Below, piece after piece: positions 1-64,000 of a stretch of 64,000 nt of DNA. How positions within the stretch are numbered: the first letter of the stretch is position 1; the number at the start of each line of letters is the position of its first letter. Source of the DNA: a virus; the IMG/VR virus record IMGVR_UViG_3300010157_000040, positions 32,001 to 96,000 of that record. One strand, given 5' to 3'. Made by a program: the position numbers and the translations under genes. The notes below the pieces were generated by a model. That model worked only from the letters and a program-made list of their open reading frames with translations. It did no database searches and was not told the origin of the DNA.

Positions 1-1005
1 GCTGAACTTGATGGATTAATTTCTCAAGAAGAAGATGCAGGTAATAAAGGAAGACCAAAAGTAGACAAGTCAGGTCTTTTAGATTTAGCACAGAAAATGA
101 TTGAAGAAGGATCTTTAATTCCATTTGATGATGATAAACCAATTGAAGAATATACTACAAAAGATTTCAGAGAATTATTTGAAGCAAATACTGAAGACAA
201 AGTAAATAAAGTAAGACAAAATACTCCAAAAGAATTCTTTAATGCTTTACCAGAAGAACTTCAGATTGCTGCAAAGTATGTAGCTGATGGTGGACAAGAT
301 CTTAAAGGTCTTTTCAGAACACTTGCACAAGTAGAAGAAATGATTCAGTTAGATCCAACTAATGAGTATGATCAAGCAGAAATTGCAAGACAGTATTTGT
401 ACACAACAAATTTTGGAACTGCAGAAGAAATTGAATCTGAAATAGAAGATTGGTATGATATGGGTAAACTAGAGCAAAAAGCTAATCAGTTTAAACCTAA
501 GTTAGATAGAATGCAAGAAGAGATTGTTGCAAGACAACTAGCAGAACAAGAACAAAAGAAAGAGAAACAACAAGATGCAGCAAGAGTGTATACTGATAAT
601 GTATATAATACACTTTCAGTAGGAGACATAGGAGGTATTAAACTGGATAAAAAAACACAAGGTATGTTATATTCAGGATTGGTACAACCTAATTACCCTT
701 CTATTTCCGGGAAACCTACAAACATGTTAGGACACTTATTAGAGAAGTATCAGTTTGTAGAACCTAGACATGATCTTATTGCAGAAGCACTTTGGTTACT
801 TGCAGATCCAGATGGATATAAAGGTAAAGTAAGAGAACAAGGTAGTAAGATTGCTACTGAAAAAGTAGTAAGACAATTAAAAACAGAAGAGTCAAGAAAA
901 ATAACTTCTTCAGTAAATGAAGAAAGAGATAATGACAGAAGACCAAGTAATAAACCAAAACAAACCCTCTCTAGAAACACTGGCAACATGTTTAGGAGAT
1001 TTTAA
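1..1005 (+). CDS. Putative scaffold/head assembly protein immediately upstream of MCP (5'-truncated)
   Basis: The frame is open from base 1, so ATG 97 is probably internal. Acidic, helical, with a basic C-terminus (…NMFRRF). Its position just before the MCP matches the conserved crAss-like gene order. Confidence 0.6.
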   Translation, partial: AELDGLISQEEDAGNKGRPKVDKSGLLDLAQKMIEEGSLIPFDDDKPIEEYTTKDFRELFEANTEDKVNKVRQNTPKEFFNALPEELQIAAKYVADGGQDLKGLFRTLAQVEEMIQLDPTNEYDQAEIARQYLYTTNFGTAEEIESEIEDWYDMGKLEQKANQFKPKLDRMQEEIVARQLAEQEQKKEKQQDAARVYTDNVYNTLSVGDIGGIKLDKKTQGMLYSGLVQPNYPSISGKPTNMLGHLLEKYQFVEPRHDLIAEALWLLADPDGYKGKVREQGSKIATEKVVRQLKTEESRKITSSVNEERDNDRRPSNKPKQTLSRNTGNMFRRF

Positions 1006-1032
1006 TTAGTAACAAATAAACAATAAATAAAA

Positions 1033-2649
1033 ATGGCAACTCCAGTAATGAACAATGGTATTTTCCTCCGGGATACCGCTTACAATGCAAGTTCCCATGT
1101 GGATTCATACCACCTGGTGAATATGTTAAAAGATGCAGAACCAATGGACTTAGGTCCAGTAGACCTTTGGGCAATGGCACAAAGGGTAGAAATGCCTCTT
1201 TACCAATTATCATCTTTTGGTGGTAAAAATGTAATTAATGTAGACAATGCTCGTGGAGAGTACAAATGGCAAACACCAGTTTCCATTGACCTTCCATACA
1301 TCATTGAAGATATTGAATCTGATAACAACTTTAAAGGTATAGATGGTACAACCTTCCGTATCAAATTAAACAAGAGAGAATTTGGACATGGTGATATTAT
1401 CACATATGACAAATACAATGGTGTTGAGATGTACATCACTGCAGAAGATATTCTTCCAATGGGTGATGGATTTATCTACACTGTACAGTTAGTTAACAAT
1501 GATAACTACAAGTACATTGATAACAAGTACTTATCCAATGGTACTAAAGTATTCCGTAAAGGTTCCGCAAGAGGTGAATATGGTGAAAGATTCTCTGACA
1601 TCATCACAAATGCAGGATTCCGTGAATTCTATAACTATGTTGGTGGTGCTGAAGCACACGTACATTATTCTGTATCTTCAAGAGCAGACTTAATGATCAA
1701 AGGTGGAATGAATGCAGATGGTACAGTTCCTGTAACTGAAATCTGGAGAAACTTTGATAAGAACATTGATCCTTCTATCAACTCATTAGAGGACATGGTA
1801 AAAACTATGGGTAAAGATGCAGTTAAAAAAGCATTTGACAATGGTGATTTATCTAGAACATTCTTAACTAATATGGAAGCTGCTCACCTTTCTAAGGTAG
1901 CAACTGACATTGAGACTTACTTAATGTGGGGTCATGGTGGTAGAGTTCGTCAAGATGGACCAGATGATGTTAGATTATCAGTAGGTTTATGGAAGCAGTT
2001 AGATAACTCTTTCAAAAGAGTATACAATAAGAATAACTTTACACTTGATTTGTTCCGTGGAGAAATCTATAACTTCTTCAATGGTAAGGTTGAATTCCAA
2101 GGTCCAGATCCAAAGAGATCATTAGTTGTTCAAACTGGTATGGGTGGAATGAGAATGGTAAATGAAGCTATTAGAACTGAGGCAATTTCTTCAGGTTTAT
2201 TAATTCAAGCTGCTGACATTGGTGCTATCACTGGTAAAGGTATGGACTTGAATTTTGGTTTCTCTTACACTTCTTATGTTATTCCTTTCTTGGCAAATGT
2301 TAAGTTTGTATTGAACCCTGCATTTGACAATGTTCACACAAATGATATTGAGAATCCAATTATTGATGGTTTCCCATTAAGTTCTTATTCATTCATTATC
2401 TTTGATATCACTGATAATACTAATGATAATATCTTCATGTTGAAATTATCTTGGGATAACCAATTGAAGTGGTGGTACCAAAATGGTACAATGGATTATA
2501 TGGGACGTAGTCAAGGATTCCAGTCTTCTGGACAATTTAATGGATACCGTGTAATGATGTCACAAACAATGCCAGCTATTTGGGTAAAAGATCCAACTAA
2601 GGTATTGAAGATTGTTATGAGAAACCCAATTACTGGTGGATCATTCTAA
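1033..2649 (+). CDS. Major capsid protein (crAss-like)
   Basis: 538 aa. The sequence resembles crAss-like MCPs (EYKWQ, GSARGEYGE, VQTGMGGM, PAIWVKDPT). C-ending codons (ttc, aac, tac, atc) are visibly enriched, suggesting high expression. A terminator follows. Confidence 0.85.
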   Translation: MATPVMNNGIFLRDTAYNASSHVDSYHLVNMLKDAEPMDLGPVDLWAMAQRVEMPLYQLSSFGGKNVINVDNARGEYKWQTPVSIDLPYIIEDIESDNNFKGIDGTTFRIKLNKREFGHGDIITYDKYNGVEMYITAEDILPMGDGFIYTVQLVNNDNYKYIDNKYLSNGTKVFRKGSARGEYGERFSDIITNAGFREFYNYVGGAEAHVHYSVSSRADLMIKGGMNADGTVPVTEIWRNFDKNIDPSINSLEDMVKTMGKDAVKKAFDNGDLSRTFLTNMEAAHLSKVATDIETYLMWGHGGRVRQDGPDDVRLSVGLWKQLDNSFKRVYNKNNFTLDLFRGEIYNFFNGKVEFQGPDPKRSLVVQTGMGGMRMVNEAIRTEAISSGLLIQAADIGAITGKGMDLNFGFSYTSYVIPFLANVKFVLNPAFDNVHTNDIENPIIDGFPLSSYSFIIFDITDNTNDNIFMLKLSWDNQLKWWYQNGTMDYMGRSQGFQSSGQFNGYRVMMSQTMPAIWVKDPTKVLKIVMRNPITGGSF

Positions 2650-2666
2650 TCTAAATAAATAAAACT

Positions 2667-2698
2667 AAAGGGAGAATGTAATAGTTCTCCCTTTCTTT
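2667..2698 (+). terminator. Rho-independent terminator after MCP
   Basis: Perfect 10-bp stem AAAGGGAGAA/TTCTCCCTTT followed by CTTT. Confidence 0.75.
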
Positions 2699-2738
2699 AA
2701 TTAAAAAAATTTTAACCAACAACTAAAAACCAAACAAG

Positions 2739-3755
2739 ATGGAAGATTTCACAATGGTGGAAACCAATAAAGCTAACAATAAAAAAACTGCTATTGCAGT
2801 AAGACCGTTCTTTGATAATGCAGCAACTAATATGGGGCTGGAAAATTATGGTATGTCACTCTATGATGGAGTGAAACACTTTGAACAACTTGCTTGTTTA
2901 GAGAACAATGGAGTAATAAGATACATAACAGGTTTAAATGAATTTGCACCTGAAATTAAATTATTACCAGTAGAACAAAGAGATGCTAGAGTAAAAGAAA
3001 TTAGAATAGCAATTATAGAACTTGAGAAAGAACTTGCTGCTAATGTTTTAGAGATTGATGATCCAAAGTTTTGGAACAATGTTAAAATACTTAAGCCGGA
3101 TAATAAAGAATTTTGGAATAAAATATCAATTGCATGTGGAAATGATCCGTTGTTTCTAGATCCAAAAGATCCTTATGACAGAATTAAATTACATGCAATT
3201 GAAGCAGGAGGTTTCTCTATAGTTGCTAAAAGTTTTGATGATGCAAGATCAAGAGCAGTTCCACCTAAGTTTTACTTAGATAAAGAAGAAGAAACTGTTA
3301 TGGTTAGAACGGAGTACAAAAAGATGCGTAACAAAGCACTTGCTGAACTTCAAAAATTATTTGATAAAAACAGTACTAAGTTATTCTACATAGCAAAAGT
3401 TGTAGATTTAAATAGTACACAATATAGAAAGTCAACACCAAATGATGTTATATATGAGAATATGGACATGTACATTAATGGTGAAGGTGGAGAAAGCAAC
3501 AAGGAAAGAGCAGCAAAATCTTTCATTGAAGCAACAACAATGGATATGGAAACACTAAAAATTAAATCAATTGTTAGAGATTCCGTATTTTTTAAGTATA
3601 TTATTAATAAGCCTGATGGTTATATTTATCATGCAAAGTCAAATGCTTTACTTGGTAGAAATGTATCTGATGTAGTTGAGTACATGAAGAATCCTTTAAA
3701 TGAAGATATTCTTAAAGATCTTAACATGGCTGTAGAAAAATTATGGAACTCTTAA
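2739..3755 (+). CDS. Conserved crAss-like protein downstream of MCP
   Basis: 338-aa ORF in the slot of the conserved post-MCP gene. Function unknown. Confidence 0.6.
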   Translation: MEDFTMVETNKANNKKTAIAVRPFFDNAATNMGLENYGMSLYDGVKHFEQLACLENNGVIRYITGLNEFAPEIKLLPVEQRDARVKEIRIAIIELEKELAANVLEIDDPKFWNNVKILKPDNKEFWNKISIACGNDPLFLDPKDPYDRIKLHAIEAGGFSIVAKSFDDARSRAVPPKFYLDKEEETVMVRTEYKKMRNKALAELQKLFDKNSTKLFYIAKVVDLNSTQYRKSTPNDVIYENMDMYINGEGGESNKERAAKSFIEATTMDMETLKIKSIVRDSVFFKYIINKPDGYIYHAKSNALLGRNVSDVVEYMKNPLNEDILKDLNMAVEKLWNS

Positions 3756-3767
3756 AAATTAAATATA

Positions 3768-3995
3768 ATGAAAAAAATAGCAACAAAAAGTAAAAAATCT
3801 GGTGGTGTAGTAGTTAACGTTAATTCAAAAGTTAAGAATGATGTTTCTCCTAGTACTAAAGGTGTAGTATCTAAAGTTAATCCAAAAGTTACTGCAGATA
3901 AAAGTGCTAAAAAATATATAGGTGGAATTACTAAAGCTCCAAAATCAGCAATACCAAAAGCAAAGTTTGGTGGTATGAAAAAAGGAAATTGTTAA
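3768..3995 (+). CDS. Small Lys-rich basic protein
   Basis: 75 aa, K-rich, with KKSGG/KYIGG/AKFGG motifs. Confidence 0.7.
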   Translation: MKKIATKSKKSGGVVVNVNSKVKNDVSPSTKGVVSKVNPKVTADKSAKKYIGGITKAPKSAIPKAKFGGMKKGNC

Positions 3996-4003
3996 TATAA
4001 TTG

Positions 4004-4033
4004 ATCTAGGTATGTAAAAATACCTAGATTTTT
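4004..4033 (+). terminator. Hairpin / probable terminator
   Basis: 10-bp perfect stem ATCTAGGTAT/ATACCTAGAT followed by TTTT. Confidence 0.55.
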
Positions 4034-4045
4034 AAATTTTTTATT

Positions 4046-4279
4046 ATGGCAATCAAGAAAACTACAACAGTTAAAAAAACACCTGTTAAGAAAACATCAT
4101 CTATTGGTATATCACTTATGGGTAGTAATAAAGCTGACATGAGAAAGTGGGAAATAGAATCTGCATTAAGTACATTAAAAAGAGCAGATGAAATTAGAAA
4201 GAACACTAAGATGATGGCAGATGTTAAAAAACTTGCTCAAGAACAAGTTAATGTATTAAGTTCATTTACTAAGAAATAA
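4046..4279 (+). CDS. Small basic protein
   Basis: 77 aa. K/T-rich N-terminal tail and a helical C-terminal part (WEIESALSTLKRADEI). Confidence 0.7.
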   Translation: MAIKKTTTVKKTPVKKTSSIGISLMGSNKADMRKWEIESALSTLKRADEIRKNTKMMADVKKLAQEQVNVLSSFTKK

Positions 4280-4284
4280 GGATA

Positions 4285-4689
4285 ATGAGAATTTCAAATA
4301 AAAAAGTTTTAAGTGCAGCAACTGTTTTTAGTAACAATAACCGTGATGCATATAAGAAAGCTGGTGGTGAAATGAAAAAATTTAAAACTTCATTAGTAAA
4401 AGCACAGAAGGGTGGTTCAAAAGAAGATCGTGTACCTAATATGGGATATTTTCCAGATTTAATTACACCCATTAAAAAAGGTATGGATGATGCATATAAT
4501 AAAGTAAAAAATGCAGCAAAAGATCCTGTAAGAATTTTAAAAGATACTGGTTCATATATTAAAAAATCTGCAGAAGATGCTGGTTTATACGGTAGTGCAT
4601 TTAAAAAAGTACAAAAAGATATGGATGCTAAAGTAAATAAGAAAATTATTACTGGTATCAAGAAACAAGTTAAAGCAAAAAAATCTTAA
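4285..4689 (+). CDS. Lys-rich basic protein
   Basis: 134 aa with KKAGG and AQKGG motifs. Tightly packed in the operon. Confidence 0.7.
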   Translation: MRISNKKVLSAATVFSNNNRDAYKKAGGEMKKFKTSLVKAQKGGSKEDRVPNMGYFPDLITPIKKGMDDAYNKVKNAAKDPVRILKDTGSYIKKSAEDAGLYGSAFKKVQKDMDAKVNKKIITGIKKQVKAKKS

Positions 4690-4699
4690 AATTTTTAAA

Positions 4700-5518
4700 A
4701 TGAAAAAAGTTAGTACAGTAAAAAAAATGCAAAATGGTGGATCTACAAAATCTCCAGTTAAACCTAACGTTTCTACATCTACAACATCTCCTTCAAAAAT
4801 TAAAGGTCAAGCTTTAAAACTGTGGGGTGATGAAAAAGCAATTAAAGGTGCTATGTTAAAAGATGCTGCTGAAAAATCTAAGAGTCAATCTTTAGGATTA
4901 AAAACACCAGGTACTTTTGGTGATCATACAGTTACAAAAATGCAAATTGTTAAAGGTTCTAATAATAGTGTTGCAGGTAAATCTGGAGCTCAATTAAATG
5001 CAGAAGGTTTAGCAAAGAAAAAACTTGGTGATGCACAAAAAGCAGCAGGTGAAAAATTAAAAGAAATAGGTGATGCTAAAAAAATGGCTGGTAATAAAAT
5101 GAAATATAGCAATACTGTTTTGCGCAAAACTGGTGGTATGGTTAAAAAAATGCAGAAAGGTGGTGCTAAAGAATCTCCATTAGCAAGACAAGAAAGAATT
5201 GCAGAAGAATTTAAACCAGCACCAATGGCAAAAAGTTTGCGTACTGGTCCTGTTAATACTGTTTACTATAGAACACCAGAAGGTGCATATGATCTTACAC
5301 CACCAAAAAATAAAAATAATGTATTTGAAAAAACTTCAAAGACACTTTCAAAAAAGTTAGCAGCTGGTGCAAAACCAAAAAGTAAATTTGGTGGTCCGGT
5401 AAATGTACAACCTGGAAAGATAGGTAAAATTAGATCATCTAATGACCAAGGATATACTGCTATTGGTAAAAGAGAACCTGCTAGAATTATTAAAAAAACA
5501 ATTACTAAAAAGAAATAG
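4700..5518 (+). CDS. Lys-rich, low-complexity basic protein (histone H1-like composition)
   Basis: 272 aa, K/A/G-rich, with MQNGG, RKTGG, MQKGG and SKFGG. Confidence 0.7.
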   Translation: MKKVSTVKKMQNGGSTKSPVKPNVSTSTTSPSKIKGQALKLWGDEKAIKGAMLKDAAEKSKSQSLGLKTPGTFGDHTVTKMQIVKGSNNSVAGKSGAQLNAEGLAKKKLGDAQKAAGEKLKEIGDAKKMAGNKMKYSNTVLRKTGGMVKKMQKGGAKESPLARQERIAEEFKPAPMAKSLRTGPVNTVYYRTPEGAYDLTPPKNKNNVFEKTSKTLSKKLAAGAKPKSKFGGPVNVQPGKIGKIRSSNDQGYTAIGKREPARIIKKTITKKK

Positions 5519-5520
5519 TT

Positions 5521-5847
5521 ATGAAAAAATGTATGAGTTGTGGAGGTACCACAAAGAAAATGGCTAAAGGTGGTTCTACTTTATCTGGTTCTGCAATGGC
5601 AAAACAACCTGGACAATTTTATGGTATTCCTCAAAGTGGAATGACAGGACCTAACAAAAATTCTGTTACAGAAACTATGAAGAAAGGTGGTAGTGTTAAA
5701 CATCCTGGATTTAAAGCAGTTGCATCTAAGATTGCTTCAAAACAAGGTATTAGTAAAAATGCTGCATCTGCAATATTAGCAGCATCTACTAGAAAAGCAA
5801 GTGTAAAAGCAAAAATTGCAAATCCACGTTTGAAAAGAGTTAAGTAA
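5521..5847 (+). CDS. Small basic protein
   Basis: 108 aa. MSCGG, MAKGG, MKKGG, then a helical basic domain (HPGFKAVASKIA…NPRLKRVK). Confidence 0.75.
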   Translation: MKKCMSCGGTTKKMAKGGSTLSGSAMAKQPGQFYGIPQSGMTGPNKNSVTETMKKGGSVKHPGFKAVASKIASKQGISKNAASAILAASTRKASVKAKIANPRLKRVK

Positions 5848-5853
5848 AAACTT

Positions 5854-6051
5854 ATGTTAACACCAAAACAAAAGTTAAAAGAAAAAGTTACATATGCAAA
5901 AGCTATGGTAAAAGGTTATGTAAAAACATTAAAACCATTATCAAAAGAAAGTAAAGCTGCACGTACTGCAAACAATGATTATAAAAAATCCATTGATACA
6001 GAATTTGGTTTACAAAGAAAAGGTGGAACAATAAAATCTAAAAAAAAATAA
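5854..6051 (+). CDS. Small basic protein
   Basis: 65 aa, ending QRKGGTIKSKKK. Confidence 0.65.
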   Translation: MLTPKQKLKEKVTYAKAMVKGYVKTLKPLSKESKAARTANNDYKKSIDTEFGLQRKGGTIKSKKK

Positions 6052-6054
6052 CAA

Positions 6055-6753
6055 ATGCAAAATAGTACCATTACTATTAAAATCAAACAAAGAATCAACA
6101 AATTAGATTCTAATGATTATGACAACATTGAATGTTGGCAAATAGTTGAGGTATTTAATAAAGCACAAGTAGAATGGGCACGTAGACAGTTACATGGTAT
6201 TAACCTAGTAAAAGAAGGTGATGAACAATCTACTAGAAGAAAAGATGATCTACAAGTTTTAATGAATAGTTATACAATGCCAATTGCAGATGTAGAGTAC
6301 TACTATGAGTGTACTATGCCTACTGATTACTTACAATGGAAAAGAGTAGATGTATTTGCAAAAAAAGATTGTTGTGAGAATAGAAGAATGACAGTTTATT
6401 TTGCAGAAGAAGGTAATGTAAATTTACTTTTAAGAGACAAACAAAAACAACCTAATTTTGAATGGGCAGAAACATTTGCTACTTTAAAAGGTAATCATGT
6501 AAATGTTTATACAAATAAAGATTTTGAAATAAATCAAACTACTTTAATATACTACAGACAACCTGTAAAGATTCAGATTAAGGGTTGTGTAGATCCTTAT
6601 ACAGGAGTTGAATCATTAGTAAATGTAAATTGTGAATTTAAAGATGATGTTGTAGAAGTAATAATAGATGAGGCAGTAAGTATACTTGCCGGAGATATTG
6701 AATCTGGAAATCAGTTCTCAAGAGGTACAGAAACAGCAGAACGTAATAATTAA
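6055..6753 (+). CDS. Putative head-tail adaptor / ring protein
   Basis: 232 aa. FNKAQ N-terminal helix, 'mPtDYL' and 'YYRQP' patterns typical of adaptor/ring proteins. Syntenic position. Confidence 0.6.
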   Translation: MQNSTITIKIKQRINKLDSNDYDNIECWQIVEVFNKAQVEWARRQLHGINLVKEGDEQSTRRKDDLQVLMNSYTMPIADVEYYYECTMPTDYLQWKRVDVFAKKDCCENRRMTVYFAEEGNVNLLLRDKQKQPNFEWAETFATLKGNHVNVYTNKDFEINQTTLIYYRQPVKIQIKGCVDPYTGVESLVNVNCEFKDDVVEVIIDEAVSILAGDIESGNQFSRGTETAERNN

Positions 6754-6764
6754 TAAAAGAAATA

Positions 6765-7214
6765 ATGGAAAAACCTAGAATGTTAAAAAGAGATACAACA
6801 ACAAGTACTCCAGAAAAAGGATATATTGGTGGATCACTAGAACAAATTACTGCATCATGTGTATCTGAATTGATGAATGGAGCAACAAGTATTCATAAGT
6901 TACATCTTAAAGTAACAGGACCTGGATCATTTGCAGCACACAAAGCTCTTAATGAATTATATGATGCTTTACCTGATCATGCAGATGCATTAGCAGAAGG
7001 ATTTCAAGGAGCAGCAGAAGTACTTTTAAAATATAATGATGTTGCACCTAAAACATTAAATACTGTTGAAGATGGACTTGGTTATATTAGAATGCTAGTT
7101 GAAATGGTAGATAGTTTACAATCTAAAATGCCATACTCAGAAATAGTAAATGAACTTGACACAGTTAAGTCTACATTAAACTCAGCTAAATATAAATTAA
7201 AGTTCTTGAAATAA
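6765..7214 (+). CDS. Ferritin-like / Dps-family protein
   Basis: HKLHLKVTGPGSFAAHKALNELYD…DALAE matches the Dps pattern H-x-x-V-x-G-x-x-F-x-x-H-x-x-L-x-E-x-Y…D-x-x-A-E. Confidence 0.8.
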   Translation: MEKPRMLKRDTTTSTPEKGYIGGSLEQITASCVSELMNGATSIHKLHLKVTGPGSFAAHKALNELYDALPDHADALAEGFQGAAEVLLKYNDVAPKTLNTVEDGLGYIRMLVEMVDSLQSKMPYSEIVNELDTVKSTLNSAKYKLKFLK

Positions 7215-7220
7215 TTTTGT

Positions 7221-7262
7221 TATATCAAAAACTTTTACTATATTATAGTATATTATATTATT
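7221..7262 (+). promoter_or_regulatory. Putative phage promoter (TTT-n-n-TATATT motif)
   Basis: Intergenic ttttacTATATTata. The same core recurs upstream of 11695, 14562, 25128 and 33288. Confidence 0.45.
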
Positions 7263-7280
7263 AACTAAAAACAAAACAAA

Positions 7281-8930
7281 ATGGCTTATTTTAATCATGC
7301 TTTTAAGAAAGCATTTCTTGCCACAGGCGGGACACAAATTAATACAGTAATTACATATCCTAATGCTAGTACTACAACAGCTACTACATCTGAAGGTTAT
7401 TTAACTACTCAAGGTTTACCAACTTATGCACTTAACCAGTTATCTGCAAATGCTGCATCTGCAACTACTGATGGTTATATTGGATGGTTTAACCCAAAAT
7501 CAAATTTATCTGTTGATATCAATGGTGAAGGATTTGCACCTTGTTGTAATTTATATCTTGCTGGTTCAGCAATTTATTCTAATGACAAGATTGGTCCTTT
7601 AACAGGTGGTTACCAAGAGACTAACAAGTCTAAAATGGTTAACCCTAAGTATGTATCTAGATTTTATTCAGTAGCACCATGTGCTCCACAAAACAATGTA
7701 ATCCATATTGGTTCAACATATTGGACTGCAGGTGGTGGTGCTTTAACTGAAACTATTCTTGTTAATGGTTCAGGTTATGCTCTTACAGGTGTTACTACTG
7801 TAACTGGTGGTACAGGTGAAGGATTAGTTGTTTCTTTTACTGCTGATGGTGGTGGAAACATTCTAACAGCTACAATTATTAATCCAGGAAAAGGATATAC
7901 TGCTGGTGATGTAGTAACTTTAGTTGGTGGTGGTAATGATGCTACATTAACTATTAATACAGTAACTGATGCTCATGCTCAAGTAGGATGTGGTATTTCT
8001 CCAGAATGTTGTAAAGAATTTTATTGTGGTGAGACTTATTCTTTACGTTTAGATGTAAAAGGTTCTCCTGCATTAAGATTTTTAAATCACAATGCATATT
8101 CAACACAAGATGCTTATACAGGATGTTGTCCAGATGGATCAATTGCTCCAGTTGCAGTTGACTCAACTACAGTAATGATTTTATGGGCAAATGGTTTAAC
8201 TACCAATCCAATTGTTGGTCCTTTTGTACAAATTGTTGTGCAAGCTGAAGACGGAACATTATGGTATGCTCCAGGAACATCTGCTACTTGGTTAGCTGCT
8301 AATGGTGCTGATACTTGGAATAATTATGTATCTCCAGGACACGTAGAAGGTGCATGTGCAGGTTTAATCTTAAATGGTGCTTATGTAGATACTAAGTTTG
8401 GAGATTGTACATTCCAACTTTCTGATTTCTATGAAAAAGAGCCAGTAAGATTATATGCTTCTGAAGTAGATTATAATGGTGACCCATGTACATTTACTAC
8501 TCTTTGTGTAGTAACAGAATGTCAAGGTCTTCAAGTTCAAGGTTTAGGAGAAACAGTAGTAAGAGAATTGACTATGTCAGAATCTTACAGACAAAACTTC
8601 TTAGCAACTGACTTTAGGATCCGTGAGATTACTCAAGGAAACCAAATTATTAGTTCAGTTGATAGAAGTCAATTATACTACAGATATATTTTACAACACA
8701 ATGTTCCAAGAAATTATAATCCTTCTGGTACATTTGATGCTGATCAATACTTGTTAGAAGTATTCTCTATAGCACCTCTTACTACATTTTCTAATGATAC
8801 TGCTGGATGGTTAGATTCTTGTGGTGTTTGTGAGATTGATCAATACTCTTGTGATACAGTATGTGATGTTCCAGTGAACTTCCCAGCTGTACCTAAGTAC
8901 AATCCTTACAATGTAGTTTCTTGTTACTAA
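7281..8930 (+). CDS. Virion structural protein (possibly auxiliary capsid/decoration)
   Basis: 549 aa, T/G/C-rich, with an inserted GSGY/GKGY beta-repeat segment. Flanked by its own putative promoter and terminator. Confidence 0.55.
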   Translation: MAYFNHAFKKAFLATGGTQINTVITYPNASTTTATTSEGYLTTQGLPTYALNQLSANAASATTDGYIGWFNPKSNLSVDINGEGFAPCCNLYLAGSAIYSNDKIGPLTGGYQETNKSKMVNPKYVSRFYSVAPCAPQNNVIHIGSTYWTAGGGALTETILVNGSGYALTGVTTVTGGTGEGLVVSFTADGGGNILTATIINPGKGYTAGDVVTLVGGGNDATLTINTVTDAHAQVGCGISPECCKEFYCGETYSLRLDVKGSPALRFLNHNAYSTQDAYTGCCPDGSIAPVAVDSTTVMILWANGLTTNPIVGPFVQIVVQAEDGTLWYAPGTSATWLAANGADTWNNYVSPGHVEGACAGLILNGAYVDTKFGDCTFQLSDFYEKEPVRLYASEVDYNGDPCTFTTLCVVTECQGLQVQGLGETVVRELTMSESYRQNFLATDFRIREITQGNQIISSVDRSQLYYRYILQHNVPRNYNPSGTFDADQYLLEVFSIAPLTTFSNDTAGWLDSCGVCEIDQYSCDTVCDVPVNFPAVPKYNPYNVVSCY

Positions 8931-8956
8931 TAGAATGTAATTAATTACTAACTAAT

Positions 8957-8995
8957 AAAGGGGGAGAAGAGTTCTAAACTCCTCTCCCTTTTTTT
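8957..8995 (+). terminator. Rho-independent terminator
   Basis: GGGGGAGAAGAGTT…AACTCCTCTCCC stem followed by T7. Confidence 0.8.
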
Positions 8996-9010
8996 ATTTA
9001 AAATATTATC

Positions 9011-9571
9011 ATGGCTAATCATGTTTTAAGTTTAGAAGTACCAACAGTAATGAATCCATGCATCTTAAAGATGTTTGATACAAGTGTGTATGCACTTAAT
9101 ATGCCTGTTACATGTCCAACATTAGATGTTACTGTTCCAGGTTTTGCATATTCAAATGAAATTACAGGGATAACAATGAGTAATTTTGTTACTTATGGTC
9201 AGTTAACTTTAACAGCATGTGATTTACAATTGCAAACAAGTAATTGTGGTACTCAATATTTAGAAATTCCTGATGGAATATATATAATTAAATATAGTGT
9301 ATCTCCTAATGAATTAGTTTATGTAGAATATAATCATTTAAGAATTAGTAAAGCATTAGTAAAATATAATAAGATCTTGTGTGATATAGATGCAGCAGCA
9401 TGTGATCCACCATTTAAGATCAAACAAAAACTTGAACAACTCGGATTAATTAATATGTATTTATTAGCAGCAAAATCTAAAGTAGAGACATGTCATGAAC
9501 CTCAGAAAGGAATGTCACTTTATAACTATGCATTAAAACTATTAAATAAATTTGAATGTTCTAATTGTTAA
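9011..9571 (+). CDS. Putative tail hub/collar structural protein
   Basis: 186 aa. 'IPDGIYIIKYSV' motif and a helical C-terminus ending CSNC. Confidence 0.5.
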   Translation: MANHVLSLEVPTVMNPCILKMFDTSVYALNMPVTCPTLDVTVPGFAYSNEITGITMSNFVTYGQLTLTACDLQLQTSNCGTQYLEIPDGIYIIKYSVSPNELVYVEYNHLRISKALVKYNKILCDIDAAACDPPFKIKQKLEQLGLINMYLLAAKSKVETCHEPQKGMSLYNYALKLLNKFECSNC

Positions 9572-9590
9572 ACCTTTAAAACCAAAACCA

Positions 9591-9782
9591 ATGGCTCAAT
9601 GTTCAAATTGTAAAAAAAATCTTTCTTGTGGTTGTCAGAAAAGAACGGCAACAGATGGAAAGTCTGTGTGTACTAATTGTATTACAAATTATCAAGCACA
9701 ACAGTCAATGAAAAATCCAATAACTAAAGTAGCAGGTCAAACACCAACTACTCAACCTACTGGAGTAAATAAAATACAATAA
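9591..9782 (+). CDS. Small Cys-rich (Zn-binding-like) protein
   Basis: Likely start at ATG 9591, after an A/C-rich leader. CSNC…CGC…CTNC. Confidence 0.65.
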   Translation: MAQCSNCKKNLSCGCQKRTATDGKSVCTNCITNYQAQQSMKNPITKVAGQTPTTQPTGVNKIQ

Positions 9783-9798
9783 TAAAATAAAATAAATA

Positions 9799-11661
9799 AT
9801 GGCAGCTCCTACTACTTTTTTTTATGTATATACTCCATGTTGTGGAGCTGATCCAATTTATTTTAAACCTGGTGGACCTGGAATAGTTCCCGGAACTTAT
9901 GATAAAGTATTTATATATGAAGGAGCAATTGATGGACCTGGTTATGGTGGTTTATATATTGGTCAATGTTATGGTGTTACTATAGCTGAGTTAGGTACAT
10001 TACCATCTCCTGCTCCTCAAAATTCAACTGAGTATTCTTTTTTAAACATAGTACCTTCTCAAGGATATTCAAATTTATTTCCAATTAATGTTAACAGTCC
10101 AAGTTGTGTAGGATTAGAATGTCCCACTTGTCCTCAAGTTTGTTACTTATTAGTTAGTTGTGATTTTATAACTGTACCTTTTACTACTACTACAGATTTG
10201 TCAGCTTATGTAGGACAATCTATACAAGTATCTGCATCAGATATTGGAACAGTATGTGTTCAAGTTTTAATTGCTCCAGTAGAAGTTACATGTAATAATT
10301 CAATACCAGTAGTATATGTTGGTACTTGTGTATGTGACTGTATTTGTTATTCAGTTGTAGCAAGTGCAAAAAATTGTTTATATGTAAAGTGTGATGGAAC
10401 TTTAGGATGGACAGGATTACTTACAGGATTAGAAGTAAAGATATGTTCAAAATCATATCCTTATTTACAAGGTATTGTAATGCAAGATCCATTTTATATA
10501 ATTGACAATGGTCTTTGTGTAGATGGTTTATGTCCAGACTTATGTTTTAAATTAGTAGACTGTGATGGAATAGAAGATCCAATTTATACAACATCACAAT
10601 CATTAGGTATATATGCTATACTAAATACAACAATACATATTGAAGGATCTAAAACTTGTTGGTTAATTTCAGAAGAATTAGTATGTAATTGTTCAATCAA
10701 TGTAGTTGTAACACAAACATTTGTAGATTGTGCAAGTTGTAAAGAACCTGTTTCATATCAGTTAACTGAATGTACAACAGGTGAAATAGTTTATACAACA
10801 AGTAATTTATCATTATATGTTAATCAAGTAGTTGAAAGAACTGGATGTGCAGGATGTTGGTTAGTTGAACAATTAAATTTTATTCCACCAAGTGATATAA
10901 TTATTACAGTAACTCTTTCATATAAAGACTGTAAAACTTGTAATACAAATTTTTATCAATTAACAGATTGTAACGGTGTTGAACAATCAATTATTACATA
11001 TACAGATTTATCAGCATATGTTGCTCAAGTAATTACACTTGATTGGTGTCCAAGTATTTGTTGGAGAGTTAGTACAACTAATGAATGGTTAAATGCGGGT
11101 GTTGTATTTGTTAATCAAAACTTTACAACATGTGTAAGTTGTTTAACAAGTTTTCCTTGTATATGTAGTACAGTTACAAATCATGGTACAACAACTGAAG
11201 TATATGAATATACTAATTGTTCTGCTAACATTGAAACTTATACATTAGCACCTGGAGAAACCAGTCCTAAAACATGTTTAATAAAATGGAACACTACATT
11301 TGCTACAGATACGGTAACTTATTTTGGAGACTGTACATATTTTTCTGATGCTTATGATTGTCCTGCTCCTATTTATCCTAAGAGATATGTAACTCCTGGT
11401 TATAATACTCCAGCATGTTCAATTGAAAAATATGAAAAAATTTCTTGTAGAGCTGCAGAAGTTATGTATAAAAAAGTATTAGAACAAAGATATGGAATTA
11501 CAAACTGTTGTCCTGATGATGATCAAAAATGGTTAATTAAAAAACAATTAATTGATTTAGCAGCACTACTTGATCCAGATTATATTTGTGCAATAACTAC
11601 ATCATGTTGTAATGAAGCACCTAATTGTGGATGTTCACCATTAAAGACTTGTAATTCTTAA
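9799..11661 (+). CDS. Cys-rich repeat structural protein
   Basis: 620 aa with four imperfect repeats (Y/F)xLxxC…YTTxxLSxYVxQ…CW and a Cys-rich C-terminus. Confidence 0.7.
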   Translation: MAAPTTFFYVYTPCCGADPIYFKPGGPGIVPGTYDKVFIYEGAIDGPGYGGLYIGQCYGVTIAELGTLPSPAPQNSTEYSFLNIVPSQGYSNLFPINVNSPSCVGLECPTCPQVCYLLVSCDFITVPFTTTTDLSAYVGQSIQVSASDIGTVCVQVLIAPVEVTCNNSIPVVYVGTCVCDCICYSVVASAKNCLYVKCDGTLGWTGLLTGLEVKICSKSYPYLQGIVMQDPFYIIDNGLCVDGLCPDLCFKLVDCDGIEDPIYTTSQSLGIYAILNTTIHIEGSKTCWLISEELVCNCSINVVVTQTFVDCASCKEPVSYQLTECTTGEIVYTTSNLSLYVNQVVERTGCAGCWLVEQLNFIPPSDIIITVTLSYKDCKTCNTNFYQLTDCNGVEQSIITYTDLSAYVAQVITLDWCPSICWRVSTTNEWLNAGVVFVNQNFTTCVSCLTSFPCICSTVTNHGTTTEVYEYTNCSANIETYTLAPGETSPKTCLIKWNTTFATDTVTYFGDCTYFSDAYDCPAPIYPKRYVTPGYNTPACSIEKYEKISCRAAEVMYKKVLEQRYGITNCCPDDDQKWLIKKQLIDLAALLDPDYICAITTSCCNEAPNCGCSPLKTCNS

Positions 11662-11694
11662 TAAAATTTTGTATATTATATTAATAGTAAAAGT

Positions 11695-13359
11695 ATGAAA
11701 CCTTTAAATTTAGATAATTCTCCTTGTAGTCCAATGTCATCTAACTGTGTTATATGGCAAGGTCCAGATCTTCCATGTATTAAATTATGTGCAGGAGATA
11801 CAATTTCTGATGTTGTATTTAAATTAGCAACAGAACTTTGTGCAGTAATGGATACATTGAAAGTTACTAGTTATGATCTTGCTTGTTTTAATATAGTAAG
11901 TTGTCCACCAAGTACTTTTCAAGAACTTTTACAATTTTTGATTAGTCAAATTTGTGCTTTAAATACAAGTACTGGAACAGCAACTGTAACAACTACAGGT
12001 ACAACTAAATCTGCAGCAGATACATTAGTAACAGTAGCGGATTGTTTTGTAGTTGGAATAAATTCAGTAATGAGTTTAGTAGATTATACAAGAGCTGCAG
12101 GAGTTAAAATTTGTGGTATTATTCAAGAAATAAATATTATCAATGCTAGCATTGTTAATTTAAATATAAGAGTAACAACATTAGAAACAGCACCTGCACC
12201 AGTTTTTACATTACCTTCTATGGCAGTTAACTGTAACTTAAGTGGTACTGTTATAACTCCAGGATCATATCAAATTGATCTAGTATTAGATGCACTAGTA
12301 AATGATAGTACTTATGGGTATTGTGCACTTACTAGTGCAACCGGTTTACCTTCTGCTTTATATGCATCTGTAATTTCTCAATGTATTGCAGATACAAATC
12401 TTTCATTAGTATTCGGAACACAATTTTCTATAGCTTATTTTGGAACATGGGTAGCAACAGCAAACTTAAATACAGTAGCTGATGCTATTAATAATTTATG
12501 GATTGTACTATGTGACATTTATACTTATACAAGTACATTAAGTGTAGTAGGTGTAACTACTCCTTCAATTGATGTTTCTGTTTCTGCAGGTCCAGTATAT
12601 AGAATTACTGCTAAGATGGTAGATACTGGTTGGAATGATCTTGAAGGATTTGATTATTACACAGGTATTCAAAAACCACAAGCAAGAAGAATTGGTAATG
12701 TAGTACATTTTAGAGGTAGTGTATATATTCCATTAGATAATGGTGCAGGTACTGTAGTTAATATGATATCTACAGATGCATGTAGAACAGTAATACAATC
12801 AACACCTTTTACAGGAGCAGGTGGTATTACATATGATGCGTCTAATAATATAGTATTTAATAATGATTCTTCAGTTGTTCCTGTAACAATAATGGCAGCA
12901 CCTGAAAACTTTGATGATACATATGCAGTATCAACATACAATGCTACAAGACAACTTGAAATGGTAAATGGTATTGGTGTTGCTACAGCTTTTTTAAATG
13001 CATATGTTAATGTAGAAATGACATTTGATAAAAAGTTATCAGTAACAGCTTTACAAAATTTAGAAATAAATACATTAGACACAAATAGTTTACAAGGTTA
13101 TTCAGCACCTAGACTCACTACTAGTAATATAAGATTAGGAGACTTTGTTCCAGATTATAATGGTTCTGGTACATATATACATAATGCATCTGTAAACACA
13201 AATTATCCTTTAGTTTCTGATGCAACAAATGTTGTATGGCCTATTACTATAGATGGTGCAAATCAAAATGATTTAGGTGGGTTTATGTTTAAATTAGATG
13301 GTTTAATAACATACTTAGATGCTTGTACAATTGATGTACCAGTACAAGCATGTTTATAA
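11695..13359 (+). CDS. Putative tail fibre/spike protein
   Basis: 554 aa. N-terminal SSNCVIWQGPDLPC domain and a coiled-coil. 'DTGWNDL…RRIGNVVHFRG' is a fibre C-terminal-type motif. Confidence 0.65.
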   Translation: MKPLNLDNSPCSPMSSNCVIWQGPDLPCIKLCAGDTISDVVFKLATELCAVMDTLKVTSYDLACFNIVSCPPSTFQELLQFLISQICALNTSTGTATVTTTGTTKSAADTLVTVADCFVVGINSVMSLVDYTRAAGVKICGIIQEINIINASIVNLNIRVTTLETAPAPVFTLPSMAVNCNLSGTVITPGSYQIDLVLDALVNDSTYGYCALTSATGLPSALYASVISQCIADTNLSLVFGTQFSIAYFGTWVATANLNTVADAINNLWIVLCDIYTYTSTLSVVGVTTPSIDVSVSAGPVYRITAKMVDTGWNDLEGFDYYTGIQKPQARRIGNVVHFRGSVYIPLDNGAGTVVNMISTDACRTVIQSTPFTGAGGITYDASNNIVFNNDSSVVPVTIMAAPENFDDTYAVSTYNATRQLEMVNGIGVATAFLNAYVNVEMTFDKKLSVTALQNLEINTLDTNSLQGYSAPRLTTSNIRLGDFVPDYNGSGTYIHNASVNTNYPLVSDATNVVWPITIDGANQNDLGGFMFKLDGLITYLDACTIDVPVQACL

Positions 13360-13371
13360 AATATAAATAAA

Positions 13372-14433
13372 ATGGCAACAACAACATGTAAAAAATGTGG
13401 ATGTCAAGATGACTTCTTAACTTCACCACCTCCATGTCCTACTCCTGCAGGATGTCCTGATCCAGAACCATGTTCTGAAACATTTGACTCACAATGTATA
13501 ATATATACAGGTGCTCCAATTATGTGTGGTCTAGATACAGTAGTTCCTACTGATACAAACATAGAAGTAGCATTAGTTGATACAATTACATATTTATGTG
13601 CTAATGGTGGTGGTGGTGGTGCAACTGGTCCACAGGGACCTGCTGGAATTCAAGGAGTCCAGGGTGTAGCCGGTCCAGTTGGTCCTCAAGGAACTAGTGG
13701 TTCTGCAGGTGGTGCTGGCACAACAGGTGCTACTGGACCTCAAGGTATACAAGGTGTCGCAGGACCCGTTGGTCCAGCAGGATTAAATTGGCAAGGTTCA
13801 TGGTCTGCTACAGGAATTTATGTTTCTGATGATGCAGTAGGATTTAATGGTGCTTCATGGTTTTGTTTAAATGCTGTTGGTCCATCTGCAAGTAATCCAC
13901 TTAGTGATCCAACTAACTGGGCTCTGTTAGCATCAGAAGGTGCTGTAGGTCCAGCAGGACCAACAGGTGCATCTGGTATAGCTGGTGCTGCAGGAGCTAC
14001 AGGTCCACAAGGTCCTACAGGTTCAACAGGTAGTCAAGGAATACAAGGTATAACAGGACCAACAGGAGCTCAAGGTATTCAAGGAATTCAGGGAATACCT
14101 GGTCAAAATAATCCTGCTTATAAAGTATATACAGCTCTATTAACAAGAACTGGAGCAACTGCACCAAGTGCAGTTGTTTTAGAAAACACATTAGGCACAA
14201 TTACATTTAGTTATATAACTACAGGAGTTTATTATATAAATTCAACAAATTTATTTATTTATAATAAAACAGTAATTTTTATACAACAAGAGCCAAATGG
14301 TACAAATGGAAATGTTTTATCTGCTGGATTCTTAACCCCAAGTCTTATTCCTATAACTCAAAGTACTTTTGCTGGTACAAATGATGATGATTGGGGTTCC
14401 CCAGTATCAGTAGAGATAAGAGTATATAATTAA
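13372..14433 (+). CDS. Collagen-like fibre protein
   Basis: Two Gly-X-Y tracts (~13618-13785 and ~13939-14106) separated by a small Trp-rich domain. C-terminal YKVYTALL…EIRVYN domain. Confidence 0.85.
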   Translation: MATTTCKKCGCQDDFLTSPPPCPTPAGCPDPEPCSETFDSQCIIYTGAPIMCGLDTVVPTDTNIEVALVDTITYLCANGGGGGATGPQGPAGIQGVQGVAGPVGPQGTSGSAGGAGTTGATGPQGIQGVAGPVGPAGLNWQGSWSATGIYVSDDAVGFNGASWFCLNAVGPSASNPLSDPTNWALLASEGAVGPAGPTGASGIAGAAGATGPQGPTGSTGSQGIQGITGPTGAQGIQGIQGIPGQNNPAYKVYTALLTRTGATAPSAVVLENTLGTITFSYITTGVYYINSTNLFIYNKTVIFIQQEPNGTNGNVLSAGFLTPSLIPITQSTFAGTNDDDWGSPVSVEIRVYN

Positions 14434-14470
14434 AGAAGTTGCAGTTTGTTGGTTTCTGTAACAACAACGG

Positions 14471-14505
14471 CAAAGCCCTCACACTTGTGGGGGTTTTGTT
14501 TTTTT
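14471..14505 (+). terminator. Rho-independent terminator
   Basis: CAAAGCCCTCAC/GTGGGGGTTTTG stem with G·U pairs, followed by T7. Confidence 0.8.
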
Positions 14506-14561
14506 ATACTATATTTACATTTGTTAAAGTCAGTTATTTTTAGTATATTAATATATATAGT

Positions 14562-15143
14562 ATGAGGGAGTTTAGAAAACCAGATGTTAAAGCACCAAGA
14601 TTTAGACCAGAAGTTTATAATATTTTAAGTCAAGAGTTTTTTAGCAAGTTTAAAGAAAAGTATCCTAGGTATAAAAACCTAGATAATAAAGATTTAAGAA
14701 AGATAGCAAAAACTTTTAATAATCTTGTTTATCAAAAGGTAATAGATACAAGGGATGGTATTCAATTACCTGAATCTATAGGTTGGATATTTATTGGAAC
14801 ATGTAATCAAAGTAAAAAAGAAAACATTGACTTTGCTAAATCTAATAAATATGGAGTTACTGTAACTAATAAGAACTGGGAAACTGATGGTAAGTTAGCT
14901 AAGATATTTTTTACCAATCATGCACCTAAACATAAAATGAAGAATGCTGAATTCTGGAGTTTTGTTGCATGTAGAGATTTTAAAAGATCAGTTGCAAAAA
15001 CATATCCTGAAAATTGGAATATGTATGTTGCTGTAGATCCAACAAAAAAACTTAGATTGATATATCAAAATACAGTTTTTAAAAATATGTTAAAAGCAAA
15101 ACAAGATAAAGCTTTAGAAAATTATAATGAGTTTGACCTATGA
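14562..15143 (+). CDS. HU/IHF-like DNA-binding protein (crAss-like)
   Basis: 193 aa, basic. 'DGIQLPESIGWIFI' resembles the HU/IHF strand motif. It occupies the slot before the tail ring genes, as in crAss-like phages. Confidence 0.55.
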   Translation: MREFRKPDVKAPRFRPEVYNILSQEFFSKFKEKYPRYKNLDNKDLRKIAKTFNNLVYQKVIDTRDGIQLPESIGWIFIGTCNQSKKENIDFAKSNKYGVTVTNKNWETDGKLAKIFFTNHAPKHKMKNAEFWSFVACRDFKRSVAKTYPENWNMYVAVDPTKKLRLIYQNTVFKNMLKAKQDKALENYNEFDL

Positions 15144-15802
15144 CAACAATTGGAGAAGCAATATCAAGAGTAAGAAATACTCTAAAAGCAGTTAAGGAAG
15201 ATCCTTTCTTAACTGATAGAACTATATATTATTCATTACTAAAGTATTCTCAATCTCTTATTAAAAGAGAAGACAATCAATTTAGGTTAATGAAAATTAG
15301 TTCTATCTTCTCTGTATTACCTTATATTGAATTAATAGATGTAGATAAAGTAGAAGCAGGATGTCTTGGTGTTTATTCTGAATGTTATTTTAAAAGGTCA
15401 AAAGAAAAATTACCAACCATACTTGATGGTGTATTTGGTCCTATTATACGTACTACATCTTCTATAGATGGTTCTATAGAAATGTTTAGAACAGATCCGG
15501 GAACTTGGGTATCAATGATAAGAACAACTACATGGAAATATAATACAAGAAAATATTTTTGGTATTTAAATGGATATATCTATTGTCCTAATATAGATTG
15601 GGATGCAATAAGAATGGAAGCAATCTTTGAAGGTAAGTTAGATACATGTGATGCAGTTGAATGTCAAGTAAAACAAGATCAACAATTTGCATTACCAGAA
15701 TACTTATTTTCAGAAGCTGAACAATATGTAGTTAAAGAATTAACAATGTCATTATCTATTCCATCTGATGGTCCTGATGATAGTCAAAATACTTTAAGAT
15801 AA
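15140..15802 (+). CDS. Tail ring/tubular protein
   Basis: 220 aa. ATGA overlap with the upstream gene; 'YFWYLNGYIY' motif. Syntenic position. Confidence 0.6.
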   Translation: MTTIGEAISRVRNTLKAVKEDPFLTDRTIYYSLLKYSQSLIKREDNQFRLMKISSIFSVLPYIELIDVDKVEAGCLGVYSECYFKRSKEKLPTILDGVFGPIIRTTSSIDGSIEMFRTDPGTWVSMIRTTTWKYNTRKYFWYLNGYIYCPNIDWDAIRMEAIFEGKLDTCDAVECQVKQDQQFALPEYLFSEAEQYVVKELTMSLSIPSDGPDDSQNTLR

Positions 15803-16830
15803 TGGATTTTAATTACACACTTAGATATAGAACTTTTGATCAACTTTTAGAAGATGTTTCAGTAGATCTAAACACCTTTGCTCTTGAAAACATGATAGAG
15901 CCTCAAACTCTTATTAAACTAGCTAAGAAGTTAAATTATGATCTAGGTTTAAGAGTAAATCAAACTAAGGAAGTTATATTAGAAGTATGTCATGGTAGAG
16001 TAAAACTACCTGATGATTTTTATGTATTTAATTATGCAATGATCTGTGGTGATGTTACTGTTAAAACAGGTTATGATATTGGTGGAACAAATATACAAGA
16101 AGTACCATATACAGAAGTACCAAGTACAGTAGATGTATGTTCACCAATAAGTGTTAACTGTAGAACATGTAATGCTAATCCTTGTAATCATACTGCAGGT
16201 TGTGATCTTAATCATCCTATAGTAGATCCAATACCTGTTGCATATGATCCTTTAAACCCATATGGTGATACTTGTATACCACCAAGAGTATTCATGAACT
16301 GTAAAGGAGATAAATATGAACTCATTCAAGTATTAACTGCAGGAACAACAAGAGTATATTCTAATCTTATTTCATTAAGAATGAGATCAAGTCAAGAAAT
16401 AGAATGTGACTGTCCAAACTTATATGTAAATTCAGCCAATGAAGGTTGGATTAAAGGAGGATTTTTATTTACTACTCTAGATACTTGTAAAGTATATTTA
16501 AATTACCAAGGTGCAATGGAAGATGGTCAAGGAAATTTACTTGTACCAGACCATGATCTTATCAATGAGTACTATGAGTATGCTTTTAAACAAAGAATAC
16601 TTGAAAACTTATATATGAATGGTGAAGATGTTGCTCAAAGATTAGGATTGATAGAACAAAAATTAAAAGCATCAAGAAATGCTGCACTTAGTTTAGTTAA
16701 TACACCTAACTTTAGGGAACTAGAAAATATGTGGTGGACTAATAGAAGAGCAATGTATAGCAAGTACTATGATATGTTTAAAAGTTATTCAAATGCTAGT
16801 GCTTATGTTGGTCGCAATAGATTAATATAA
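15802..16830 (+). CDS. Tail ring/tubular protein with Cys-rich insert
   Basis: 342 aa. 'VKLPDDF' and 'VYLNYQG…LLVPD' motifs. TAATG coupling with the upstream gene. Confidence 0.6.
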   Translation: MDFNYTLRYRTFDQLLEDVSVDLNTFALENMIEPQTLIKLAKKLNYDLGLRVNQTKEVILEVCHGRVKLPDDFYVFNYAMICGDVTVKTGYDIGGTNIQEVPYTEVPSTVDVCSPISVNCRTCNANPCNHTAGCDLNHPIVDPIPVAYDPLNPYGDTCIPPRVFMNCKGDKYELIQVLTAGTTRVYSNLISLRMRSSQEIECDCPNLYVNSANEGWIKGGFLFTTLDTCKVYLNYQGAMEDGQGNLLVPDHDLINEYYEYAFKQRILENLYMNGEDVAQRLGLIEQKLKASRNAALSLVNTPNFRELENMWWTNRRAMYSKYYDMFKSYSNASAYVGRNRLI

Positions 16831-16831
16831 T

Positions 16832-19800
16832 ATGGGACAATTTCAGAATACATCAAAAGAATTAAATCATAGTTTTACTAAAGGTTTAAATAAAGATTCT
16901 GATCCATCTTTTGTTGGAGAAGGTATGTGGACGCATGCACGGAATGTTGTAAACAATTCAAAAGAAGGTGACTTAGGTTCATTATCCAATGATACATCAA
17001 ATTATCTTTGTGCTACAGCAGGAAGTACAATGCCACTTATTGCACAACAAAAATTTATTATTGGTGTAATACATTTGTTTTCAGGTAATTGGTTAATATT
17101 TACAGCTGGACACAATGCACTTGGAATACCAGTAATGTCAGAAATAGGATTGTTAGAAGAATCAAGTTGTTTGTATAGACCTATTGTACAAGATGCATGT
17201 TTAGGTTTTGATAAAAGATATCTTATATCTGGATCATCTAGAAAAAAAGAAGATTGTTCATGGCAAGCATATTGGGCAGATGGTTTAAATCCTGACAGAT
17301 ATATAAATGTAGGAGATCCACAAACATGGCCATTACCAAATGAATATACTTGGTTAGGTTTACCAATTACAAATCCATCTACTGTTAACTATTATGTAGA
17401 TAATTTAGGTAATCAAATACTTTGGCCAGGTGTAAAATGGAAACAACTATGTGATGATAATGTAGGATGTGTACAACTAGTACCCGGAGTATGGCCACCT
17501 AACTGTCCAACTGTAAATTCATGTATTACTTGTACTAATATAAATGAATTAGATTGTGAAAAAAGTAGATTAGCAAGATTAATGGATACACCTTGTCTTA
17601 AAACTAGATTAGGTCCTGGTGGAGGTACATTAAAAAATGGAACTTACTTTGCTGTAATTGCTTATTTAATAAAAGGTATTAAAGTAACAGATTATTTTTC
17701 ACCTAGTAATTCACAACCTGTATATCATCCAGATGATTTAAGAGGATCACTTGTAATAGATGTTGAAGCTGACTCAGTTAATTTTAGTGAGTTTAGTTTA
17801 GTAATAGTACAAAATGTAAATGAAGCTACTATAGCAAAAAAGTTTGGTATATATTCAACTAAAACAAGAACTATACAAATAGATCAGTTACCAATGGATT
17901 TAGTAACTGTACCATTATCATTCATACCTATTCAAACTCCAATTTTTGAAAAGTCAGATCAAATTGCAGAAGTAAATAGTTACTTACTACGAGTAGGTCC
18001 AACATCTAAATTTGACTTTAACTACCAACCATTAGCAAATCAAATTAGTGCTAAATGGACATCAGTAGAATATCCATCAAACTATTATACTAAAGGTGGT
18101 AATAAAACAAGTTACTTAAGAGATGAAGTATATGCATTCTTTATCCGTTGGATATATGATACTGGTGACAAATCTGCATCATACCATATTCCAGGAAGAC
18201 CACCAAGAAACTTTACTAATGGAAATGTTTCTGGTAATGAAACTACTGATAATATTAATGATTTAAATACATTAGATAATACAGATCAATTATTTGAAAT
18301 GTATAACACAGCAAGTTCTACTGGAGTACCAACATTAATTGGAACTACAACAGATGATGGTGGTATTATACTTGATTCAGGAGATATGGGTTATTGGGAA
18401 TCTACTGAAGTATATCCTGATACTATACCAGAAATTTGGAATTCAAGTTCACATTGTTGGACAGGACCAATTGGACAATCAGGATTATATGATTTATGTG
18501 GTAAACCAATTAGACATCATAAATTTCCAGATAATTATTTAAATGTTAATACAGTTCACTTTAGAAAAAATACAGTAACAAGTCCACCAAATCCACAAGC
18601 TAATGAAGGTTTAGCAATTAGATTAATGGGTGTTAGATTTGAAAATATTATTTTACCAAAAGATAATGATGGAGTAGATATAACAGGAATTGTAGGTTAT
18701 GAAATATTAAGAGGTTCAAGAGAAGGTAATCAAAGTATCATTGCTAAAGGAATGATAAATAACTTAAGAACATATGAAATAAAAGGATCAGTACAAAGAA
18801 ATAGAATAGGATTATATCCTAACTATCCTTTTAATACTATCATACCTCCTATGAACTTATTTAATACAAATGATAATAACTATGCATATAATGATCCATT
18901 CATTAGAATGCCACATAAACCTAATGATTATTCAGTTGTAGATAATCAAACTATTCCAACTGATATTATTACTTTCCATTCACCAGATTTAATGTTTAGT
19001 ACACCTTTCTTAGATAGTACTGAAATAAAATTATATGGTCATTTACAAGGTCAATCATCTCAATATTTTGCAGAACCTAATGGTCATCCAAAATGGAAAC
19101 TTTTAGCTGATGCTGCTGTATTAATTGCAACACTTGTTGGTATAGGTGAAGCTATTATAAGTATAATTGGTAAAAGAGTATATAATCAACCAGGTTCATC
19201 TTTTACACAACAAAGACAACTTGAACAACTTATATATGGAGAAACTACTGTTAGTCAATCTATTAATAGTGCAGAATGGAATGCATATACTTTAGGACCC
19301 CTAGGACCTAGATTTATATATCAACAAAAATATAATGCATATTTTAATAGTGGTCAAGGTATACTTGACGCTTTTACAGGAACTGATTTTTTAGATGGTT
19401 ATTTAAATACTTTTAATAAAAATGGTGGTCAATATGGTACATATACAGCTCCAGCATTAGATAGAGAATTAACTTGGACTGACTATATTCCTGCTCCAGT
19501 TCAAATAGCATTTGATGTATTAGGTGGTATTTCAAAATTTTTATATTATTTTTCTGAAGGTGCTGATGTTGCATTAAAAGTAATTCAAGCATCTATTAGA
19601 TATGATCAATATGCATTACAACAAATTGGTCATGGTTTTTATGATAATATGTTACCTCCATTAATAAATAAAGTACAAAGATTTAAAATGGAAGATAGTT
19701 TTTATATTAGAGATAATATACAAGAAGTTCCATATTATTTAGGAAACGTATATAACAGTTCTAACGCACCTATTACTGTACCTTATAGATATAGTATCAA

Positions 19801-22339
19801 TAATCTTAAAAGATCTCCTACAGTTGTTGTAAGAACTAAAACTGGTAATTACTATAATCCAATATTATTTCCGACAGGTGCAAATATTGGTCCAGCATTT
19901 ATTCAAGATGCTGCAGGTAATTATATTGATAATTCATTAGTTACATTAGGATATTTTCAAAATGATCATGCAAGTAATGCTGGACAATCATGGGGACCAC
20001 CAGCAAATCCAACTGGAGCACAGTTTCCAAGTTTTGATAATATCAGTATACCATTTGCACAAAACATTGCAAGTCATTATGCAGGTATAAAAGTAAGACT
20101 AAGAAATCAATATGGACAACTTAACTCAATTAAACAAGTAGTAATAACTCCTTGTGAACAAAAGTCAAGTACATATAAAACTGCTCTTAGTTCATACACT
20201 TGTTTAAATGAAAATTTTTATATTAAAACAATTTTAGCTACTCCAGTATTTTTTGGAGGAGACACATATGTAAATAGATACACTGAAAAAAACACCATGT
20301 TCTTTTTCTATGATTGGTTATATGGTCAACCTGATGGTTTTGAATTTAATTATTTATTGCATCAAATGGTTCCTGAACCAAGATTTTGGGCAAATTCTAA
20401 AGCATATGATATAACAGATCTTGCACCTACAAACTGGTCTAATCCTACTCCTGGAACTGGAGCATTACCTACTAAGTTTTATAATTTAGATAATAGAAAC
20501 TATAACTATGAAGATGATAGTCATGGAAATTATCCAGGTACATTTAGAGTTAAAGAATCATTTTTCTATTTAGCTGTTTCATCTGTAAGAGATTTCTTTG
20601 TAGAAAGTGATATCATAGTAGATTTTAGAAAACCAACTACAGTAGAAGCTGAAAGATTTTATGATCCTTATAACTATACTGATCTTCCTGCTTTGTTTAA
20701 TATGAATCCTGATGTAATTGCTAAAGGAGATGTATATAGATATGATTATTCATTAAGTATATCTAAATCAAATGCACAATATTCTTCTGCAGGTAATTTG
20801 CAAAATAGAAACTATAACCCAAATGTATCTCAGTTGTGTTATGTATACTATCCAGATAGATTATATTATTCTAATCCACAACAAAATGATTCATATAATG
20901 ATGCATGGTTTATATATTTAGCAAATAACTATAATCAATTTAAGTCTCAACTTAGTGGTGTTAAATCTATTAATAAAAGTGGTTTATTTATTACATTTAA
21001 AAATGCTAGTCCATTAATGTATCAAGGTGTTGACACACTTCAAACAGAAATTGGTACTAAAATTACTATTGGTGATGGAGGTTTATTTTCACAACCAGGA
21101 CAATCAGTAACTAATGCTGATGTACCATATGAGTATGGTTCATCTCAAAGTAGATTAAGTGTTATATCTTCACCTGCTGGACTTTATTACATCTCACAAA
21201 ACCAAGGTAAGATATTTAGTTATGCTGGAGGTTTAAAAGAAATATCACAAATAGGTTTAAAGTGGTGGTTTAATTTATTTTTACCATATAAACTTACGGA
21301 AGATTTTCCTGAATATCCTTATAAAGATAATCCTGTAGCAGGTATAGGTTGTCAAACATTATATGATAATGAAAACTCTATCTTATATTTTTGTAAAAAA
21401 GATTATAAATTAAAACCGGAAACAGATAGACCAGTAGGAACAGTTACATATGTACCATTAATTACTACCGGTAAGAAAAAAGGTCAAGGAGATTATTTCC
21501 AAATAGAAGGAAGTACAGGTCAGTTTCAATTAGGTGATGAATTATTATTTGAAGATGCATCATGGACTACAAGTTTTGATCCTAAAAATGAATTCTGGTT
21601 ATCTTATCATGACTGGCATCCTGATTTAGTTATCCCTAATAAAGGAAAATTCTTAACAACAAAGACTAATCAAATATGGAAACATAATGATCTTTGTGCA
21701 AATTTCTGTAATTATTACGGAACACCATTTCCTTTTGAAATAGAATTTCCAATTATTACAGGACAAACAATTACTACATTAAAAAGTATAGATTATGTTT
21801 TAGAATGTTATAGAAGATCAGAAGTTAATTGTATAGATCAACATCATGTACTTGATGTTAATTTTGATAGAGCAGTTATATTTAATACTGAACAAGTATC
21901 AGGACATTTGAATCTTAATTTGTTTCCAAAAAATAATGTAACTTTAAGTTTAGATTATCCTAAATTAAATGTTAATCAAAACTCATATGATATTTTATTC
22001 TCTAAAGAAGAAAACAAATATAAGTTTAATCAATACTGGGATATAACAAGAGATAGAGGTGAGTTTCCTATTGGTTCTAATTATCCTCCTACAGGTCCTG
22101 TTATTCCTGGAAGTACTTTACTATTAGGAAATTATGATAATGAAAACATTTGGATAACAGAAGCTAACGGTTATAAGAAAAAATTAAATGTTGCTAATAT
22201 TGATTATAATAAACCACAAATGCAAAGAAAGAAATTTAGACATTATATAAATTTCCTTAATCTTACAAAAGATGTATCTGGTGATATCAATATGTTACTT
22301 AAATTAGTAAATACTAAAAATCAAATATCTCCAAGGTAA
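16832..22339 (+). CDS. Tail stabilization (muzzle/nozzle) protein
   Basis: 1835 aa. N-terminal FTKGLNKD…HARN as in P22 gp10-like nozzle proteins, plus 'YLRDEVYAFFI', 'IRHHKFP', 'FGGDTYVNRY' and 'WLSYHDW'. Confidence 0.8.
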   Translation: MGQFQNTSKELNHSFTKGLNKDSDPSFVGEGMWTHARNVVNNSKEGDLGSLSNDTSNYLCATAGSTMPLIAQQKFIIGVIHLFSGNWLIFTAGHNALGIPVMSEIGLLEESSCLYRPIVQDACLGFDKRYLISGSSRKKEDCSWQAYWADGLNPDRYINVGDPQTWPLPNEYTWLGLPITNPSTVNYYVDNLGNQILWPGVKWKQLCDDNVGCVQLVPGVWPPNCPTVNSCITCTNINELDCEKSRLARLMDTPCLKTRLGPGGGTLKNGTYFAVIAYLIKGIKVTDYFSPSNSQPVYHPDDLRGSLVIDVEADSVNFSEFSLVIVQNVNEATIAKKFGIYSTKTRTIQIDQLPMDLVTVPLSFIPIQTPIFEKSDQIAEVNSYLLRVGPTSKFDFNYQPLANQISAKWTSVEYPSNYYTKGGNKTSYLRDEVYAFFIRWIYDTGDKSASYHIPGRPPRNFTNGNVSGNETTDNINDLNTLDNTDQLFEMYNTASSTGVPTLIGTTTDDGGIILDSGDMGYWESTEVYPDTIPEIWNSSSHCWTGPIGQSGLYDLCGKPIRHHKFPDNYLNVNTVHFRKNTVTSPPNPQANEGLAIRLMGVRFENIILPKDNDGVDITGIVGYEILRGSREGNQSIIAKGMINNLRTYEIKGSVQRNRIGLYPNYPFNTIIPPMNLFNTNDNNYAYNDPFIRMPHKPNDYSVVDNQTIPTDIITFHSPDLMFSTPFLDSTEIKLYGHLQGQSSQYFAEPNGHPKWKLLADAAVLIATLVGIGEAIISIIGKRVYNQPGSSFTQQRQLEQLIYGETTVSQSINSAEWNAYTLGPLGPRFIYQQKYNAYFNSGQGILDAFTGTDFLDGYLNTFNKNGGQYGTYTAPALDRELTWTDYIPAPVQIAFDVLGGISKFLYYFSEGADVALKVIQASIRYDQYALQQIGHGFYDNMLPPLINKVQRFKMEDSFYIRDNIQEVPYYLGNVYNSSNAPITVPYRYSINNLKRSPTVVVRTKTGNYYNPILFPTGANIGPAFIQDAAGNYIDNSLVTLGYFQNDHASNAGQSWGPPANPTGAQFPSFDNISIPFAQNIASHYAGIKVRLRNQYGQLNSIKQVVITPCEQKSSTYKTALSSYTCLNENFYIKTILATPVFFGGDTYVNRYTEKNTMFFFYDWLYGQPDGFEFNYLLHQMVPEPRFWANSKAYDITDLAPTNWSNPTPGTGALPTKFYNLDNRNYNYEDDSHGNYPGTFRVKESFFYLAVSSVRDFFVESDIIVDFRKPTTVEAERFYDPYNYTDLPALFNMNPDVIAKGDVYRYDYSLSISKSNAQYSSAGNLQNRNYNPNVSQLCYVYYPDRLYYSNPQQNDSYNDAWFIYLANNYNQFKSQLSGVKSINKSGLFITFKNASPLMYQGVDTLQTEIGTKITIGDGGLFSQPGQSVTNADVPYEYGSSQSRLSVISSPAGLYYISQNQGKIFSYAGGLKEISQIGLKWWFNLFLPYKLTEDFPEYPYKDNPVAGIGCQTLYDNENSILYFCKKDYKLKPETDRPVGTVTYVPLITTGKKKGQGDYFQIEGSTGQFQLGDELLFEDASWTTSFDPKNEFWLSYHDWHPDLVIPNKGKFLTTKTNQIWKHNDLCANFCNYYGTPFPFEIEFPIITGQTITTLKSIDYVLECYRRSEVNCIDQHHVLDVNFDRAVIFNTEQVSGHLNLNLFPKNNVTLSLDYPKLNVNQNSYDILFSKEENKYKFNQYWDITRDRGEFPIGSNYPPTGPVIPGSTLLLGNYDNENIWITEANGYKKKLNVANIDYNKPQMQRKKFRHYINFLNLTKDVSGDINMLLKLVNTKNQISPR

Positions 22340-25065
22340 TGAAAAAGTATATAACAAAAAGGTCTAACATAAAAGGAGCTGGTAAAGGTTTATTTACTAA
22401 AGCTGCATATAAAAAAGGAGAAGTAATTGGTTTAGCACATGTTAATGATCAACCTGCTACAGAAATAGGAAGGAATCATAATCATAATGAAGAAAATCCT
22501 ACTGCATATAATGAAAAAATAAATAATAAAAGATATTTATTTGCATCAAGAGATTTAAAACCTAATGAAGAAATTACTACTAACTATAGATTACAACCTG
22601 AGTTAGAACAACCTGAAGATTTTCAAAAAAGAAAAGGTGGTACTGTATCTATGCCTACTGATAAACCTGAAAAATCTAAAAAGTTTTCTAGAAGTTTAGA
22701 TGCAACCAATAGATTGTTTACAGAAAACAAATTATTTAAAATACCTAAGTCTAGAAAGAATAAAGTATTTGATCCACATGCTAAATATTATGCAGAAGGT
22801 GGTAGTTATGAAGAAGCAGAATTAACTCCAGAAGAAATAGAAGCATATAGAGCAGAAGGATATACTGTAGATGAAACTGAATATAAAGAAGGTGGTGCAT
22901 ACTATGATGATTCTAGAGATGCTTGGGTAGATGCAGATGGAAAAGTAGGACCTAATGGTCCAGCATATTCTAATGGTGGAGATATTTCTGTACCTTCATT
23001 AAATCAAATGCAAGATGGTGGAACATATACATATGCAGGTAGAAAAGATTCTACATATAAAAAAGATGCAAGTGGTAATTGGTTAATTAAAAATGCATCT
23101 ACCGGAAATAAGTTTACTGCTATCAGTGATCCAAAAGGTACAAGAACTAAAACATTAAATGCACAAGCTGTACCAACTAGTACACCAAGAGCAATAGAAA
23201 AAGTATATGCATCAACAGCTGAATCTACAGATACTCCTAATATTAGAGAAAGAACAGCACTTGATGCACCATATAAAATGAATCAATATGTTAAACATGT
23301 AAATAATGAACATGGTTTAGTTATAAATTATAAAAACAGTATTTATAATAATACAGCTTTTACACCTAAAGATAAAGATAAATATATAAATAAACTAAAA
23401 GGTAAAAACTTAGATCAACAAGCTGAAATATCTAAAAATTATTTAATGGGTCTTGCTACAGTAAAAGCTAATCAAGGTACTATAAGAGGTGTACCAAAAA
23501 AAGGTACAGCAGATTATATTGAAAGAGGTTGGGATATGGTAACAAATCCATTTGCTGCTTTTCATTATTCTGTTGCAACAGGAGATGTTAATAATATGCC
23601 ATGGCATTATAATGATGCAATGAGAAGAGGTATTAATCCAGAGAAATCATTAAGAGGTGGATCAGAAATTAGTGAAATTGCTAATACACCAAATCCTTTT
23701 GATGCAGGTGATAAAGTTGCATGGAATACAGGACAAGGAAATTATGGTGCTGCACTAATGCATGCTACAAGATTTTTACCATACACAGCAACAACAGTTG
23801 GTGCTAACATGCTTGGGGCATTAAATAGATTTGGTAATGTTGTTGAATCTGCTGCTAATTATAAACCATTAGTTGGTATATCAAGAAGTACTAGTACTCT
23901 TGGAAGAGCATTAGAAGAAACTGCAACTCTTAATAATTCATTAAGAGTAGGAAGTATGGCTCAATCTGTGTCATTAACTCCAGATATTATATCAGATGCA
24001 GGTGACTATATAAATTCAGGAGGTAGAAAAACTGAACAAGGAATGAATGCTTTAAAAAATACAGGTAGAGCATTATTATATGGAACATCTGCATTATCAA
24101 CAAGACCTGGTTCATATGGTTCATTAATTAATCAAAATTTAACACCATATAAAGCACCATATAATATTTATAATGACATATATAATGTATATCATAAAAA
24201 ACCTAATAGAATGTCATCAGTTCCATTAGATTTATTTGGTGCTGCAAGATCATTAGCTGGTTTACGTGGAGCAAGAAAATTAGGTGGTGAACAAAAAAGT
24301 ATAGAAGCAAATGTTACAGATGAAGATATACAAGATTTAATTGATCAAGGTTTTATTGTTGAAGAAGTTGATACATATTCTGAAGGTGGTGATATAAACA
24401 CAGAGATGATTAATACAGAAATAATGGATACAGAATCTCCACAAGATTTAGATCCTGTTCATATGAAAAAATATTTGAGTGACTTAAGATACTTAGAAAA
24501 TGGTATTAAAAAAGGATATAAAAATGATAAATGGTATCCACATGCTAGTGTTGAAGGTGGTGCAAAAACAATTGCTTATGGACATAAGTTAGCAAATAAT
24601 TCAGAATACAAAGGTGGACTTACTGAAAAAGAAGCATTAGCATTACAAAAAGAAGATGTATTAAAACATCAATCAGAAGCAGAAAGATTAACTGATGCAA
24701 AATATGGTGAAGGTACTTTTGATAAATTACCACAAAAAAATCAAATGTTATTAGTTGACTATGCATATAATGGTGTATATAATAAATTTCCATCATTTGT
24801 AAAGAGTGTTGTAAATAATAATAAAAAAGGAATGTTAAATAATTACAAAAGATATTCTGGCAACAATCCTATTACAAATAGAAATGAATGGACTGCAGAT
24901 GTAATTAATGATCAAGAAAAAACTAACAAAACTGTAGATAAAGCTAAAAAGTCAGAAAATAGTTTTATAAATAGTATTGTTCCTACTTTATATGGAGAAT
25001 CTAAACCTAAAGCTAAACCACAATCAAAGAAGGTATATAACTTTATGACAGGTAAATACCAATAA
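22339..25065 (+). CDS. Multidomain putative virion protein: N-terminal SET domain, C-terminal lysozyme-like domain
   Basis: SET motifs: SNIKGAGKGLF, GRNHNHN, RDLKPNEEITTNY (22339-~22590). Lysozyme-like motifs: YLENG…EGGAKTIAYGH…LVDYAYN (~24470-24900). Confidence 0.8.
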   Translation: MKKYITKRSNIKGAGKGLFTKAAYKKGEVIGLAHVNDQPATEIGRNHNHNEENPTAYNEKINNKRYLFASRDLKPNEEITTNYRLQPELEQPEDFQKRKGGTVSMPTDKPEKSKKFSRSLDATNRLFTENKLFKIPKSRKNKVFDPHAKYYAEGGSYEEAELTPEEIEAYRAEGYTVDETEYKEGGAYYDDSRDAWVDADGKVGPNGPAYSNGGDISVPSLNQMQDGGTYTYAGRKDSTYKKDASGNWLIKNASTGNKFTAISDPKGTRTKTLNAQAVPTSTPRAIEKVYASTAESTDTPNIRERTALDAPYKMNQYVKHVNNEHGLVINYKNSIYNNTAFTPKDKDKYINKLKGKNLDQQAEISKNYLMGLATVKANQGTIRGVPKKGTADYIERGWDMVTNPFAAFHYSVATGDVNNMPWHYNDAMRRGINPEKSLRGGSEISEIANTPNPFDAGDKVAWNTGQGNYGAALMHATRFLPYTATTVGANMLGALNRFGNVVESAANYKPLVGISRSTSTLGRALEETATLNNSLRVGSMAQSVSLTPDIISDAGDYINSGGRKTEQGMNALKNTGRALLYGTSALSTRPGSYGSLINQNLTPYKAPYNIYNDIYNVYHKKPNRMSSVPLDLFGAARSLAGLRGARKLGGEQKSIEANVTDEDIQDLIDQGFIVEEVDTYSEGGDINTEMINTEIMDTESPQDLDPVHMKKYLSDLRYLENGIKKGYKNDKWYPHASVEGGAKTIAYGHKLANNSEYKGGLTEKEALALQKEDVLKHQSEAERLTDAKYGEGTFDKLPQKNQMLLVDYAYNGVYNKFPSFVKSVVNNNKKGMLNNYKRYSGNNPITNRNEWTADVINDQEKTNKTVDKAKKSENSFINSIVPTLYGESKPKAKPQSKKVYNFMTGKYQ

Positions 25066-25066
25066 C

Positions 25067-25117
25067 TAAACTTTTCAAGTTTATGTATTAAACTAAAATT
25101 TATTATATTTATAATAG
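25067..25117 (+). promoter_or_regulatory. Putative promoter/operator (TAAACT x2 + TATATTTATA)
   Basis: Same architecture as 33222-33270. Confidence 0.5.
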
Positions 25118-25127
25118 AACTAATAAT

Positions 25128-28100
25128 ATGAAAAAGAAAGTAAGAATATACAGAGCACAAGATGGTATTGGTAAGTTTTTGCATAAAAAACAAGAAGGTG
25201 GTATGCTTGATGTAAATGAAAGAGGTTACCCAGGTCAACAAGAGCAAACTCCTGTAACTCAAGAACAATTGACTCAGTTAGTTGTTAATGATATATCTCA
25301 AGGTATTTCTAAAGAACAAGTGATTGTTAAACTTGCTACTGTACATGGATTAGATCCAATGCAAGCTAGTCAATTTTATGATCAAATTTTTGGATTATTA
25401 GAAGATCAAAAACAAAAAGATATTGACAGTGTTGAAAATCCAGATGAAACAGAAACTGTAGACAATCCTGAAGAAGAAGTTGTAGAAGAAGAAACTCCAG
25501 ATACATTAAATTATGATCACACAAGTAATGCAGGTTTAGATATTGCACAAGAAGATGATGGTTTAGATGTTGCTAATGAAGATTTAGGAACTCTTGAATC
25601 TGATCTTATAATGAGAAGAGGTGGTTTAGTTAGAGCAGATGAAGGTGCAAGTATAGATGATACACTTTGGAATACACAAACTTATCCAATTCAATTTCCT
25701 GGTATGGATACATACTTACCTGATAATACAGGTATGGATCAATATATAAATCAACAAAATACACAGACTGTTGCAGATAGAGCATACCCAGATCCAACTG
25801 GTGGAATGTTAAATAATACTGACACAGCATCTAATTATGCAGAACGTGTACCAGATCCTAATGCAGATACATCAGAATATAAAAAAGGTGGTACATATAA
25901 AACTGATAAAAGGAAGTTTGTTAATTCAATTCTTAACTTAGTTAAGAAACAAATGGGTGGACAAGAAAAACCTATGTCTAATGATGCAGATCCTACTGGA
26001 CAAAATGTTAGAACAAATAATTTACAAGCATTTATTGGTACAGTAAAAAATCAAAGTCAAATTGCTATTGCTAAAAAAGAAGCAGAAGAACAGTATGATA
26101 AGATGATGCAGCAACAACAGATGATGATACAACAACAACAACCACCAATGTATCCTATGGCACAAGAAGGTGGTATGTATCCTAATATGGATGAAGATCC
26201 AGAAAATCCTATGCATCATTTAGAAGCATATGCAAATACAACACATGGTATTTTTGATCAACCAATGGTTGGACTTTCTCAAGCACAGTATGGTGGTAAT
26301 ACAGAAGGTTGTTTTCCTACACAATTACCTAATGGTCAAGTAATTACTAATTGTTTTCCAAGACAAGAACAAAGAGATGAAAATCAAAGACAAATTGATG
26401 CAGGATCATATGATGGTTTAGGTGCTACACAAGAACAAGATATTGATAGAGGTAATTATCCAAAAATATTTGATCCTAATGAATCTCATGTAACTAATTT
26501 TCCAAAAAGATTTGATCCTTATGCACCTCATGTACCTAGTTATGTTAATTATGGTAATGGTCAAGTAATGTATACTCCAAGAAGAAGACAAACTAATATA
26601 GGTGTGATACCTGGTATGCAAGGATTACAAGGTATGCCTAATTTTGGTTATGGTAATGGTATGCCTCCTATTACTAAATTAGATGTAAGAAGATCTGGTT
26701 TGTTTGGTAGACCAAGAAGATATACTGCAGAGTTTGGACAAGGTGCAATGTTACCGGGTCAACAAGGTTCTGGTATAGGTTTTTATGGTTATGGTGCACC
26801 TGAAATAAAAAAGTCACCTGCTAGAGTTATAGTAGAAAATGTTGCATCAACGGTTAATAATGAAGCTATAAAAGAAGTAGCAAAAGTAACTCCGGGAAGT
26901 ACAGCAACTACAACTGCAGTTGATCCAAATAAAAAAGCTACTGAAGTAAAAGTTGTTCCAGGAAGTGGATCTGGTTCTGGTTCTGGAACAGGTAATACTA
27001 ATAAGAAATCTAATACAGGTAATTCAACACCAATTAAATCTAATGAAGAAGTTGTTATTGATCCAAAAACTGGTTATGCAAGTAAAGATCAATTTAATGT
27101 TAGACAAGGAATAAAAATTGGTAATGTTGCTTTTGTAACAGATTTAAAAAATAATGATTTGTACACACAAATGCAAGATGTGTGGACAGGTAATCCTGTT
27201 GAAAATGAATGGAAAAAAAATGATCCAACATATATGCCATCTAAAGGTGGTGCAAAAAATGTAAATAGTAATCCTACTATAGGACCTAATGGTGAAAAAC
27301 GTCATACATTAGGAAGAATGTATCCTGGTGAAACTAATGCACATTTTAATCAAAGAGTAAAAGAATATAATGCAAAACCATGGTATGAAAAAATGGTTAA
27401 CACAAATCCAGAAAAAGAATGGGCTGATAGTCAAAGTAATAACTATAATGATGTAGGACCTATGCAATACCTTGCACCAACATCAGTTGGTTCAGGTGCT
27501 ATACTTGGTGCAGGAAAATTATCTGCAGAAGTTGCAAAAAAACTTGCAAGTAAAGTAGCACCAAAAGTTGCTAAAGTAGTTAGTAAAGTAGCAAAAACAC
27601 CAGCACAAGTAAAAGCAGCAAAAGCACTTGCATCTCAGAAAGCAATGTTAAGACAAATTAATAAAGGTAATTATGGGTATCACGAAGAAGGTGGTATTAT
27701 AGATACATCTACTATAGATCCAAATAATCCTGAGTTAATGAGATTTGTATATGGTGGTAATGATCCTTATGTTACACAACAAGATATAAACTATAGTAAC
27801 TCTAAAGATGTAACAGATCCATATTTTCAAGGTGGTGGTGAATTAACTGATGAAGAACAGAAAGAAGCAGATGCAGCAGTATATGATAAAATCAATCCTG
27901 AAATTTTAGCACAAATTCAGAAAGAACAAGCAGCATCTTCACCAAATCCATATATGGAACCTGTTGGTCAAAGAGATAAAAGTTTACCTGATTCTGCTAA
28001 TAGAGAAAACTATAGTAGATTAGTTGAAAATGGTAAAGTGTATACTGGATATAATCCAGATCATAAGTATGTAGGTGCTGATTATGTACCTAAAAATACT

Positions 28101-30911
28101 ACTACCCAACAATATCCTCAAGGATACTATCCACAACAAGGTGGTTACAATCCAAATTTTTTACAAAAGTTTTTTCCAGGTAATTTACCACAAGTTGTTG
28201 GTTCTTACGGAGAAATGAAAAAAATGTATGATCCAAAAACTGGTTTACCATATACTGGAGGATTTGGTCCTGGTACACAACTTACTAAACTAGATGTAAG
28301 AAAATCACGTTTAAATGGAGATCCAAAAAAATACACTATGTATTTTAATAATTCAGAAATGGATCCAAGAAAACAAGGTTTAATTAGTCTTGATGGTCAA
28401 GGTAATGGTTCTGGAAATGGTCATGGAAATGATAATACAAACTATAGTGATGATAGATGGGGAAGACATGATGAAAGATATAATGCTAGAAATAAAAGAA
28501 GATTAAATAGACATGGCATTGATGTACCAGAAGAAACAAGAGATAATCCATATTTAAATGAACGTGAAGATGTTCAAACTCAAATAGATACAGAAGGTAA
28601 TTCTATTCCATTAGGAGAAAACAAATATAATTCTAACGTTGTAAATACAAGTACTGCAGTTTTAGATAATAATGGTATTCCAATGACTGATGATGGTTCT
28701 AACTTAATGATAGAAAATCATCCAGATTTCTCTTCAGTATCTCCATCTGAATCATCTAATGTTAGAGAAGATATTAAACTTAATCCAGAAGCAACTAAAC
28801 TTGCTGCACAAAAAGCATATGGAGAATATGGTGATGTTTCTGCAGAATTTGGTAACAATGGTCCTCAATTACAAGAAGCATTTAATAATATATTTGCAAC
28901 ACAAGGTCAAGATGCAGCTGATGCAATGATGTCAAATGCATTTAAAGAAAGAAATGCAAATATTAAAGACATGCCGGTTGAACAACCAGTTGAACAAACA
29001 GCTGAACAACCTATTGATGAAGCTACAGGTGAACCTATTAATGTACCTACTGATCAACCAGTAAATGAATCTAATGTAGATAATTCTGATGCTGTATCAG
29101 AAGCACCAATGCAGAAAATTAGTAGTAATAATTCTGCAATAGATTTTATGAATAATTACAATACTAATCCTGAGTTTGCTGCAATGGTAGATGATGCTAA
29201 AAATAGAGCACAAGGAACAAATGGTGATTGGTATGGAACAGGAGATAGTCAGAATTTAGAATCACCTACTGTTCGTGATATGGCAAACTATAATAATGAA
29301 GCAAATGCATTAAATAAATTTACATCTGCAATAGATGAAGATCAATATGCACAACAAGAAGGTTTACCAATAAGACAAGCACATATAGATCAGAATACTA
29401 ATTATCCTGATAAAATAGAAATGCCTGCGGAATTACAAGATTGGCAAAACAAACAAAATATAAATAATAGTAATAATCAAGTTGTTAATAATAAAAACCC
29501 TAGACAAGGTACAAACCAAAACAATAGAGGTAATAGTAAAGTTGATAATAAAATAAATACTAAATTAAATAATATTGATATTAAGGAAAATCCATATCCA
29601 AAAGATTCAGAAATGCATTATGTATATGAAGAGTTAACACCTGAAGAGAAAAAATTACATAAAATAGCTAATATAAAAAATGAATCAAAACGTCAAGGAG
29701 ATAAAAATAATAGAAATAAAGAACTTGAAGTATTTAATCATTCAAATGAAGGAAGAGAACAGTATTATAATAACTTAGATAGAGGTGCAGCTCAACAATA
29801 TTATAAATCTGATATAGAACCTAAAATTACTCAAACAACAAATGCATATAATAATGCAATTGATGCAGCTAAAACAGATGCAGCAAGAAATAAACTTGTA
29901 AAAGAAAAAGAAATTGCCTTAAATAATATTAATAAACAATTCTTTAAAGGTATTGATTTTGATCAAGCAGGTTCACAATATACTCCACCTCCAAAAAATA
30001 TTACAGAAGGTAATGACTTTAGAAAATATATGCATGAGTTTTATCCTAACATAAGTAAAAGTTTTAATTTAGATGTTAAAGGAAATATTAATTCAAGTGA
30101 ATTTAAAGATGTTTGGAATAAGTATGGTGCAAGATTTTTATATGGTAATCGTTCAGATGATCAAAAAGTAAAAGTTAGAAATACTATAAAAAGTCATATG
30201 GGTGCTTTTGGACATCTTAGAGATGGTGGTGCATTAAATAAATTTATTCCTAAAGCATCACCAGGATTAGAAGTTGGTTCACCAGTTACCTATACAGGTA
30301 ATAAAGCACTAGAAGGAATGACTGATGTACAAATGATTAGTCTTAATCCAGGTATACAAGATTTAAATCCATCTTCTCTAACAGGTTTCATGAATAATAA
30401 TAATAATGCACCTGCTAGAAATATGTCACAAGATCCTGCACAAATGAATATAGATAAAAACCAAATTGAAAGTCAAAATGCAGAAAAAGTTTATAATCCT
30501 AATGGAGACTTTGCAATAGATATTAAACAAAAAAACATGTATGAAGTAGATCCTGAAGTTTTATTACAAACAGGTAATGCACTTGGTAGAGGTTATGCAG
30601 GAATGATGAATAATATACAAAATCGTAAAAATACACGTAACATGTATAACGATCTTAATGCAGATAATTTATATTCAGCAACTACTGATAGAGACAGAGG
30701 AGATTATACTAAGTCTGGTTCTGCAAGAGGTGAGTTAAGATTTGATGAACAAGGTGCTAATAGTACTGGTAGATTTGCACAATACGGTGGAACATCTAAT
30801 GAAGATAATATGTATGACCAAGGTGGTTATTTTGATGGTGATGAAGCATACATGACAGAAGATCAAATTAAACAGTTCTTAGAAGCTGGAGGAGAAATAG
30901 AATATTTATAA
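25128..30911 (+). CDS. Large low-complexity putative internal (cargo) protein
   Basis: 1927 aa, rich in N/Q/G/D/E/P, with many xxxGG motifs and internal duplications. Confidence 0.7.
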   Translation: MKKKVRIYRAQDGIGKFLHKKQEGGMLDVNERGYPGQQEQTPVTQEQLTQLVVNDISQGISKEQVIVKLATVHGLDPMQASQFYDQIFGLLEDQKQKDIDSVENPDETETVDNPEEEVVEEETPDTLNYDHTSNAGLDIAQEDDGLDVANEDLGTLESDLIMRRGGLVRADEGASIDDTLWNTQTYPIQFPGMDTYLPDNTGMDQYINQQNTQTVADRAYPDPTGGMLNNTDTASNYAERVPDPNADTSEYKKGGTYKTDKRKFVNSILNLVKKQMGGQEKPMSNDADPTGQNVRTNNLQAFIGTVKNQSQIAIAKKEAEEQYDKMMQQQQMMIQQQQPPMYPMAQEGGMYPNMDEDPENPMHHLEAYANTTHGIFDQPMVGLSQAQYGGNTEGCFPTQLPNGQVITNCFPRQEQRDENQRQIDAGSYDGLGATQEQDIDRGNYPKIFDPNESHVTNFPKRFDPYAPHVPSYVNYGNGQVMYTPRRRQTNIGVIPGMQGLQGMPNFGYGNGMPPITKLDVRRSGLFGRPRRYTAEFGQGAMLPGQQGSGIGFYGYGAPEIKKSPARVIVENVASTVNNEAIKEVAKVTPGSTATTTAVDPNKKATEVKVVPGSGSGSGSGTGNTNKKSNTGNSTPIKSNEEVVIDPKTGYASKDQFNVRQGIKIGNVAFVTDLKNNDLYTQMQDVWTGNPVENEWKKNDPTYMPSKGGAKNVNSNPTIGPNGEKRHTLGRMYPGETNAHFNQRVKEYNAKPWYEKMVNTNPEKEWADSQSNNYNDVGPMQYLAPTSVGSGAILGAGKLSAEVAKKLASKVAPKVAKVVSKVAKTPAQVKAAKALASQKAMLRQINKGNYGYHEEGGIIDTSTIDPNNPELMRFVYGGNDPYVTQQDINYSNSKDVTDPYFQGGGELTDEEQKEADAAVYDKINPEILAQIQKEQAASSPNPYMEPVGQRDKSLPDSANRENYSRLVENGKVYTGYNPDHKYVGADYVPKNTTTQQYPQGYYPQQGGYNPNFLQKFFPGNLPQVVGSYGEMKKMYDPKTGLPYTGGFGPGTQLTKLDVRKSRLNGDPKKYTMYFNNSEMDPRKQGLISLDGQGNGSGNGHGNDNTNYSDDRWGRHDERYNARNKRRLNRHGIDVPEETRDNPYLNEREDVQTQIDTEGNSIPLGENKYNSNVVNTSTAVLDNNGIPMTDDGSNLMIENHPDFSSVSPSESSNVREDIKLNPEATKLAAQKAYGEYGDVSAEFGNNGPQLQEAFNNIFATQGQDAADAMMSNAFKERNANIKDMPVEQPVEQTAEQPIDEATGEPINVPTDQPVNESNVDNSDAVSEAPMQKISSNNSAIDFMNNYNTNPEFAAMVDDAKNRAQGTNGDWYGTGDSQNLESPTVRDMANYNNEANALNKFTSAIDEDQYAQQEGLPIRQAHIDQNTNYPDKIEMPAELQDWQNKQNINNSNNQVVNNKNPRQGTNQNNRGNSKVDNKINTKLNNIDIKENPYPKDSEMHYVYEELTPEEKKLHKIANIKNESKRQGDKNNRNKELEVFNHSNEGREQYYNNLDRGAAQQYYKSDIEPKITQTTNAYNNAIDAAKTDAARNKLVKEKEIALNNINKQFFKGIDFDQAGSQYTPPPKNITEGNDFRKYMHEFYPNISKSFNLDVKGNINSSEFKDVWNKYGARFLYGNRSDDQKVKVRNTIKSHMGAFGHLRDGGALNKFIPKASPGLEVGSPVTYTGNKALEGMTDVQMISLNPGIQDLNPSSLTGFMNNNNNAPARNMSQDPAQMNIDKNQIESQNAEKVYNPNGDFAIDIKQKNMYEVDPEVLLQTGNALGRGYAGMMNNIQNRKNTRNMYNDLNADNLYSATTDRDRGDYTKSGSARGELRFDEQGANSTGRFAQYGGTSNEDNMYDQGGYFDGDEAYMTEDQIKQFLEAGGEIEYL

Positions 30912-30920
30912 ATTTACACT

Positions 30921-33224
30921 ATGTTTTATAAAGTAAAAATTAAAAAAGTTCCAAAAGCAAAAGTTGGATACCAAGTACAAGGTTCATTAGCTAATGATGT
31001 TCCTGCAATGGGTGGTGCAGATTATAATTCCTATATGGGAGTTCCTAATCCAAAAGTAAAAAAAGTTTTACAACCTGTTCCAAGAGAAGAAGCTAATTTA
31101 GAAGCTGAGAAAGGTGAAACAGTTATTGGAAACATAGATGGTTCTATGATGCCATCATTATATACTATTGGTGGTAAACGACATGTAAATGGAGGTACAC
31201 CACTTAATCTTCCTGATGATAGTTTTATTTTTAGTGATACTAAATCTATGATGATATCTGATCCACTTATACTAAAGATGTATAACAAACCTGTTAAGAA
31301 AGGTGGTTATACTCCGGCAGAATTATCAAAGCAATTTGATATGAATAGATACAGGAAGATTTTACAAGATCCAAATTCTGATTCAATTGACAGAAAGACT
31401 GCAGAAATGATGATCAAAAACTATGTAATGAAACTTGGTGCATTAGCATTAGCACAAGAATCTAAAAAAGGTTTTCCACAAGGTATACCAGAAATTGCTA
31501 AACCATATATGGAAGCAAATAAAATTAGTGAAGATCAACTTATGCCACAAAAAGCAAAAGAAGAAGCAAGTGAATCTCCACAACAAGAACAACAAGAGTC
31601 TGCAGGTCATGATATGCAAGAAGGTGAAGCACCAACAGAAATGCCTGATGGTTCTCCTGTTGCTATGCCAGGTTCTATGGAAGAATCTGTAGCACCAGAA
31701 CAAGCACCAGAACAAACTATGGAACAACCTACCATGGAACAGATGCAAGAAGCTCCTATGGCAGCTTATGGTATGCAAATGGGTGGTTATGATACTTATG
31801 GAACATATGCTTTTGGTGGTAACTTATACAAAGCAAAAGATGGTATTATTACACCATATGGACAAGCAAATACTACACAAGGTAATGTTACTCCAATGAA
31901 AACTGATGATAAATTTAGTTCTACTGGACTTGCACTTCCTGATTATTTAAAATCTTGGGAAACAAACATACCTGGTATAAGTACTAATATGTCAGAAGGT
32001 GATGCACAAAAAGCAATGTATGAGTGGTCATTAAAAAATAATCCAGATGCTATTAGAAACATGTGGGGAACACATGGTCTTACAGCACAAGGAATGAAAT
32101 TAAGAGATCAAAGAGCATTATCTACTAATGGTACAGGTACATTTACTGCAGAACAATTAAAAGATCCTGCATTACTTGCAAAATTACAAGCATCATATGT
32201 AGATAAAAAGTTTGGTGTTAGACAGTTAGATCCTAATAAACCACCACCACCACCAGAAGGTCCATGTCAATGTACAGATCCAACTGGAAAAATAGGTCCG
32301 TATAAACCAATGGTTAATGGTAAATGTTCATGTGAACCATCTACAACTATAAAAACATGTGTGTGTACTAAAGAAGATGGTACTGAGTATGATCCAGGTA
32401 AAGATGCTGATGGTAATTGTAAAGAGTGTGAAGAAGTAATACCACCTGATACAAAGTATCCACCAGCTCCTCCTGCAGGACCTGCAAAATGGTGGTTACA
32501 AGATACTGTAAATAGTATGGGTGCATTTGGTGATTTAGCTAGTATAAAAAAACAAATGCCATGGGAAGCTGCAGTAAAACTTGAAAAACCAAGACCTGTA
32601 TTTGAAAATAAAGATAGAGAACTTGCTGCACAAGCAGAACAAGCCGCAATTGCAACTGATGCAGCTGCAGGTTTTGCAGGTGGTGCACAACAATTAGGTT
32701 CTAGAACTTCTGGTATTCAGGGTAATGCAGCAGCACAAGCAGCAAATACAAGTGCTAGAGTTAATAATACTAATGTTAACATAGCAAATCAATTTGAAGG
32801 TCAAAGAACAGGTATTGCTAATCAAGAATCTATGTTAAACTCACAAATGAGAGGTAGAGTATATGATAAAAATGTAATTGCAAACCAACAATTTGATAAT
32901 TCTAAACTTGCTGCAAGAGGTAACTTAAGACAAAATTATAACACAGGAGTTACAAATAAGTGGAAGACAGATGCAATGAATCAAATGACACCTAACTATC
33001 AAGTTGATCCAAGTTCTGGAGGTAGAGTACATTATACTCCTACTGATAAGACAATAGATAAAACTGCACAACAAGAAACATTAAATTCATTTATTGATAG
33101 TATCCGTGATGAACCTATAGAAATTCAAAAATTGTTAATCAAACAAAAGTATGGAAAAATGGGTGGACAGATGTTTGAACATGGTGGTTTTGTGTACACA
33201 GTATTCCCTGCAGTAACATTATAA
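30921..33224 (+). CDS. Putative internal virion (cargo) protein
   Basis: 767 aa. N-terminal 'EAEKGE…GGKRHVNGG…FIFSD' domain typical of Bacteroidota phage virion proteins. A/Q/N-rich C-terminus like ejection/pilot proteins. Confidence 0.65.
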   Translation: MFYKVKIKKVPKAKVGYQVQGSLANDVPAMGGADYNSYMGVPNPKVKKVLQPVPREEANLEAEKGETVIGNIDGSMMPSLYTIGGKRHVNGGTPLNLPDDSFIFSDTKSMMISDPLILKMYNKPVKKGGYTPAELSKQFDMNRYRKILQDPNSDSIDRKTAEMMIKNYVMKLGALALAQESKKGFPQGIPEIAKPYMEANKISEDQLMPQKAKEEASESPQQEQQESAGHDMQEGEAPTEMPDGSPVAMPGSMEESVAPEQAPEQTMEQPTMEQMQEAPMAAYGMQMGGYDTYGTYAFGGNLYKAKDGIITPYGQANTTQGNVTPMKTDDKFSSTGLALPDYLKSWETNIPGISTNMSEGDAQKAMYEWSLKNNPDAIRNMWGTHGLTAQGMKLRDQRALSTNGTGTFTAEQLKDPALLAKLQASYVDKKFGVRQLDPNKPPPPPEGPCQCTDPTGKIGPYKPMVNGKCSCEPSTTIKTCVCTKEDGTEYDPGKDADGNCKECEEVIPPDTKYPPAPPAGPAKWWLQDTVNSMGAFGDLASIKKQMPWEAAVKLEKPRPVFENKDRELAAQAEQAAIATDAAAGFAGGAQQLGSRTSGIQGNAAAQAANTSARVNNTNVNIANQFEGQRTGIANQESMLNSQMRGRVYDKNVIANQQFDNSKLAARGNLRQNYNTGVTNKWKTDAMNQMTPNYQVDPSSGGRVHYTPTDKTIDKTAQQETLNSFIDSIRDEPIEIQKLLIKQKYGKMGGQMFEHGGFVYTVFPAVTL

Positions 33225-33270
33225 ACTTTTAAGATTTAGTAAACTTAAAAAATTTTAATATATTTATACT
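33222..33270 (+). promoter_or_regulatory. Putative promoter/operator (TAAACT x2 + TATATTTATA)
   Basis: Same architecture as 25067-25117. Confidence 0.5.
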
Positions 33271-33287
33271 ATATATAAAGACAAATT

Positions 33288-36200
33288 ATGGCAACGTATT
33301 TACAAGGTGTCACAGATTACATTCCTCAATTTCAGCCGTTTCAACCGGACCTGAATTTCTATTCTAATATTTTACAGACTAAACAAAGTCAGTATGATAC
33401 TAATTGGAAAGCATTAAACACAATGTATAGTCAGTATTATAATGCTGACCTTACAAGAACTGAAAATGCTGATAAGAAAGATCAATATATAAAAGGAATA
33501 GACTTTAATTTAAAAAGAGTATCTCAATTAGATTTATCATTAGAACAAAATGTAGATCAAGCTACACAAGTATTTAAACCATTTTATCAAGATAAAGGTT
33601 TAATGAAAGATATGGCATGGACTAAAAATTATAATGCTGCAGTTGGAAGAGCTGAATCTTTAAAAACTGCATATGATGATAAACAAAGAGGTCAATACTG
33701 GGCAACAGGAGTAACTGAATTAAATTATCTTAAAGATGAATTTAAAAATACTACTTCAGACAAAGCAATGAATTTTGGTAATGTTAGTTACACACCTTAT
33801 GTAAATGTAAGTGAAAAAGCACAAAAAATTGCAAAAGACTTTGGTAATATGGAAACACCAAGTTTTAGTAAAGATGGAAAATTTATTTTAAAAACTAAAA
33901 ATGGTGAACAATTAATTGAACCACTTAGTAAATTATTTGAATCTAGATTAGGAGATGATCCTTCTGTACAAGCTTTATATAAAACACAAGCATATGTAAA
34001 TAGAAAAGATTATGCATATTCTAATGCTGCTCAATTTAATGGAGACAAGAATGCTGCAGAAATGAAATATCTTGAAACTAGTTTTACTTTACTTAAAGAA
34101 AAAAGTACTGCAAGATATAATGCATTAAAAGAAAATTCACAAGGGTATACTGATAAGATAGCAAATTTACAAAAACAAGTAGATGATAAAACTGCTTCTC
34201 CAGAAATACAAAAACAACTTGCTGATTTAAAAATGAATAAAGATATTAATGACAAAGTATTAACAAGATCTGAAGAAGAACAAAAAACATTAAATGGTGG
34301 ACAGTCAAGTACTGCTACTACAACTACCGGTTTTGTTAATCCTTATGGAGATTTAGAATCTTTAAGATGGAAAGTAGATAATGGTATGGCATCTACATTA
34401 ATGCAAAAAGATTTAAATGAATCTGCACAATTATTTGCTTATAGTAATTATAAACAAGATATTGAAGCAAATCCATATGCTGTATTAGAAGAAAAAAATA
34501 GATTTAGTATGCAACAAATTGCTGCAAGAAATGCAGGTTTAGAGCGTGCTGTTAAATTAAAAGTTGCAGGTGATGCAAAAAATACTTTGAATGCTGCAAG
34601 AATAGCTGCCGGAACACATTACTTAGATGAAGAAACAGGTCAAGTAGTACCATATGAAGCATTTCAAAATATAATCAGTGAACCTTCTGATCAAGCACAT
34701 ACTGACAAGTTAAACTTAAAAGAAACTAGTAAACGTATAAATGATGTTCAAGCACAGACTACAGGTATACCTTATCTAAAAAATACTGTAGGTTTAATAC
34801 AAAAACTTGTTACAGAACATTCAATGACTCAACAAGAAGCATCTGCAATTTTAGGTTATGATAAAAATCCTAATATTTCTTTAGATAGTTTTAGTAAAAA
34901 ATTAGATAAGTATGGTGTTAATTGGATGCGTAATGAAGTTGGTGCTAAAAACTTACATCAGATAGAAAAAGAAATGACTACTTGGTTAGGTCGTAATAGT
35001 GAACAGTCTGGTTTAAATAGTGAACAATATCAAGCATACAGAAAATCTGCAATTAGATTTGATGATTATACAAAGTATTTAAAAGAAGATCATGAATGGA
35101 GAAAAACAACTTCATTTGAAGTAGAAAGAGAGTTAAGAAAACAAGGTCTACATGGTGCTGATTATTTATATGACAATGGAGGTAATCTTAGAACAAGAGA
35201 AGAATTCATTGATATAATGGAAAAGAAAGGTAAGATTGATTCTCAAGAAAGTAAACATGAAATTATTGTTTCAAAAATAGATAAGTTGGCTAATGAAAAA
35301 CATAAGTTATTAGAAGATAGATATAATAATGGTAAGCATTTTAAAAATGGAATTGAAGCTCAACAAGCATTACATAAAGCAAATGATTCTGAATTAAAAG
35401 CATTTGATCAAGAAATAATTAAATTACGTCATCAATTACCAGAAAATTTAAGAAATGGTTATGAAATGGGTAAGATTAAAGGAAACATGTATGATAATTA
35501 TGAAGCTTTAGTAAATGCAGCTGGTAAAGTATATACAAGTGGTAGAATTAAAAAACCATTACCTGGAATGGCACAGTTTGGTGAAATGGAAGGTACTGGT
35601 ACATTTGCTCCACGTGTAAATACAATATTAGTAAATCCTAAAGGTCATGGACCTACATCAGTATTTGCTGGTGAAGTATTCAGAGATTTAGATAATAATA
35701 TAGACTGGGGTGACAATACTAAAAATAGAGCATCATTTAGAGGATTTAATAAAGGTTCATGGGATAACCATAGTAATGGTGATTTAAATAGTACTTTTAG
35801 ACAAGTATATGAAGCAATGCGTAATGAACAAAATACTGCAAAATCTAAAATGGGTAACTATAAAATTACAGTATCTCCACTTGCTGCAGGTTCAATAAAT
35901 AAAGTTGCTATAGTTATTAAACCAGATTTAACATGGTTAAAAACTCAAGTATATAATGTTGATAAAGATGGTAATCAAAATAGTCCAGGAACAATTAGTT
36001 ATGAGCAATTTAAAAATATATCAACATATGGTATGAACATGATTACTGATGCTAAAAATATGACAAACAGTTTATATACTACTGCATACCAAAGTCCATT
36101 ACAATCTTATGTAGATCATCATGAAGGTGGTTATGTTTATACTGATCCATTAAATCCTAATTATAATTTAACTATTCAAAAAGGTGCAAAAGGTGGTGGT

Positions 36201-36383
36201 GATTATATGCAAACAATTAATTATCAAACTTGGAACCCAAATACAAATTCATATGATAATCAAACAGTAGTAGATAATTCAACTGTTTTTGGAGCAAATT
36301 TGGAAAACAGTAGAGATGATTTTACACAATGGATAGATAATATGAAAATCCAGAATAAACTTATAGCCAATGGCAACTACTGA
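33288..36383 (+). CDS. Putative ejected cargo protein
   Basis: 1031 aa. N-terminal 'YIPQFQPFQPDL…KQSQYD' resembles crAss-like cargo proteins upstream of the RNAP. Confidence 0.6.
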   Translation: MATYLQGVTDYIPQFQPFQPDLNFYSNILQTKQSQYDTNWKALNTMYSQYYNADLTRTENADKKDQYIKGIDFNLKRVSQLDLSLEQNVDQATQVFKPFYQDKGLMKDMAWTKNYNAAVGRAESLKTAYDDKQRGQYWATGVTELNYLKDEFKNTTSDKAMNFGNVSYTPYVNVSEKAQKIAKDFGNMETPSFSKDGKFILKTKNGEQLIEPLSKLFESRLGDDPSVQALYKTQAYVNRKDYAYSNAAQFNGDKNAAEMKYLETSFTLLKEKSTARYNALKENSQGYTDKIANLQKQVDDKTASPEIQKQLADLKMNKDINDKVLTRSEEEQKTLNGGQSSTATTTTGFVNPYGDLESLRWKVDNGMASTLMQKDLNESAQLFAYSNYKQDIEANPYAVLEEKNRFSMQQIAARNAGLERAVKLKVAGDAKNTLNAARIAAGTHYLDEETGQVVPYEAFQNIISEPSDQAHTDKLNLKETSKRINDVQAQTTGIPYLKNTVGLIQKLVTEHSMTQQEASAILGYDKNPNISLDSFSKKLDKYGVNWMRNEVGAKNLHQIEKEMTTWLGRNSEQSGLNSEQYQAYRKSAIRFDDYTKYLKEDHEWRKTTSFEVERELRKQGLHGADYLYDNGGNLRTREEFIDIMEKKGKIDSQESKHEIIVSKIDKLANEKHKLLEDRYNNGKHFKNGIEAQQALHKANDSELKAFDQEIIKLRHQLPENLRNGYEMGKIKGNMYDNYEALVNAAGKVYTSGRIKKPLPGMAQFGEMEGTGTFAPRVNTILVNPKGHGPTSVFAGEVFRDLDNNIDWGDNTKNRASFRGFNKGSWDNHSNGDLNSTFRQVYEAMRNEQNTAKSKMGNYKITVSPLAAGSINKVAIVIKPDLTWLKTQVYNVDKDGNQNSPGTISYEQFKNISTYGMNMITDAKNMTNSLYTTAYQSPLQSYVDHHEGGYVYTDPLNPNYNLTIQKGAKGGGDYMQTINYQTWNPNTNSYDNQTVVDNSTVFGANLENSRDDFTQWIDNMKIQNKLIANGNY

Positions 36384-39300
36384 TGTTGATGCAGGATTTA
36401 ATTCATTAGATCCTTTAGGTCCTGAATATGGTAAAATAAATGCACCTTTATTAGATAGTAAAGGTGTTGCACCTTTTGAAGGTGACAAAATAAAAATGCC
36501 AGAAATTAATTTCCCGGTTACTCCAAGTTTTGGTAGTAGTTTGGATATGCCGCAACATAATGTTAGAACGGCAATTGTAGGTTCACCACCTAATAAACCA
36601 GGTGGTAATAAACCATTTGATTATAATGCTTTTGTTAAAGGTACTAAAGATCAATTAAGAGGTCAACTACAAACTAGTCAAGATAAAAGTTCATATGGTA
36701 AAATATATTCTTATGATGCAGGTCCAGATGGTAATGCATTCTATAAAAGATATCAAGCATATGGTCAAGATACATTTGACAAAATTGGTTTCTCACCATT
36801 AAGAGATAATGAAGCAGTATTTAATTCCCGTACTACTATGTGGGATGACCATAAAAGAATGATGCAACATTCATTCTGGCCATTGTTTGGTAGAGGTTTC
36901 ATTGCTGGTCCACAGAGTTTATGGAAAATGGCACAGGGAGATTTTACTAGTACAGATACTGAAGATGCAAGAGCATATGCAGATGCTGCTGCTATAGGTC
37001 AAACTACCAAAGGTGGTGTAATGGGTTTTACAAACAATATGTTAATGAACTTTGGTTATTCTGCAGGTATTATGTCTGAAGCAATAATAGAAGAAGCAGT
37101 AGGTACATTAGTTGCACCTGAAACATTAGGAGGTAGTTTCTTTCTTACTACTGCAAATGCTGCAAAGAATACCATGAAAGCAATAAAAGGATTAGATATT
37201 GCAGTTGATGGATATAAAGCAGTTAATACAACTTTAAAAGCAGTTGATAATATAAATGATGCAAGAAATTTTTGGAAATCTGCAGCAAATGTTGCTAAGA
37301 TGGATTTTAGTCCAATTAAAAATACAGTAACTGCATTAACAAGTTTAGGTAAAACTGTTGAAAAAGGTGATCAAGTATACAACTTAACTAATTTAGCTAA
37401 GATGTATAAAACTGCTGGTGGTTTTTATAAAGATGTTAGAGGTTTTAATATGGCTTTATCTGAAGCTAGACTTGAAGCAGGAATGGTAGAAAATCAAATT
37501 TATGATAATGGTTACAATGCATATTATAATAAATTTGGTGAAGCACCGGATAATAAAGCACAATATGCTTTACTTAAAGAAGCTAAGAAAGGTTCATTAG
37601 ATACATTGTATTGGAACACGGCATTAATTTATGGATCTAATGCAATTACTTTCCCAAATATTATGGGACCTAAAGGTGGTGTTGCTGGATTTATGAAAAA
37701 TACTATTAAGGAATTTACAGAAGTAGGTGGTGGTAAATTTGGTAATTTGGGTAAAGTTGTTTATGATCAAAGCAAAAAATTATTTGCTTTTAAAAAAAAT
37801 AATCTTATTAACATGGTTAAAGACTATGGAAGACAACCATTATATAAATCAGTTAAAGGTACTGTAGGTTATTTTAAATCAAATTTTACAGAAGGTATTC
37901 AAGAAAGTTTACAGGAAGTTATTTCTGGAGCAAATGAAAAATATTATTCTGATGCATATGATAGAGCAGTAATAAGATCACATGAATATGCTAAAGGTGT
38001 TAGTAGATATAATGTAGAATCACAAGGTGCAAAATCTAAAGGTGAGTATTATAAAGAAGAATTAAAAAATCAAAAAACTGGTCAAGGATTTGAAACTTTT
38101 GCTTCAGGTTTTTTCATGGGTATGTTAGCAACACCACTTAATGCAGCTATACCACATATGTTTGTAGGATACAATAGAGTATTTAATCCAAAAGCATATC
38201 AAGAATTTAAAACAGAAAAATTAAATATTACCAAGAATGTAGTAAATAATCTTAATGCAATTGACATGAAAGATTTTTTAGATTCAAAAATATTTAATTA
38301 TGCAACACAAGATGCAGTTGCAAGTATTAAGAATACTGGTACAAAGAAAGAAGCACATGATGCTGATTTAGATGGTTTCTTATCTCAAATGAATCATGTA
38401 AATCAAATGGGTGCAATGGGTGTATTTAGAGATAAACTAAATGAACTTAAACAACTTACACCTGAAGAGTTTGAAGATAACATTCCTAATATTCCTAAAG
38501 GTGAAGGTGCTAAGTATCAAGCTAAAATAGATGATGTTGTAAAGAAAACTGAAAGAATAGAACAGAGATATAAGTATTATCAAGATAAACATCCTAATCC
38601 AATATCAAATGATAATCTTCCACCAAAAAATACTCCAGAGTATGAAGATGCAGTTTCATTATATCATGCATGGAATAGAGGTGTTGAAAATGCAATTTAT
38701 TTTAATGAAGCATTTGAAGATGGAATGAAAAGAAAAGTAGATATTCAAGGTAGATTTTTAGAACAATCACCATTGAAGTCTATGACACATAGAGATAGTG
38801 AAGTTATATTTCAACCAAAAGAATTAAAAAAAGAAATTGGTTTTCTTAAAAATGAAATTGATACATTAAAAACTTTAAGTGATCCTGAATCAAAACAAGA
38901 GTTAATTTCTAAAGAAAAGAAATTAGCAGCAATGGAAAAATTAGAAAAAGGATCAAGTTCATTTAGTAATTTTTTTAATAGATATCAGAATACTGATCAG
39001 ATTAGAAAAATGTTACAAGAACAAAAAGGTGGTGAAGAAGTAACTGATGAAGAAGTTGAAGCTGTATTAGATAATGTATTAGGAGAATTTTCAGATGATA
39101 ATAAAATAAAAGTAACTTCTGATTATGAATCAGCATTTAAAGGTTATTTAAAAACTACAGCTGAATTAAATGATGATTATTTATTTGATCAAAAAGTAGA
39201 TGAATCATTTGCATTATTAATGGATCATCATAAGTTAGATCATGAATCTAAAGGTTTAATGAAATATATCAATCTATTACATGATCCGGGAGGATTTTTA

Positions 39301-42267
39301 GAAATGGTAGATAGAAATAGACAATGGATGAAAGACCTCTATAAAAAAAGAGGTGGTATGTACGATAAAATGGTTAATGAAGAATTAGATTTAGTTACAG
39401 ATAATGCTTTGTTAAACACACTTGCAAATCAAGGTGTTTATATTAGTATTGAAGCATTTGAAAATTGGAAAAATAATGGAATTCCTCCAACAGAATTTTT
39501 TGATAATACTAAAAAAATAATTATACCAGAAGGATCAAGTGACTATGAAAAGTATTATATGTTATTTGAACAAGCTTCACAATTAAAAGATGAAAAAAGT
39601 ACACCAATTAGAAAAACTTTTGATAAAGAATTACAAGAAGAGTTAGATAAACTTGATGTACAAAAAGAAGCAGAATTAGCTAATGTTCCTGTAATTGAAG
39701 TTAGAGAAGATATTAAAACTATTAAAAATGAAAATGGTCAAAATTTATCTTTTTCAAATATTGATAATGAACTTTTACCTAATCAATTTGCTGATTGTAA
39801 ATTCATTCAAGAAAATGATGATAATGTTAGCAGAAACTTAATTATTCGTAAAGATTCAGATGGTACTTTAACAGATGTTAATGTTGATCAAAAAATACCA
39901 GAGTCATTAGATCAAACAGTAGAACGTTTTGTATCTGCTGATATTTATGAAATGGTTAACAAACCTAACCCAGAACTTGCACAACCTATCATTGATAGAT
40001 ATGAAGAGGCAAAGAATAAAATAATGCAAGAATATGCATTAAAAGAAGAAACTGCTGCTAAAACAGAAAGTGAATCAAAAGAAGAATTTGTACCGATTAC
40101 AACTGATATTGATATAGAATCAATGCCTGCTTCATTATATAATAACTTATATAAACTATTCCAAGAAAAACAACTTAAGAAATTAAGTGATGAGGAATTT
40201 ACTAATATGAGTGAAGATGAAGAAAGAAACTTATTTATTAAGTTTATTCAAGGTAATGTTGAAGCTAAACAAATGATTGATGAGTATAATAAAGAAGCAC
40301 AAGTTAATCAAGCAACTAAGGAAACTGGAGAAAAAGAAAACTTTCAGTTTATATATCAAGGTAAAACTTTTGATACTGAAAATATAAAAACTTTAGTAGA
40401 ATTAAGAACTTTCCAAAGAAGGTTTAAAGCATTACTTAAAACTTTAGAAGATAAGAAAAATCCAACAGCTGATGATTTAGTTTTAAAAAGTAACTACATG
40501 GTTTTAATAAAAGACTTTGATAAGTTAATTAATACTAGAGCTAAACAAGGTAGAACTCCTGAAATGCAAACTGCTATTGATTTAATTGAAAAGTTAAGAT
40601 CAATGCAAGATGGTATTGAACAATCTACAGAAGGATATAAAATTAATGATATTTTACATGAAAGAGTTAGTAATGTAATATCAAAATTAAAATCAACTCC
40701 TTATGGATATAAAGATCAATCGGGAATAAATATTGCATTTGGATTAACTATTGGTTCAAATGGATTTAATCAAACTAGTATAGATGCATTTATTAGTGAG
40801 TTAAGAAAAAGAGGATTATCCGGATTTAGTAATTTTACATATAATGAACTTACTAAAGATCTAACAAATCTATTAGATAATATAAATACATTAGAAGATA
40901 CTAGTAATAAAAATTTACTTAAAATTATCAGTGGTTATGTTTCTGAAAAAACATATGAAGAATCTAGAATTTCTGGTAACTACTTAGATGCACAAGTTAA
41001 AAATCTATTTGATGGTAAAGAACCTGTATTTAATGAAGATAACATAACTAGAGAAGCATTTGATAACTTGTTTGGTCCTAAAGGAGTATTATCAGAATTA
41101 AAAACAAAAGTAGATAACGGTGAATTATATGTAGTTTCTCAAGGTATTAGAGTATATGATACTGAATTAAAAATTGCAGGTGAGATAGATTTACTTGTAG
41201 CGGATACTAAAGGTAACATTACTATTGTGGATCTTAAGTCCGGAGAAAAAAATAAATGGGATGGTTTTAAAGATCCTAATAATAAATTTTCTAAGGAAGA
41301 AGATTACCAATTACAACAAACTGCATATGCTAACTTATTAAATAGAATGTTAGGTATCAATGCAGCAATTGCAATCTTACCAATACAAATGGTTAGAGAA
41401 GCAGAAACAGGTAGAATAATGTCAGCAGGAAAACCTACTGCAAAAAATTTACTTACATCTGATACATTGATTTCATTAAATAAAGCGCCAGTTGCAGAAA
41501 GAATTAATTCTATTATTCCATTAAGAGAAACTAAAGAAGAAGTAATTATAACTCCATCACAAGTTGTTCCGGAAGATAATGAATCATCAGAAGATGAAGA
41601 AACAATAGTACCAGAAGATACTACAGGTAAAGAAGGATTTATTAATGATGCTGATAGAGTAACAGTAAAAGATATACAGAATCAACTTGACAAAGCAAAC
41701 ACAATAGATGATGTTAAACAAATCATTGCTGATTTAAATAGTAGTGTAAGTCAAGGTTTTGTTACTGCAGATGATGTAGTTCCAATTACAGAAGCAATTA
41801 AAACTAAAGTATCACAATTAGCTACTCCACAAGAAGTTATTCTTAAGGCAGAAAATTTAGAAAAAGGTACAGAACTTATTGCTAAAAATAATATTAATGG
41901 TAAAGATTCTCGTATATTTGCTAATACATCAGATGCAGTTATGCAGAATGACATTATAGTAGTAGACTCTATAGATACTAAGTATAAAGTAGTTACTGCA
42001 AGTGTACTAGGTAAATCAATTACATTGCGTATACCATTTAATGAATTGAATGATAACTTTAGTTTAAAAGAAGTAATTATGGGCACAACAGAACAACCAG
42101 TAGAAACATTAACACCAGAGGATAAATCTTTAATAAATGAAACTACGGATTTAACATCAAGTTTTATTGAAGATACAAACAGAATTGATGAGATAGAAAA
42201 AAGTGCTTCAACTAAATCTATTACAGAGTTAGATGATGATTTGTTGGATGATATAGATTGTAAATAA
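36370..42267 (+). CDS. Giant cargo protein with a PD-(D/E)XK nuclease domain
   Basis: 1965 aa. Hydrophobic G/A-rich N-terminal segments; 'IAGEIDLL…IVDLKSG…YQLQQTAY' nuclease motif near 41170-41340. Confidence 0.75.
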   Translation: MATTDVDAGFNSLDPLGPEYGKINAPLLDSKGVAPFEGDKIKMPEINFPVTPSFGSSLDMPQHNVRTAIVGSPPNKPGGNKPFDYNAFVKGTKDQLRGQLQTSQDKSSYGKIYSYDAGPDGNAFYKRYQAYGQDTFDKIGFSPLRDNEAVFNSRTTMWDDHKRMMQHSFWPLFGRGFIAGPQSLWKMAQGDFTSTDTEDARAYADAAAIGQTTKGGVMGFTNNMLMNFGYSAGIMSEAIIEEAVGTLVAPETLGGSFFLTTANAAKNTMKAIKGLDIAVDGYKAVNTTLKAVDNINDARNFWKSAANVAKMDFSPIKNTVTALTSLGKTVEKGDQVYNLTNLAKMYKTAGGFYKDVRGFNMALSEARLEAGMVENQIYDNGYNAYYNKFGEAPDNKAQYALLKEAKKGSLDTLYWNTALIYGSNAITFPNIMGPKGGVAGFMKNTIKEFTEVGGGKFGNLGKVVYDQSKKLFAFKKNNLINMVKDYGRQPLYKSVKGTVGYFKSNFTEGIQESLQEVISGANEKYYSDAYDRAVIRSHEYAKGVSRYNVESQGAKSKGEYYKEELKNQKTGQGFETFASGFFMGMLATPLNAAIPHMFVGYNRVFNPKAYQEFKTEKLNITKNVVNNLNAIDMKDFLDSKIFNYATQDAVASIKNTGTKKEAHDADLDGFLSQMNHVNQMGAMGVFRDKLNELKQLTPEEFEDNIPNIPKGEGAKYQAKIDDVVKKTERIEQRYKYYQDKHPNPISNDNLPPKNTPEYEDAVSLYHAWNRGVENAIYFNEAFEDGMKRKVDIQGRFLEQSPLKSMTHRDSEVIFQPKELKKEIGFLKNEIDTLKTLSDPESKQELISKEKKLAAMEKLEKGSSSFSNFFNRYQNTDQIRKMLQEQKGGEEVTDEEVEAVLDNVLGEFSDDNKIKVTSDYESAFKGYLKTTAELNDDYLFDQKVDESFALLMDHHKLDHESKGLMKYINLLHDPGGFLEMVDRNRQWMKDLYKKRGGMYDKMVNEELDLVTDNALLNTLANQGVYISIEAFENWKNNGIPPTEFFDNTKKIIIPEGSSDYEKYYMLFEQASQLKDEKSTPIRKTFDKELQEELDKLDVQKEAELANVPVIEVREDIKTIKNENGQNLSFSNIDNELLPNQFADCKFIQENDDNVSRNLIIRKDSDGTLTDVNVDQKIPESLDQTVERFVSADIYEMVNKPNPELAQPIIDRYEEAKNKIMQEYALKEETAAKTESESKEEFVPITTDIDIESMPASLYNNLYKLFQEKQLKKLSDEEFTNMSEDEERNLFIKFIQGNVEAKQMIDEYNKEAQVNQATKETGEKENFQFIYQGKTFDTENIKTLVELRTFQRRFKALLKTLEDKKNPTADDLVLKSNYMVLIKDFDKLINTRAKQGRTPEMQTAIDLIEKLRSMQDGIEQSTEGYKINDILHERVSNVISKLKSTPYGYKDQSGINIAFGLTIGSNGFNQTSIDAFISELRKRGLSGFSNFTYNELTKDLTNLLDNINTLEDTSNKNLLKIISGYVSEKTYEESRISGNYLDAQVKNLFDGKEPVFNEDNITREAFDNLFGPKGVLSELKTKVDNGELYVVSQGIRVYDTELKIAGEIDLLVADTKGNITIVDLKSGEKNKWDGFKDPNNKFSKEEDYQLQQTAYANLLNRMLGINAAIAILPIQMVREAETGRIMSAGKPTAKNLLTSDTLISLNKAPVAERINSIIPLRETKEEVIITPSQVVPEDNESSEDEETIVPEDTTGKEGFINDADRVTVKDIQNQLDKANTIDDVKQIIADLNSSVSQGFVTADDVVPITEAIKTKVSQLATPQEVILKAENLEKGTELIAKNNINGKDSRIFANTSDAVMQNDIIVVDSIDTKYKVVTASVLGKSITLRIPFNELNDNFSLKEVIMGTTEQPVETLTPEDKSLINETTDLTSSFIEDTNRIDEIEKSASTKSITELDDDLLDDIDCK

Positions 42268-42268
42268 T

Positions 42269-45200
42269 ATGAAAATTACTTGTTCTTTAAAGCAGTCTCA
42301 AATTGAGAAACTGTATGCAAATATTTATGGGCACCTATTAGATAGTCAAAATAAAGGAAAAACTTTTGACTCTAAAGGATACATGATAAACTTATTTAAT
42401 AAGATTGCTACAAAAGGTGATGTAGAAACGGCTGCAAAATTTTTACAACAAGTACCTACATTAATTGGTACTGCATCATTTAGACCATCTTTAGAAGAAT
42501 TAGGTTTGCCAACAGATATGTTAAGACCTTTAATTAAAAGTTTTAAGAATGAAGATGCGGGTTTATTAAATGTAGTTAGTTATTTTAATCCTACATTAAA
42601 TATTAATGTACAACAAGAATTAATTGATCAATCAGAAAAGAATGCATTTGTTGTACCAGAAAATGATTCTGAAACTGTTACTAAAGATCTGTTTGATTAT
42701 TTACCCTATGACTCTTTTTCTACTACATTTCAAGAATTCTTAACTGTAGATCCAGATAAAGCTGCAACAAATGAACAACTTGATGTAAATAGAAAAGTTA
42801 TTTATGCAACACTTAAAGAACTTAAAAAAACTATTGGAACTACACCTAATTTAGGTAAACTTGTATATCAAAATGTTACTTTAAAATTAGTACCACAAAG
42901 ACTAGATACTGCTGATACAGATGAGTTAGATAAAACAACAAAAAGATTACAAAATAGATCAGAATTTTTAAATAGAAAAGGTGTAGCTCAACCTAATGTA
43001 ACTAAACCAAATGAAATTTTCTTAATGATAATTTCAAATGAAATAGGTGAACCAGTTTATTTTAATGATGAAGGATCAATTACTACAAAAGAAGAAGGTG
43101 GTAAACAAGTTTATCAATTCTTAAGAGATGCAAGAAAAAAAGGTGATAGATATACAGTAACTGATATTTATGGAAAAGATAATCAGATACTTAATGCAAA
43201 AGAACTTGCAACATTAATGGATAAAAATTCAAAAATTAAATTAAGTAAAGAAGAATTTAATAATTTAGTTGCAGAATTAGATAAAAAACAACAAGAAGAA
43301 TTTAAACAGTTATATAACTTTAGACAACGTTTGATTAAAGGTGAAATACCATTAATTAATATAACAGATGTAAGTCAAGGTATAAAAGAATATACCAATA
43401 AAGAAATTACATTAAGTAATATAAGAAGATATCCGTTTGGTACAGATCATGTATTTAAAACAATACAAACTATTAAGACTCCAAGAGGTCAGTTTAAAAA
43501 AGGTGAAGCAACAATTACTATAGAGGGTCAAGAATTTAAAATTGATAGACCAAACTTGACAGATGATTTAATTAAAAAAATTGCAACAGTATTAACTGAT
43601 AAAAATTTAAGTAAAGAACTAAGATATAGATTTTATTCACAATTTTTAGCAAATAAAGCATCTCTTGCAACAAGAAAACATACTTTATCTTATACTCCTG
43701 TTACAGATGAATTGATTTTTTCTTATTCAAAAAAAACATTTCAAGAAGGATACGATAGTAAGTTTACTGATGTTATGTTAGATAGTGATACAGCATACAC
43801 AGAAATATATGATGCATTAAAATTAGCTTCAGGTAAAAATGGTAATTACTTTTCTGCTAAAATGACTTATAATAAAGACTTGTTAAACATTAATGGTTAT
43901 CAAGATTATAATTTAGATACAAAAGAATTATCAGAAGATTTTATTCCTTATATTCCATTGCTTGAAACTCTTCCTAATACAAAGGTAGATGCTAGTGTAA
44001 CTAGTAATCCAAGATTTTTTAATTCATATATGAAGTTTGCACTTCCAAATGAGTTTACACAACAATTAGAAGAAGCACAAAACAGTTCAAATGATGCAGA
44101 AAAAGATGATTTCTTTGAAACTTTATCCGCACCTTCTGATGTAGAAAATTTAATGCCCAGTGAAAAGAAAAAAGTTATTGTTGATACACTTAAGTCTGAT
44201 AAGAAAATAGTAGGAACAATTACTAAACCTTTTGGTTCAGATACTAAATGGAAATTTATTACTGCAAAAGGAACAACAATAGATTTTTATTCTCATACAA
44301 ATAATATTACTGATTTAGATACAGTTGCTCAAGCTAATTTAAACTTACTTCCAGAAGTTGACTTTAATGGAAAAGTAATGACAGATGTTGTTGAGGTTAG
44401 AATAGGAGATAAAGTAATTGGTTATGTAAGAGAAACAGATGACTTTGATAAAGTAAATATTGTTGAACCAACAAAGTCTCAAGAAGAAATTGATGCAGAA
44501 ATAGAAGAAAAAATTAATCCTAAAAACACAAGTCATCCATCTGAAGATAGTTTATTTTTTACTAGGTCGGGTGATTTAACTAATAATGTAACAGAATCTG
44601 AAATTAAAGATGCTCATACATGGTGGGCTAAGTCAGATTTAACTAAACATATTGGTTTTAAAGAAGCAGTAAACATAGTTAATTCTGATGCATATGCAAG
44701 ATTTATGACTTATGGTGCTAGACTTAACGGTACATTAGGTACTATAGAAATTGCAAATAAAGGTTCTATGGTTGATGTTTATCATGAAGCATGGCACGGA
44801 TTTTCACAATTGTATTTAACTAGAAAACAAAAAACCTCTTTATACAAAGAAGTAAGAAGAAAATTAGGAAGAAATAAAAAATTATCATTCTTTGAAATAG
44901 AAGAAATAATTGCTGAAGAATTTAGAGAGTATGCAAAAAATCCTAAACCTAAACCTGATTCACCAGTAAGAAATACTATATTTAGAATAATATTAAACTT
45001 TTTAAGAGAAGTTTTTGGAAAAGGTAGTGTTACAAATGTTAGAGATATTAAAAAAGTTCAAGAATTATTTGATAATTTATATTTAAACAAAAATCTTAAT
45101 AAGTATACTCCTACTATTGATAATGTAATGTTTGATTTATTATATAGAAATAGTGGTATTGTTAAACCAGGAACATTAACTGATCAAGTACTAGATAGAC

Positions 45201-48200
45201 AAGATTCTAATCTAATTAAAGATAGTATGGATTCAATAATTTCTGATTTGGTTGATTCTGATAATGGTATCAAAGGAAATAAATCAGGAACTTTGGCTAT
45301 ACTGCTAGATAGTAGAAATAGAGATGAGTTATATAAACTAATTAATATTAATTTAAATAAATCTTTAAGTCATTATAAATCTACATTAGAAAAACTTGAT
45401 GATAAAGATGAAAATAAAAATACTAAAGAAGTTTTAGAAAATAGAGTAAGAATACTTCAAGCAGCTGTAGATAATTATGGAAATTCAAAAAGTGGTGTTA
45501 TACAATATCATATAGAAAATAGTACATTTGATTTAATTAAACAAAAATATACAACTCTTGAATTAGATGAAGAAGGTAATTTGTTTGATCCAAATAATAC
45601 TGACAATACAGAAAGATATGGTGATACTAAAGTTGGAGAAAAGTCTTTAATTCAGTTAGCTGGAAAAGAAACACTTTATATTCTTAAAAGTTTACATGAA
45701 GTTGTTGATGGTAAAATAAAGTATAATGAATTAGGTTATAAAAAATTAGCTCCTTTTAGAACTACCTGGAATAATACTGTAAGAGCAATCAGTGGTCTAC
45801 AAGATCCACAAGAAATGTATGATAAATTAGTTGAAGAAAGCAAAGTCAGTCCTGAGTTTAAACAGTTGACAGAAAATAAATTAGCTAATCCGTTAAATTC
45901 TAAAAATCCAAATGAACAAAAAGCAATAACTTCATTTTGGCAAGATTTTAACAAACCAAGAGTTCCATATATTCAGTTTACAATTTTTAAAAAGACAGAT
46001 GAAAATCCAAAGGGATCTTCTGAAGTTACTGAAGCATCAATTGAAACTAAAACTGTTATAAATAAATTTCAAAATAAATTTAAAGCAGATATTAATAGTG
46101 TATATATTAAAAGAATAGGTAAAGAAAACATTCCAACACTTGACATATCTGAGATAGTAAAAGATTTTTCTGATGCAAATGGTAATTTAGATATATCAAA
46201 ATCCTATGAGTTTGCAAGAGCTATTGGTTTTTATTTAGATGACATAGGTATAATCAAAAATACATTAAAGAAAGATGAATCTACCATACAACAGTTTGGT
46301 TTACCATACATCTTTAATGCTGTTAAAGTACTTAACCGTAAAGATAAACTACCAGTAAAGAGTGCTTTAGTAAGTAAATGGATTAGTAAATTTAAAACTA
46401 ATCCAATTAAAACATTAACAGAGGCTATACCTGTAGGTGTTATTGGTCCTGATATATTTAAACAAAAAAATAAGGTAGAAGCATTAGCAAGACTACAAGG
46501 AAGATATGGTGTTGACTCATCTAATTTTGGTGTATTTAATGCTGAAAGAAACTTAGTATTTGAACACATAGACAATAACAGTATTACTAAGATAGTTTAT
46601 GCATTAAACAATGCTGAAAAATTATCAGATCTTTGGGAATCAGATAAATTTAATTATACTAAGTTTTTAGACCCAAAAATAAATAGTTTTACAAATAGAT
46701 CTGGTATACTAAGATCATTATTTGACATGAGAGATCCAAAGAAATCTAAATTAAAAGATAGAGATCTTGAATTATTTATGAATTCTGGTACACAAGTAGA
46801 ACAATCTGCAGTAGGTTTAAATACTACATCTTTAGATGTTAATAGTAAAATGCTTCAGGAAATGAATACAATGCTTAAAGGTGGTGTTCAAGAATTTATG
46901 AGACATGCATCTAAGTCATCTTCATTTGGAGCAAGAATTAATGGAGGTATAGTTGGTAAACCTGGTAAACAAGGTAGTGATGAAAGGTTATGGGTAGATA
47001 TAGATATGTTTGCAAAAAATATAGCACATGACTATGCATTTACAGCACATCTTTTACCATACATGGAATCTGAAGCAGAAAGAATATTTAAGTGTAATAG
47101 TAATCTTGATACATTTAAAAATTATGTAGGTTATAATAGAGAACTTAGTAATGGTAGAATTGCTGGTCAAGAGTTTACTGCATTTGATAATGTATTAACT
47201 GATAATACTAAAGAACTTATTTATGCTGCAATTAATAAAGCAATAAAAAATAAAGAGTTGTTTAATCTTGGAACTTTTTTAAAAAATAATCCAACTTTAT
47301 TATCTACAGTTAAAAAAGAAACTGCCTTTTATTTTGCAGATCAAACTCGTGAAAATTTATATAAGTTAACAACAAGTAATTATATCAGTCCTAGTCTTAG
47401 AGAAAAATTAAATGTGTTTAATATTACTGAAGATGCACAAGATAAAGTTTTAGTTGATGCTTATACATATAATGCATGGATTCATAATTTTGAAACAGCA
47501 AGTTTATTTTATGGTGACATTGTACAATACAATCATGATAAAGAGGAGATGCATAAAAGAAATACTGGAGCAACTTCTGGTGGTAGAACTTTTAGAACTG
47601 ATATATCTGCACAAAACTTTGCAAATGGATATTTAGCTGATACATCATATGCAAAAAAACATAATGCCACTCCTATTAGTTATAATGGTACTTTTAATAC
47701 TGCTATCATAAAAGATATTGAAAGAACTTCTATATACTATCCAGATTTTGAAAAAGCATTAAGAGAAGATTATACTAAAAGATTTTCTAAAGTACTTGAT
47801 AAAAGTAAAGTAGCTGCAGCTGTAGAAGATAGAGTTGCAAAAGAAATTAAGAAGTATAAAGATATGGAAGAAGGTGATGGTCAAGGTTGGATCACATTTG
47901 ATGCATATAGATTATTAAAAACAAATGAAAATAGTTGGTCTAATGCACAAGAAGTATTGTTCCAAAAAATAAATAACAATCAACCAATAGAAGCAACAGA
48001 AATAACTGAAATGTTTCCTGTTTATAAATTGCAAAACTTTGGTCACTTAGCAAATACAGATTTGTTAGCACCAATAAATGCAATGCATAAATTTGCACTT
48101 ATGCCACTTATTCCTAGTATGATAGAAGGTACTGATTTAGAATCTTTACATCAACAAATGATGTCTAAGAACATTCAGTATTTAACATTTCAAACTGGTT

Positions 48201-51200
48201 CTAAAGTAGGTAGTGTAACTTCTAATGGTAAAGCAGATCAAATATATGATGCTAACTCTGACGAAAAGATTTTAAAAACAGATATTAAATTTACTCCAAA
48301 TACTATTTATGTTGATTATTTAAAAAATGTAACTGCTGTTCCATCTAAATTTAAAAACAAAACAGTTTTTTCAACACAGTTGAGAAAATTAATTCTTAGT
48401 AATTTATATGAAAATGGTAAAATCATTAATTCTGATAATACAAAAGCAATAAAAGAATATGAAGCTGCAGTAGATCATCATAGTAATTTATTAAAATTAG
48501 AATTACTTAATGAAATAGGATACGAGCATGATGTAAAGAATAATAAATATTATGGTAATGTAGATAAATTTTTAGATGTGGTTCAAGCTGAACTTGAAAA
48601 AAGAGATTTACCAGAACATTTAATTCAAATGGTTGGTCTTACTAGAGACAAGTCTTTAAGAACAGATTTATCATTACATTTAAAAGCAGATGAGATAGAA
48701 AAAATTCTTGTTGCTTTAGTTGAAAAAAGATTAATTAAACAAAAAGTTAAAGGTGAAGCATTAGTTCAGGTATCCAGTGCAATGACTAATGGTATATGGG
48801 ATCAAAAAACTAAATTTAAAAATGCTACAGTAGCTGATGTTAAAAAATTCATGGGTAGTAATAACTTACCTTTCTATCATCAAGATGCATCTGGTAATAC
48901 ATTAGCTATGAAAGTTGCTATTGCTTTACAAGGTGACTTTGTTAACTTACTTAAACTTAATCATTTAGATGGTCAACCTATAGGTACAAGAGCTAGATTA
49001 AATGATATGATTAAAGAAGACAAGTGGTTAGACTTAAATGATAATAGAAAGTCTGTTACTTTATCTGCTGTAAGAATACCAGTACAAGGATTAAACTCTA
49101 TGGAGTTTATGGAAGTATATGAATTTTTAGATCCAGCTGCAGGAAATATTATTATTCCTCCATCTGAAATTGTTGCTAAATCAGGAGCTGACTTTGATGT
49201 TGATAAGTTAACTACATTTATGCCACACATAGATTACAAAGGTAATTATGTGAAAGGTCAATTAAGTAATGAGGAGTTACTTAAAAAAGTTAATAAACTT
49301 AATGAAACTCCAGAAGGTAAAAAACTTGCAACTAATTTAATTAAGTCTCAAAAATCCGCATCTGAAAATAATTTAATAGCAACAATCAGAGGTATACTTG
49401 AACTAAAAGATAATTTTGCTAGTTTAATTAGACCAAATGATACATATTTATTAAAAGAAATAGCCGATGAGTTACAAGATCATGTAACAGATTACAATAG
49501 ATTTGGAAATGTACATAATGAAAATAGAACAGGACTTAAAAATCAAAAAGTTATTAGTCCTACTAGAGTATTAGAAGCAGGTTATAATTTACATAAACAT
49601 GAAGCCAACATGGTTGGTAAGAGAGTGTTAGGTATTATTGCTGTAGAAAATGCATTACATCCTATCTTTAATGCTATTGGTGCAGCAATGCCTAAAACAT
49701 ATAAAGAGTCAAGTTATGTAGGTAACAAGTATATTGATGGTAAAATTGACTATGATACTAGAATACTACTACCTACAAATATGACAAAGGATGGTAGAAT
49801 TTCATTGTCTGGAACTGAAACTTCTGATGGTATGGATAACATAGGAGAATTATTTTCTCAAATGTTAAATGGTGCTGTGGATGTTGAAAAAGATGCATGG
49901 ATATTCTTTATTCAAGGTAACTATGAATTAATTCCAATGCTTACATTTTTGTTTAAAGCAGGTGTACCTAAAGAACAAGCAATTATGTTTGTATCACAAC
50001 CACTTGTTAGAGAATATGCAAAACAACAAAGAGAAGTAAAGAGTGCATATGCTACACTTACTGGTGTTGTACCTGAAGATTATAATCCAATGTTTGCTAA
50101 ATATACAGCAGCACAAAATACATTAGAAGGTAAGAATCTTAACAGTGTAATTAATAAAGCTACTGCATTAAAAGTTAAAGATGTTTTAAGTTTACAAGGT
50201 GATACAGAAATAAAGTTTGCAGAAAATAAAGTATATAAAACTAAAAAAGCAAGTACTATACTAAAAGAAATTAAAGATGGTACTATAGATCCAACAAAAA
50301 TTACCTATATGGTAAATAATGAAACTGGTGAAAAAATATTCAAACCAATTGGAAAACATCCTGTATCTAATGCAAACTTTTATTATACAGCTAAAGCAGC
50401 AACAGAAAATAAAAAAGAATTTTCATTAGAAGAATTAAAGCAAAATGTAGTTGATAATGATAGTACTTCACCACAAGCAATTGCAGCTTTCTTACATTTA
50501 TTAGAAATTGAAAAGTCATCAAAAGGATTCAGTGTATTAAAAATGCAAGCAAATCCGGATACTAAAACATCTAAGACAATTCAAGAAATAATTAAAAGAA
50601 ACTTATCACTTGAAGATATTAAAGAATTATCAAAATTAGAACCAGGATTAGTAGACAAATTACAAAAGTCAATACTAGGTACTTTCTTTGATAACAAACT
50701 AATTAAAGATTTAGTAGTACCAGTATTCCAATTAAGAAATAATGATGTTGTTACTTCAACTATTTTAAAATTACTAGATAAAAACTCAAATTCAATAGCA
50801 GAAAAGTTTGGTAAAGGTCAAGATGGTGCTAGTCAGTTTATTACACAGTTTAAAAATGCAATTCCTAATTACATTTATCAAAACTATATGTCTCACTTTA
50901 TTGATAAAGCAGGTAATTTAACTGATACTCCAACTGAATTTAATGAACTTACCGTAAAAAATGTAGCGGGAACTACTAATGGAGCAAAAGTAGTAGGTAA
51001 TAATATATATGTAGATACGGAAAGACTAAGAAATGAATTTGAAAATAAACTGTACACAAGAGAAAGTACACTTGAAGGTAACTATAAAGAATCTGGATTA
51101 AGAGGATTTAAACTTCAAGATGATATGTTCCCTAACTTATCTTCTTATGTAAGATATGTATATGAAAGAGAATATCAAAGACATTTATATCCAATTGATT

Positions 51201-53092
51201 CTTTAAAAACTAATAAAGATTATTTAAAGTTTAAATCAGATTTTAAATCTGCAGGTGTAGATGAAAGTAAATTAACTGATGTAGCATATGAAGCATATCT
51301 AAATCAAAGAGCATTAATAAATGCATTTAATAGAGAAGCAATTATGGGTATGGAAGATTATTCATATACTGATATGGTTTTAAATATGGTAGAAGAATTT
51401 TCTAACTTAAAACATAAGTATCCAATTGTTAATCAATTCACTAAACCTAAAGTTGTTACAAGAAATATACACGGTCAGGTACTTAAAGAAAATTATGTTT
51501 TAACATTAAATGATGTTAAAGAATTAAAAGATGGTCAACTTGCAGAAGTATATTACCAAAATATAAAAGATCTTGGAGATGAAACTGTAAAGAAAGTATC
51601 TAATATAGAAGATAATAAAAGAATTAGTAAATTATTTAGTCTGTTGCCTATGATGATGATATATCAACATGGTTTAGGATATAGTAAATATGGATTTAAT
51701 GAAGCATTACCATATAATGATTTTATAGGTGTAATGCAAACAGCAGCAGATATTTATGAAGATAAAATTCTTAATGAACAATCTTTATATTCTATTTATA
51801 ATTTACTAATGAATGAGAATAATGCAAACTTTAAAGATTATGTTGCACCAAGAGCTAAAGATTATAAAAATCCAGTTGCTAGTGAATTCTCAAATCCTGT
51901 AGTAACAACTGTTGAAGAATTAGATGATAGCATGAGAGCATTATTAATGAAAAATGCTGTTCCTGTAGTACAACCATCTACTAATGTTGAATATAATTAT
52001 AATCCATCAAATGTATCTGAGCAAACAAGAGATGATTATAAACAATATGTATTAAAACAACTTGGAAAACCTGAAATTAAAGCTAAAGCAAATGCATTTG
52101 ATTTTATATATCCAGATTTAACAATTACAATATCTAAAGATGGTTCTCTTAGTTACACAAATGTTAATCAAAAAATTGTAGATTTATCTAAAACAGATTC
52201 TGGATATGATCTTAAATTTATGGTTGGTTTAAATAAATTAGCTGAAGAGTTTACTCAACCATCTGCTAGTGTTGAAACAGAAGTAGTAATTCCAGGTGTT
52301 GAAATTAAAAGAAATGTTATAACTAAAGAAGAACAACTTGAGTTATTTAATATTCTTAAACCTTATATTGAAAAACAAGGAGCCACAACCAATAAAGCTA
52401 CTAGTGCAAATGTAATGATTGGATTAGGTTTAAGATGGGATTATAAATCAAATAATCCTAATTATAAAGCTATTGAAATAAAAAATATTATTGTACCTGG
52501 AAGTAGTGCTAAGTATGGTTATTATGAAGTATCTATTAATGGTCAACCATTAGGTCCTATTAATCCTAGAATTAAAACATTAATGTCTAAAGCTACTGGT
52601 ATAGATGCTACTGATTATGATGGGGCTATAATAAATCTTTATACAGATAAAACTTTTATAAGTGCTCATAATGATGTAGATGAAGCTGCTGATGCTATTG
52701 GATATCCTGTACTTGTTTTAAATATAGGTGGAAGTGGCAATTTTAGTGTACAACAAACTGGAAAATATGAACCTACTCCTCTTAATTCTGGAGACTCATA
52801 TATTTTTGGAATAAATGGAGAAAACAGAAAAGTAATGCATAGAACTTTTCCTTCTAAACAAGATGGATTTTTACCTGCAATAACTACAGCAATAGATGGA
52901 GAAACTTATTCAAAAGGAAGTTATAGATTATCTATTACTTTAAGAAGAGTAAAAAATCTAAAACCAGGAATGCCTACAGTACCAGCTAAAGTTGTTACTC
53001 AACCATCTACTAGTGAACCTACAGATATAGTTAAAACAATTAGTCCTAATGGTAAACCACCAATTGAAAGAACATCATCAGATTGTGAATAA
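42269..53092 (+). CDS. Virion-packaged single-chain RNA polymerase (crAss-type) with zincin and C-terminal AlkB domains
   Basis: 3607 aa. RIPVQG…GADFDVDKL catalytic DxDxD (49190-49204), EEGDGQG, HEAWH (44783-44797), and AlkB HND…H…RLSITLR. Confidence 0.9.
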   Translation: MKITCSLKQSQIEKLYANIYGHLLDSQNKGKTFDSKGYMINLFNKIATKGDVETAAKFLQQVPTLIGTASFRPSLEELGLPTDMLRPLIKSFKNEDAGLLNVVSYFNPTLNINVQQELIDQSEKNAFVVPENDSETVTKDLFDYLPYDSFSTTFQEFLTVDPDKAATNEQLDVNRKVIYATLKELKKTIGTTPNLGKLVYQNVTLKLVPQRLDTADTDELDKTTKRLQNRSEFLNRKGVAQPNVTKPNEIFLMIISNEIGEPVYFNDEGSITTKEEGGKQVYQFLRDARKKGDRYTVTDIYGKDNQILNAKELATLMDKNSKIKLSKEEFNNLVAELDKKQQEEFKQLYNFRQRLIKGEIPLINITDVSQGIKEYTNKEITLSNIRRYPFGTDHVFKTIQTIKTPRGQFKKGEATITIEGQEFKIDRPNLTDDLIKKIATVLTDKNLSKELRYRFYSQFLANKASLATRKHTLSYTPVTDELIFSYSKKTFQEGYDSKFTDVMLDSDTAYTEIYDALKLASGKNGNYFSAKMTYNKDLLNINGYQDYNLDTKELSEDFIPYIPLLETLPNTKVDASVTSNPRFFNSYMKFALPNEFTQQLEEAQNSSNDAEKDDFFETLSAPSDVENLMPSEKKKVIVDTLKSDKKIVGTITKPFGSDTKWKFITAKGTTIDFYSHTNNITDLDTVAQANLNLLPEVDFNGKVMTDVVEVRIGDKVIGYVRETDDFDKVNIVEPTKSQEEIDAEIEEKINPKNTSHPSEDSLFFTRSGDLTNNVTESEIKDAHTWWAKSDLTKHIGFKEAVNIVNSDAYARFMTYGARLNGTLGTIEIANKGSMVDVYHEAWHGFSQLYLTRKQKTSLYKEVRRKLGRNKKLSFFEIEEIIAEEFREYAKNPKPKPDSPVRNTIFRIILNFLREVFGKGSVTNVRDIKKVQELFDNLYLNKNLNKYTPTIDNVMFDLLYRNSGIVKPGTLTDQVLDRQDSNLIKDSMDSIISDLVDSDNGIKGNKSGTLAILLDSRNRDELYKLININLNKSLSHYKSTLEKLDDKDENKNTKEVLENRVRILQAAVDNYGNSKSGVIQYHIENSTFDLIKQKYTTLELDEEGNLFDPNNTDNTERYGDTKVGEKSLIQLAGKETLYILKSLHEVVDGKIKYNELGYKKLAPFRTTWNNTVRAISGLQDPQEMYDKLVEESKVSPEFKQLTENKLANPLNSKNPNEQKAITSFWQDFNKPRVPYIQFTIFKKTDENPKGSSEVTEASIETKTVINKFQNKFKADINSVYIKRIGKENIPTLDISEIVKDFSDANGNLDISKSYEFARAIGFYLDDIGIIKNTLKKDESTIQQFGLPYIFNAVKVLNRKDKLPVKSALVSKWISKFKTNPIKTLTEAIPVGVIGPDIFKQKNKVEALARLQGRYGVDSSNFGVFNAERNLVFEHIDNNSITKIVYALNNAEKLSDLWESDKFNYTKFLDPKINSFTNRSGILRSLFDMRDPKKSKLKDRDLELFMNSGTQVEQSAVGLNTTSLDVNSKMLQEMNTMLKGGVQEFMRHASKSSSFGARINGGIVGKPGKQGSDERLWVDIDMFAKNIAHDYAFTAHLLPYMESEAERIFKCNSNLDTFKNYVGYNRELSNGRIAGQEFTAFDNVLTDNTKELIYAAINKAIKNKELFNLGTFLKNNPTLLSTVKKETAFYFADQTRENLYKLTTSNYISPSLREKLNVFNITEDAQDKVLVDAYTYNAWIHNFETASLFYGDIVQYNHDKEEMHKRNTGATSGGRTFRTDISAQNFANGYLADTSYAKKHNATPISYNGTFNTAIIKDIERTSIYYPDFEKALREDYTKRFSKVLDKSKVAAAVEDRVAKEIKKYKDMEEGDGQGWITFDAYRLLKTNENSWSNAQEVLFQKINNNQPIEATEITEMFPVYKLQNFGHLANTDLLAPINAMHKFALMPLIPSMIEGTDLESLHQQMMSKNIQYLTFQTGSKVGSVTSNGKADQIYDANSDEKILKTDIKFTPNTIYVDYLKNVTAVPSKFKNKTVFSTQLRKLILSNLYENGKIINSDNTKAIKEYEAAVDHHSNLLKLELLNEIGYEHDVKNNKYYGNVDKFLDVVQAELEKRDLPEHLIQMVGLTRDKSLRTDLSLHLKADEIEKILVALVEKRLIKQKVKGEALVQVSSAMTNGIWDQKTKFKNATVADVKKFMGSNNLPFYHQDASGNTLAMKVAIALQGDFVNLLKLNHLDGQPIGTRARLNDMIKEDKWLDLNDNRKSVTLSAVRIPVQGLNSMEFMEVYEFLDPAAGNIIIPPSEIVAKSGADFDVDKLTTFMPHIDYKGNYVKGQLSNEELLKKVNKLNETPEGKKLATNLIKSQKSASENNLIATIRGILELKDNFASLIRPNDTYLLKEIADELQDHVTDYNRFGNVHNENRTGLKNQKVISPTRVLEAGYNLHKHEANMVGKRVLGIIAVENALHPIFNAIGAAMPKTYKESSYVGNKYIDGKIDYDTRILLPTNMTKDGRISLSGTETSDGMDNIGELFSQMLNGAVDVEKDAWIFFIQGNYELIPMLTFLFKAGVPKEQAIMFVSQPLVREYAKQQREVKSAYATLTGVVPEDYNPMFAKYTAAQNTLEGKNLNSVINKATALKVKDVLSLQGDTEIKFAENKVYKTKKASTILKEIKDGTIDPTKITYMVNNETGEKIFKPIGKHPVSNANFYYTAKAATENKKEFSLEELKQNVVDNDSTSPQAIAAFLHLLEIEKSSKGFSVLKMQANPDTKTSKTIQEIIKRNLSLEDIKELSKLEPGLVDKLQKSILGTFFDNKLIKDLVVPVFQLRNNDVVTSTILKLLDKNSNSIAEKFGKGQDGASQFITQFKNAIPNYIYQNYMSHFIDKAGNLTDTPTEFNELTVKNVAGTTNGAKVVGNNIYVDTERLRNEFENKLYTRESTLEGNYKESGLRGFKLQDDMFPNLSSYVRYVYEREYQRHLYPIDSLKTNKDYLKFKSDFKSAGVDESKLTDVAYEAYLNQRALINAFNREAIMGMEDYSYTDMVLNMVEEFSNLKHKYPIVNQFTKPKVVTRNIHGQVLKENYVLTLNDVKELKDGQLAEVYYQNIKDLGDETVKKVSNIEDNKRISKLFSLLPMMMIYQHGLGYSKYGFNEALPYNDFIGVMQTAADIYEDKILNEQSLYSIYNLLMNENNANFKDYVAPRAKDYKNPVASEFSNPVVTTVEELDDSMRALLMKNAVPVVQPSTNVEYNYNPSNVSEQTRDDYKQYVLKQLGKPEIKAKANAFDFIYPDLTITISKDGSLSYTNVNQKIVDLSKTDSGYDLKFMVGLNKLAEEFTQPSASVETEVVIPGVEIKRNVITKEEQLELFNILKPYIEKQGATTNKATSANVMIGLGLRWDYKSNNPNYKAIEIKNIIVPGSSAKYGYYEVSINGQPLGPINPRIKTLMSKATGIDATDYDGAIINLYTDKTFISAHNDVDEAADAIGYPVLVLNIGGSGNFSVQQTGKYEPTPLNSGDSYIFGINGENRKVMHRTFPSKQDGFLPAITTAIDGETYSKGSYRLSITLRRVKNLKPGMPTVPAKVVTQPSTSEPTDIVKTISPNGKPPIERTSSDCE
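51968..53017 (+). repeat. Three in-frame ~21-24 bp direct repeats encoding (T/V)QPS(T/A)(S/N)
   Basis: 51968 GTACAACCATCTACTAATGTTGAA; 52253 ACTCAACCATCTGCTAGTGTTGAA; 52997 ACTCAACCATCTACTAGTGAA. Confidence 0.85.
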
Positions 53093-53123
53093 AAATAAGT
53101 ACATTTATAATATAATTTAAGTT

Positions 53124-56100
53124 ATGCCTTGTCCTATTAAAATAAAAGAATTTTTAACTAATCAAGTTTTTGAAAAAGGTCAAGCAGGTCTTTTTATGAG
53201 AAAAGAACTTGCTGATAAATTAGCTGCAGATATTAATGCTGAGTATGATGCTAAAGTTATAAAATTTACTAAGTACTTTGATCACTTAGAAAGAGAAATT
53301 ACTATTCCTCAATCTTTAATTGATGAGTATTATGATGCAGAACTTCAAGAAGAAATTAAAGAAATGAAATCTGCAGAAAGAGAAGCAGAAGAACAACAAC
53401 TACAAGAAGATATAAGAGCAGGTAAAGTATTAGTAGAAAATCTTGATGTAGATACAGATAATAATGATTATAACTTTAATGAAAACTTTACTGAAGACTA
53501 TTACAAAACTAAAGTAATAGAAAATAGAGACTTACAAATTGCTCAAAAACTTGGTGAAAAATATGCTAAAGCATTTAATGTTTCATATTCTATAATTACA
53601 CCAGGAGAAGCAGCAATCTTATTAGAAGATAGTCCAACACCATTTACATCTGATGTATCTTCATTTTTTTATGATAATGCTATTTACTTTATAGAAGGTA
53701 AATTTACTGCAGCATCTGTATTACATGAATTTGCTCACCCATTAGTTAAAGGTATAGCATTTCAAAATCCAAAGTTATTTCAAAATTTGTTTTCACAGCT
53801 CACTAGTACTAATACTGGAATTGATGCATTAACAAAAGTAAAAGATAAGTATCCGGAACTTGATGAGGATTCAGATAGATTTAAAGAAGAAGCAATTGTT
53901 ACAGCCATGGAAATGGATGCTGCAATGGAAATTGAAAATGTTAAAAATAATGACAGTGCATTTGCTAAGTTTATACAAAACTTAATTTTTGCAATTAAAA
54001 AAGTTATTAAAGCTTTAACAGGAAATATTAATCTTAAAAACTTATCTACATCAACTACCAGAGATGAGTTAGTTAATATGATGCTTAATGAAGATTTTCA
54101 AATAGAAGATTTAAAATATCAGTTATCATTATTTGCTGAATTTAAAAAAGATACGGAAGATTATATTAAAGAACTTAAAGATACTACACCTAAAAAATTA
54201 GTTGAAGCAATTAATAAGTTTCATAATGAAATGACTTTCCAAATTGGTGTACTTAAAAATTCTCCTAAAAAACTTAGAGAAGAACTAAAAGGAAAAGAAG
54301 GATTAGATGTATTACGTAATATAAAAGATTATGTAAAAGGTTATAAAACTGCAGGAGAAGATTTAACTGAAGAAGAATTAGAAGAATTATTTAAAAATTT
54401 AGGTGAAGAACAAGATGACTTAAGAGTACGTTCACTTGCATTTATAAATAGTTTAACTGAGTTAGAAGTTTTTGCAAGAAGAGTACAAACTTTACTATCT
54501 GATATGAGAAAGTCAGATAAGTTTATGACTTATGATGGTAATGGTAAAATTCAATATTTTAAACAATTCATGGAGAGAGAAGTAAAATTCTTGAATGAAG
54601 TAAGAAGATCACTTGCATTAGATCCTTCTAATGAATTAGTTAAAAAAATATTAGCAATTAAAGCAGTTGTTGAAGATAATGTTGAAAATGCTAAAGAAAT
54701 GACATTTGAATTTGTTAAAGGGTTTTTTATGGAAAACAGTATAACAATGCAAAAAAATGTTAAAGAAAAATTAGAAGAAACAATTGATAGAGTTTTAAAA
54801 GCTGAAAAATTTACCCAGGATGACATTGATGTATTTAAAGATGATTTATTTAATAAGTTAGATATAGATAATATTAAAGGAATAAAACAATCAGATTTTT
54901 TATTACCAAGTATTCCTAAAGGAGCAAAATATATTTTATCAGAAATTGGTAATTATAATTCAAACAAAATTACTGAAGAAACAGTAGATAATTATTTAAG
55001 AGGTCATGTAAGAGATTTAGGTATGATGGGATCACTTGCAACTCCTATGGGTAATGTTAATGATATGTTTGGATCTTTTGTAAATTTTATGAAATCTAAA
55101 TTATCAAATGCTGAAGTTAAAAGTTTAGATAAACAATATAAGATAGCTGAAGAATTACAACCTTATTTAAATGCTGTTGGAATAAATCATAATGATACTA
55201 AAGCTATTGCAGATTTAGTATTATTTATTGATACTGTACCAGATACAGATGAACATGGAAATTTTATTGAAAAACAAATCTATGCATATCTTGATAAATT
55301 TCAAAACTGGAGAGCAGATAGAGGTAAGTTAGAATTTGATTTAGAAAAAGCTAGAACTTTAGGAAAGAAAGATGAAATAAAAGCAGCTATGCAAGCTCGG
55401 TGGGAGTTTGATGAAAAATACATGCAACGGAAGTATGTAGATGCTGTTTATGATGTTAAAAAGATGTGGAGACAAGATAATGTTTTATTAAATCCTGCAA
55501 CAGGAAAAGAAATAAAAATATCTGCAAGTACTTCTATTGAAGCATATATGGAAAGACAATCTGCATTAGATGATTTGGCAACATTTAATAGTTCAAACTT
55601 TACTGAATTAGATGATCTTAATGAATTTACTCCTTCAAAAGCTGCTAAAATTAAATATGATGAATTGTTTAACATGTTTAATTTAAACGGTGAATATAAA
55701 CAAGGTAAAGAATTAGAAAAAGTATTAATAAGAAGAGCATACAGAGAACAGTCTAGAAAATTTAATGAGAGCACTACTAATATTGATAAAGTACAAAAAG
55801 ATTTAGATCATTTTGTTAATGTAACTTTAGCTGGTATGGGTATAACTAAAGATTCTGATTCTGCAAAATATGAATCTGAGATTGCTAAGTTTACTAGTAA
55901 AAACTTTAAGATAGCATATACTAATGAATACTTTCAAGAAAGAAATGCAACATTAGATGCTATTAAAAAAATAAATGAAAAAACAAAAGGGTCAGATATT
56001 TCTAAACAGTTAGCTAATTTATATGAACAAAGATATAATTTAGTAAATAGAGTAACTGATAAAGATGGAGAACCTAATGGTTTAATGTTAGGTCAAGATC

Positions 56101-58994
56101 AAATCAAAAGACTTAAAAGTATTGAAGAAGAAATTGTTGCAGCACAAGAACAGTTTGATAGAAAAACTGGTTTATCTAAAGAAGATTCAAATAGATTAAA
56201 ATACTTTGAAGAAGAAATAATTGGTAAAGGTAAGTTTAATGAAATGACACCTGAAGATAAAGCTGAATATCAAAATCTATCTAACAATAGAACAGCATTT
56301 GGTTTGTCTGGTCAAGAAACAACTTATTTAAGAGGTTTATATAGAAAACTTAATGAACTTACTGATACACAAGCAACTGATTATTATATCACTGCATTTA
56401 ATAATGCATTAGGTGATGCTGATGTTCCAATTGCAACAATAGAAACTGCTGATAACTGGATTAATTCAAATGATGTAATGAAAGCAAAAGCTGAAAGTTC
56501 TGCATTTGCTGAATGGTTTGATAGAAATCATTATACTAGACCAAGTTTTGATCAAGAAACCGGAGAGTACATGAATAAGTACTATAGGTTAAAAGCATGG
56601 ACTATAAGTAAACCAAGTGATTCTTCATTTTATAAAAAAACAGAATTAGTTGATCCTACTACTGGTGATAAACTTACAGTAGATGGAGTTCCTATTGCTA
56701 AATATTCATATACTAAAATTAAAGATGAATTTTTTACAGGATATGATGCAAAGACTAAAACTATTAATAAAAAAGTAGGAGTGCATGTAGATAACAGAGG
56801 TAACTTTTTACCTAAGACATTTGCTATTGGAGATGTGAATGATAAATACATGAATAAAAAATATTTTGAACTTCAAAAAGCAAACAATGCACAATATAAA
56901 TTACTTGAAAAATTAAAACAAAATATATTAGATGTACAAGAAGATTCACAATTTGCATCAAGAATGTATTTAGATTTTGCTAGATTTAGAATTGATACTA
57001 ATCTTGAATATTTACAAAAAGGTAAGCTTCAAGAAAGTATAAAAGATAAGAAAAATATTGTATTACAAAATCTAAAGGCTGCTGTTACTGCAGCTAAAGA
57101 TGACCCGGAAAGAAGTTTGAATTTTGATAATAAATATTTATTAGTTCCAACAGACTTACAAGGTAAACCAATTGCTAAAGTTCCTATTAGAGGATTATTT
57201 AATTTAGATATTAATACTGTTTCTACAGATGTGTTTAGATCAATGTTTAATTATATGTATTCAATTGATCAACAAAATGCATTAATAGAAAATGAACCAT
57301 TAGCACAAGCACTACTTAATGTATATAGAGATCCAGATAATGCAATTGATAAATTAGATAGAGCAAGTAAAACTCTTGCAAAAATAGATGATAAAGCATC
57401 TTCTTTCTTAAAAAGATCTACTAATAAAAGATTACAGTTAGCTGAAGATTTTATTAACAGAACTTTTTATGGTCAAATTACTAGTGAATTTCAACAAGAA
57501 AATGTAATGACAACTAAAATTGCAAAAGGTTTAGTTGGTCAAGCAAGTAGAGCATTTTATGCATTAAACTTACAATCCTCAGTAAAAAATAAATGGGGAA
57601 TGACAGTGCAGAAACTTATATATTCTGCAGGTGGAAAATATATTGACTATCCTTCAATGGCAAGAGGTCAAATATCTGCAACAAAAGCAATGTTTGAATA
57701 TGCTGCTAAAGGTGCATATGCAAAAGGAATGAAAAGTTTACCAATGCAAATGATGGATAAGTTTGATATGAATCCAGGAAAAACTAAATCTGAGTTTGGT
57801 AAATCTACTACAAGAACAGCTGTAAAAGATTTATTAGATGGTGCATGGATGTATTCTGATAGAAAATTATTAGAACTAGAAGGAGCATTAGAACTTGGAT
57901 TTGCAGTTATGGAAAAACAACTTGTTGATCAAGTACAAGATGATGGTTCAGTAACACAAATAAGATATGCAGATGCATTTGAAACTAATGCAGAAGGTAA
58001 AATGGTGTTAAAGAAAGGTATTGATCCTGAATGGGGAACAGAAGAACTTACTCATACTGTACAAGTAGGGGACACATTAGATTCTATTGCTAAGAAATAC
58101 CATATGACAGCAGAAGAATTAAAATCAAAAAATAAAATTACAGAACTTCCGGAACTAGGTGAAGATATAACAATTTCAACAAATAAGAAATTTAATGATG
58201 TTAAACTAATCATAGCATCAGTAAATAAAAAACTGAATGGTACAATGACCAACATTGATGGACCAGCAGCTGAAAAGTATTTGTTATATAATCTATTTAG
58301 TTTTTCAAGAAAATATGCCACAGGTATGTTCTTGCAAAGATTTCAAATGGATACTTCTAAAGGTAATAAAGGTAATGAAACATGGGATTGGGACACTAAT
58401 GATACAACTAAAGGAACATACATAGAATTCTTACAACTATCAGGTAAATTAATTAAAGGTTTTAGTACATACTGGCCAATTATGAAACCTTCAGAAAAAG
58501 CTGCTGCTAAACAAGTAATTATGGAAGGTATGTTATTATTTCTTATAGGAATGGTAATAACTTATTTATTTGGTTATGATCAAGGTGATGAAGATAGATT
58601 TGCTAAAATTAAAGCACGTGAAGATAAATATGGTGCTGCAGGATTTATGGCAAACCATTTATTATATCAGTTAATGATGGTAAAGAAAGAAAATCAATCT
58701 TTTATTCCACTTCCTGGAGTAGGTTTAAATGATTGGTTAAGTTTTGGTAAAGCAACTACAATTGTAATAGGTCCAACATTAGGTGTATATGGAAAAATAT
58801 TTGTTGATCTTGGTCAAATCTTAATTGGTAGTGATAAAGCTACATATAAACAAGATGTTGGTCCATATTCATGGCAAAAACAAGATGTATATAAGATTTG
58901 GAATCACATAGGTTCATTATTTGGTGTATCAGGTAAGAATGTTAGTCCTTATTGGTCTATCAAGAAGAAAGAGATATTTGAAAACATGAATTAA
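53124..58994 (+). CDS. Giant cargo protein with zincin motif, LysM domain and C-terminal hydrophobic helices
   Basis: 1956 aa. HEFAH (53724-53738); LysM HTVQVGDTLDSIAKKY…LGEDITI (~58050-58176); hydrophobic MLLFLIGMVITYLF. Confidence 0.75.
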   Translation: MPCPIKIKEFLTNQVFEKGQAGLFMRKELADKLAADINAEYDAKVIKFTKYFDHLEREITIPQSLIDEYYDAELQEEIKEMKSAEREAEEQQLQEDIRAGKVLVENLDVDTDNNDYNFNENFTEDYYKTKVIENRDLQIAQKLGEKYAKAFNVSYSIITPGEAAILLEDSPTPFTSDVSSFFYDNAIYFIEGKFTAASVLHEFAHPLVKGIAFQNPKLFQNLFSQLTSTNTGIDALTKVKDKYPELDEDSDRFKEEAIVTAMEMDAAMEIENVKNNDSAFAKFIQNLIFAIKKVIKALTGNINLKNLSTSTTRDELVNMMLNEDFQIEDLKYQLSLFAEFKKDTEDYIKELKDTTPKKLVEAINKFHNEMTFQIGVLKNSPKKLREELKGKEGLDVLRNIKDYVKGYKTAGEDLTEEELEELFKNLGEEQDDLRVRSLAFINSLTELEVFARRVQTLLSDMRKSDKFMTYDGNGKIQYFKQFMEREVKFLNEVRRSLALDPSNELVKKILAIKAVVEDNVENAKEMTFEFVKGFFMENSITMQKNVKEKLEETIDRVLKAEKFTQDDIDVFKDDLFNKLDIDNIKGIKQSDFLLPSIPKGAKYILSEIGNYNSNKITEETVDNYLRGHVRDLGMMGSLATPMGNVNDMFGSFVNFMKSKLSNAEVKSLDKQYKIAEELQPYLNAVGINHNDTKAIADLVLFIDTVPDTDEHGNFIEKQIYAYLDKFQNWRADRGKLEFDLEKARTLGKKDEIKAAMQARWEFDEKYMQRKYVDAVYDVKKMWRQDNVLLNPATGKEIKISASTSIEAYMERQSALDDLATFNSSNFTELDDLNEFTPSKAAKIKYDELFNMFNLNGEYKQGKELEKVLIRRAYREQSRKFNESTTNIDKVQKDLDHFVNVTLAGMGITKDSDSAKYESEIAKFTSKNFKIAYTNEYFQERNATLDAIKKINEKTKGSDISKQLANLYEQRYNLVNRVTDKDGEPNGLMLGQDQIKRLKSIEEEIVAAQEQFDRKTGLSKEDSNRLKYFEEEIIGKGKFNEMTPEDKAEYQNLSNNRTAFGLSGQETTYLRGLYRKLNELTDTQATDYYITAFNNALGDADVPIATIETADNWINSNDVMKAKAESSAFAEWFDRNHYTRPSFDQETGEYMNKYYRLKAWTISKPSDSSFYKKTELVDPTTGDKLTVDGVPIAKYSYTKIKDEFFTGYDAKTKTINKKVGVHVDNRGNFLPKTFAIGDVNDKYMNKKYFELQKANNAQYKLLEKLKQNILDVQEDSQFASRMYLDFARFRIDTNLEYLQKGKLQESIKDKKNIVLQNLKAAVTAAKDDPERSLNFDNKYLLVPTDLQGKPIAKVPIRGLFNLDINTVSTDVFRSMFNYMYSIDQQNALIENEPLAQALLNVYRDPDNAIDKLDRASKTLAKIDDKASSFLKRSTNKRLQLAEDFINRTFYGQITSEFQQENVMTTKIAKGLVGQASRAFYALNLQSSVKNKWGMTVQKLIYSAGGKYIDYPSMARGQISATKAMFEYAAKGAYAKGMKSLPMQMMDKFDMNPGKTKSEFGKSTTRTAVKDLLDGAWMYSDRKLLELEGALELGFAVMEKQLVDQVQDDGSVTQIRYADAFETNAEGKMVLKKGIDPEWGTEELTHTVQVGDTLDSIAKKYHMTAEELKSKNKITELPELGEDITISTNKKFNDVKLIIASVNKKLNGTMTNIDGPAAEKYLLYNLFSFSRKYATGMFLQRFQMDTSKGNKGNETWDWDTNDTTKGTYIEFLQLSGKLIKGFSTYWPIMKPSEKAAAKQVIMEGMLLFLIGMVITYLFGYDQGDEDRFAKIKAREDKYGAAGFMANHLLYQLMMVKKENQSFIPLPGVGLNDWLSFGKATTIVIGPTLGVYGKIFVDLGQILIGSDKATYKQDVGPYSWQKQDVYKIWNHIGSLFGVSGKNVSPYWSIKKKEIFENMN

Positions 58995-59026
58995 AAAAAA
59001 TAAGGGAAAGTCCTAAGACTCTCCCT
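58993..59026 (-). terminator. Terminator for the minus-strand module (second of a tandem pair)
   Basis: Stem AGGGAAAGTC/GACTCTCCCT preceded by A8 on +. The A·C mismatch becomes G·U on the minus strand. Confidence 0.7.
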
Positions 59027-59050
59027 ATATGTTTTTATCTTGTTCCAACT

Positions 59051-59080
59051 AAAAAAAAAGAGGTGCATCTCTGCACCCCT
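59051..59080 (-). terminator. Terminator for the minus-strand module
   Basis: A9 then AGAGGTGCA/TGCACCCCT. G·U pair only on the minus strand. Confidence 0.75.
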
Positions 59081-59115
59081 TAATTGATATATATTAACCC
59101 TGTAAACCAGGTTCT

Positions 59116-60267
59116 TTAAAAGAAGTCAGTTATATCATCTGATTCTTCTTCATTTTCATCTACAAAATCAATAGATAAATTAAAATCTAACACTTCAACT
59201 TTTTCTATTTCTAATTTAGTTAAGTCAGCTTCTATTTCTATTTCTACTTCTTCTTCTACTGTAATAATGTGTTGTTCTGACCAAATATTAATCTCATCAT
59301 CATCATCATCTGGATCTTTAGTTACTGCATTATGAAAATCTATAGCTTCAAATGTATTTCCTGCAACATCAGTATAGGTTACTATATCTTCTTGCAATTT
59401 AGTAAAAATAATTTCTTCAGCTGCATATCTGATATCTTCATCCATTTGATCAGCTTCCATATCAGCAATCTGGTTAAGTAAGTTAACTTGATTAGGATCA
59501 ACAAACTCTACCTCAGATTCAACAACTACAGGAACTACTACAGGAGCAGCAACTGCAAAATTATTAATACTTGACATAAAATAATGAAGTACTCTTTGGT
59601 CTTCCATCCATGTTTTAGGATGTGAATGTTGTAGAGCAATAGTTACATAATTATAAAAAGCCCATAGACTATTAGAATCATCATATATATGACTTGGTCT
59701 ATCCATTTGGTTTCTAATCATACTTGCTTGTTCAGTTGTAATTATCTGATATTCAGCAAATAAGATACCTAACATTTGTGCTTGTCTTCTTTTGTTTAAC
59801 ACAATAGTTTTCATTTGTTCTTTATCAGCTACTAACTGATCATAATACATCTGTGCACCAGCAATTTGCTCTTTAATAGTAGCAATTGTTTCTGTGTCAG
59901 CTGTTCCAGTATGTTTTCTAGCCCAACTTCCCATATCACCACATACCATTACAGTTCCTGTATTATTTATATAAGCTCCAACTCCACATTTAAATCTCAC
60001 TTGCTTATTATAACTATTAGTCCATGCAAACATCATATTTAATTCCGGGTCATTATTATAGTTTAATTTATAAATCCCCTGAGCAATCTGACCATCTGCA
60101 GTTGCTCTATACTCTTCTGTATTAACTACAAAACCTGCTGTTGCAAGTTCTGTAAATACATAATCTATTACTGATTGATGACTGATAACTGTATAAGTAT
60201 CACCATGAATAGGTAATGTCACACTAATTAAGTGTGCTTTTGTGCAATCTTGAATTTTCTTTGGCAT
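59116..60267 (-). CDS. DUF932-like protein with long acidic C-terminus
   Basis: 'TYTVISH…NSYNKQ…ARKHTG…SLWAFYNYVT' resembles DUF932/TIGR03299-type proteins. Confidence 0.55.
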   Translation of the reverse strand: MPKKIQDCTKAHLISVTLPIHGDTYTVISHQSVIDYVFTELATAGFVVNTEEYRATADGQIAQGIYKLNYNNDPELNMMFAWTNSYNKQVRFKCGVGAYINNTGTVMVCGDMGSWARKHTGTADTETIATIKEQIAGAQMYYDQLVADKEQMKTIVLNKRRQAQMLGILFAEYQIITTEQASMIRNQMDRPSHIYDDSNSLWAFYNYVTIALQHSHPKTWMEDQRVLHYFMSSINNFAVAAPVVVPVVVESEVEFVDPNQVNLLNQIADMEADQMDEDIRYAAEEIIFTKLQEDIVTYTDVAGNTFEAIDFHNAVTKDPDDDDDEINIWSEQHIITVEEEVEIEIEADLTKLEIEKVEVLDFNLSIDFVDENEEESDDITDFF

Positions 60268-62166
60268 TTAAAATAATTTCAATTGTTCAACTCTTGGTTC
60301 TAAGGAATTAATTTCCTTTTCTATTTTTTCTAAATAATAATCATAATTAATATTATAGTCTTCCATGTCTTTTTCAACATGCTTAATCATAACAGTTTGC
60401 ATCCACTTTCCTGCTTCAACTTGTATTTCTCTGGAATCTAGTAAGTTAGTTTTAATAATCTTACTTCCTTTATGTGAGATGTAATACCTAATTGTATGCT
60501 GTAATGGTTGTTTTGTATAATTTCCATTAACAACTGAGTGTTCATAAAATTTCCAATCTCCTTTTATCTTTACTCCACCACAATAATCAAAGATGTTTTT
60601 TTGAGTTTTTAAATATTCTATTGGTTCAATACCATTTACAAAATAGTTAAAAATTGCTTTTGGAATAATCAGAAAACTTTTGTTTTTATGCAATGCTAAA
60701 TTTTCAAAATCAAATCTACCTTTACATTTAGTTTTACCATCTTCTGTAATAGCAATATAATTATTTACATCTCCTAAAATAATCTTACTATAAGTATCAT
60801 GTTCTAGTTCTAGATTAGTAATTTTTTCCCAATCAGAACATATCTCTAAATATTTATCTTTATACTCTCTTGGTATAATCATTTCAATACCATCAGTATT
60901 TTGCATTAATGGAACAGCATTAGGAATCTCTTCAGCAATCCTTTCGTACAACATCATCAAACTAAGTTGACCATTAACAGTAATTCTCATAGTAAATTCA
61001 GGATCATACAAAAAACTATTCTTATCATTACTTAAACCATAAGTAGAATTTAAAATAATTTTATATACATAATTTTTAGGATCTTTTTTAGGTATCTTTT
61101 TTCTTTCATCAAAAAACCATTCATACTGATCACAAAATTCTTTTTGTGGTAAATGTGCTGGAGCCCACTTATTTCTAATAGCAAGATTAGGATAAAAAGA
61201 AGTTACATCAGAAGTCATAATAACCATGTCTTCATTAGAAGTATACACTTTACTACTTCTAGCTCCGTGAACACCACCAAGACCAAAATCAGTCTTCATT
61301 CCTTTGTACTGTATAGAATATTTAAATCCTCCTTTAGTTTCTCCAGGATAGATAACTACTTCATTAAACTTATCTAATAATTTTTGAAATGTAGCAGTTT
61401 TAAAGCTAATGTAAGGTAGTATAATATCTTTTACAACTATCTTATCTCTTTTAGTTCTTAACTGTCTAAGATCCCATTTTTTAATACCAGTTTTTTGACT
61501 TAAGAAATGTAAAAATAATTCTTTAGAAATTCTTGGTTCAGATGCAGAATATAAATCTATACCATATTCATCAGTTAATTGTCTACGCAGATCTATACTA
61601 CTTTTACTAAGGAACATAATTGCTTTTGTAGACTTAACATCATTTATACAGTATTCTATGATAGAATCTATTTGATGTGCAAAAACATCAGTACTGTGAT
61701 GAATTGGCATATCTATAATATTTTTCCAATCCATAGTATACTGAATCCATTTTAATGAACTTCTCTTAGCTGGATTATCCCAATGATTAAGTTTAAAAAC
61801 ATCTAACTGTCTTATTTGTAAATCTCTAGGACTAAATTCTAAGAATTCTCCTTCATTTTGTCTTTGGATAACATTCTGTGCTTTATCATAAATAAAGTTT
61901 GCAATATCTCCACCAGACATTTCCAGTAATTGGTCTTTGTTTCTTAATACATGTTCAGTAATTTGGCTATCAAAACCTAAACCATTAAAACTTACATGCC
62001 ATTCATCATAAGCTATGTTTCTTTCTAAGAAAGTTACTAGCTCTAATATTTCATTTTTACTTTCGTGGATTACAAATATTTCTCTTTCTTCAGATTTTAC
62101 ATCTTCAAATACTCCAAGAAATAAATTGGACATGGTTTCATAGTCCATTACATAGTTTGTTTTCAT
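60268..62166 (-). CDS. DNA polymerase family B
   Basis: Exonuclease motifs DYET, FNGLGFD and YCINDV; polymerase motifs SDVTSFYPN, KIILNSTYG and NTDG. Likely start MKTNY at 62166. Confidence 0.92.
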   Translation of the reverse strand: MKTNYVMDYETMSNLFLGVFEDVKSEEREIFVIHESKNEILELVTFLERNIAYDEWHVSFNGLGFDSQITEHVLRNKDQLLEMSGGDIANFIYDKAQNVIQRQNEGEFLEFSPRDLQIRQLDVFKLNHWDNPAKRSSLKWIQYTMDWKNIIDMPIHHSTDVFAHQIDSIIEYCINDVKSTKAIMFLSKSSIDLRRQLTDEYGIDLYSASEPRISKELFLHFLSQKTGIKKWDLRQLRTKRDKIVVKDIILPYISFKTATFQKLLDKFNEVVIYPGETKGGFKYSIQYKGMKTDFGLGGVHGARSSKVYTSNEDMVIMTSDVTSFYPNLAIRNKWAPAHLPQKEFCDQYEWFFDERKKIPKKDPKNYVYKIILNSTYGLSNDKNSFLYDPEFTMRITVNGQLSLMMLYERIAEEIPNAVPLMQNTDGIEMIIPREYKDKYLEICSDWEKITNLELEHDTYSKIILGDVNNYIAITEDGKTKCKGRFDFENLALHKNKSFLIIPKAIFNYFVNGIEPIEYLKTQKNIFDYCGGVKIKGDWKFYEHSVVNGNYTKQPLQHTIRYYISHKGSKIIKTNLLDSREIQVEAGKWMQTVMIKHVEKDMEDYNINYDYYLEKIEKEINSLEPRVEQLKLF

Positions 62167-62205
62167 ATGCAAGTTCAGTTAAGCTGTTCCCCCTATTTAA
62201 TTAAC

Positions 62206-62238
62206 AAAAAAAATGGGTAGCATAACTACCCACTTTTT
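62206..62238 (-). terminator. Terminator-like hairpin between the 62240 gene and the polymerase
   Basis: A8 + TGGGTAG-CATAA-CTACCCA + CTTTTT; possibly bidirectional. Confidence 0.6.
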
Positions 62239-62239
62239 A

Positions 62240-62641
62240 TTATATACCTGCTACAGGTAAATCTTCTGTAGGAATTTCTTCAACTAAGAATTTCTTATAA
62301 TCAAAAGTTTTTGCATTAATTGCAACAAGTTTAATTATTTCTTCCATAGCTGTTTTATCCTCAACATAATACTCTTGAAAAGTATCTACTGTTTTTCTTT
62401 CTTCTTTAACAGTTCTTCCATTAGGTCTTTGACCTTTAACTGACATGGCATCACCATTATCATCTAATCTTGGAATCATGTGTAAAGATGTTTTAACAAT
62501 TTTAGAAATCACAACAAAAACTTTTGTTGCAGGATCTAAAATACATTCTACATAAGGACATTCATTAGTAATTGGAACTAATCTGAATGTTTGACTTTCT
62601 TGCCAGCTTGACTGCACAAGAATCATTGAATTTTGACTCAT
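62240..62641 (-). CDS. Hypothetical protein
   Basis: 133-aa ORF in the replication operon. Confidence 0.7.
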   Translation of the reverse strand: MSQNSMILVQSSWQESQTFRLVPITNECPYVECILDPATKVFVVISKIVKTSLHMIPRLDDNGDAMSVKGQRPNGRTVKEERKTVDTFQEYYVEDKTAMEEIIKLVAINAKTFDYKKFLVEEIPTEDLPVAGI

Positions 62642-62672
62642 AATATTTATTGATTTTAAAATTTAATACAAA

Positions 62673-63239
62673 TTAATCAAGAATTTTTATATTTTCCAAA
62701 TTAACTACCTCTAATAATAATTTTTCTTTATTAAAATCGGGTTTATTACATAGTTCACCTACTTCTTTTAGTAGACTCTCAGGTACATCTAGCAAGTCTG
62801 CATACACCTTGAAATAATTTTCAGGAAATAAGTAACTTTCAACATATACATGGTTGGCACTATGTTTATCAAAATAATTTAGAATTTTGCGCTTTGTTTT
62901 TTCTTGCATTTTACTGTAGTGTCCATTTATAAAATGAGACCAGTCATCTGTCAAATCAGAAAAGTCAAATGTGAATACACTAGTTGAGTTATCTACTTCT
63001 ATATAATCACAAAGTCTTGTATGTTTAAGAAGAACATTCTTCTCAAAATTTAAATACTCTGGATCTTTTCTAGTGTGATAAACACAAACTAATTTCATAT
63101 CCTCGGGACCGTATGATTCATTCCAACTAAGATATGTTTCAGTTGGAATAATACTTGTACCTCTTTTAATATCTAAGAGTGGATATAAAAATATCTTAGA
63201 TTTTTGGAAATATTTCCTATAAAGCGCTTTTAATGACAT
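62673..63239 (-). CDS. Hypothetical protein (replication module)
   Basis: 188-aa ORF tightly packed after the nuclease gene. Confidence 0.7.
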   Translation of the reverse strand: MSLKALYRKYFQKSKIFLYPLLDIKRGTSIIPTETYLSWNESYGPEDMKLVCVYHTRKDPEYLNFEKNVLLKHTRLCDYIEVDNSTSVFTFDFSDLTDDWSHFINGHYSKMQEKTKRKILNYFDKHSANHVYVESYLFPENYFKVYADLLDVPESLLKEVGELCNKPDFNKEKLLLEVVNLENIKILD

Positions 63240-63242
63240 AAT

Positions 63243-64000
63243 TTACAATTTTACATTACCAATAGCTAGTTCATATGGAAGTGTGTAATCTTTGTTTAAA
63301 TAGTGATAACTTATTGTATCTTCTATATTTTCAAAATCAAAACCCCATATCTCTAGACTTTCTTTAGAGACTTGGAATGGGTATACTTGGTTGTATTTAT
63401 CTATTACAATAAATGTTACAACTATATCCCAATCTATAGCATCTGGTAAATCTTTGATAAACTTTACATATGCCATCTTTTTATACATAGTGGCTTGAAT
63501 CCAATATTTATAATATTTAACAGCATCAGGAAAATCTATTAAATTTTTACCTGTGGTTTTAAGGTCATTAATAAATATTGTTTTAGATTCTCTATCTATC
63601 ACAACATTATCAAGAAATCCTTTATAACCAAATGGAAGATTTTCAATATCAACTTGTAATGGCAACTCATTATAAACTGATAAATGTTTATCTTCTGCAG
63701 TCATGTCAAGTTGTAGTAATGCTCTAACTGATGTATCCATCTTTAAAACTTCAACACTTTCCTTGCAACCACTCAAGGTGTCTTGATCTACTACAGTCTT
63801 TCCTTGACTGTTTTTAAGAAAACTAAAATAGTCTTTGTGGTCCTCTGTCAGAATTTTTGCAAGTCTTTGCTCATCTGTTTTTAAGGATTGATGTAAGTTA
63901 ACTGTAAGTAGATGTGTAAGTATTTCTTGAGAGTAGTCCTCCAAAGATAGTGTATCATTTTGTAATGTGCAATGATATTTAAAAATATTATGCAACAATT
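63243..64000 (-). CDS. PD-(D/E)XK (RecB/Cas4-like) exonuclease, 5'-truncated
   Basis: NEL…YKGFLDNVVID…INDLKTT…YKYWIQATMY. The frame runs off the window end. Confidence 0.85.
   Translation of the reverse strand, partial: LLHNIFKYHCTLQNDTLSLEDYSQEILTHLLTVNLHQSLKTDEQRLAKILTEDHKDYFSFLKNSQGKTVVDQDTLSGCKESVEVLKMDTSVRALLQLDMTAEDKHLSVYNELPLQVDIENLPFGYKGFLDNVVIDRESKTIFINDLKTTGKNLIDFPDAVKYYKYWIQATMYKKMAYVKFIKDLPDAIDWDIVVTFIVIDKYNQVYPFQVSKESLEIWGFDFENIEDTISYHYLNKDYTLPYELAIGNVKL

Follow-up and report, generated by a model that had tools for sequence, protein, structure and literature searches.

Among the viruses of the human gut, crassviruses rank first in abundance, and they inject several very large proteins, including an RNA polymerase. 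In phi14:2 and crAss001, the proteins of the polymerase block enter the host before the DNA, and they are packaged in the virion, as documented by the MS/MS notes of the database records and by mass spectrometry (PMC10172136). The work on crAss001 also established that its virions do contain disulfides and that the cargo must partly unfold for exit, and it left the determinant of the ejection order as an open question. The crAss001 maps do not resolve the cargo, and the same paper mentions neither terminal cysteines nor links between cargo proteins (PMC10172136).

Two further systems are relevant for comparison. In the Schitoviridae, the ejection operon is depleted in Cys (N4, and gp71-gp73 of DEV), a property that the authors ascribed to passage through the periplasm (PMC11445570). 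In the pre-ejectosome of the cyanopodophage A4 (Anabaena phage A-4L), cryo-EM revealed that the ejection protein gp27 inserts its C-terminal helix into a cleft on gp26, where a disulfide between Cys1715 and Cys5 holds it in place (PMC12002296). The latter study formulated no general rule, and it described neither chains of three to five members nor the behaviour of such proteins upon fusion or splitting.

The polymerase cargo block of a lake crAss-like phage

Here, we analysed a window of 64,000 nt from IMGVR_UViG_3300010157_000040, a lake crAss-like phage; all coordinates are positions in this window. It contains, on the plus strand, three consecutive genes for giant proteins, hereafter A, B and C. 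Gene A (36370..42267) encodes a 1965-amino-acid protein (221 kDa) whose residues 1589-1676 correspond to a PD-(D/E)XK nuclease domain. Gene B (42269..53092) encodes a homologue of the virion RNA polymerase of 3607 amino acids (409 kDa), which includes the catalytic D-F-D-V-D motif (D2308, D2310 and D2312; 49190..49204) and a C-terminal module of the AlkB-type 2OG-Fe(II) oxygenases (residues 3344-3559; Pfam PF13532, E 6.5e-12). In the product of gene C (53124..58994; 1956 amino acids, 224 kDa), residues 201-205 form an HExxH motif and residues 1644-1672 a LysM domain. The cargo gene preceding A, named Z (33288..36383, plus strand; 1031 amino acids), lies outside the set, encodes a protein devoid of Cys and was used as an internal negative control. 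Comparison with PHROGs returned marginal domain matches only.

The central part of B matches the phi14:2 protein g066, annotated as 'catalytic RNA polymerase subunit' (tblastn, E 6e-22, 22% identity), and PDB entry 6VR4 was confirmed to be phi14:2 gp66. The three Asp of the catalytic motif are invariant columns among the B homologues. No match was obtained in a tblastn search with the first 1000 residues of B against the phage collection, nor in a phmmer search of B against the PDB sequences. As in phi14:2, crAss002 and crAss001, the polymerase has a giant 'RNAP-associated' protein on either side and is located downstream of tail and cargo genes. Judging from their sequences, A-B-C make up the block of RNA-polymerase cargo in a crAss-like phage and are homologous to phi14:2 gp67-gp66-gp65 and to crAss001 gp47-gp50-gp49; they are most likely packed into the particle and injected by the phage of the window.

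A reading of the window from sequence only had noticed that these proteins are almost free of Cys and that most of the remaining ones lie at adjoining termini. The ORF translations bear this out, with 2, 3 and 1 Cys in A, B and C, respectively. Protein A ends with ..DIDCK and carries the penultimate Cys1964 (TGT, 42259..42261) besides an internal Cys1143 (39796..39798), with none at its N-terminus. Protein B, which runs from MKITC to SSDCE, has Cys5 (TGT, 42281..42283), the internal Cys1609 (47093..47095) and the penultimate Cys3606 (TGT, 53084..53086). Protein C starts with MPCP, and its Cys3 (TGT, 53130..53132) is the only one, so that its C-terminus has none. Four of the 6 Cys found in 7528 residues are thus at most 5 residues from adjoining termini; the probability of placing at least 4 of 6 in those 20 positions, calculated post hoc, is 7e-10. 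Base composition alone would lead to about 2.4% Cys, and the other two frames of the genes contain 25-220 TGT or TGC codons versus the 2, 3 and 1 in frame. The shared D-C-x-stop ending, also put forward by the sequence-only reading, is present in A and B of the window and does not extend to a general rule, as their relatives have diverse endings, among them ..C, ..CK, ..CQ and ..KCKGL. Joining of A, B and C by stop read-through was considered and ruled out, since the three genes occupy three different frames.

Terminal cysteines among relatives

To assess the conservation of these residues we used 314 database homologues (120 of A, 120 of B and 74 of C) and 72 dereplicated IMG/VR loci. The linkage that the sequence-only reading proposed depends on this conservation, and the terminal Cys turned out to be invariant alignment columns (C1964 of A, C5 and C3606 of B, C3 of C) and the only Cys of most homologues. 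Among the B homologues, which share 41-95% identity, the N-terminal Cys is found in 109 of 120 and the C-terminal one in 116 of 120, nearly all having exactly these two; the remaining proteins without an N-terminal Cys look truncated or mis-started. The A homologues possess the C-terminal Cys in 116 cases out of 120 and an N-terminal one in 0/120, and 114 of them have a single Cys. The opposite arrangement is found for C, with a Cys at residue 3-4 in 71/74 homologues, a C-terminal Cys in 0/74 and a single Cys in 64/74; Cys3 is also the sole invariant column of the C alignment. Conversely, the two internal residues, Cys1143 of A and Cys1609 of B, occupy non-conserved columns and recur only in two relatives that are about 95% identical (P0121 and P0001).

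The IMG/VR loci gave the same picture. The N-terminal Cys is located at residue 3-6 and the C-terminal one 0-3 residues from the end, and Cys is present on both sides of 130 of the 131 junctions of these chains. The only failing junction belongs to L020, whose B is short of about 50 N-terminal residues. At the control junction between Z and A, Cys is present on neither side in 57/57 loci. Internal Cys amount to 17 in 504,889 residues (0.034 per 1000 aa), a depletion of roughly 300-fold, while the terminal ones are invariant. Four relatives (P0009, P0166, P0167 and P0299) are without the expected terminal Cys despite long contigs. A single-protein locus search of IMG/VR with the last 500 residues of A gave no match. 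The starts of crAss002 gp33, L024 and L038 are moved to an internal Met.

The terminal Cys are kept down to 22% identity and in at least three crassvirus families. The cultured phi14:2 and crAss001, as well as crAss002 and the prototype crAssphage (BK010471), all follow the rule; for instance, phi14:2 gp66 (PDB 6VR4) carries Cys3 and Cys2179. In gut crassviruses internal Cys are tolerated at higher levels, which reach 4 per 1000 aa. A literature search on cysteine or disulfide combined with cargo, in which few subscription papers were covered, found no paper describing this rule for crassviruses.

Links, fusions, splits and junction peptides

Across the genomes, the chains comprise 2 to 5 members and obey a simple grammar, in which the first member has a C-terminal Cys, internal members have one at each terminus and the last member has an N-terminal one. 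In the window, A, B and C are the first, middle and last members. Chains of four and five arise through extra link proteins of 242-762 aa, which contain exactly two Cys, one per terminus (L015, L016, L020, L041, L050 and L056). In other genomes the number of members is reduced by fusion, giving proteins with A-like and B-like parts or with B-like and C-like parts. The sequence-only reading had asked whether fused homologues lose the facing Cys, and the junction pair is indeed absent from them, both in the B+C fusions (crAss002 gp33, p-crAssphage gp44 and cr271_1 gp48) and in the A+B fusions of Suoliviridae, with cr50_1 and cr118_1 as the cleanest examples. In 14/14 tabulated genomes there are exactly two terminal Cys for every junction.

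In crAss001 and cr128_1, gene A is on the strand opposite to B-C and its product still has the C-terminal Cys. A cause acting on the DNA at gene junctions is ruled out, because these unlinked A genes retain the residue, and the terminal Cys pattern is a protein-level feature. The open reading frame break of cr108_1, due to a 290-nt non-coding gap, is without Cys. The break inside A of L083, also without Cys, involves a change of frame relative to the intact relative L086 and is therefore most probably a frameshift, either of recent origin or introduced by assembly. Moreover, the Cys track polypeptide ends rather than domains: the same module can occur as a free protein, within the tail region of B or within the head region of C.

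The peptides around the terminal Cys fall into classes that co-occur across junctions, whichever protein bears them. A tail of the type ..ILKxIC is followed by a head of the type M..CP in 13/13 cases (7 tails on B and 6 on link proteins), and the link protein of L056 combines a head of type H1 with a tail of type T2; these counts ignore the tree and the co-variation is, as is the fusion pattern, confounded by shared descent. Head-to-tail pairing, the topology postulated by the sequence-only reading, accounts better than the other topologies for the fusions, for the additional link proteins and for the way in which tails co-vary with heads.

The A tail of the window is the acidic C-terminal peptide L-D-D-D-L-L-D-D-I-D-C-K (42229..42264, plus strand), with the family consensus L-D-x-E-L-L-x-D-x-x-C, and the consensus of the B tail is ..P-E-G-L-P-x-I-x-R-x-S-x-x-C-x. 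On the other side of the first junction, the B head is a conserved helical domain (residues ~9-126; 42293..42646) that follows the flexible stub bearing Cys5. In agreement with this description, its AlphaFold2 model has a pLDDT of about 90 at residues 10-100 and below 50 at residues 1-4. The C head was also modeled with confidence, its first helix beginning at residue 4. Foldseek comparison of the two modeled heads with the PDB yielded nothing at E <= 0.001, the best rows for the C head being weak zincin-protease folds (E 0.07). Co-folding of the A tail with the B head, as suggested for the terminal peptides by the sequence-only reading, reached a score of 0.43 (median of 3 runs) versus 0.00 for the best control, with at least 58% of the contacts common to the runs and a partner pLDDT of at least 53. 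This is a weak pass: among solved complexes 58 of 80 attain the mark, and among mismatched pairs 2 of 110, passing scores of 0.60 or less are given by only 7 of those 80 complexes plus both mismatches, and these benchmark counts hold only roughly, as our own alignments were used for the co-folding. We propose the B head as the candidate docking site of the A tail.

Proposed linkage and comparison with known systems

Taken together, our results lead us to favor, as the probable interpretation, tail-to-head disulfides that join A-B-C into one linear thread of about 854 kDa. According to this proposal, selection would have stripped the cargo proteins of nearly all Cys, sparing those within 0-3 residues of the C-terminus and at residues 3-6 of the next protein. 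The block would be packed in the capsid, each tail docking on the head domain of the member that follows, and the terminal Cys would oxidise once the virion leaves the reducing cytoplasm, giving the linear heteropolymer A-S-S-B-S-S-C of 7528 residues. We infer that the terminal Cys of the window form such disulfides in the virion and that the chain would fix both a 1:1:1 stoichiometry and the order of ejection. The absence of internal Cys would prevent loops and wrong pairings. As the Cys are at the very ends, on stubs of a few residues, the joined proteins could still thread the narrow tail as one string; they may leave it as a linked train, entering the host ahead of the DNA, and host reductants in the cytoplasm would then take the chain apart into its members. 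Oxidation may be only part of the explanation, because the gut crassviruses, with their higher content of internal Cys, inhabit an anoxic environment.

More tentatively, these features could be generalised to a concatenation grammar, by which 2 to 5 cargo proteins and spliced-in enzyme modules would be assembled as one thread of up to ~1 MDa. Possibly, the succession of members along the thread dictates both their stoichiometry and the order in which they are ejected, and cutting of the thread by cytoplasmic reductants would gate the release of the RNA polymerase by redox.

The same topology could instead be held by a metal ion (Zn or Fe) or another reversible bridge, perhaps with the participation of neighbouring Asp, Glu or Lys. 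This explanation fits all the comparative evidence equally well, sequence being unable to separate disulfide from metal; acidic residues accompany many tail Cys (..DIDC, ..DLEC), and the pair is kept by gut crassviruses in their anoxic habitat. We nonetheless consider it unlikely, since two thiolates make a poor stand-alone metal site, the residues flanking the Cys vary between clades, the sole solved junction of this kind, that of A4, is a disulfide and disulfides are found in crAss001 virions. A different topology was also considered, with B and the links closing on themselves and A pairing with C, or with homo-oligomers (A-A, C-C, B-B). Having two Cys on internal members and one on end members balances under self-closure with an A-C pair too, but fusions remove exactly the two facing Cys; under self-closure these belong to different pairs, so that the survivors would have to re-pair. 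In addition, the class of a tail co-varies with the head that faces it across the junction and not with the head of its own protein (as in L056), a circular protein would pass the narrow tail only as a hairpin and the A4 disulfide joins adjacent gene products tail to head, which makes such arrangements very unlikely.

It seems highly improbable that the terminal Cys act singly, as anchors to capsid, portal or DNA, as sites of modification or as packaging or processing signals on free termini. Their loss on fusion would likewise be expected if free termini were needed, and Intestiviridae cargo proteins with a lone C-terminal Cys and no obvious partner (p-crAss gp47 and crAss002 gp30) speak for such a role. 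What it leaves unexplained is the constant absence of Cys from the N-terminus of A, from the C-terminus of C and from the Z-A junction, together with the even count, always twice that of the junctions; neighbouring cargo proteins are Cys-free, with no partner Cys evident. Finally, chance, functionless shared ancestry or an artefact of gene calling or junction DNA can be dismissed: even though gene starts are predicted and a few are shifted to an internal Met, it would have to account for the post hoc probability obtained in the window, for residues kept across at least three families and in unlinked genes, and for the strong internal depletion beside invariant termini.

Tail-to-head disulfides, as a conserved end-to-end tether, would offer a simple and testable answer to the questions of cargo amounts and ejection order left open for crAss001 (PMC10172136). 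In practice, the terminal-Cys rule indicates where proteins truly begin and end, which assists the assignment of gene starts; it also tells real gene splits from introns and frameshifts, and flags those neighbouring small proteins that are injected cargo.

Compared with the cultured crassviruses, the window has the same three-protein block with identical terminal-Cys grammar. Its proteins are longer than their phi14:2 and crAss001 counterparts and differ from them in the add-on modules, with AlkB on B, the PD-(D/E)XK nuclease on A and LysM on C.

A4 resembles the window in having adjacent genes for ejection proteins with lone facing terminal Cys, and its solved geometry is the one inferred here. 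In the A-4L genome, gp27 and gp26 have no Cys other than those of the junction, located 2 residues from the C-terminal end of gp27 and at position 5 of gp26; the window has the facing terminal Cys together with 2 non-conserved internal ones in 7528 residues. A4 differs in having one link between two proteins and a T7-like pentameric core without RNA polymerase. No similarity was detected by phmmer and hmmsearch between A4 gp26, gp27 or gp28 and all chain members or the head and tail profiles. Given this lack of sequence similarity to A, B and C, and of a significant solved-structure match for the B and C heads, the precedent is an analogy, and the window proteins are analogues of gp26 and gp27, not members of those families.

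The Schitoviridae share with the window a giant virion RNA polymerase that is ejected with helper proteins, and a strong depletion in Cys. Their polymerase, in N4, is of the T7-like single-subunit type, whereas those of crassviruses are of the two-barrel type. N4 gp50 (vRNAP), gp51 and gp52 contain 0 Cys, the terminal positions included, while the window and its relatives keep theirs, so complete absence of Cys is not what is seen here. As N4-type proteins are without terminal Cys, crassviruses share the avoidance of Cys with Schitoviridae and add a pairing code to it. Mechanistically, an analogy can be drawn with AB-type toxins such as diphtheria toxin and the clostridial neurotoxins, in which a single disulfide tethers the parts during passage of an unfolded chain through a narrow channel and cytosolic reduction frees the active part; proteins, organisms and machinery are unrelated, and the toxin chains derive from one cleaved precursor, in contrast to the separate gene products that would be linked end to end here. 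The terminal-Cys rule further points to the origin of similar tethers in podophages unrelated to the crassviruses, such as A4, beside the known Cys avoidance of N4-like ejection proteins.

Terminal cysteines of the giant cargo proteins

Three consecutive giant cargo proteins, named A, B and C in gene order, are encoded on the plus strand of the window by open reading frames at 36370–42267 (A, 1965 amino acids), 42269–53092 (B, 3607 amino acids) and 53124–58994 (C, 1956 amino acids). Their 7528 residues hold six cysteines (Cys1143 and Cys1964 in A, Cys5, Cys1609 and Cys3606 in B, Cys3 in C), four of which lie at adjoining ends, with ..DIDCK of A facing MKITC.. of B and ..SSDCE of B facing MPCP.. 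of C. This confirms the nearly cysteine-free trio with facing terminal cysteines described in the sequence-only reading. Base composition alone would give about 2.4% cysteine, and in-frame TGT/TGC codons number 1–3 per gene versus 25–220 in the other two frames. The probability of finding at least four of the six cysteines inside the 20 terminal positions is 7e-10, a post-hoc value for these three proteins. The genes occupy three different frames and a single read-through protein was therefore rejected; start codons are predictions, and a few genes needed an internal methionine as start. The whole cargo block (22339–58994) is nearly cysteine-free, in contrast to six consecutive cysteine-rich ORFs at 7281–16830, probably tail fibre or receptor-binding proteins, with 2.3–8.4% cysteine (mostly 3% or more), a composition that points to external parts stabilised by disulfides in an oxic habitat.

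The terminal cysteines are invariant columns in alignments of protein-database homologues. Among the best 120 of 288 homologues of B (41–95% identity), 109 have a cysteine in the first six residues and 116 in the last six, nearly all having exactly two. The 120 homologues of A (identity down to about 32%) never have an N-terminal cysteine, 116 have a C-terminal one and 114 contain a single cysteine, whereas the 74 homologues of C (down to 22%) never have a C-terminal one, 71 carry it at residue 3–4 and 64 contain no other. In the B family the two terminal cysteines persist despite differing C-terminal add-on domains (AlkB, DUF1768, kinase and others). Exceptional homologues are short or on contigs barely exceeding gene length, apart from four apparent exceptions on long contigs.

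An alignment-based scan of IMG/VR gave 80 loci (33–57% identity, most with the whole block), reduced to 72 by dereplication, in which a junction was scored for cysteine within 10 residues of the end of its upstream protein and of the start of its downstream one. Cysteines were present on both sides in 130 of the 131 junctions between chain members, the single failure (locus L020) being a B without about 50 N-terminal residues, and on neither side in all 57 junctions between A and the preceding cargo protein of about 1000 residues, which served as negative control. By automatic count, the last member lacks a C-terminal cysteine in 56 of 58 cases; in one of the two exceptions (locus L009) the supposed last member is a B, its successor being cut off by the contig end. 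Altogether, the 504,889 residues of chain members contain 263 terminal and 17 internal cysteines, the N-terminal one at residue 3–6 and the C-terminal one as the final residue (67 cases) or 1–3 residues before the end (56 cases). The B-type protein of L009 (7386–26528) reaches 6381 residues with only two cysteines, residue 5 and the last one.

The same rule holds in Steigviridae (phi14:2, crAss001, cr128_1, cr108_1), Intestiviridae (crAss002, Carjivirus communis, cr271_1), six Suoliviridae genomes and the environmental clades of the window's phage. The purest case is phi14:2, where g067 has one cysteine (its last residue), g066 only Cys3 and Cys2179, and g065 only Cys3. Internal cysteines of chain members amount to about 0–0.3 per 1000 residues in lake and marine phages, whereas several gut phages have more (up to 4 per 1000 in cr130_1 and cr271_1), which would fit weaker selection against stray cysteines in an anoxic habitat; the terminal pair is retained in gut, lake and marine phages alike.

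Other cysteines were noticed in upstream cargo. A lone near-C-terminal cysteine with no obvious partner occurs in Intestiviridae, in p-crAssphage gp47 (..K-Q-S-C-R) and gp48 (..R-C-G-G-H-R-R) and in crAss002 gp30 (..F-R-C-G-G-K-K-K); these proteins could pair as homodimers or add another link. One close pair (C-x7-13-C, around residues 370–410) in otherwise cysteine-free proteins, compared by cysteine position and spacing, is found in three distant crassviruses: Cys395 and Cys409 in the window (25128–30911), Cys390 and Cys398 in gp45 of L003, Cys369 and Cys378 in g069 of L001. The 767-residue cargo-block protein at 30921–33224 has eight cysteines, all as C-x-C and C-x-x-C pairs within residues 449–503, in what looks like a zinc-binding knuckle judging from their spacing.

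Extra links, fusions and shuffled modules

In several loci, extra proteins, here called links, are inserted between B and C: one each in L015, L016, L020 and L050 (242, 252, 261 and 307 residues), one of 655 residues in L041, and two (762 and 300 residues) in L056, so that chains reach up to five members. Each link has exactly two cysteines, at residue 3 and at or beside the last residue, and the grammar is kept at all lengths: a C-terminal cysteine on the first member, one at each end of internal members and an N-terminal one on the last.

Fused homologues had been proposed as a check on the pairing, and the junction cysteines are indeed missing from the B+C fusions and from the cleanest A+B fusions (cr50_1, cr118_1). 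B and C form a single protein in crAss002 (gp33), p-crAssphage (gp44) and cr271_1 (gp48), starting with M-S-C and lacking a C-terminal cysteine; residues 2141–3118 of crAss002 gp33, which span the mapped B|C junction, contain none, and the A-type protein preceding these fusions still terminates with ..C-S or ..C-M. The annotated start of gp33 (L002 17256–17351) is probably 32 codons too early, the internal M-S-C fitting both the rule and the relatives. A and B are fused in the Suoliviridae cr118_1, cr52_1, cr113_1, cr50_1, cr4_1 and cr130_1, where the N-terminal cysteine is absent, the end reads ..C-K-G-E or similar and the next protein starts with M-x-C; in cr50_1 and cr118_1 the mapped A|B junction zone is free of cysteine. 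The number of terminal cysteines equals twice that of protein junctions in all 14 genomes tabulated, which were compared genome by genome and not as independent events counted on a tree. The A-type gene of crAss001 and cr128_1 is encoded on the strand opposite to B and C, yet its product retains the lone C-terminal cysteine; the feature is therefore a property of the proteins and not of the junction DNA. The A+B ORF of cr108_1 is split by a 290-nt non-coding gap with cysteine on neither side, the pair being placed where the protein really ends (..N-L-C-K) and where the following one begins (M-A-N-V-C). This gap (L005 17807–18096, NC_055878) looks structured and the piece downstream of it has no ATG start; possibly, the gap represents a self-splicing intron within the polymerase gene of a crassvirus.

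Modules have also been shuffled. The 762-residue link of L056 shares 42% identity with a segment that lies inside the L018 B, close to its end, and 59% with residues 111–762 of the L065 C-type protein, and the 300-residue link of L056 joins a head (N-terminal part) resembling the C of L026 to a tail (C-terminal part) resembling the B of L013 and L061; in every case the cysteines are found at the existing polypeptide ends. Moreover, classes of tail and head peptides co-occur across junctions irrespective of the carrier protein: all 13 tails of the form ..ILKxIC, seven on B and six on links, face a head of the form M..CP.K.S. Shared descent contributes to this co-occurrence, which is thus supporting and not decisive.

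Proposed pairing and chemistry, and enzymatic content of the chain

The simplest reading of these sequences is a tail-to-head pairing, Cys1964 of A with Cys5 of B and Cys3606 of B with Cys3 of C, most likely through disulfides or, less probably, through a metal bridge at the terminal cysteines. The other topology, with B closing on itself and A pairing with C, is less favoured because fusions remove exactly the two facing cysteines, tails co-vary with the head of the next protein, and a circular chain would not thread. In predicted structures, the confident B head model has a helical domain at residues ~9–126 with Cys5 on a flexible stub, and in the equally confident C head model the first helix begins directly after Cys3. 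When the A tail and the B head were co-folded from our own alignments, the score was 0.43 (best control 0.00; contact agreement at least 58%, partner pLDDT at least 53), a weak pass. Of the reference set, 58 of the 80 solved complexes and 2 of the 110 mismatched pairs attain the mark, but only 7 of the 80, along with both mismatches, do so at ≤0.60; with our own alignments these counts apply only approximately.

With tail-to-head pairing, the disulfides would form after the particle leaves the reducing cytoplasm, and the 854-kDa chain would thread out as a single string, with order and 1:1:1 amounts fixed, its parts being separated by host reductants. Several crassviruses encode thioredoxin-like proteins (p-crAssphage gp39 and gp37, cr108_1 gp046, L091 gp059), which may serve ribonucleotide reductase and are worth a look as conceivable reductants of the proposed links.

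By tblastn, the central part of B is similar to gp66 of Cellulophaga phage phi14:2, a catalytic RNA polymerase subunit characterised by experiment (E 6e-22), and to genes labelled 'RNAP' in many Crassvirales. The Asp triad of B (D2308/D2310/D2312) does not vary across 24 aligned relatives. Near its C-terminus lies an AlkB-type 2OG-Fe(II) oxygenase domain (52298–52945, residues 3344–3559; PF13532, E 6.5e-12); relatives have other modules in the same place (DUF1768/YbiA, PF18760, kinase, PF25176), making this region a swappable cargo slot always closed by the cysteine tail. A bears a PD-(D/E)XK nuclease domain and C a LysM domain. Zincin-like HExxH motifs occur in B (44783–44797, residues 839–843, Y-H-E-A-W-H invariant) and in the C head (53724–53738, residues 201–205, V-x-H-E-F-A-H-P conserved), and an in-chain protease could process cargo after entry. 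Zincin metalloprotease folds are the best, weak, structural matches of the C head model, and p-crAssphage gp45 is annotated as a fusion with a zincin protease.

Comparison with known systems

In crAss001, the homologues of the three proteins (gp47, gp49, gp50) were detected in virions by mass spectrometry and assigned to the capsid cargo zone, with partial unfolding needed for tail passage; that study reports disulfide bonds in tail and portal-vertex proteins, does not mention the cysteines of cargo proteins and leaves open what sets cargo exit order (PMC10172136). In N4-like phages, passage through the periplasm has been given as the reason why cysteine is suppressed in ejected proteins (PMC11445570). 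N4 gp50, gp51 and gp52 have no cysteine, termini included, so avoidance is common to both groups and the terminal pairs are an addition in crassviruses.

The closest known case is the cyanopodophage A4, whose ejection proteins gp27 and gp26 are joined by a Cys1715–Cys5 disulfide seen by cryo-EM, the C-terminal helix of gp27 lying in a gp26 cleft (PMC12002296). In A-4L, the only cysteine of gp27 (1717 residues) is two residues from the end (..N-P-C-Q-F) and the only one of gp26 (1114 residues) is at the start (M-S-K-H-C), the signature of A, B and C in miniature. A4 gp26 and gp27 have no sequence similarity to the window's A, B and C, and the B and C head models have no significant match among solved structures; A4 is therefore an analogue and not a demonstrable relative. 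We found no published description of the terminal-cysteine rule for crassviruses in a literature of incomplete coverage. The rule would extend a tether otherwise seen once to several links and to the whole order.

Follow-up and report, generated by a model that had tools for sequence, protein, structure and literature searches.

Short conserved stretches in or between phage genes can serve as crossover points. T-even tail-fibre genes reportedly recombine at conserved motifs (His boxes and glycine-rich motifs, said to have been described by Tetart and co-workers in 1998), and the boundary sequences of lambdoid phages are short conserved crossover points at which modules are swapped. Integrons and the R64 shufflon are forms of programmed variation inside a single genome; in both, short repeats (attC in integrons, sfx with Rci in the shufflon) bound the cassettes, and the shufflon alters the C-terminus of a protein. 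In polymorphic toxins (CdiA VENN, Rhs core motif, orphan CT modules) a short conserved motif separates a constant region from C-terminal domains that are interchangeable and are thought to be swapped by recombination at this border (PMC3150448). Polyvalent proteins, described by Iyer, Burroughs, Anand, de Souza and Aravind in 2017 (PMC5512222), are giant proteins of the virion module with many enzymatic domains of highly variable content, including virion RNA polymerase (RNAP), an HExxH motif and nucleic-acid-modifying enzymes on the chain, and 'recombinational variability' is raised there by analogy with polymorphic toxins. A further relative is gp66 of phage phi14:2, which carries the DFDxD motif and is encoded among giant virion proteins in a crAss-like genome of ~100 kb (bioRxiv 10.1101/2020.03.07.982082).

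The locus described here lies in a window of 64,000 nt, the whole stretch of viral DNA analysed, and resembles each of these systems in part. It shares with polyvalent proteins the features listed above, but the RNAP examples of PMC5512222 are N4-like while this one is crAss-like, and the terms AlkB, linker and shuffling occur zero times in the text of that paper, which describes no conserved DNA junction. The paper on gp66 (10.1101/2020.03.07.982082) likewise describes no C-terminal cassette array, and identity to gp66 is ~24 % here. The resemblance to polymorphic toxins, a conserved motif bordering interchangeable domains, is one of function only: their motifs are defined as peptides and they possess immunity genes and silent orphan cassettes, whereas this system has several joints per protein and conserves their nucleotides, and no immunity genes or orphan cassettes were seen in the short loci around the 75 copies of the joint considered below. 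The T-even and lambdoid cases concern host-range adhesins or whole genes with related flanks, in contrast to one 21-mer adjoining at least 32 unrelated enzymatic domains on proteins with cores down to 23 % identity. Integrons and shufflons need a tyrosine recombinase and symmetric or inverted sites; the copies here are direct and asymmetric, and no such enzyme was found in the six genomes searched. Modular evolution of phages is already known, as are polyvalent virion proteins. One in-frame adaptor fixed in its nucleotides is a far sharper example, and we found no published description of this joint.

A putative virion RNA polymerase with a C-terminal array of cassettes

The array ends a giant ORF of 3,607 aa, P0001 (42269..53092; all features given here are on the plus strand), in which an RNAP core of 3,233 aa precedes a variable region arranged as core, joint, 87-aa domain, joint, AlkB domain, joint and conserved tail. 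RNAP core, AlkB and a domain of unknown family thus share one chain, in keeping with the definition of a polyvalent protein as several unrelated effector or enzymatic domains on one phage polypeptide with a virion or late-gene context. The core contains a catalytic-type DFDVD motif at aa 2308-2312 (49190..49204), DFDxD being the hallmark of crAss-like virion RNAPs (bioRxiv 10.1101/2020.03.07.982082), and tblastn of aa 1601-2800 matched g066 of Cellulophaga phage phi14:2, annotated 'Catalytic RNA polymerase subunit' (E 7e-19), and the RNAP subunit of crAss002 (E 7e-12), both at ~23-24 % identity. At the level of sequence, the motif and the phi14:2 match support assignment of the ORF as a crAss-like virion RNAP and agree with the RNAP identity given in the original prediction. 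Judged by its homology to gp66, a protein of about 2180 aa, and by its place among head, tail and giant-protein genes, the polymerase would be packaged and ejected into the host; the next gene encodes a virion protein of 1,956 aa. The giant protein had no match among PDB sequences (phmmer) and no family in PHROGs, and its C-terminal region had no match to GenBank phages in DNA or protein searches.

Cassette 1 (51992..52252) encodes the 87-aa domain (YNYNPSNV...GLNKLAEEF), which was modelled by AF2 with moderate confidence and for which Pfam and the ESM Atlas give no family. Cassette 2 (52277..52996) encodes 240 aa predicted to form an AlkB-type 2OG-Fe(II) dioxygenase: it matches Pfam PF13532 (aa 3344-3559, E 6.5e-12), its model aligns to E. 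coli AlkB with a TM of 0.78-0.80 (Foldseek TMt), and the iron ligands HxD...H and the R-x5-R motif are present, with H257, D259, H314, R343 and R349 nearly invariant in A3, giving both the fold and the ligand residues characteristic of AlkB. The C-terminal tail with its stop codon (53018..53092, ...PPIERTSSDCE) is shared by orthologues, and the pattern PEGLPGI.RTS..C[QKES] closes most of 74 of them regardless of the preceding cassettes, which additionally include NADAR, DUF7831, cpYpsA, a PIF1-like helicase and PF18760.

Three decaying copies of the linker in this genome

Three copies of a linker separate these parts, at 51968-51991 (copy 1, GTACAACCATCTACTAATGTTGAA, VQPSTNVE), 52253-52276 (copy 2, ACTCAACCATCTGCTAGTGTTGAA, TQPSASVE) and 52997-53017 (copy 3, ACTCAACCATCTACTAGTGAA, TQPSTSE). 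They are spaced by 285 and 744 bp, all in frame of ORF 42269..53092, and bracket, as had been noted from the sequence, an unknown domain and an AlkB domain. The former (87 aa, or 95 aa with one linker) has no family match, and the latter, of PF13532, is intact. The original description of three near-identical repeats holds for their number, frame and spacing and less well for their letters: against the family consensus ACTCAACCATCTACTAGTGTT, copy 1 has decayed at 4/24 positions, copy 2 has one change and copy 3 has lost the GTT codon, and copies 1 and 2 match each other without interruption over no more than about 9-10 nt. All three linkers of this genome are already decaying, and exchange through them is probably no longer efficient. 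Their 16-nt core CAACCATCTRCTARTG has three matches in the window against 0.22 expected (at least three in 0/100 shuffles), and these remain its only matches, on a single strand, in the whole genome of 108,697 bp. Among the ORFs of the genome, the peptide motif is confined to this one.

Domains are gained, lost and exchanged at the joints

The orthologue P0005 is 94.6 % identical to P0001 over aa 1-3241 and then runs straight into the last 25 residues, which are 100 % identical, the jump to the C-terminal tail falling at copy 1. P0005 therefore lacks the 343 aa from copy 1 to copy 3 and represents an empty site, a variant seen as protein sequence alone. The AlkB cassette has been imported or exported recently: positions 52244-53015 of the window share 96.9 % nucleotide identity with L005 and 94.4 % with L006 compared with 69-77 % in the core, the homology to both starts in the alignments with exactly the first nucleotide of copy 2 with unrelated flanks, and the high identity to L005 stops inside copy 3. 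More generally, among blocks of ≥ 88 % identity between different contigs 24 of 32 internal ends lie ≤ 10 bp from a joint, as do only 0.7 % of positions. These observations bear out the original proposal of recombination junctions at which domains are added, deleted or swapped, and among the orthologues compared, P0005 included, domain content changes precisely at the repeats. Such exact gain, loss and exchange at the 21-mer in related phages gives it the look of a natural adaptor by which an enzyme kit, probably injected, is reshuffled.

When the end of the core was used as a query it retrieved no relative from metagenome contigs and one locus from viral contigs. As a point against this reading, identity limited to the cassette persists in more distant relatives that carry AlkB, and a search of this clade for a DNA adaptor of its own returned only degenerate, TQ-rich linkers with no common DNA string.

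One 21-mer is shared by dozens of crAss-like phages

The joint proper consists of 21 nt (ACT CAA CCA TCT ACT AGT GTT) encoding the consensus peptide TQPSTSV, and it is common to dozens of uncultured crAss-like phages almost letter for letter. In IMG/VR, 44 contigs contain the exact 21-mer and 23 more an allele with CCA changed to TCA (one letter, Pro to Ser), while no copy was found in 596 Gb of prokaryotic genomes. Absent elsewhere in this genome, the motif joins unrelated domains in the viromes (44 + 23 contigs). All 75 distinct copies examined are in frame and all 75 lie inside long ORFs, none of them heading a short ORF; they adjoin 48 upstream and 32 downstream sequence clusters, which are unrelated. 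The RNAP orthologues of the carriers are only 23-70 % identical to P0001 in amino acids, the joint is found in addition on two further giant virion proteins, and the array is N-terminal in some cases. The genomes checked have 2-4 copies each, in a single gene and on the coding strand, and in the six genomes scanned whole the copies are direct repeats only, never inverted. Conservation of the 21 nt ends sharply at the boundary of the joint.

The codons of the joint are far more constant than codon usage would predict. Given the peptide TQPSTSV, the probability of the exact 21-mer is 0.0045 per copy (pooled codon usage). Among the matches listed from a scan with free third positions, ~35 were exact copies and 4 carried one or two synonymous changes, and a scan with alternative serine codons gave one unrelated match, in a long AT-rich ORF, among 110 matches listed, first and second codon positions being fixed in both scans. 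Synonymous-site identity is far above the codon-bias expectation, a comparison suggested with the original prediction. Variant copies (peptides TQSSTSV, AQPSTSV, IQPSTSV, TQPSTGV and TQPSASV) contain ~10 synonymous and ~38 non-synonymous codon changes in a tally taking both alleles as references, the ratio for random single-base changes being ~27:73 by our own estimate, and changes in the joint look neutral. Since synonymous sites are fixed while variants are mostly non-synonymous, it is the DNA that is conserved and not the peptide.

Alternative explanations for the repeats

The repeats might matter only as peptide, by linking the domains flexibly or by being cut, for example by a zincin-like domain of the same protein, to release them, with their DNA identity incidental. 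The joints fall within or at the margin of stretches with pLDDT < 50 in the AF2 model, that is in or beside predicted disordered stretches between folded domains. The same protein also contains a zincin-type HExxH motif, HEAWH at aa 839-843 (44783..44797), as a motif match only, with no Pfam match at the site and no zincin-like metallopeptidase in the Pfam or PHROG results, and Iyer et al. 2017 (PMC5512222) propose that zincin-like peptidases embedded in polyvalent proteins process these autoproteolytically. We nevertheless judge a purely peptide role improbable: the codons are fixed far past codon bias, the amino acids vary freely, and the homology blocks that end at the joints are left without explanation. 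A general maturation-protease site is not favoured because the peptide is found in no other ORF of this genome; cleavage at the joint may exist in addition to its role as DNA but could not account for the fixed codons. Scars of local tandem duplication or slippage, with no part in exchange between phages, are a very unlikely source of the repeats. Copies are regularly spaced in some relatives (447-480 bp in G004), but the domains bracketed here, the 87-aa domain without family match and AlkB, are unrelated, in other phages 32 downstream families with no relation to one another adjoin this very string, and the identity of the AlkB block to L005/L006, bounded by linkers, contradicts such an origin. 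Still less credible is the notion that the mosaic was produced by metagenome assemblers joining different phages at a shared short repeat, even though the relatives are all metagenome-assembled contigs. A repeat of 21-24 nt is shorter than the read length and than commonly used final k-mers, which counts against an assembly artefact; frame and the order of core, cassettes and tail are kept throughout, and assembly chimera was rejected because junctions recur 100 % identical in different, independent samples (L031/L032, L069/L102, L114/L124, L131/L144).

The 21-mer could alternatively be the recognition site of a dedicated enzyme, either a site-specific recombinase or a nuclease whose break triggers homing-like copying of the cassette. 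The extreme conservation of the string with its sharp 21-nt boundary, the direct copies flanking cassettes, the existence of an empty site and a candidate gene of the HNH-endonuclease family (phrog_1314, E 3e-66) in the replication module all speak for it. A tyrosine recombinase (PF00589, Phage_integrase) was, however, found neither in this genome (G000) nor in five other carriers (G001-G005, two of them complete), with positive controls, and a serine recombinase (Resolvase) had no match in this genome. The short inverted arms (TCAAC...GTTGA) that had been pointed out do occur in copies 1 and 2. They do not characterise the family: this sole symmetry needs GAA as eighth codon and AAA outnumbers it (31 vs 24, n = 75); the right arm GTTGA is missing from most copies, and the arms were discarded as a hairpin or recombinase site. 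There is accordingly neither an IntI-type tyrosine recombinase nor a conserved attC-like folding inverted repeat as in integrons, and the single-strand, always direct copies in six genomes, together with the lack of a tyrosine recombinase, do not fit a shufflon, so that the integron/shufflon-like system originally suggested is not upheld. We regard a dedicated enzyme as unlikely, and give an equally small chance to an active system, encoded by the phage, to which the 21-mer would be dedicated as its site, for example one of nuclease-triggered and annealase-completed copying. If true, this would mean that co-infecting phages deliberately reshuffle in-frame domain cassettes between them, an 'integron for protein domains' working on an ejected toolkit.

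Homology-guided exchange as the proposed mechanism

We consider it likely that the joints are in-frame homology adaptors for domain exchange between phages. Homology-guided exchange is the best reading because genes for an ExoVIII-like nuclease and a Sak4-like annealase are present in the phage, and the joint supplies a brief stretch of complete identity within genes that have diverged elsewhere because the identical string flanks unrelated cassettes in many phages. A crossover at two joints would transfer a complete domain from one co-infecting genome to another, and one between two joints of the same gene would delete the intervening domains, the reading frame being preserved in every exchange. 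The route could be the phage's own nuclease and annealase or template switching; a Sak4-like annealase is encoded in 3/5 other carriers checked, both complete genomes included. A homology of 21 bp is at the low end of what known recombinases use efficiently. Passages of PMC5928155, PMC5499656 and PMC8093625 report single-strand annealing activity of Sak4 and recombination of short or diverged substrates by phage annealases. Repeated exchange would re-copy the joint, keeping its codons fixed while leaving the amino acids free to vary, and would also account for the decay of joints beside old cassettes; constant re-copying may be the reason that the joint persists across cores ~25 % identical. 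The breakpoints at the joints, the conservation at the level of DNA and the variant with an empty site are observed; we infer this enzymology, together with entry of the cassettes into the host cell and a role for them in counter-defence or repair.

Adjoining at least 32 unrelated domain families in phages with polymerases diverged to ~25 % identity, the joint offers a concrete and testable mechanism for the rapid re-equipping of enzymes that probably enter the cell (AlkB, NADAR, SLOG, helicases and others) and would provide a natural precedent for frame-preserving domain assembly by short homology. The joints also mark domain boundaries in thousands of unannotated residues of giant proteins, which permits many unknown candidate counter-defence domains to be excised and tested. 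Pfam domains (AlkB, DUF7831, NADAR and cpYpsA) begin 10-25 aa past a joint, and the 87-aa domain of cassette 1 recurs between linker-like segments in four other proteins, at different positions and in different architectures.

A giant virion RNA polymerase carrying in-frame joints

The 108,697-bp genome G000 (IMG/VR virus record; G+C 29.6%), whose bases 32001-96000 make up the window, encodes a 3607-aa protein from a giant ORF on the plus strand (window 42269..53092), for which the original prediction described three near-identical in-frame repeats spaced by 285 bp and 744 bp. All three were located within this ORF on the plus strand, in frame and at those spacings (copies 1 to 2 and 2 to 3 respectively), at 51968-51991 (copy 1, peptide VQPSTNVE), 52253-52276 (copy 2, TQPSASVE) and 52997-53017 (copy 3, TQPSTS-E). 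They are recognisable copies of one joint, with the peptide TQPSTSV, but are less than near-identical, as there are four changes in copy 1 and one in copy 2, while copy 3 lacks a codon; copies 1 and 2 agree perfectly over ~9-10 nt at most. The 16-nt core of the joint gave three matches against 0.22 expected, and none of the shuffles yielded three. No further copies were found on either strand of the 108,697 bp, and the joint peptide is absent from all other ORFs of G000.

Amino acids 1601-2800 of the giant protein match the catalytic virion RNA polymerase (RNAP) subunit of Cellulophaga phage phi14:2 (g066, E 7e-19) as well as the crAss002 RNAP subunit and many uncultured crAss-like phages. The protein contains an HEAWH motif at aa 839 and a DFDVD motif at aa 2308; DFDxD is given as the hallmark for RNAPs of crAss-like virions (10.1101/2020.03.07.982082). 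Genomic neighbours include a major head protein, a tail fibre protein and other giant ORFs, with the replication module following the virion genes on the opposite strand. Because of the g066 and crAss002 matches, the DFDVD motif and the virion-gene neighbours, the predicted RNAP assignment holds. The protein belongs with the polyvalent proteins and crAss-like virion RNAPs. By analogy with gp66 of phi14:2 we infer that it would be packaged and ejected. Of the flanking giant ORFs, 36370-42267 includes an exonuclease-like stretch (phrog_298) and 53124-58994 a LysM/endolysin-like stretch (phrog_1274, phrog_14642).

The AlkB domain predicted between copies 2 and 3 was recovered as an AlkB-type dioxygenase match in Pfam (PF13532, aa 3344-3559, E 6.5e-12) with intact iron and 2-oxoglutarate ligands in the sequence, and its predicted structure superposes on E. 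coli AlkB with a TMt of 0.78-0.80. The 87-aa domain between copies 1 and 2 had no family match. In the AF2 model the joints lie within or at the edge of stretches of pLDDT <50, with folded parts on either side.

Domain content of relatives changes at the joints

Among 74 core orthologues the stretch past the last core motif ranges from ~120 to >900 aa; in many of them TQPSTSV or TQSSTSV separates its parts, and most terminate in a tail of the form PEGLPGI.RTS..C[QKES]. The window protein has only three cysteines (aa 5, 1609 and 3606), and the near-terminal one falls within this tail, which most of the 74 orthologues keep regardless of the preceding cassettes.

All relatives compared were metagenomic contigs. 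P0005, an orthologue of 3264 aa known as protein sequence only, is 94.6% identical to the window protein over aa 1-3241 and equals it minus the 343 aa between copies 1 and 3, a single QPSTSVE leading directly into the final 25 residues, which are 100% identical. In DNA comparisons, window 52244-53015 shares 96.9% identity with contig L005 and 94.4% with L006, whereas their cores are merely 69-77% identical; in the alignments copy 2 is homologous from its first base onwards and homology stops within copy 3, the flanks being unrelated. For blocks of >=88% identity between different contigs, 24 of 32 internal ends fall within 10 bp of a joint, compared with 0.7% of positions. Assembly chimeras were ruled out by the recurrence of identical junctions in independent samples. 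Domain content thus varies exactly at the repeats, and these breakpoints support the proposal that the joints are junctions at which domains are gained, lost or swapped. The window array itself is apparently a product of this exchange, with a recently moved AlkB cassette and joints that are now eroding.

The joint recurs next to unrelated domains

The exact 21-mer ACTCAACCATCTACTAGTGTT is present in 44 IMG/VR contigs, and an allele with a single base changed (CCA to TCA, Pro to Ser) in 23 additional contigs, with as many as five exact copies of the latter in one gene (L285:6565-8952); bacterial and archaeal genomes totalling 596 Gb contained no match to the 21-mer. Every one of 75 distinct joint copies lies in frame within a long ORF, and their neighbouring sequences fall into 48 unrelated clusters on the upstream side and 32 on the downstream side. 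AlkB, DUF7831, NADAR and cpYpsA Pfam domains start 10-25 aa past a joint, and PIF1-like helicase domains also occur within joint arrays. Most carriers are RNAP orthologues with 23-70% amino acid identity to the window protein, some of which (L069, L102) have N-terminal arrays of four joints 447-480 bp apart. L071 and L138 have the 21-mer in genes homologous to those of the giant neighbours of 1965 and 1956 aa, and the joint is therefore not confined to the RNAP gene.

The joint is conserved as DNA

With codon usage pooled over the carrier genes, only 0.45% of TQPSTSV peptides would be encoded by exactly these codons. When third positions were left free, the matches listed included ~35 exact copies, compared with four in long AT-rich ORFs that differed by one or two synonymous changes. 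The alternative family of serine codons, expected to be preferred from codon usage, gave one unrelated case among 110 matches listed. Synonymous identity is thus far above that expected from codon bias. Variant joints (TQSSTSV, AQPSTSV, IQPSTSV, TQPSTGV, TQPSASV) mostly alter the amino acid, with ~10 synonymous to ~38 non-synonymous codon changes when both alleles serve as references; by our estimate random single-base changes would yield ~27:73. This neutral pattern with low divergence is as predicted by repeated recombinational copying, unlike peptide selection, and indicates that the joint is conserved as DNA and not as peptide.

Mechanism of exchange

The joint peptide may well also link the domains flexibly or be cut by a zincin, in the way envisaged for polyvalent proteins (PMC5512222), alongside its role as DNA, but such a role fails to account for the fixed codons or the breakpoints. 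The integron- or shufflon-like system originally envisaged is not supported, because no integrase or resolvase was matched, the joints are direct repeats only and the inverted arms are not conserved. In line with the reported lack of a recombinase in the window, the whole of G000 had no match to Phage_integrase or Resolvase; another five carriers, including two complete genomes, likewise gave no match to Phage_integrase. Joint copies are direct repeats in all whole genomes examined, and five other genomes each have 2-4 copies, all on the coding strand of one gene. The arms TCAAC/GTTGA, originally described for copies 1 and 2, need GAA as the eighth codon, a position not conserved in the family (AAA 31, GAA 24 and AAT 8 of 75 copies). 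That a dedicated enzyme acts on the joint is improbable, although G000 does have a candidate in a 395-aa HNH-family protein on the minus strand (G000 98817-100004, L146:4818-6005; PHROG 'HNH endonuclease' phrog_1314, E 3e-66).

The best reading is that exchange is probably guided by homology, with the 21-nt joint serving as an island for annealing or template switching. G000 encodes an ExoVIII-like nuclease (window 63243-64000, continuing to G000 96262) and a Sak4-like single-strand annealing protein (G000 103618-104340, L146:9619-10341), a pair that constitutes a phage recombination module. Two carriers have the Sak4-like protein at 84-86% identity and a third at 55%, and these three include both complete genomes; at 84-86% the protein is far better conserved among carriers than the RNAP core. 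PMC5928155, PMC5499656 and PMC8093625 describe Sak4 as acting by single-strand annealing and phage annealases as recombining short or diverged substrates to yield mosaics. We infer both the enzymology of the exchange and the functions of the cassettes.

In T-even tail fibres, conserved motifs are known sites of exchange. Polymorphic toxins likewise exchange at conserved motifs (PMC3150448). AlkB, linkers and shuffling all go unmentioned in the paper on polyvalent proteins (PMC5512222), which raises recombinational variability only as a possibility, and we found no description of the joint peptide or of joint-guided domain exchange in the literature.

Decay of joints

In more distant relatives with AlkB the linkers are TQ-rich but degenerate and share no common DNA string, and the joints flanking the 87-aa domain have decayed in several proteins, which together suggest that joints decay once exchange ceases. 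In a more distant clade (L014-L017 and L024), blocks limited to AlkB (~positions 2900-3715) share 88-96% identity; their boundaries are PTQM.G.PKG and STQ linkers, which are degenerate and lack a fixed DNA string.

What the first reader, a model, noticed from the sequence alone, without database searches (positions are those of the whole stretch)
52277..52996. AlkB-type 2OG-Fe(II) dioxygenase fused to the virion RNA polymerase
Seen: YDGAIINLY…SAHNDVDE…VLVLNIGG…LNSGDSYIF…VMHRT…RLSITLRRV, which is the full HxD…H…RxxxxxR signature. Established: AlkB enzymes oxidatively demethylate DNA/RNA bases, and crAss-like RNAPs are virion-packaged. Inference: the phage co-injects a demethylase that could repair alkylation or erase host-imposed base marks on the incoming genome or early transcripts.
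Basis: partly seen in the sequence, partly recalled or inferred. Interest (0 to 1): 0.7.

Follow-up and report, generated by a model that had tools for sequence, protein, structure and literature searches.

The report
Swappable AlkB demethylase on phage RNA polymerase
A crAss-like phage carries an intact AlkB-type DNA/RNA demethylase as an in-frame, recently exchanged module at the tail end of its giant RNA polymerase (a homologue of a polymerase known to be injected), so a base-repair or base-erasing enzyme probably enters the host cell with the phage genome.

Summary
Window 52277-52996 encodes residues ~3337-3576 of a 3,607-aa ORF (42269-53092). The domain passes Pfam 2OG-FeII_Oxy_2 (52.7 bits, cut-off 31.2). 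Its model (pLDDT 87) matches E. coli AlkB best (TM up to 0.79), and it keeps every AlkB iron, 2-oxoglutarate and base-pocket residue. The iron ligands and key 2OG contacts are invariant in 237 relatives. The carrier is a true crAss-type virion RNA polymerase homologue: it matches phi14:2 gp66 (E 7e-27), and DFDVD aligns to gp66's catalytic DFDID.

New here: the domain is a mobile cassette. Two syntenic relatives are ~68-76% identical in flanking DNA but 97% and 94% identical across the cassette (dS 0.055/0.154 against 0.76-0.98). The island ends at TQPS-coding linker repeats. AlkB-anchored searches found 167 giant proteins with the domain, 154 with the RNAP catalytic region. Only 5 of 76 RNAP-anchored viral loci have it, and none of 50,697 deposited phage genomes. 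NADAR directly follows AlkB in some relatives.

The searched papers do not describe this. Activity, substrate and packaging are untested. The scan's first readers had noted this stretch and its repeats before, on this same genome. Verdict: new variant of a known kind, interest 0.62.

The parts
42269..53092 (+). Giant ORF (3,607 aa plus stop): crAss-type virion RNA polymerase homologue carrying a C-terminal module array
   Evidence: Single open frame; tblastn match to phi14:2 g066 'Catalytic RNA polymerase subunit', E 2e-21, and to crAss002/cr85_1 RNAP genes
46649..50128 (+). RNAP core region (aa 1461-2620); aa 1461-2321 align to gp66
   Evidence: blastp to gp66, E 7e-27; conserved in 103 of 120 AlkB-bearing giants
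49190..49204 (+). Catalytic metal-binding motif DFDVD (aa 2308-2312)
   Evidence: The only DxDxD in the ORF; aligns with gp66 DFDID 1361-1365; D-x-D-x-D invariant in alignment A4
51971..51991 (+). First QPST linker copy (VVQPSTNVE); similarity to L003 ends at this point (to L002 at 51778), and the module array begins
   Evidence: Repeat family D8; similarity to L003 ends at 51993 and to L002 at 51778
51992..52243 (+). Module X, 84 aa, unknown function, absent from L002 and L003
   Evidence: No Pfam hit, no atlas lead, no relatives among the AlkB giants
52240..52287 (+). Upstream linker repeat (AEEFTQPSASVETEVV)
   Evidence: 48-nt direct repeat, 75% identical to 52984-53031; the high-identity island starts at 52244/52251
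52289..52983 (+). AlkB-type Fe(II)/2OG dioxygenase domain (aa ~3341-3572)
   Evidence: PF13532 at 52.7 bits; AF2 pLDDT 87.2; Foldseek top 21 hits are E. coli AlkB; dS 0.055/0.154 against relatives
52667..52684 (+). H-N-D-V-D-E (H3467, D3469, D3471, E3472), equivalent to E. coli AlkB H131-Q-D133-K-D135-E136
   Evidence: Profile and MAFFT alignment to E. coli AlkB; H, D and E 100% conserved in 237 copies, D3471 in 70%
52838..52840 (+). Distal iron ligand H3524 (E. coli H187)
   Evidence: 237 of 237 conserved
52925..52945 (+). R-L-S-I-T-L-R (R3553...R3559), equivalent to E. coli R204-Y-N-L-T208-F-R210, the 2OG-binding strand
   Evidence: R3559 and T3557 100% conserved, R3553 85%
52984..53031 (+). 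Downstream linker repeat (AKVVTQPSTSEPTDIV)
   Evidence: the high-identity island ends at 53015/53012
53032..53092 (+). Conserved C-terminal tail ...PPIERTSSDCE* with penultimate Cys3606
   Evidence: The same tail follows different modules in L002 and L003; 156 of 167 relatives have a Cys in the last 6 residues

Best explanation
Shown here: residues ~3341-3572 of the crAss-type virion RNA polymerase homologue form a complete AlkB-family Fe(II)/2-oxoglutarate dioxygenase module with all catalytic and base-pocket residues intact. It is one slot in a C-terminal array of modules joined by TQPS-type flexible linkers. The module has been exchanged recently and repeatedly between divergent phage RNAP genes. 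Inferred: the module is packaged and ejected into the host as part of the RNA polymerase. Once it meets Fe(II), 2-oxoglutarate and O2 in the cytoplasm, it oxidatively removes alkyl adducts of the 1-methyladenine/3-methylcytosine type from single-stranded nucleic acid. The most likely substrate is the phage template DNA that the polymerase opens, and possibly the first transcripts, before any phage gene has been expressed. Whether those adducts come from environmental alkylation of the dormant virion or from a host enzyme is open.
For: Domain identity: PF13532 at 52.7 bits over the full profile; model pLDDT 87.2; the 21 best PDB matches are all E. coli AlkB, E 1.7e-12, target TM 0.72-0.79. Residues W69, Y76, Y78, N120, Y122, H131, D133, D135, E136, H187, R204, T208 and R210 of E. 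coli AlkB are matched by identical residues. Selection for catalysis: the iron ligands, the N/Y 2OG contacts, the R210 equivalent and the E136 equivalent are 100% conserved in 237 copies; dN/dS is ~0.2 in the cassette. Carrier: gp66 homology with DFDVD aligned to DFDID; gp66 is annotated as a virion protein found by MS/MS; the gene sits in the structural block. Recurrence: 154 of 167 AlkB giants contain the RNAP catalytic region. Mobility: 97% and 94% nt identity in the cassette against 67-76% in the flanks, bounded by the linker repeats; dS 0.055/0.154 against 0.76-0.98; Spearman 0.13 between AlkB and RNAP identity, with 44 discordant pairs. Single-strand logic: gp66 transcribes ssDNA or denatured DNA efficiently and dsDNA poorly (bioRxiv 10.1101/2020.03.07.982082). 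Established knowledge: AlkB lesions arise in and are repaired best on single strands. Theme: NADAR, a DNA-base de-ADP-ribosylase that phages use against DarTG1 (PMC11543638, PMC11825919), directly follows AlkB in P0039 and P0043.
Against: No activity, substrate or packaging data exist for this protein. Virion delivery is inferred only from homology and gene position, and blastp found no similarity between the neighbouring genes and the virion-protein genes flanking gp66 in phi14:2. The domain is far from cellular AlkB (about 18% identity; TIGR00568 26 bits against a 231 cut-off), and it has clade-specific insertions in the lid, so specificity could differ. Only 5 of 76 related RNAPs carry it, so it is dispensable for RNAP function. 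The genome also has a standalone AlkB-like gene, so the need for a fused copy is not self-evident. The linkers might be cleavage sites that remove the module before packaging.
Confidence: 0.55

Rival explanations
1. Counter-defence or epigenetic eraser. The injected AlkB removes methyl groups that a host enzyme places on incoming phage DNA or RNA, or strips protective host methylation, rather than repairing chemical damage.
For: The distribution is sporadic (5 of 76), with recent horizontal exchange and strict conservation of the active site, the pattern typical of arms-race cargo. It sits next to NADAR, a proven anti-DarTG1 activity in phages. Iyer et al. 2021 proposed mark-resetting for sporadic phage AlkB-like genes (PMC7824862). 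Delivery with the genome makes most sense against an immediate host attack.
Against: I know of no defence system that installs m1A/m3C-type marks, and none turned up in the searches. The base pocket (D3471/E3472, equivalent to D135/E136) resembles the damage-repair enzyme. E. coli AlkB handles m6A only poorly (established knowledge).
Confidence: 0.22
2. RNA-directed function. As in plant flexivirus replicases, the domain keeps viral RNA (here the nascent early transcripts) free of methyl lesions, or it demethylates host tRNA or rRNA to reprogramme translation.
For: AlkB domains embedded in viral replicases repair RNA (PMC2553587, PMC544882). The module is tethered to the enzyme that makes the first transcripts.
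Against: Short-lived bacterial mRNAs are poor repair targets. The fold is closest to E. coli AlkB rather than to ALKBH1, ALKBH3 or other AlkB homologues, which rank lower. The neighbouring modules (NADAR, RecD-like helicase) point to DNA.
Confidence: 0.12
3. The domain is not a nucleic-acid demethylase. It is either a protein hydroxylase or demethylase, or a catalytically irrelevant structural passenger of the ejected protein.
For: Some AlkB homologues act on proteins (established knowledge). The clade is very divergent from cellular AlkB. Other array modules have no recognisable enzymatic function.
Against: The nucleotide-lid residues W3390, Y3416 and Y3418 and all cofactor ligands are 97-100% conserved. 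A passenger would not keep them, and dN/dS is about 0.2.
Confidence: 0.06

Closest known systems
Escherichia coli AlkB (DNA oxidative demethylase; PDB 3KHB, 2FD8, 3I3Q)
   Same: Same fold (best Foldseek matches). Identical residues at the iron triad, the 2OG contacts, the D135/E136 base-recognition pair and the W69/Y76/Y78 lid.
   Different: About 18% identity. Fails the TIGR00568 equivalog cut-off (26 against 231 bits). Has a ~20-residue insertion in the lid and a longer loop before the R-x5-R strand. It is a module of a 3,607-aa virion protein homologue rather than a 216-aa cytoplasmic enzyme of the Ada regulon.
AlkB domains inside replicase polyproteins of plant RNA viruses (Flexiviridae; Bratlie and Drablos 2005, PMC544882; van den Born et al. 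2008, PMC2553587)
   Same: An AlkB domain fused in frame to a viral polymerase protein, sporadically distributed and apparently acquired horizontally; shown to be active demethylases.
   Different: Those are eukaryotic RNA viruses with RNA-dependent polymerases made after entry. Here the carrier is a DNA phage's two-barrel RNAP homologue that is probably pre-made and injected. The phage clade forms its own sequence family (212 hits in 1.84 billion representatives).
crAss-like virion RNA polymerase, phi14:2 gp66 (Drobysheva et al.; PDB 6VR4 recalled from memory)
   Same: Homologous core with the aligned DFDxD catalytic motif; position in the structural gene block.
   Different: gp66 is 2,180 aa and has no AlkB. 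The window protein is 3,607 aa with long extra N- and C-terminal regions and a linker-delimited module array. phmmer against PDB sequences gave no direct hit.
Orphan NADAR and antitoxin-like counter-defence enzymes of phages (PMC11825919), and sporadic standalone AlkB-like genes of jumbo phages (PMC7824862)
   Same: Phage-encoded enzymes that reverse base modifications; NADAR occurs in the same array directly after AlkB in relatives.
   Different: Those are free-standing genes expressed after infection. Here the eraser is physically part of a protein that is probably injected.

Membership tests
AlkB family (Pfam PF13532, 2OG-FeII_Oxy_2) | Profile match above the curated gathering score | tested here: met
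   52.7 bits against 31.2, profile 1-194 of 194; 52.8 bits in the genome search
AlkB family (Pfam PF13532, 2OG-FeII_Oxy_2) | Double-stranded beta-helix fold with the AlkB nucleotide-recognition lid | tested here: met
   AF2 pLDDT 87.2, pTM 0.83; top 21 PDB matches are E. coli AlkB, target TM 0.72-0.79; W69/Y76/Y78 equivalents present
AlkB family (Pfam PF13532, 2OG-FeII_Oxy_2) | HxD...H iron triad | tested here: met
   H3467, D3469 and H3524; 237 of 237 conserved
AlkB family (Pfam PF13532, 2OG-FeII_Oxy_2) | 2-oxoglutarate ligands (NxY and Rx5R) | tested here: met
   N3456, Y3458, R3553 and R3559
AlkB family (Pfam PF13532, 2OG-FeII_Oxy_2) | Fe(II)/2OG-dependent oxidative dealkylation of nucleic-acid bases | not testable with these tools
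   Needs an enzyme assay
Bacterial AlkB orthologue (NCBIfam TIGR00568 / PRK15401 equivalogs) | Score above the equivalog cut-off | tested here: not met
   26.3 bits against 231, and 14.1 against 267. It is a separate, phage-specific clade, not an orthologue of cellular AlkB
crAss-like virion RNA polymerase (gp66 type) | Sequence homology to an experimentally characterised member | tested here: met
   tblastn E 2e-21; blastp E 7e-27 over about 860 residues
crAss-like virion RNA polymerase (gp66 type) | Catalytic DxDxD motif in the aligned position | tested here: met
   DFDVD 2308-2312 aligned to DFDID 1361-1365; invariant in A4
crAss-like virion RNA polymerase (gp66 type) | Two double-psi beta-barrel domains in one polypeptide | not tested
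crAss-like virion RNA polymerase (gp66 type) | Present in the virion and ejected into the host | not testable with these tools
   Only indirect: position in the structural block and the MS/MS-based annotation of gp66

The most novel reading that the evidence does not exclude
The C-terminus of these virion RNA polymerases is a hot-swappable 'first-responder' array of base-adduct erasers (AlkB, NADAR, perhaps DUF7831 and others). The modules are exchanged between phages by recombination at conserved linker-coding repeats. The strong selection on the AlkB module would then reveal a still-unknown host defence that methylates incoming phage single-stranded DNA or RNA at Watson-Crick positions.
Probability: 0.2. 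Interest if true: 0.85.

Novelty: new variant of a known kind. Interest (0 to 1): 0.62.

Why it matters
Phage genomes are most vulnerable in the minutes before their own genes are expressed. A repair or eraser enzyme welded to the polymerase that is probably injected would act in that gap. The find gives three things. First, a defined, expressible 250-residue module whose substrate preference would show what kind of base damage or marking threatens incoming phage DNA. Second, a clear natural example of in-frame domain cassettes being traded between giant virion proteins. Third, a catalogue of neighbouring modules (NADAR, DUF7831, helicases, an HExxH module) that may be a source of new counter-defence activities. 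It also extends the 'AlkB fused to a viral polymerase' theme from plant RNA viruses to DNA phages.

Tried and rejected
- PHROGs gave no family for the RNAP ORF or the domain.
- phmmer of the 3,607-aa ORF against PDB sequences gave nothing. The gp66 link came only from tblastn.
There is therefore no habitat or expression data, and the idea that the O2-dependent cassette is confined to oxic habitats is untested; the only habitat hint is one relative (P0034) listed from a 'tara' source, presumably Tara Oceans.
- The DUF7831 fold reached only pLDDT 60.6, so no fold search was run on it.
- The protein atlas gave no lead for module X.
- blastp of the neighbouring giants against partial phi14:2 g065/g067 found nothing.
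- Base composition does not mark the cassette as foreign.
- The TQPS linker as a general boundary was rejected: it occurs upstream in 6 of 167 and downstream in 25 of 167 relatives.
- A second AlkB-like lineage in L033 is sub-threshold (23.7 against 31.2 bits) and is not claimed.
- The residue numbering printed was wrong because of --keeplength; the mapping rests on the motif positions and the printed alignment.
- Four literature searches found no description of AlkB on a phage virion RNAP. The library misses many subscription papers.
Full report
**1. The observation**

The opposite strand is full of stops. The stretch is the C-terminal part (about residues 3337-3576) of a single 3,607-aa ORF, 42269-53092. 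No Met lies between the upstream linker and M3383, so this is a true fusion and not a separately initiated gene. Pfam 2OG-FeII_Oxy_2 (PF13532) matches at E 8e-14 and 52.7 bits (cut-off 31.2), over the whole 194-position profile.

**2. The domain is AlkB-like**

- A model built on 23 relatives has mean pLDDT 87.2 and pTM 0.83. Only the flanking linker and tail are disordered.
- In the PDB, the 21 best Foldseek matches are all E. coli AlkB (E 1.7e-12, target TM 0.72-0.79). ALKBH1, ALKBH2, ALKBH3 and ALKBH6 rank lower.
- I aligned the clade against E. coli K-12 AlkB taken from the annotated genome. These E. coli residues are matched by identical residues:

| Role | E. coli AlkB | Window protein |
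|---|---|---|
| Nucleotide lid | W69, Y76, Y78 | W3390, Y3416, Y3418 |
| 2OG contacts | N120, Y122 | N3456, Y3458 |
| Iron ligands and base pocket | H131, D133, D135, E136 | H3467, D3469, D3471, E3472 |
| Distal iron ligand | H187 | H3524 |
| 2OG-binding strand | R204, T208, R210 | R3553, T3557, R3559 |

- In 237 near-complete copies of the clade, the iron ligands, the N/Y pair, the R210 equivalent and the E136 equivalent are 100% conserved. The D135 equivalent is conserved in 70% and the R204 equivalent in 85%.
- The domain is not an orthologue of cellular AlkB. Identity is about 18%, and the NCBIfam equivalog scores 26 bits against a 231 cut-off.
- An exhaustive phmmer search of 1.84 billion representatives found only 212 hits at E <= 0.001, nearly all inside giant proteins or their fragments.

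**3. The carrier is a crAss-type virion RNA polymerase homologue**

- The window holds a crAss-type major head protein, a tail fibre, a run of giant ORFs, and then a reverse-strand replication module.
- Residues 1461-2320 of the ORF hit phi14:2 g066, 'Catalytic RNA polymerase subunit' (E 2e-21), and RNAP genes of crAss002 and other crAss-like phages.
- The only DxDxD in the ORF, DFDVD at 2308-2312, aligns with gp66's single DFDID at 1361-1365.
- gp66 is annotated as a virion protein on the basis of MS/MS. It is published as an early-gene RNAP that works well on single-stranded DNA and poorly on double-stranded DNA.
- Packaging of the window protein itself is an inference.

**4. How common the fusion is**

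- AlkB-anchored searches returned more than 158 giant proteins of 2,000-5,900 aa with this domain at 50-95% identity.
- Across all retrieved proteins, 167 giants carry the domain and 154 of them contain the RNAP catalytic region. AlkB lies downstream of DxDxD in 141 and upstream in 12.
- Nearly all short hits are gene-call fragments. At most three look standalone.
- In a sample anchored on the RNAP catalytic motif instead, only 5 of 76 3'-complete IMG/VR frames carry the cassette.
- None of 50,697 deposited phage genomes has it.
- It is therefore a widespread but minority accessory module of uncultured crAss-like phages.

**5. The domain is a mobile cassette**

- A 48-nt imperfect direct repeat brackets the domain: 52240-52287 encodes ...FTQPSASVE... 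and 52984-53031 encodes ...VTQPSTSEP.... A third QPST copy lies at 51971.
- Two syntenic relatives, L002 and L003, match the window at 67-76% nucleotide identity through the RNAP gene and the next gene. Across 52244-53015 and 52251-53012 they match at 96.9% and 94.4%.
- Synonymous divergence is 0.055 and 0.154 in the cassette, against 0.76-0.98 in the flanks, at similar dN/dS. Low dS cannot come from protein-level constraint, so it indicates recent recombinational exchange.
- Array content differs among close relatives, while the same short tail (...RTS.DC[QE]*) follows:

| Phage / protein | C-terminal modules |
|---|---|
| window | [X][AlkB] |
| L002 | [AlkB][Y] |
| P0030 | [AlkB][HEILH module] |
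| L003 / P0029 | [DUF7831][AlkB][HEILH module] |

- Family-wide, AlkB identity is nearly uncoupled from RNAP identity (Spearman 0.13 over 9,180 pairs). In 44 pairs AlkB is at least 85% identical while the RNAP catalytic region is far more divergent, down to 24-29%.
- The TQPS linker itself is specific to this lineage. Within the window it occurs only in this array.

**6. Mechanism**

Shown: an intact, selected AlkB active site with an AlkB-type base pocket, tethered by flexible linkers to a crAss-type virion RNAP homologue.

Inferred: the module enters the cell with the polymerase and becomes active on meeting Fe(II), 2OG and O2. It then removes m1A/m3C-type adducts from single-stranded nucleic acid. 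The template strand exposed by an RNAP that prefers ssDNA is the natural candidate.

In relatives, NADAR directly follows AlkB. NADAR is a DNA-base de-ADP-ribosylase family that phages use against DarTG1. This supports reading the array as a set of base-adduct erasers, and it keeps open the rival that AlkB counters a host-imposed modification rather than chemical damage. The patchy, horizontally traded distribution fits that rival as well. Other rivals are RNA repair, as in plant flexivirus replicases, and a non-nucleic-acid or passenger role, which the conserved lid and cofactor residues make unlikely.

**7. Novelty**

AlkB enzymes, crAss virion RNAPs and AlkB domains in plant-virus replicases are all known. 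Sporadic standalone AlkB-like genes in jumbo phages have been noted. Four literature searches found no description of AlkB, or of a linker-delimited cassette array, on a phage virion RNAP. I rate it a new variant of a known kind.

First readers of this scan had already flagged this same stretch and its TQPS repeats on this genome. I tested and confirmed the repeat-cassette idea here.

**8. Limits**

There are no activity, substrate, packaging, habitat or expression data. The census is a capped sample of the closest 80 loci, not the whole collection.

Noticed in passing
window 42251-42283 and 53068-53135 (ends of ORFs 36370-42267, 42269-53092, 53124-58994): The three consecutive giant proteins are almost Cys-free but carry Cys at their abutting termini: F has Cys1964 of 1965, the RNAP has Cys5 and Cys3606 of 3607, and H's only Cys is Cys3. 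Family-wide, 132 of 140 AlkB giants have a Cys in the last 6 residues and 78 of 140 in the first 8, with a median of 2 Cys per protein. In the RNAP-anchored sample, 71 of 80 have the C-terminal Cys. This suggests disulfide or metal-mediated chaining or anchoring of the ejected proteins.
   Followed up: partly
outside the window: G000:C1:12181-12672 (L024:1399-1890, + strand): The same phage genome has a second, standalone 163-aa AlkB-like gene (PF13532 at 44.2 bits; HID...H...RISIVFR) of a different lineage that lacks the W69-type lid.
   Followed up: partly
window 36370-42267 (+): The giant ORF just upstream of the RNAP has an exonuclease-family match (phrog_298, aa 1587-1665, about window 41128-41364) and a weak T4-lysozyme-like stretch (aa 614-711). 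It looks like another protein, probably ejected, that carries enzymatic modules.
   Followed up: no
window 53124-58994 (+): The giant ORF downstream of the RNAP contains a LysM-type peptidoglycan-binding motif at aa ~1636-1681.
   Followed up: no
L003:4700-5190 and L003:5960-6769; L027-L034: Other array modules in relatives: DUF7831 (PF25176, 43.6 bits), a mostly viral small-protein family of unknown function, recurs near giant-protein C-termini between TQP/VQPT linkers; an HExxH (HEILH) module follows AlkB in L003, P0029 and P0030. The DUF7831 model was too poor to interpret.
   Followed up: partly
L033:1-5601: One giant C-terminal region combines a RecD-like SF1 helicase (AAA_30 at 89.7 bits), DUF7831, and a sub-threshold second AlkB-like lineage (23.7 bits, 'LINRYGDD...HTDAE...RYSINFRH') followed by a NADAR-like stretch that I judged by eye; Pfam did not report NADAR there. 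This may be an independent acquisition of an AlkB-type module.
   Followed up: partly
window 42269-53092 and 53124-58991: GC3 is extremely low in the two giant genes measured (0.04-0.11). No tRNA genes occur in the 64-kb window.
   Followed up: no
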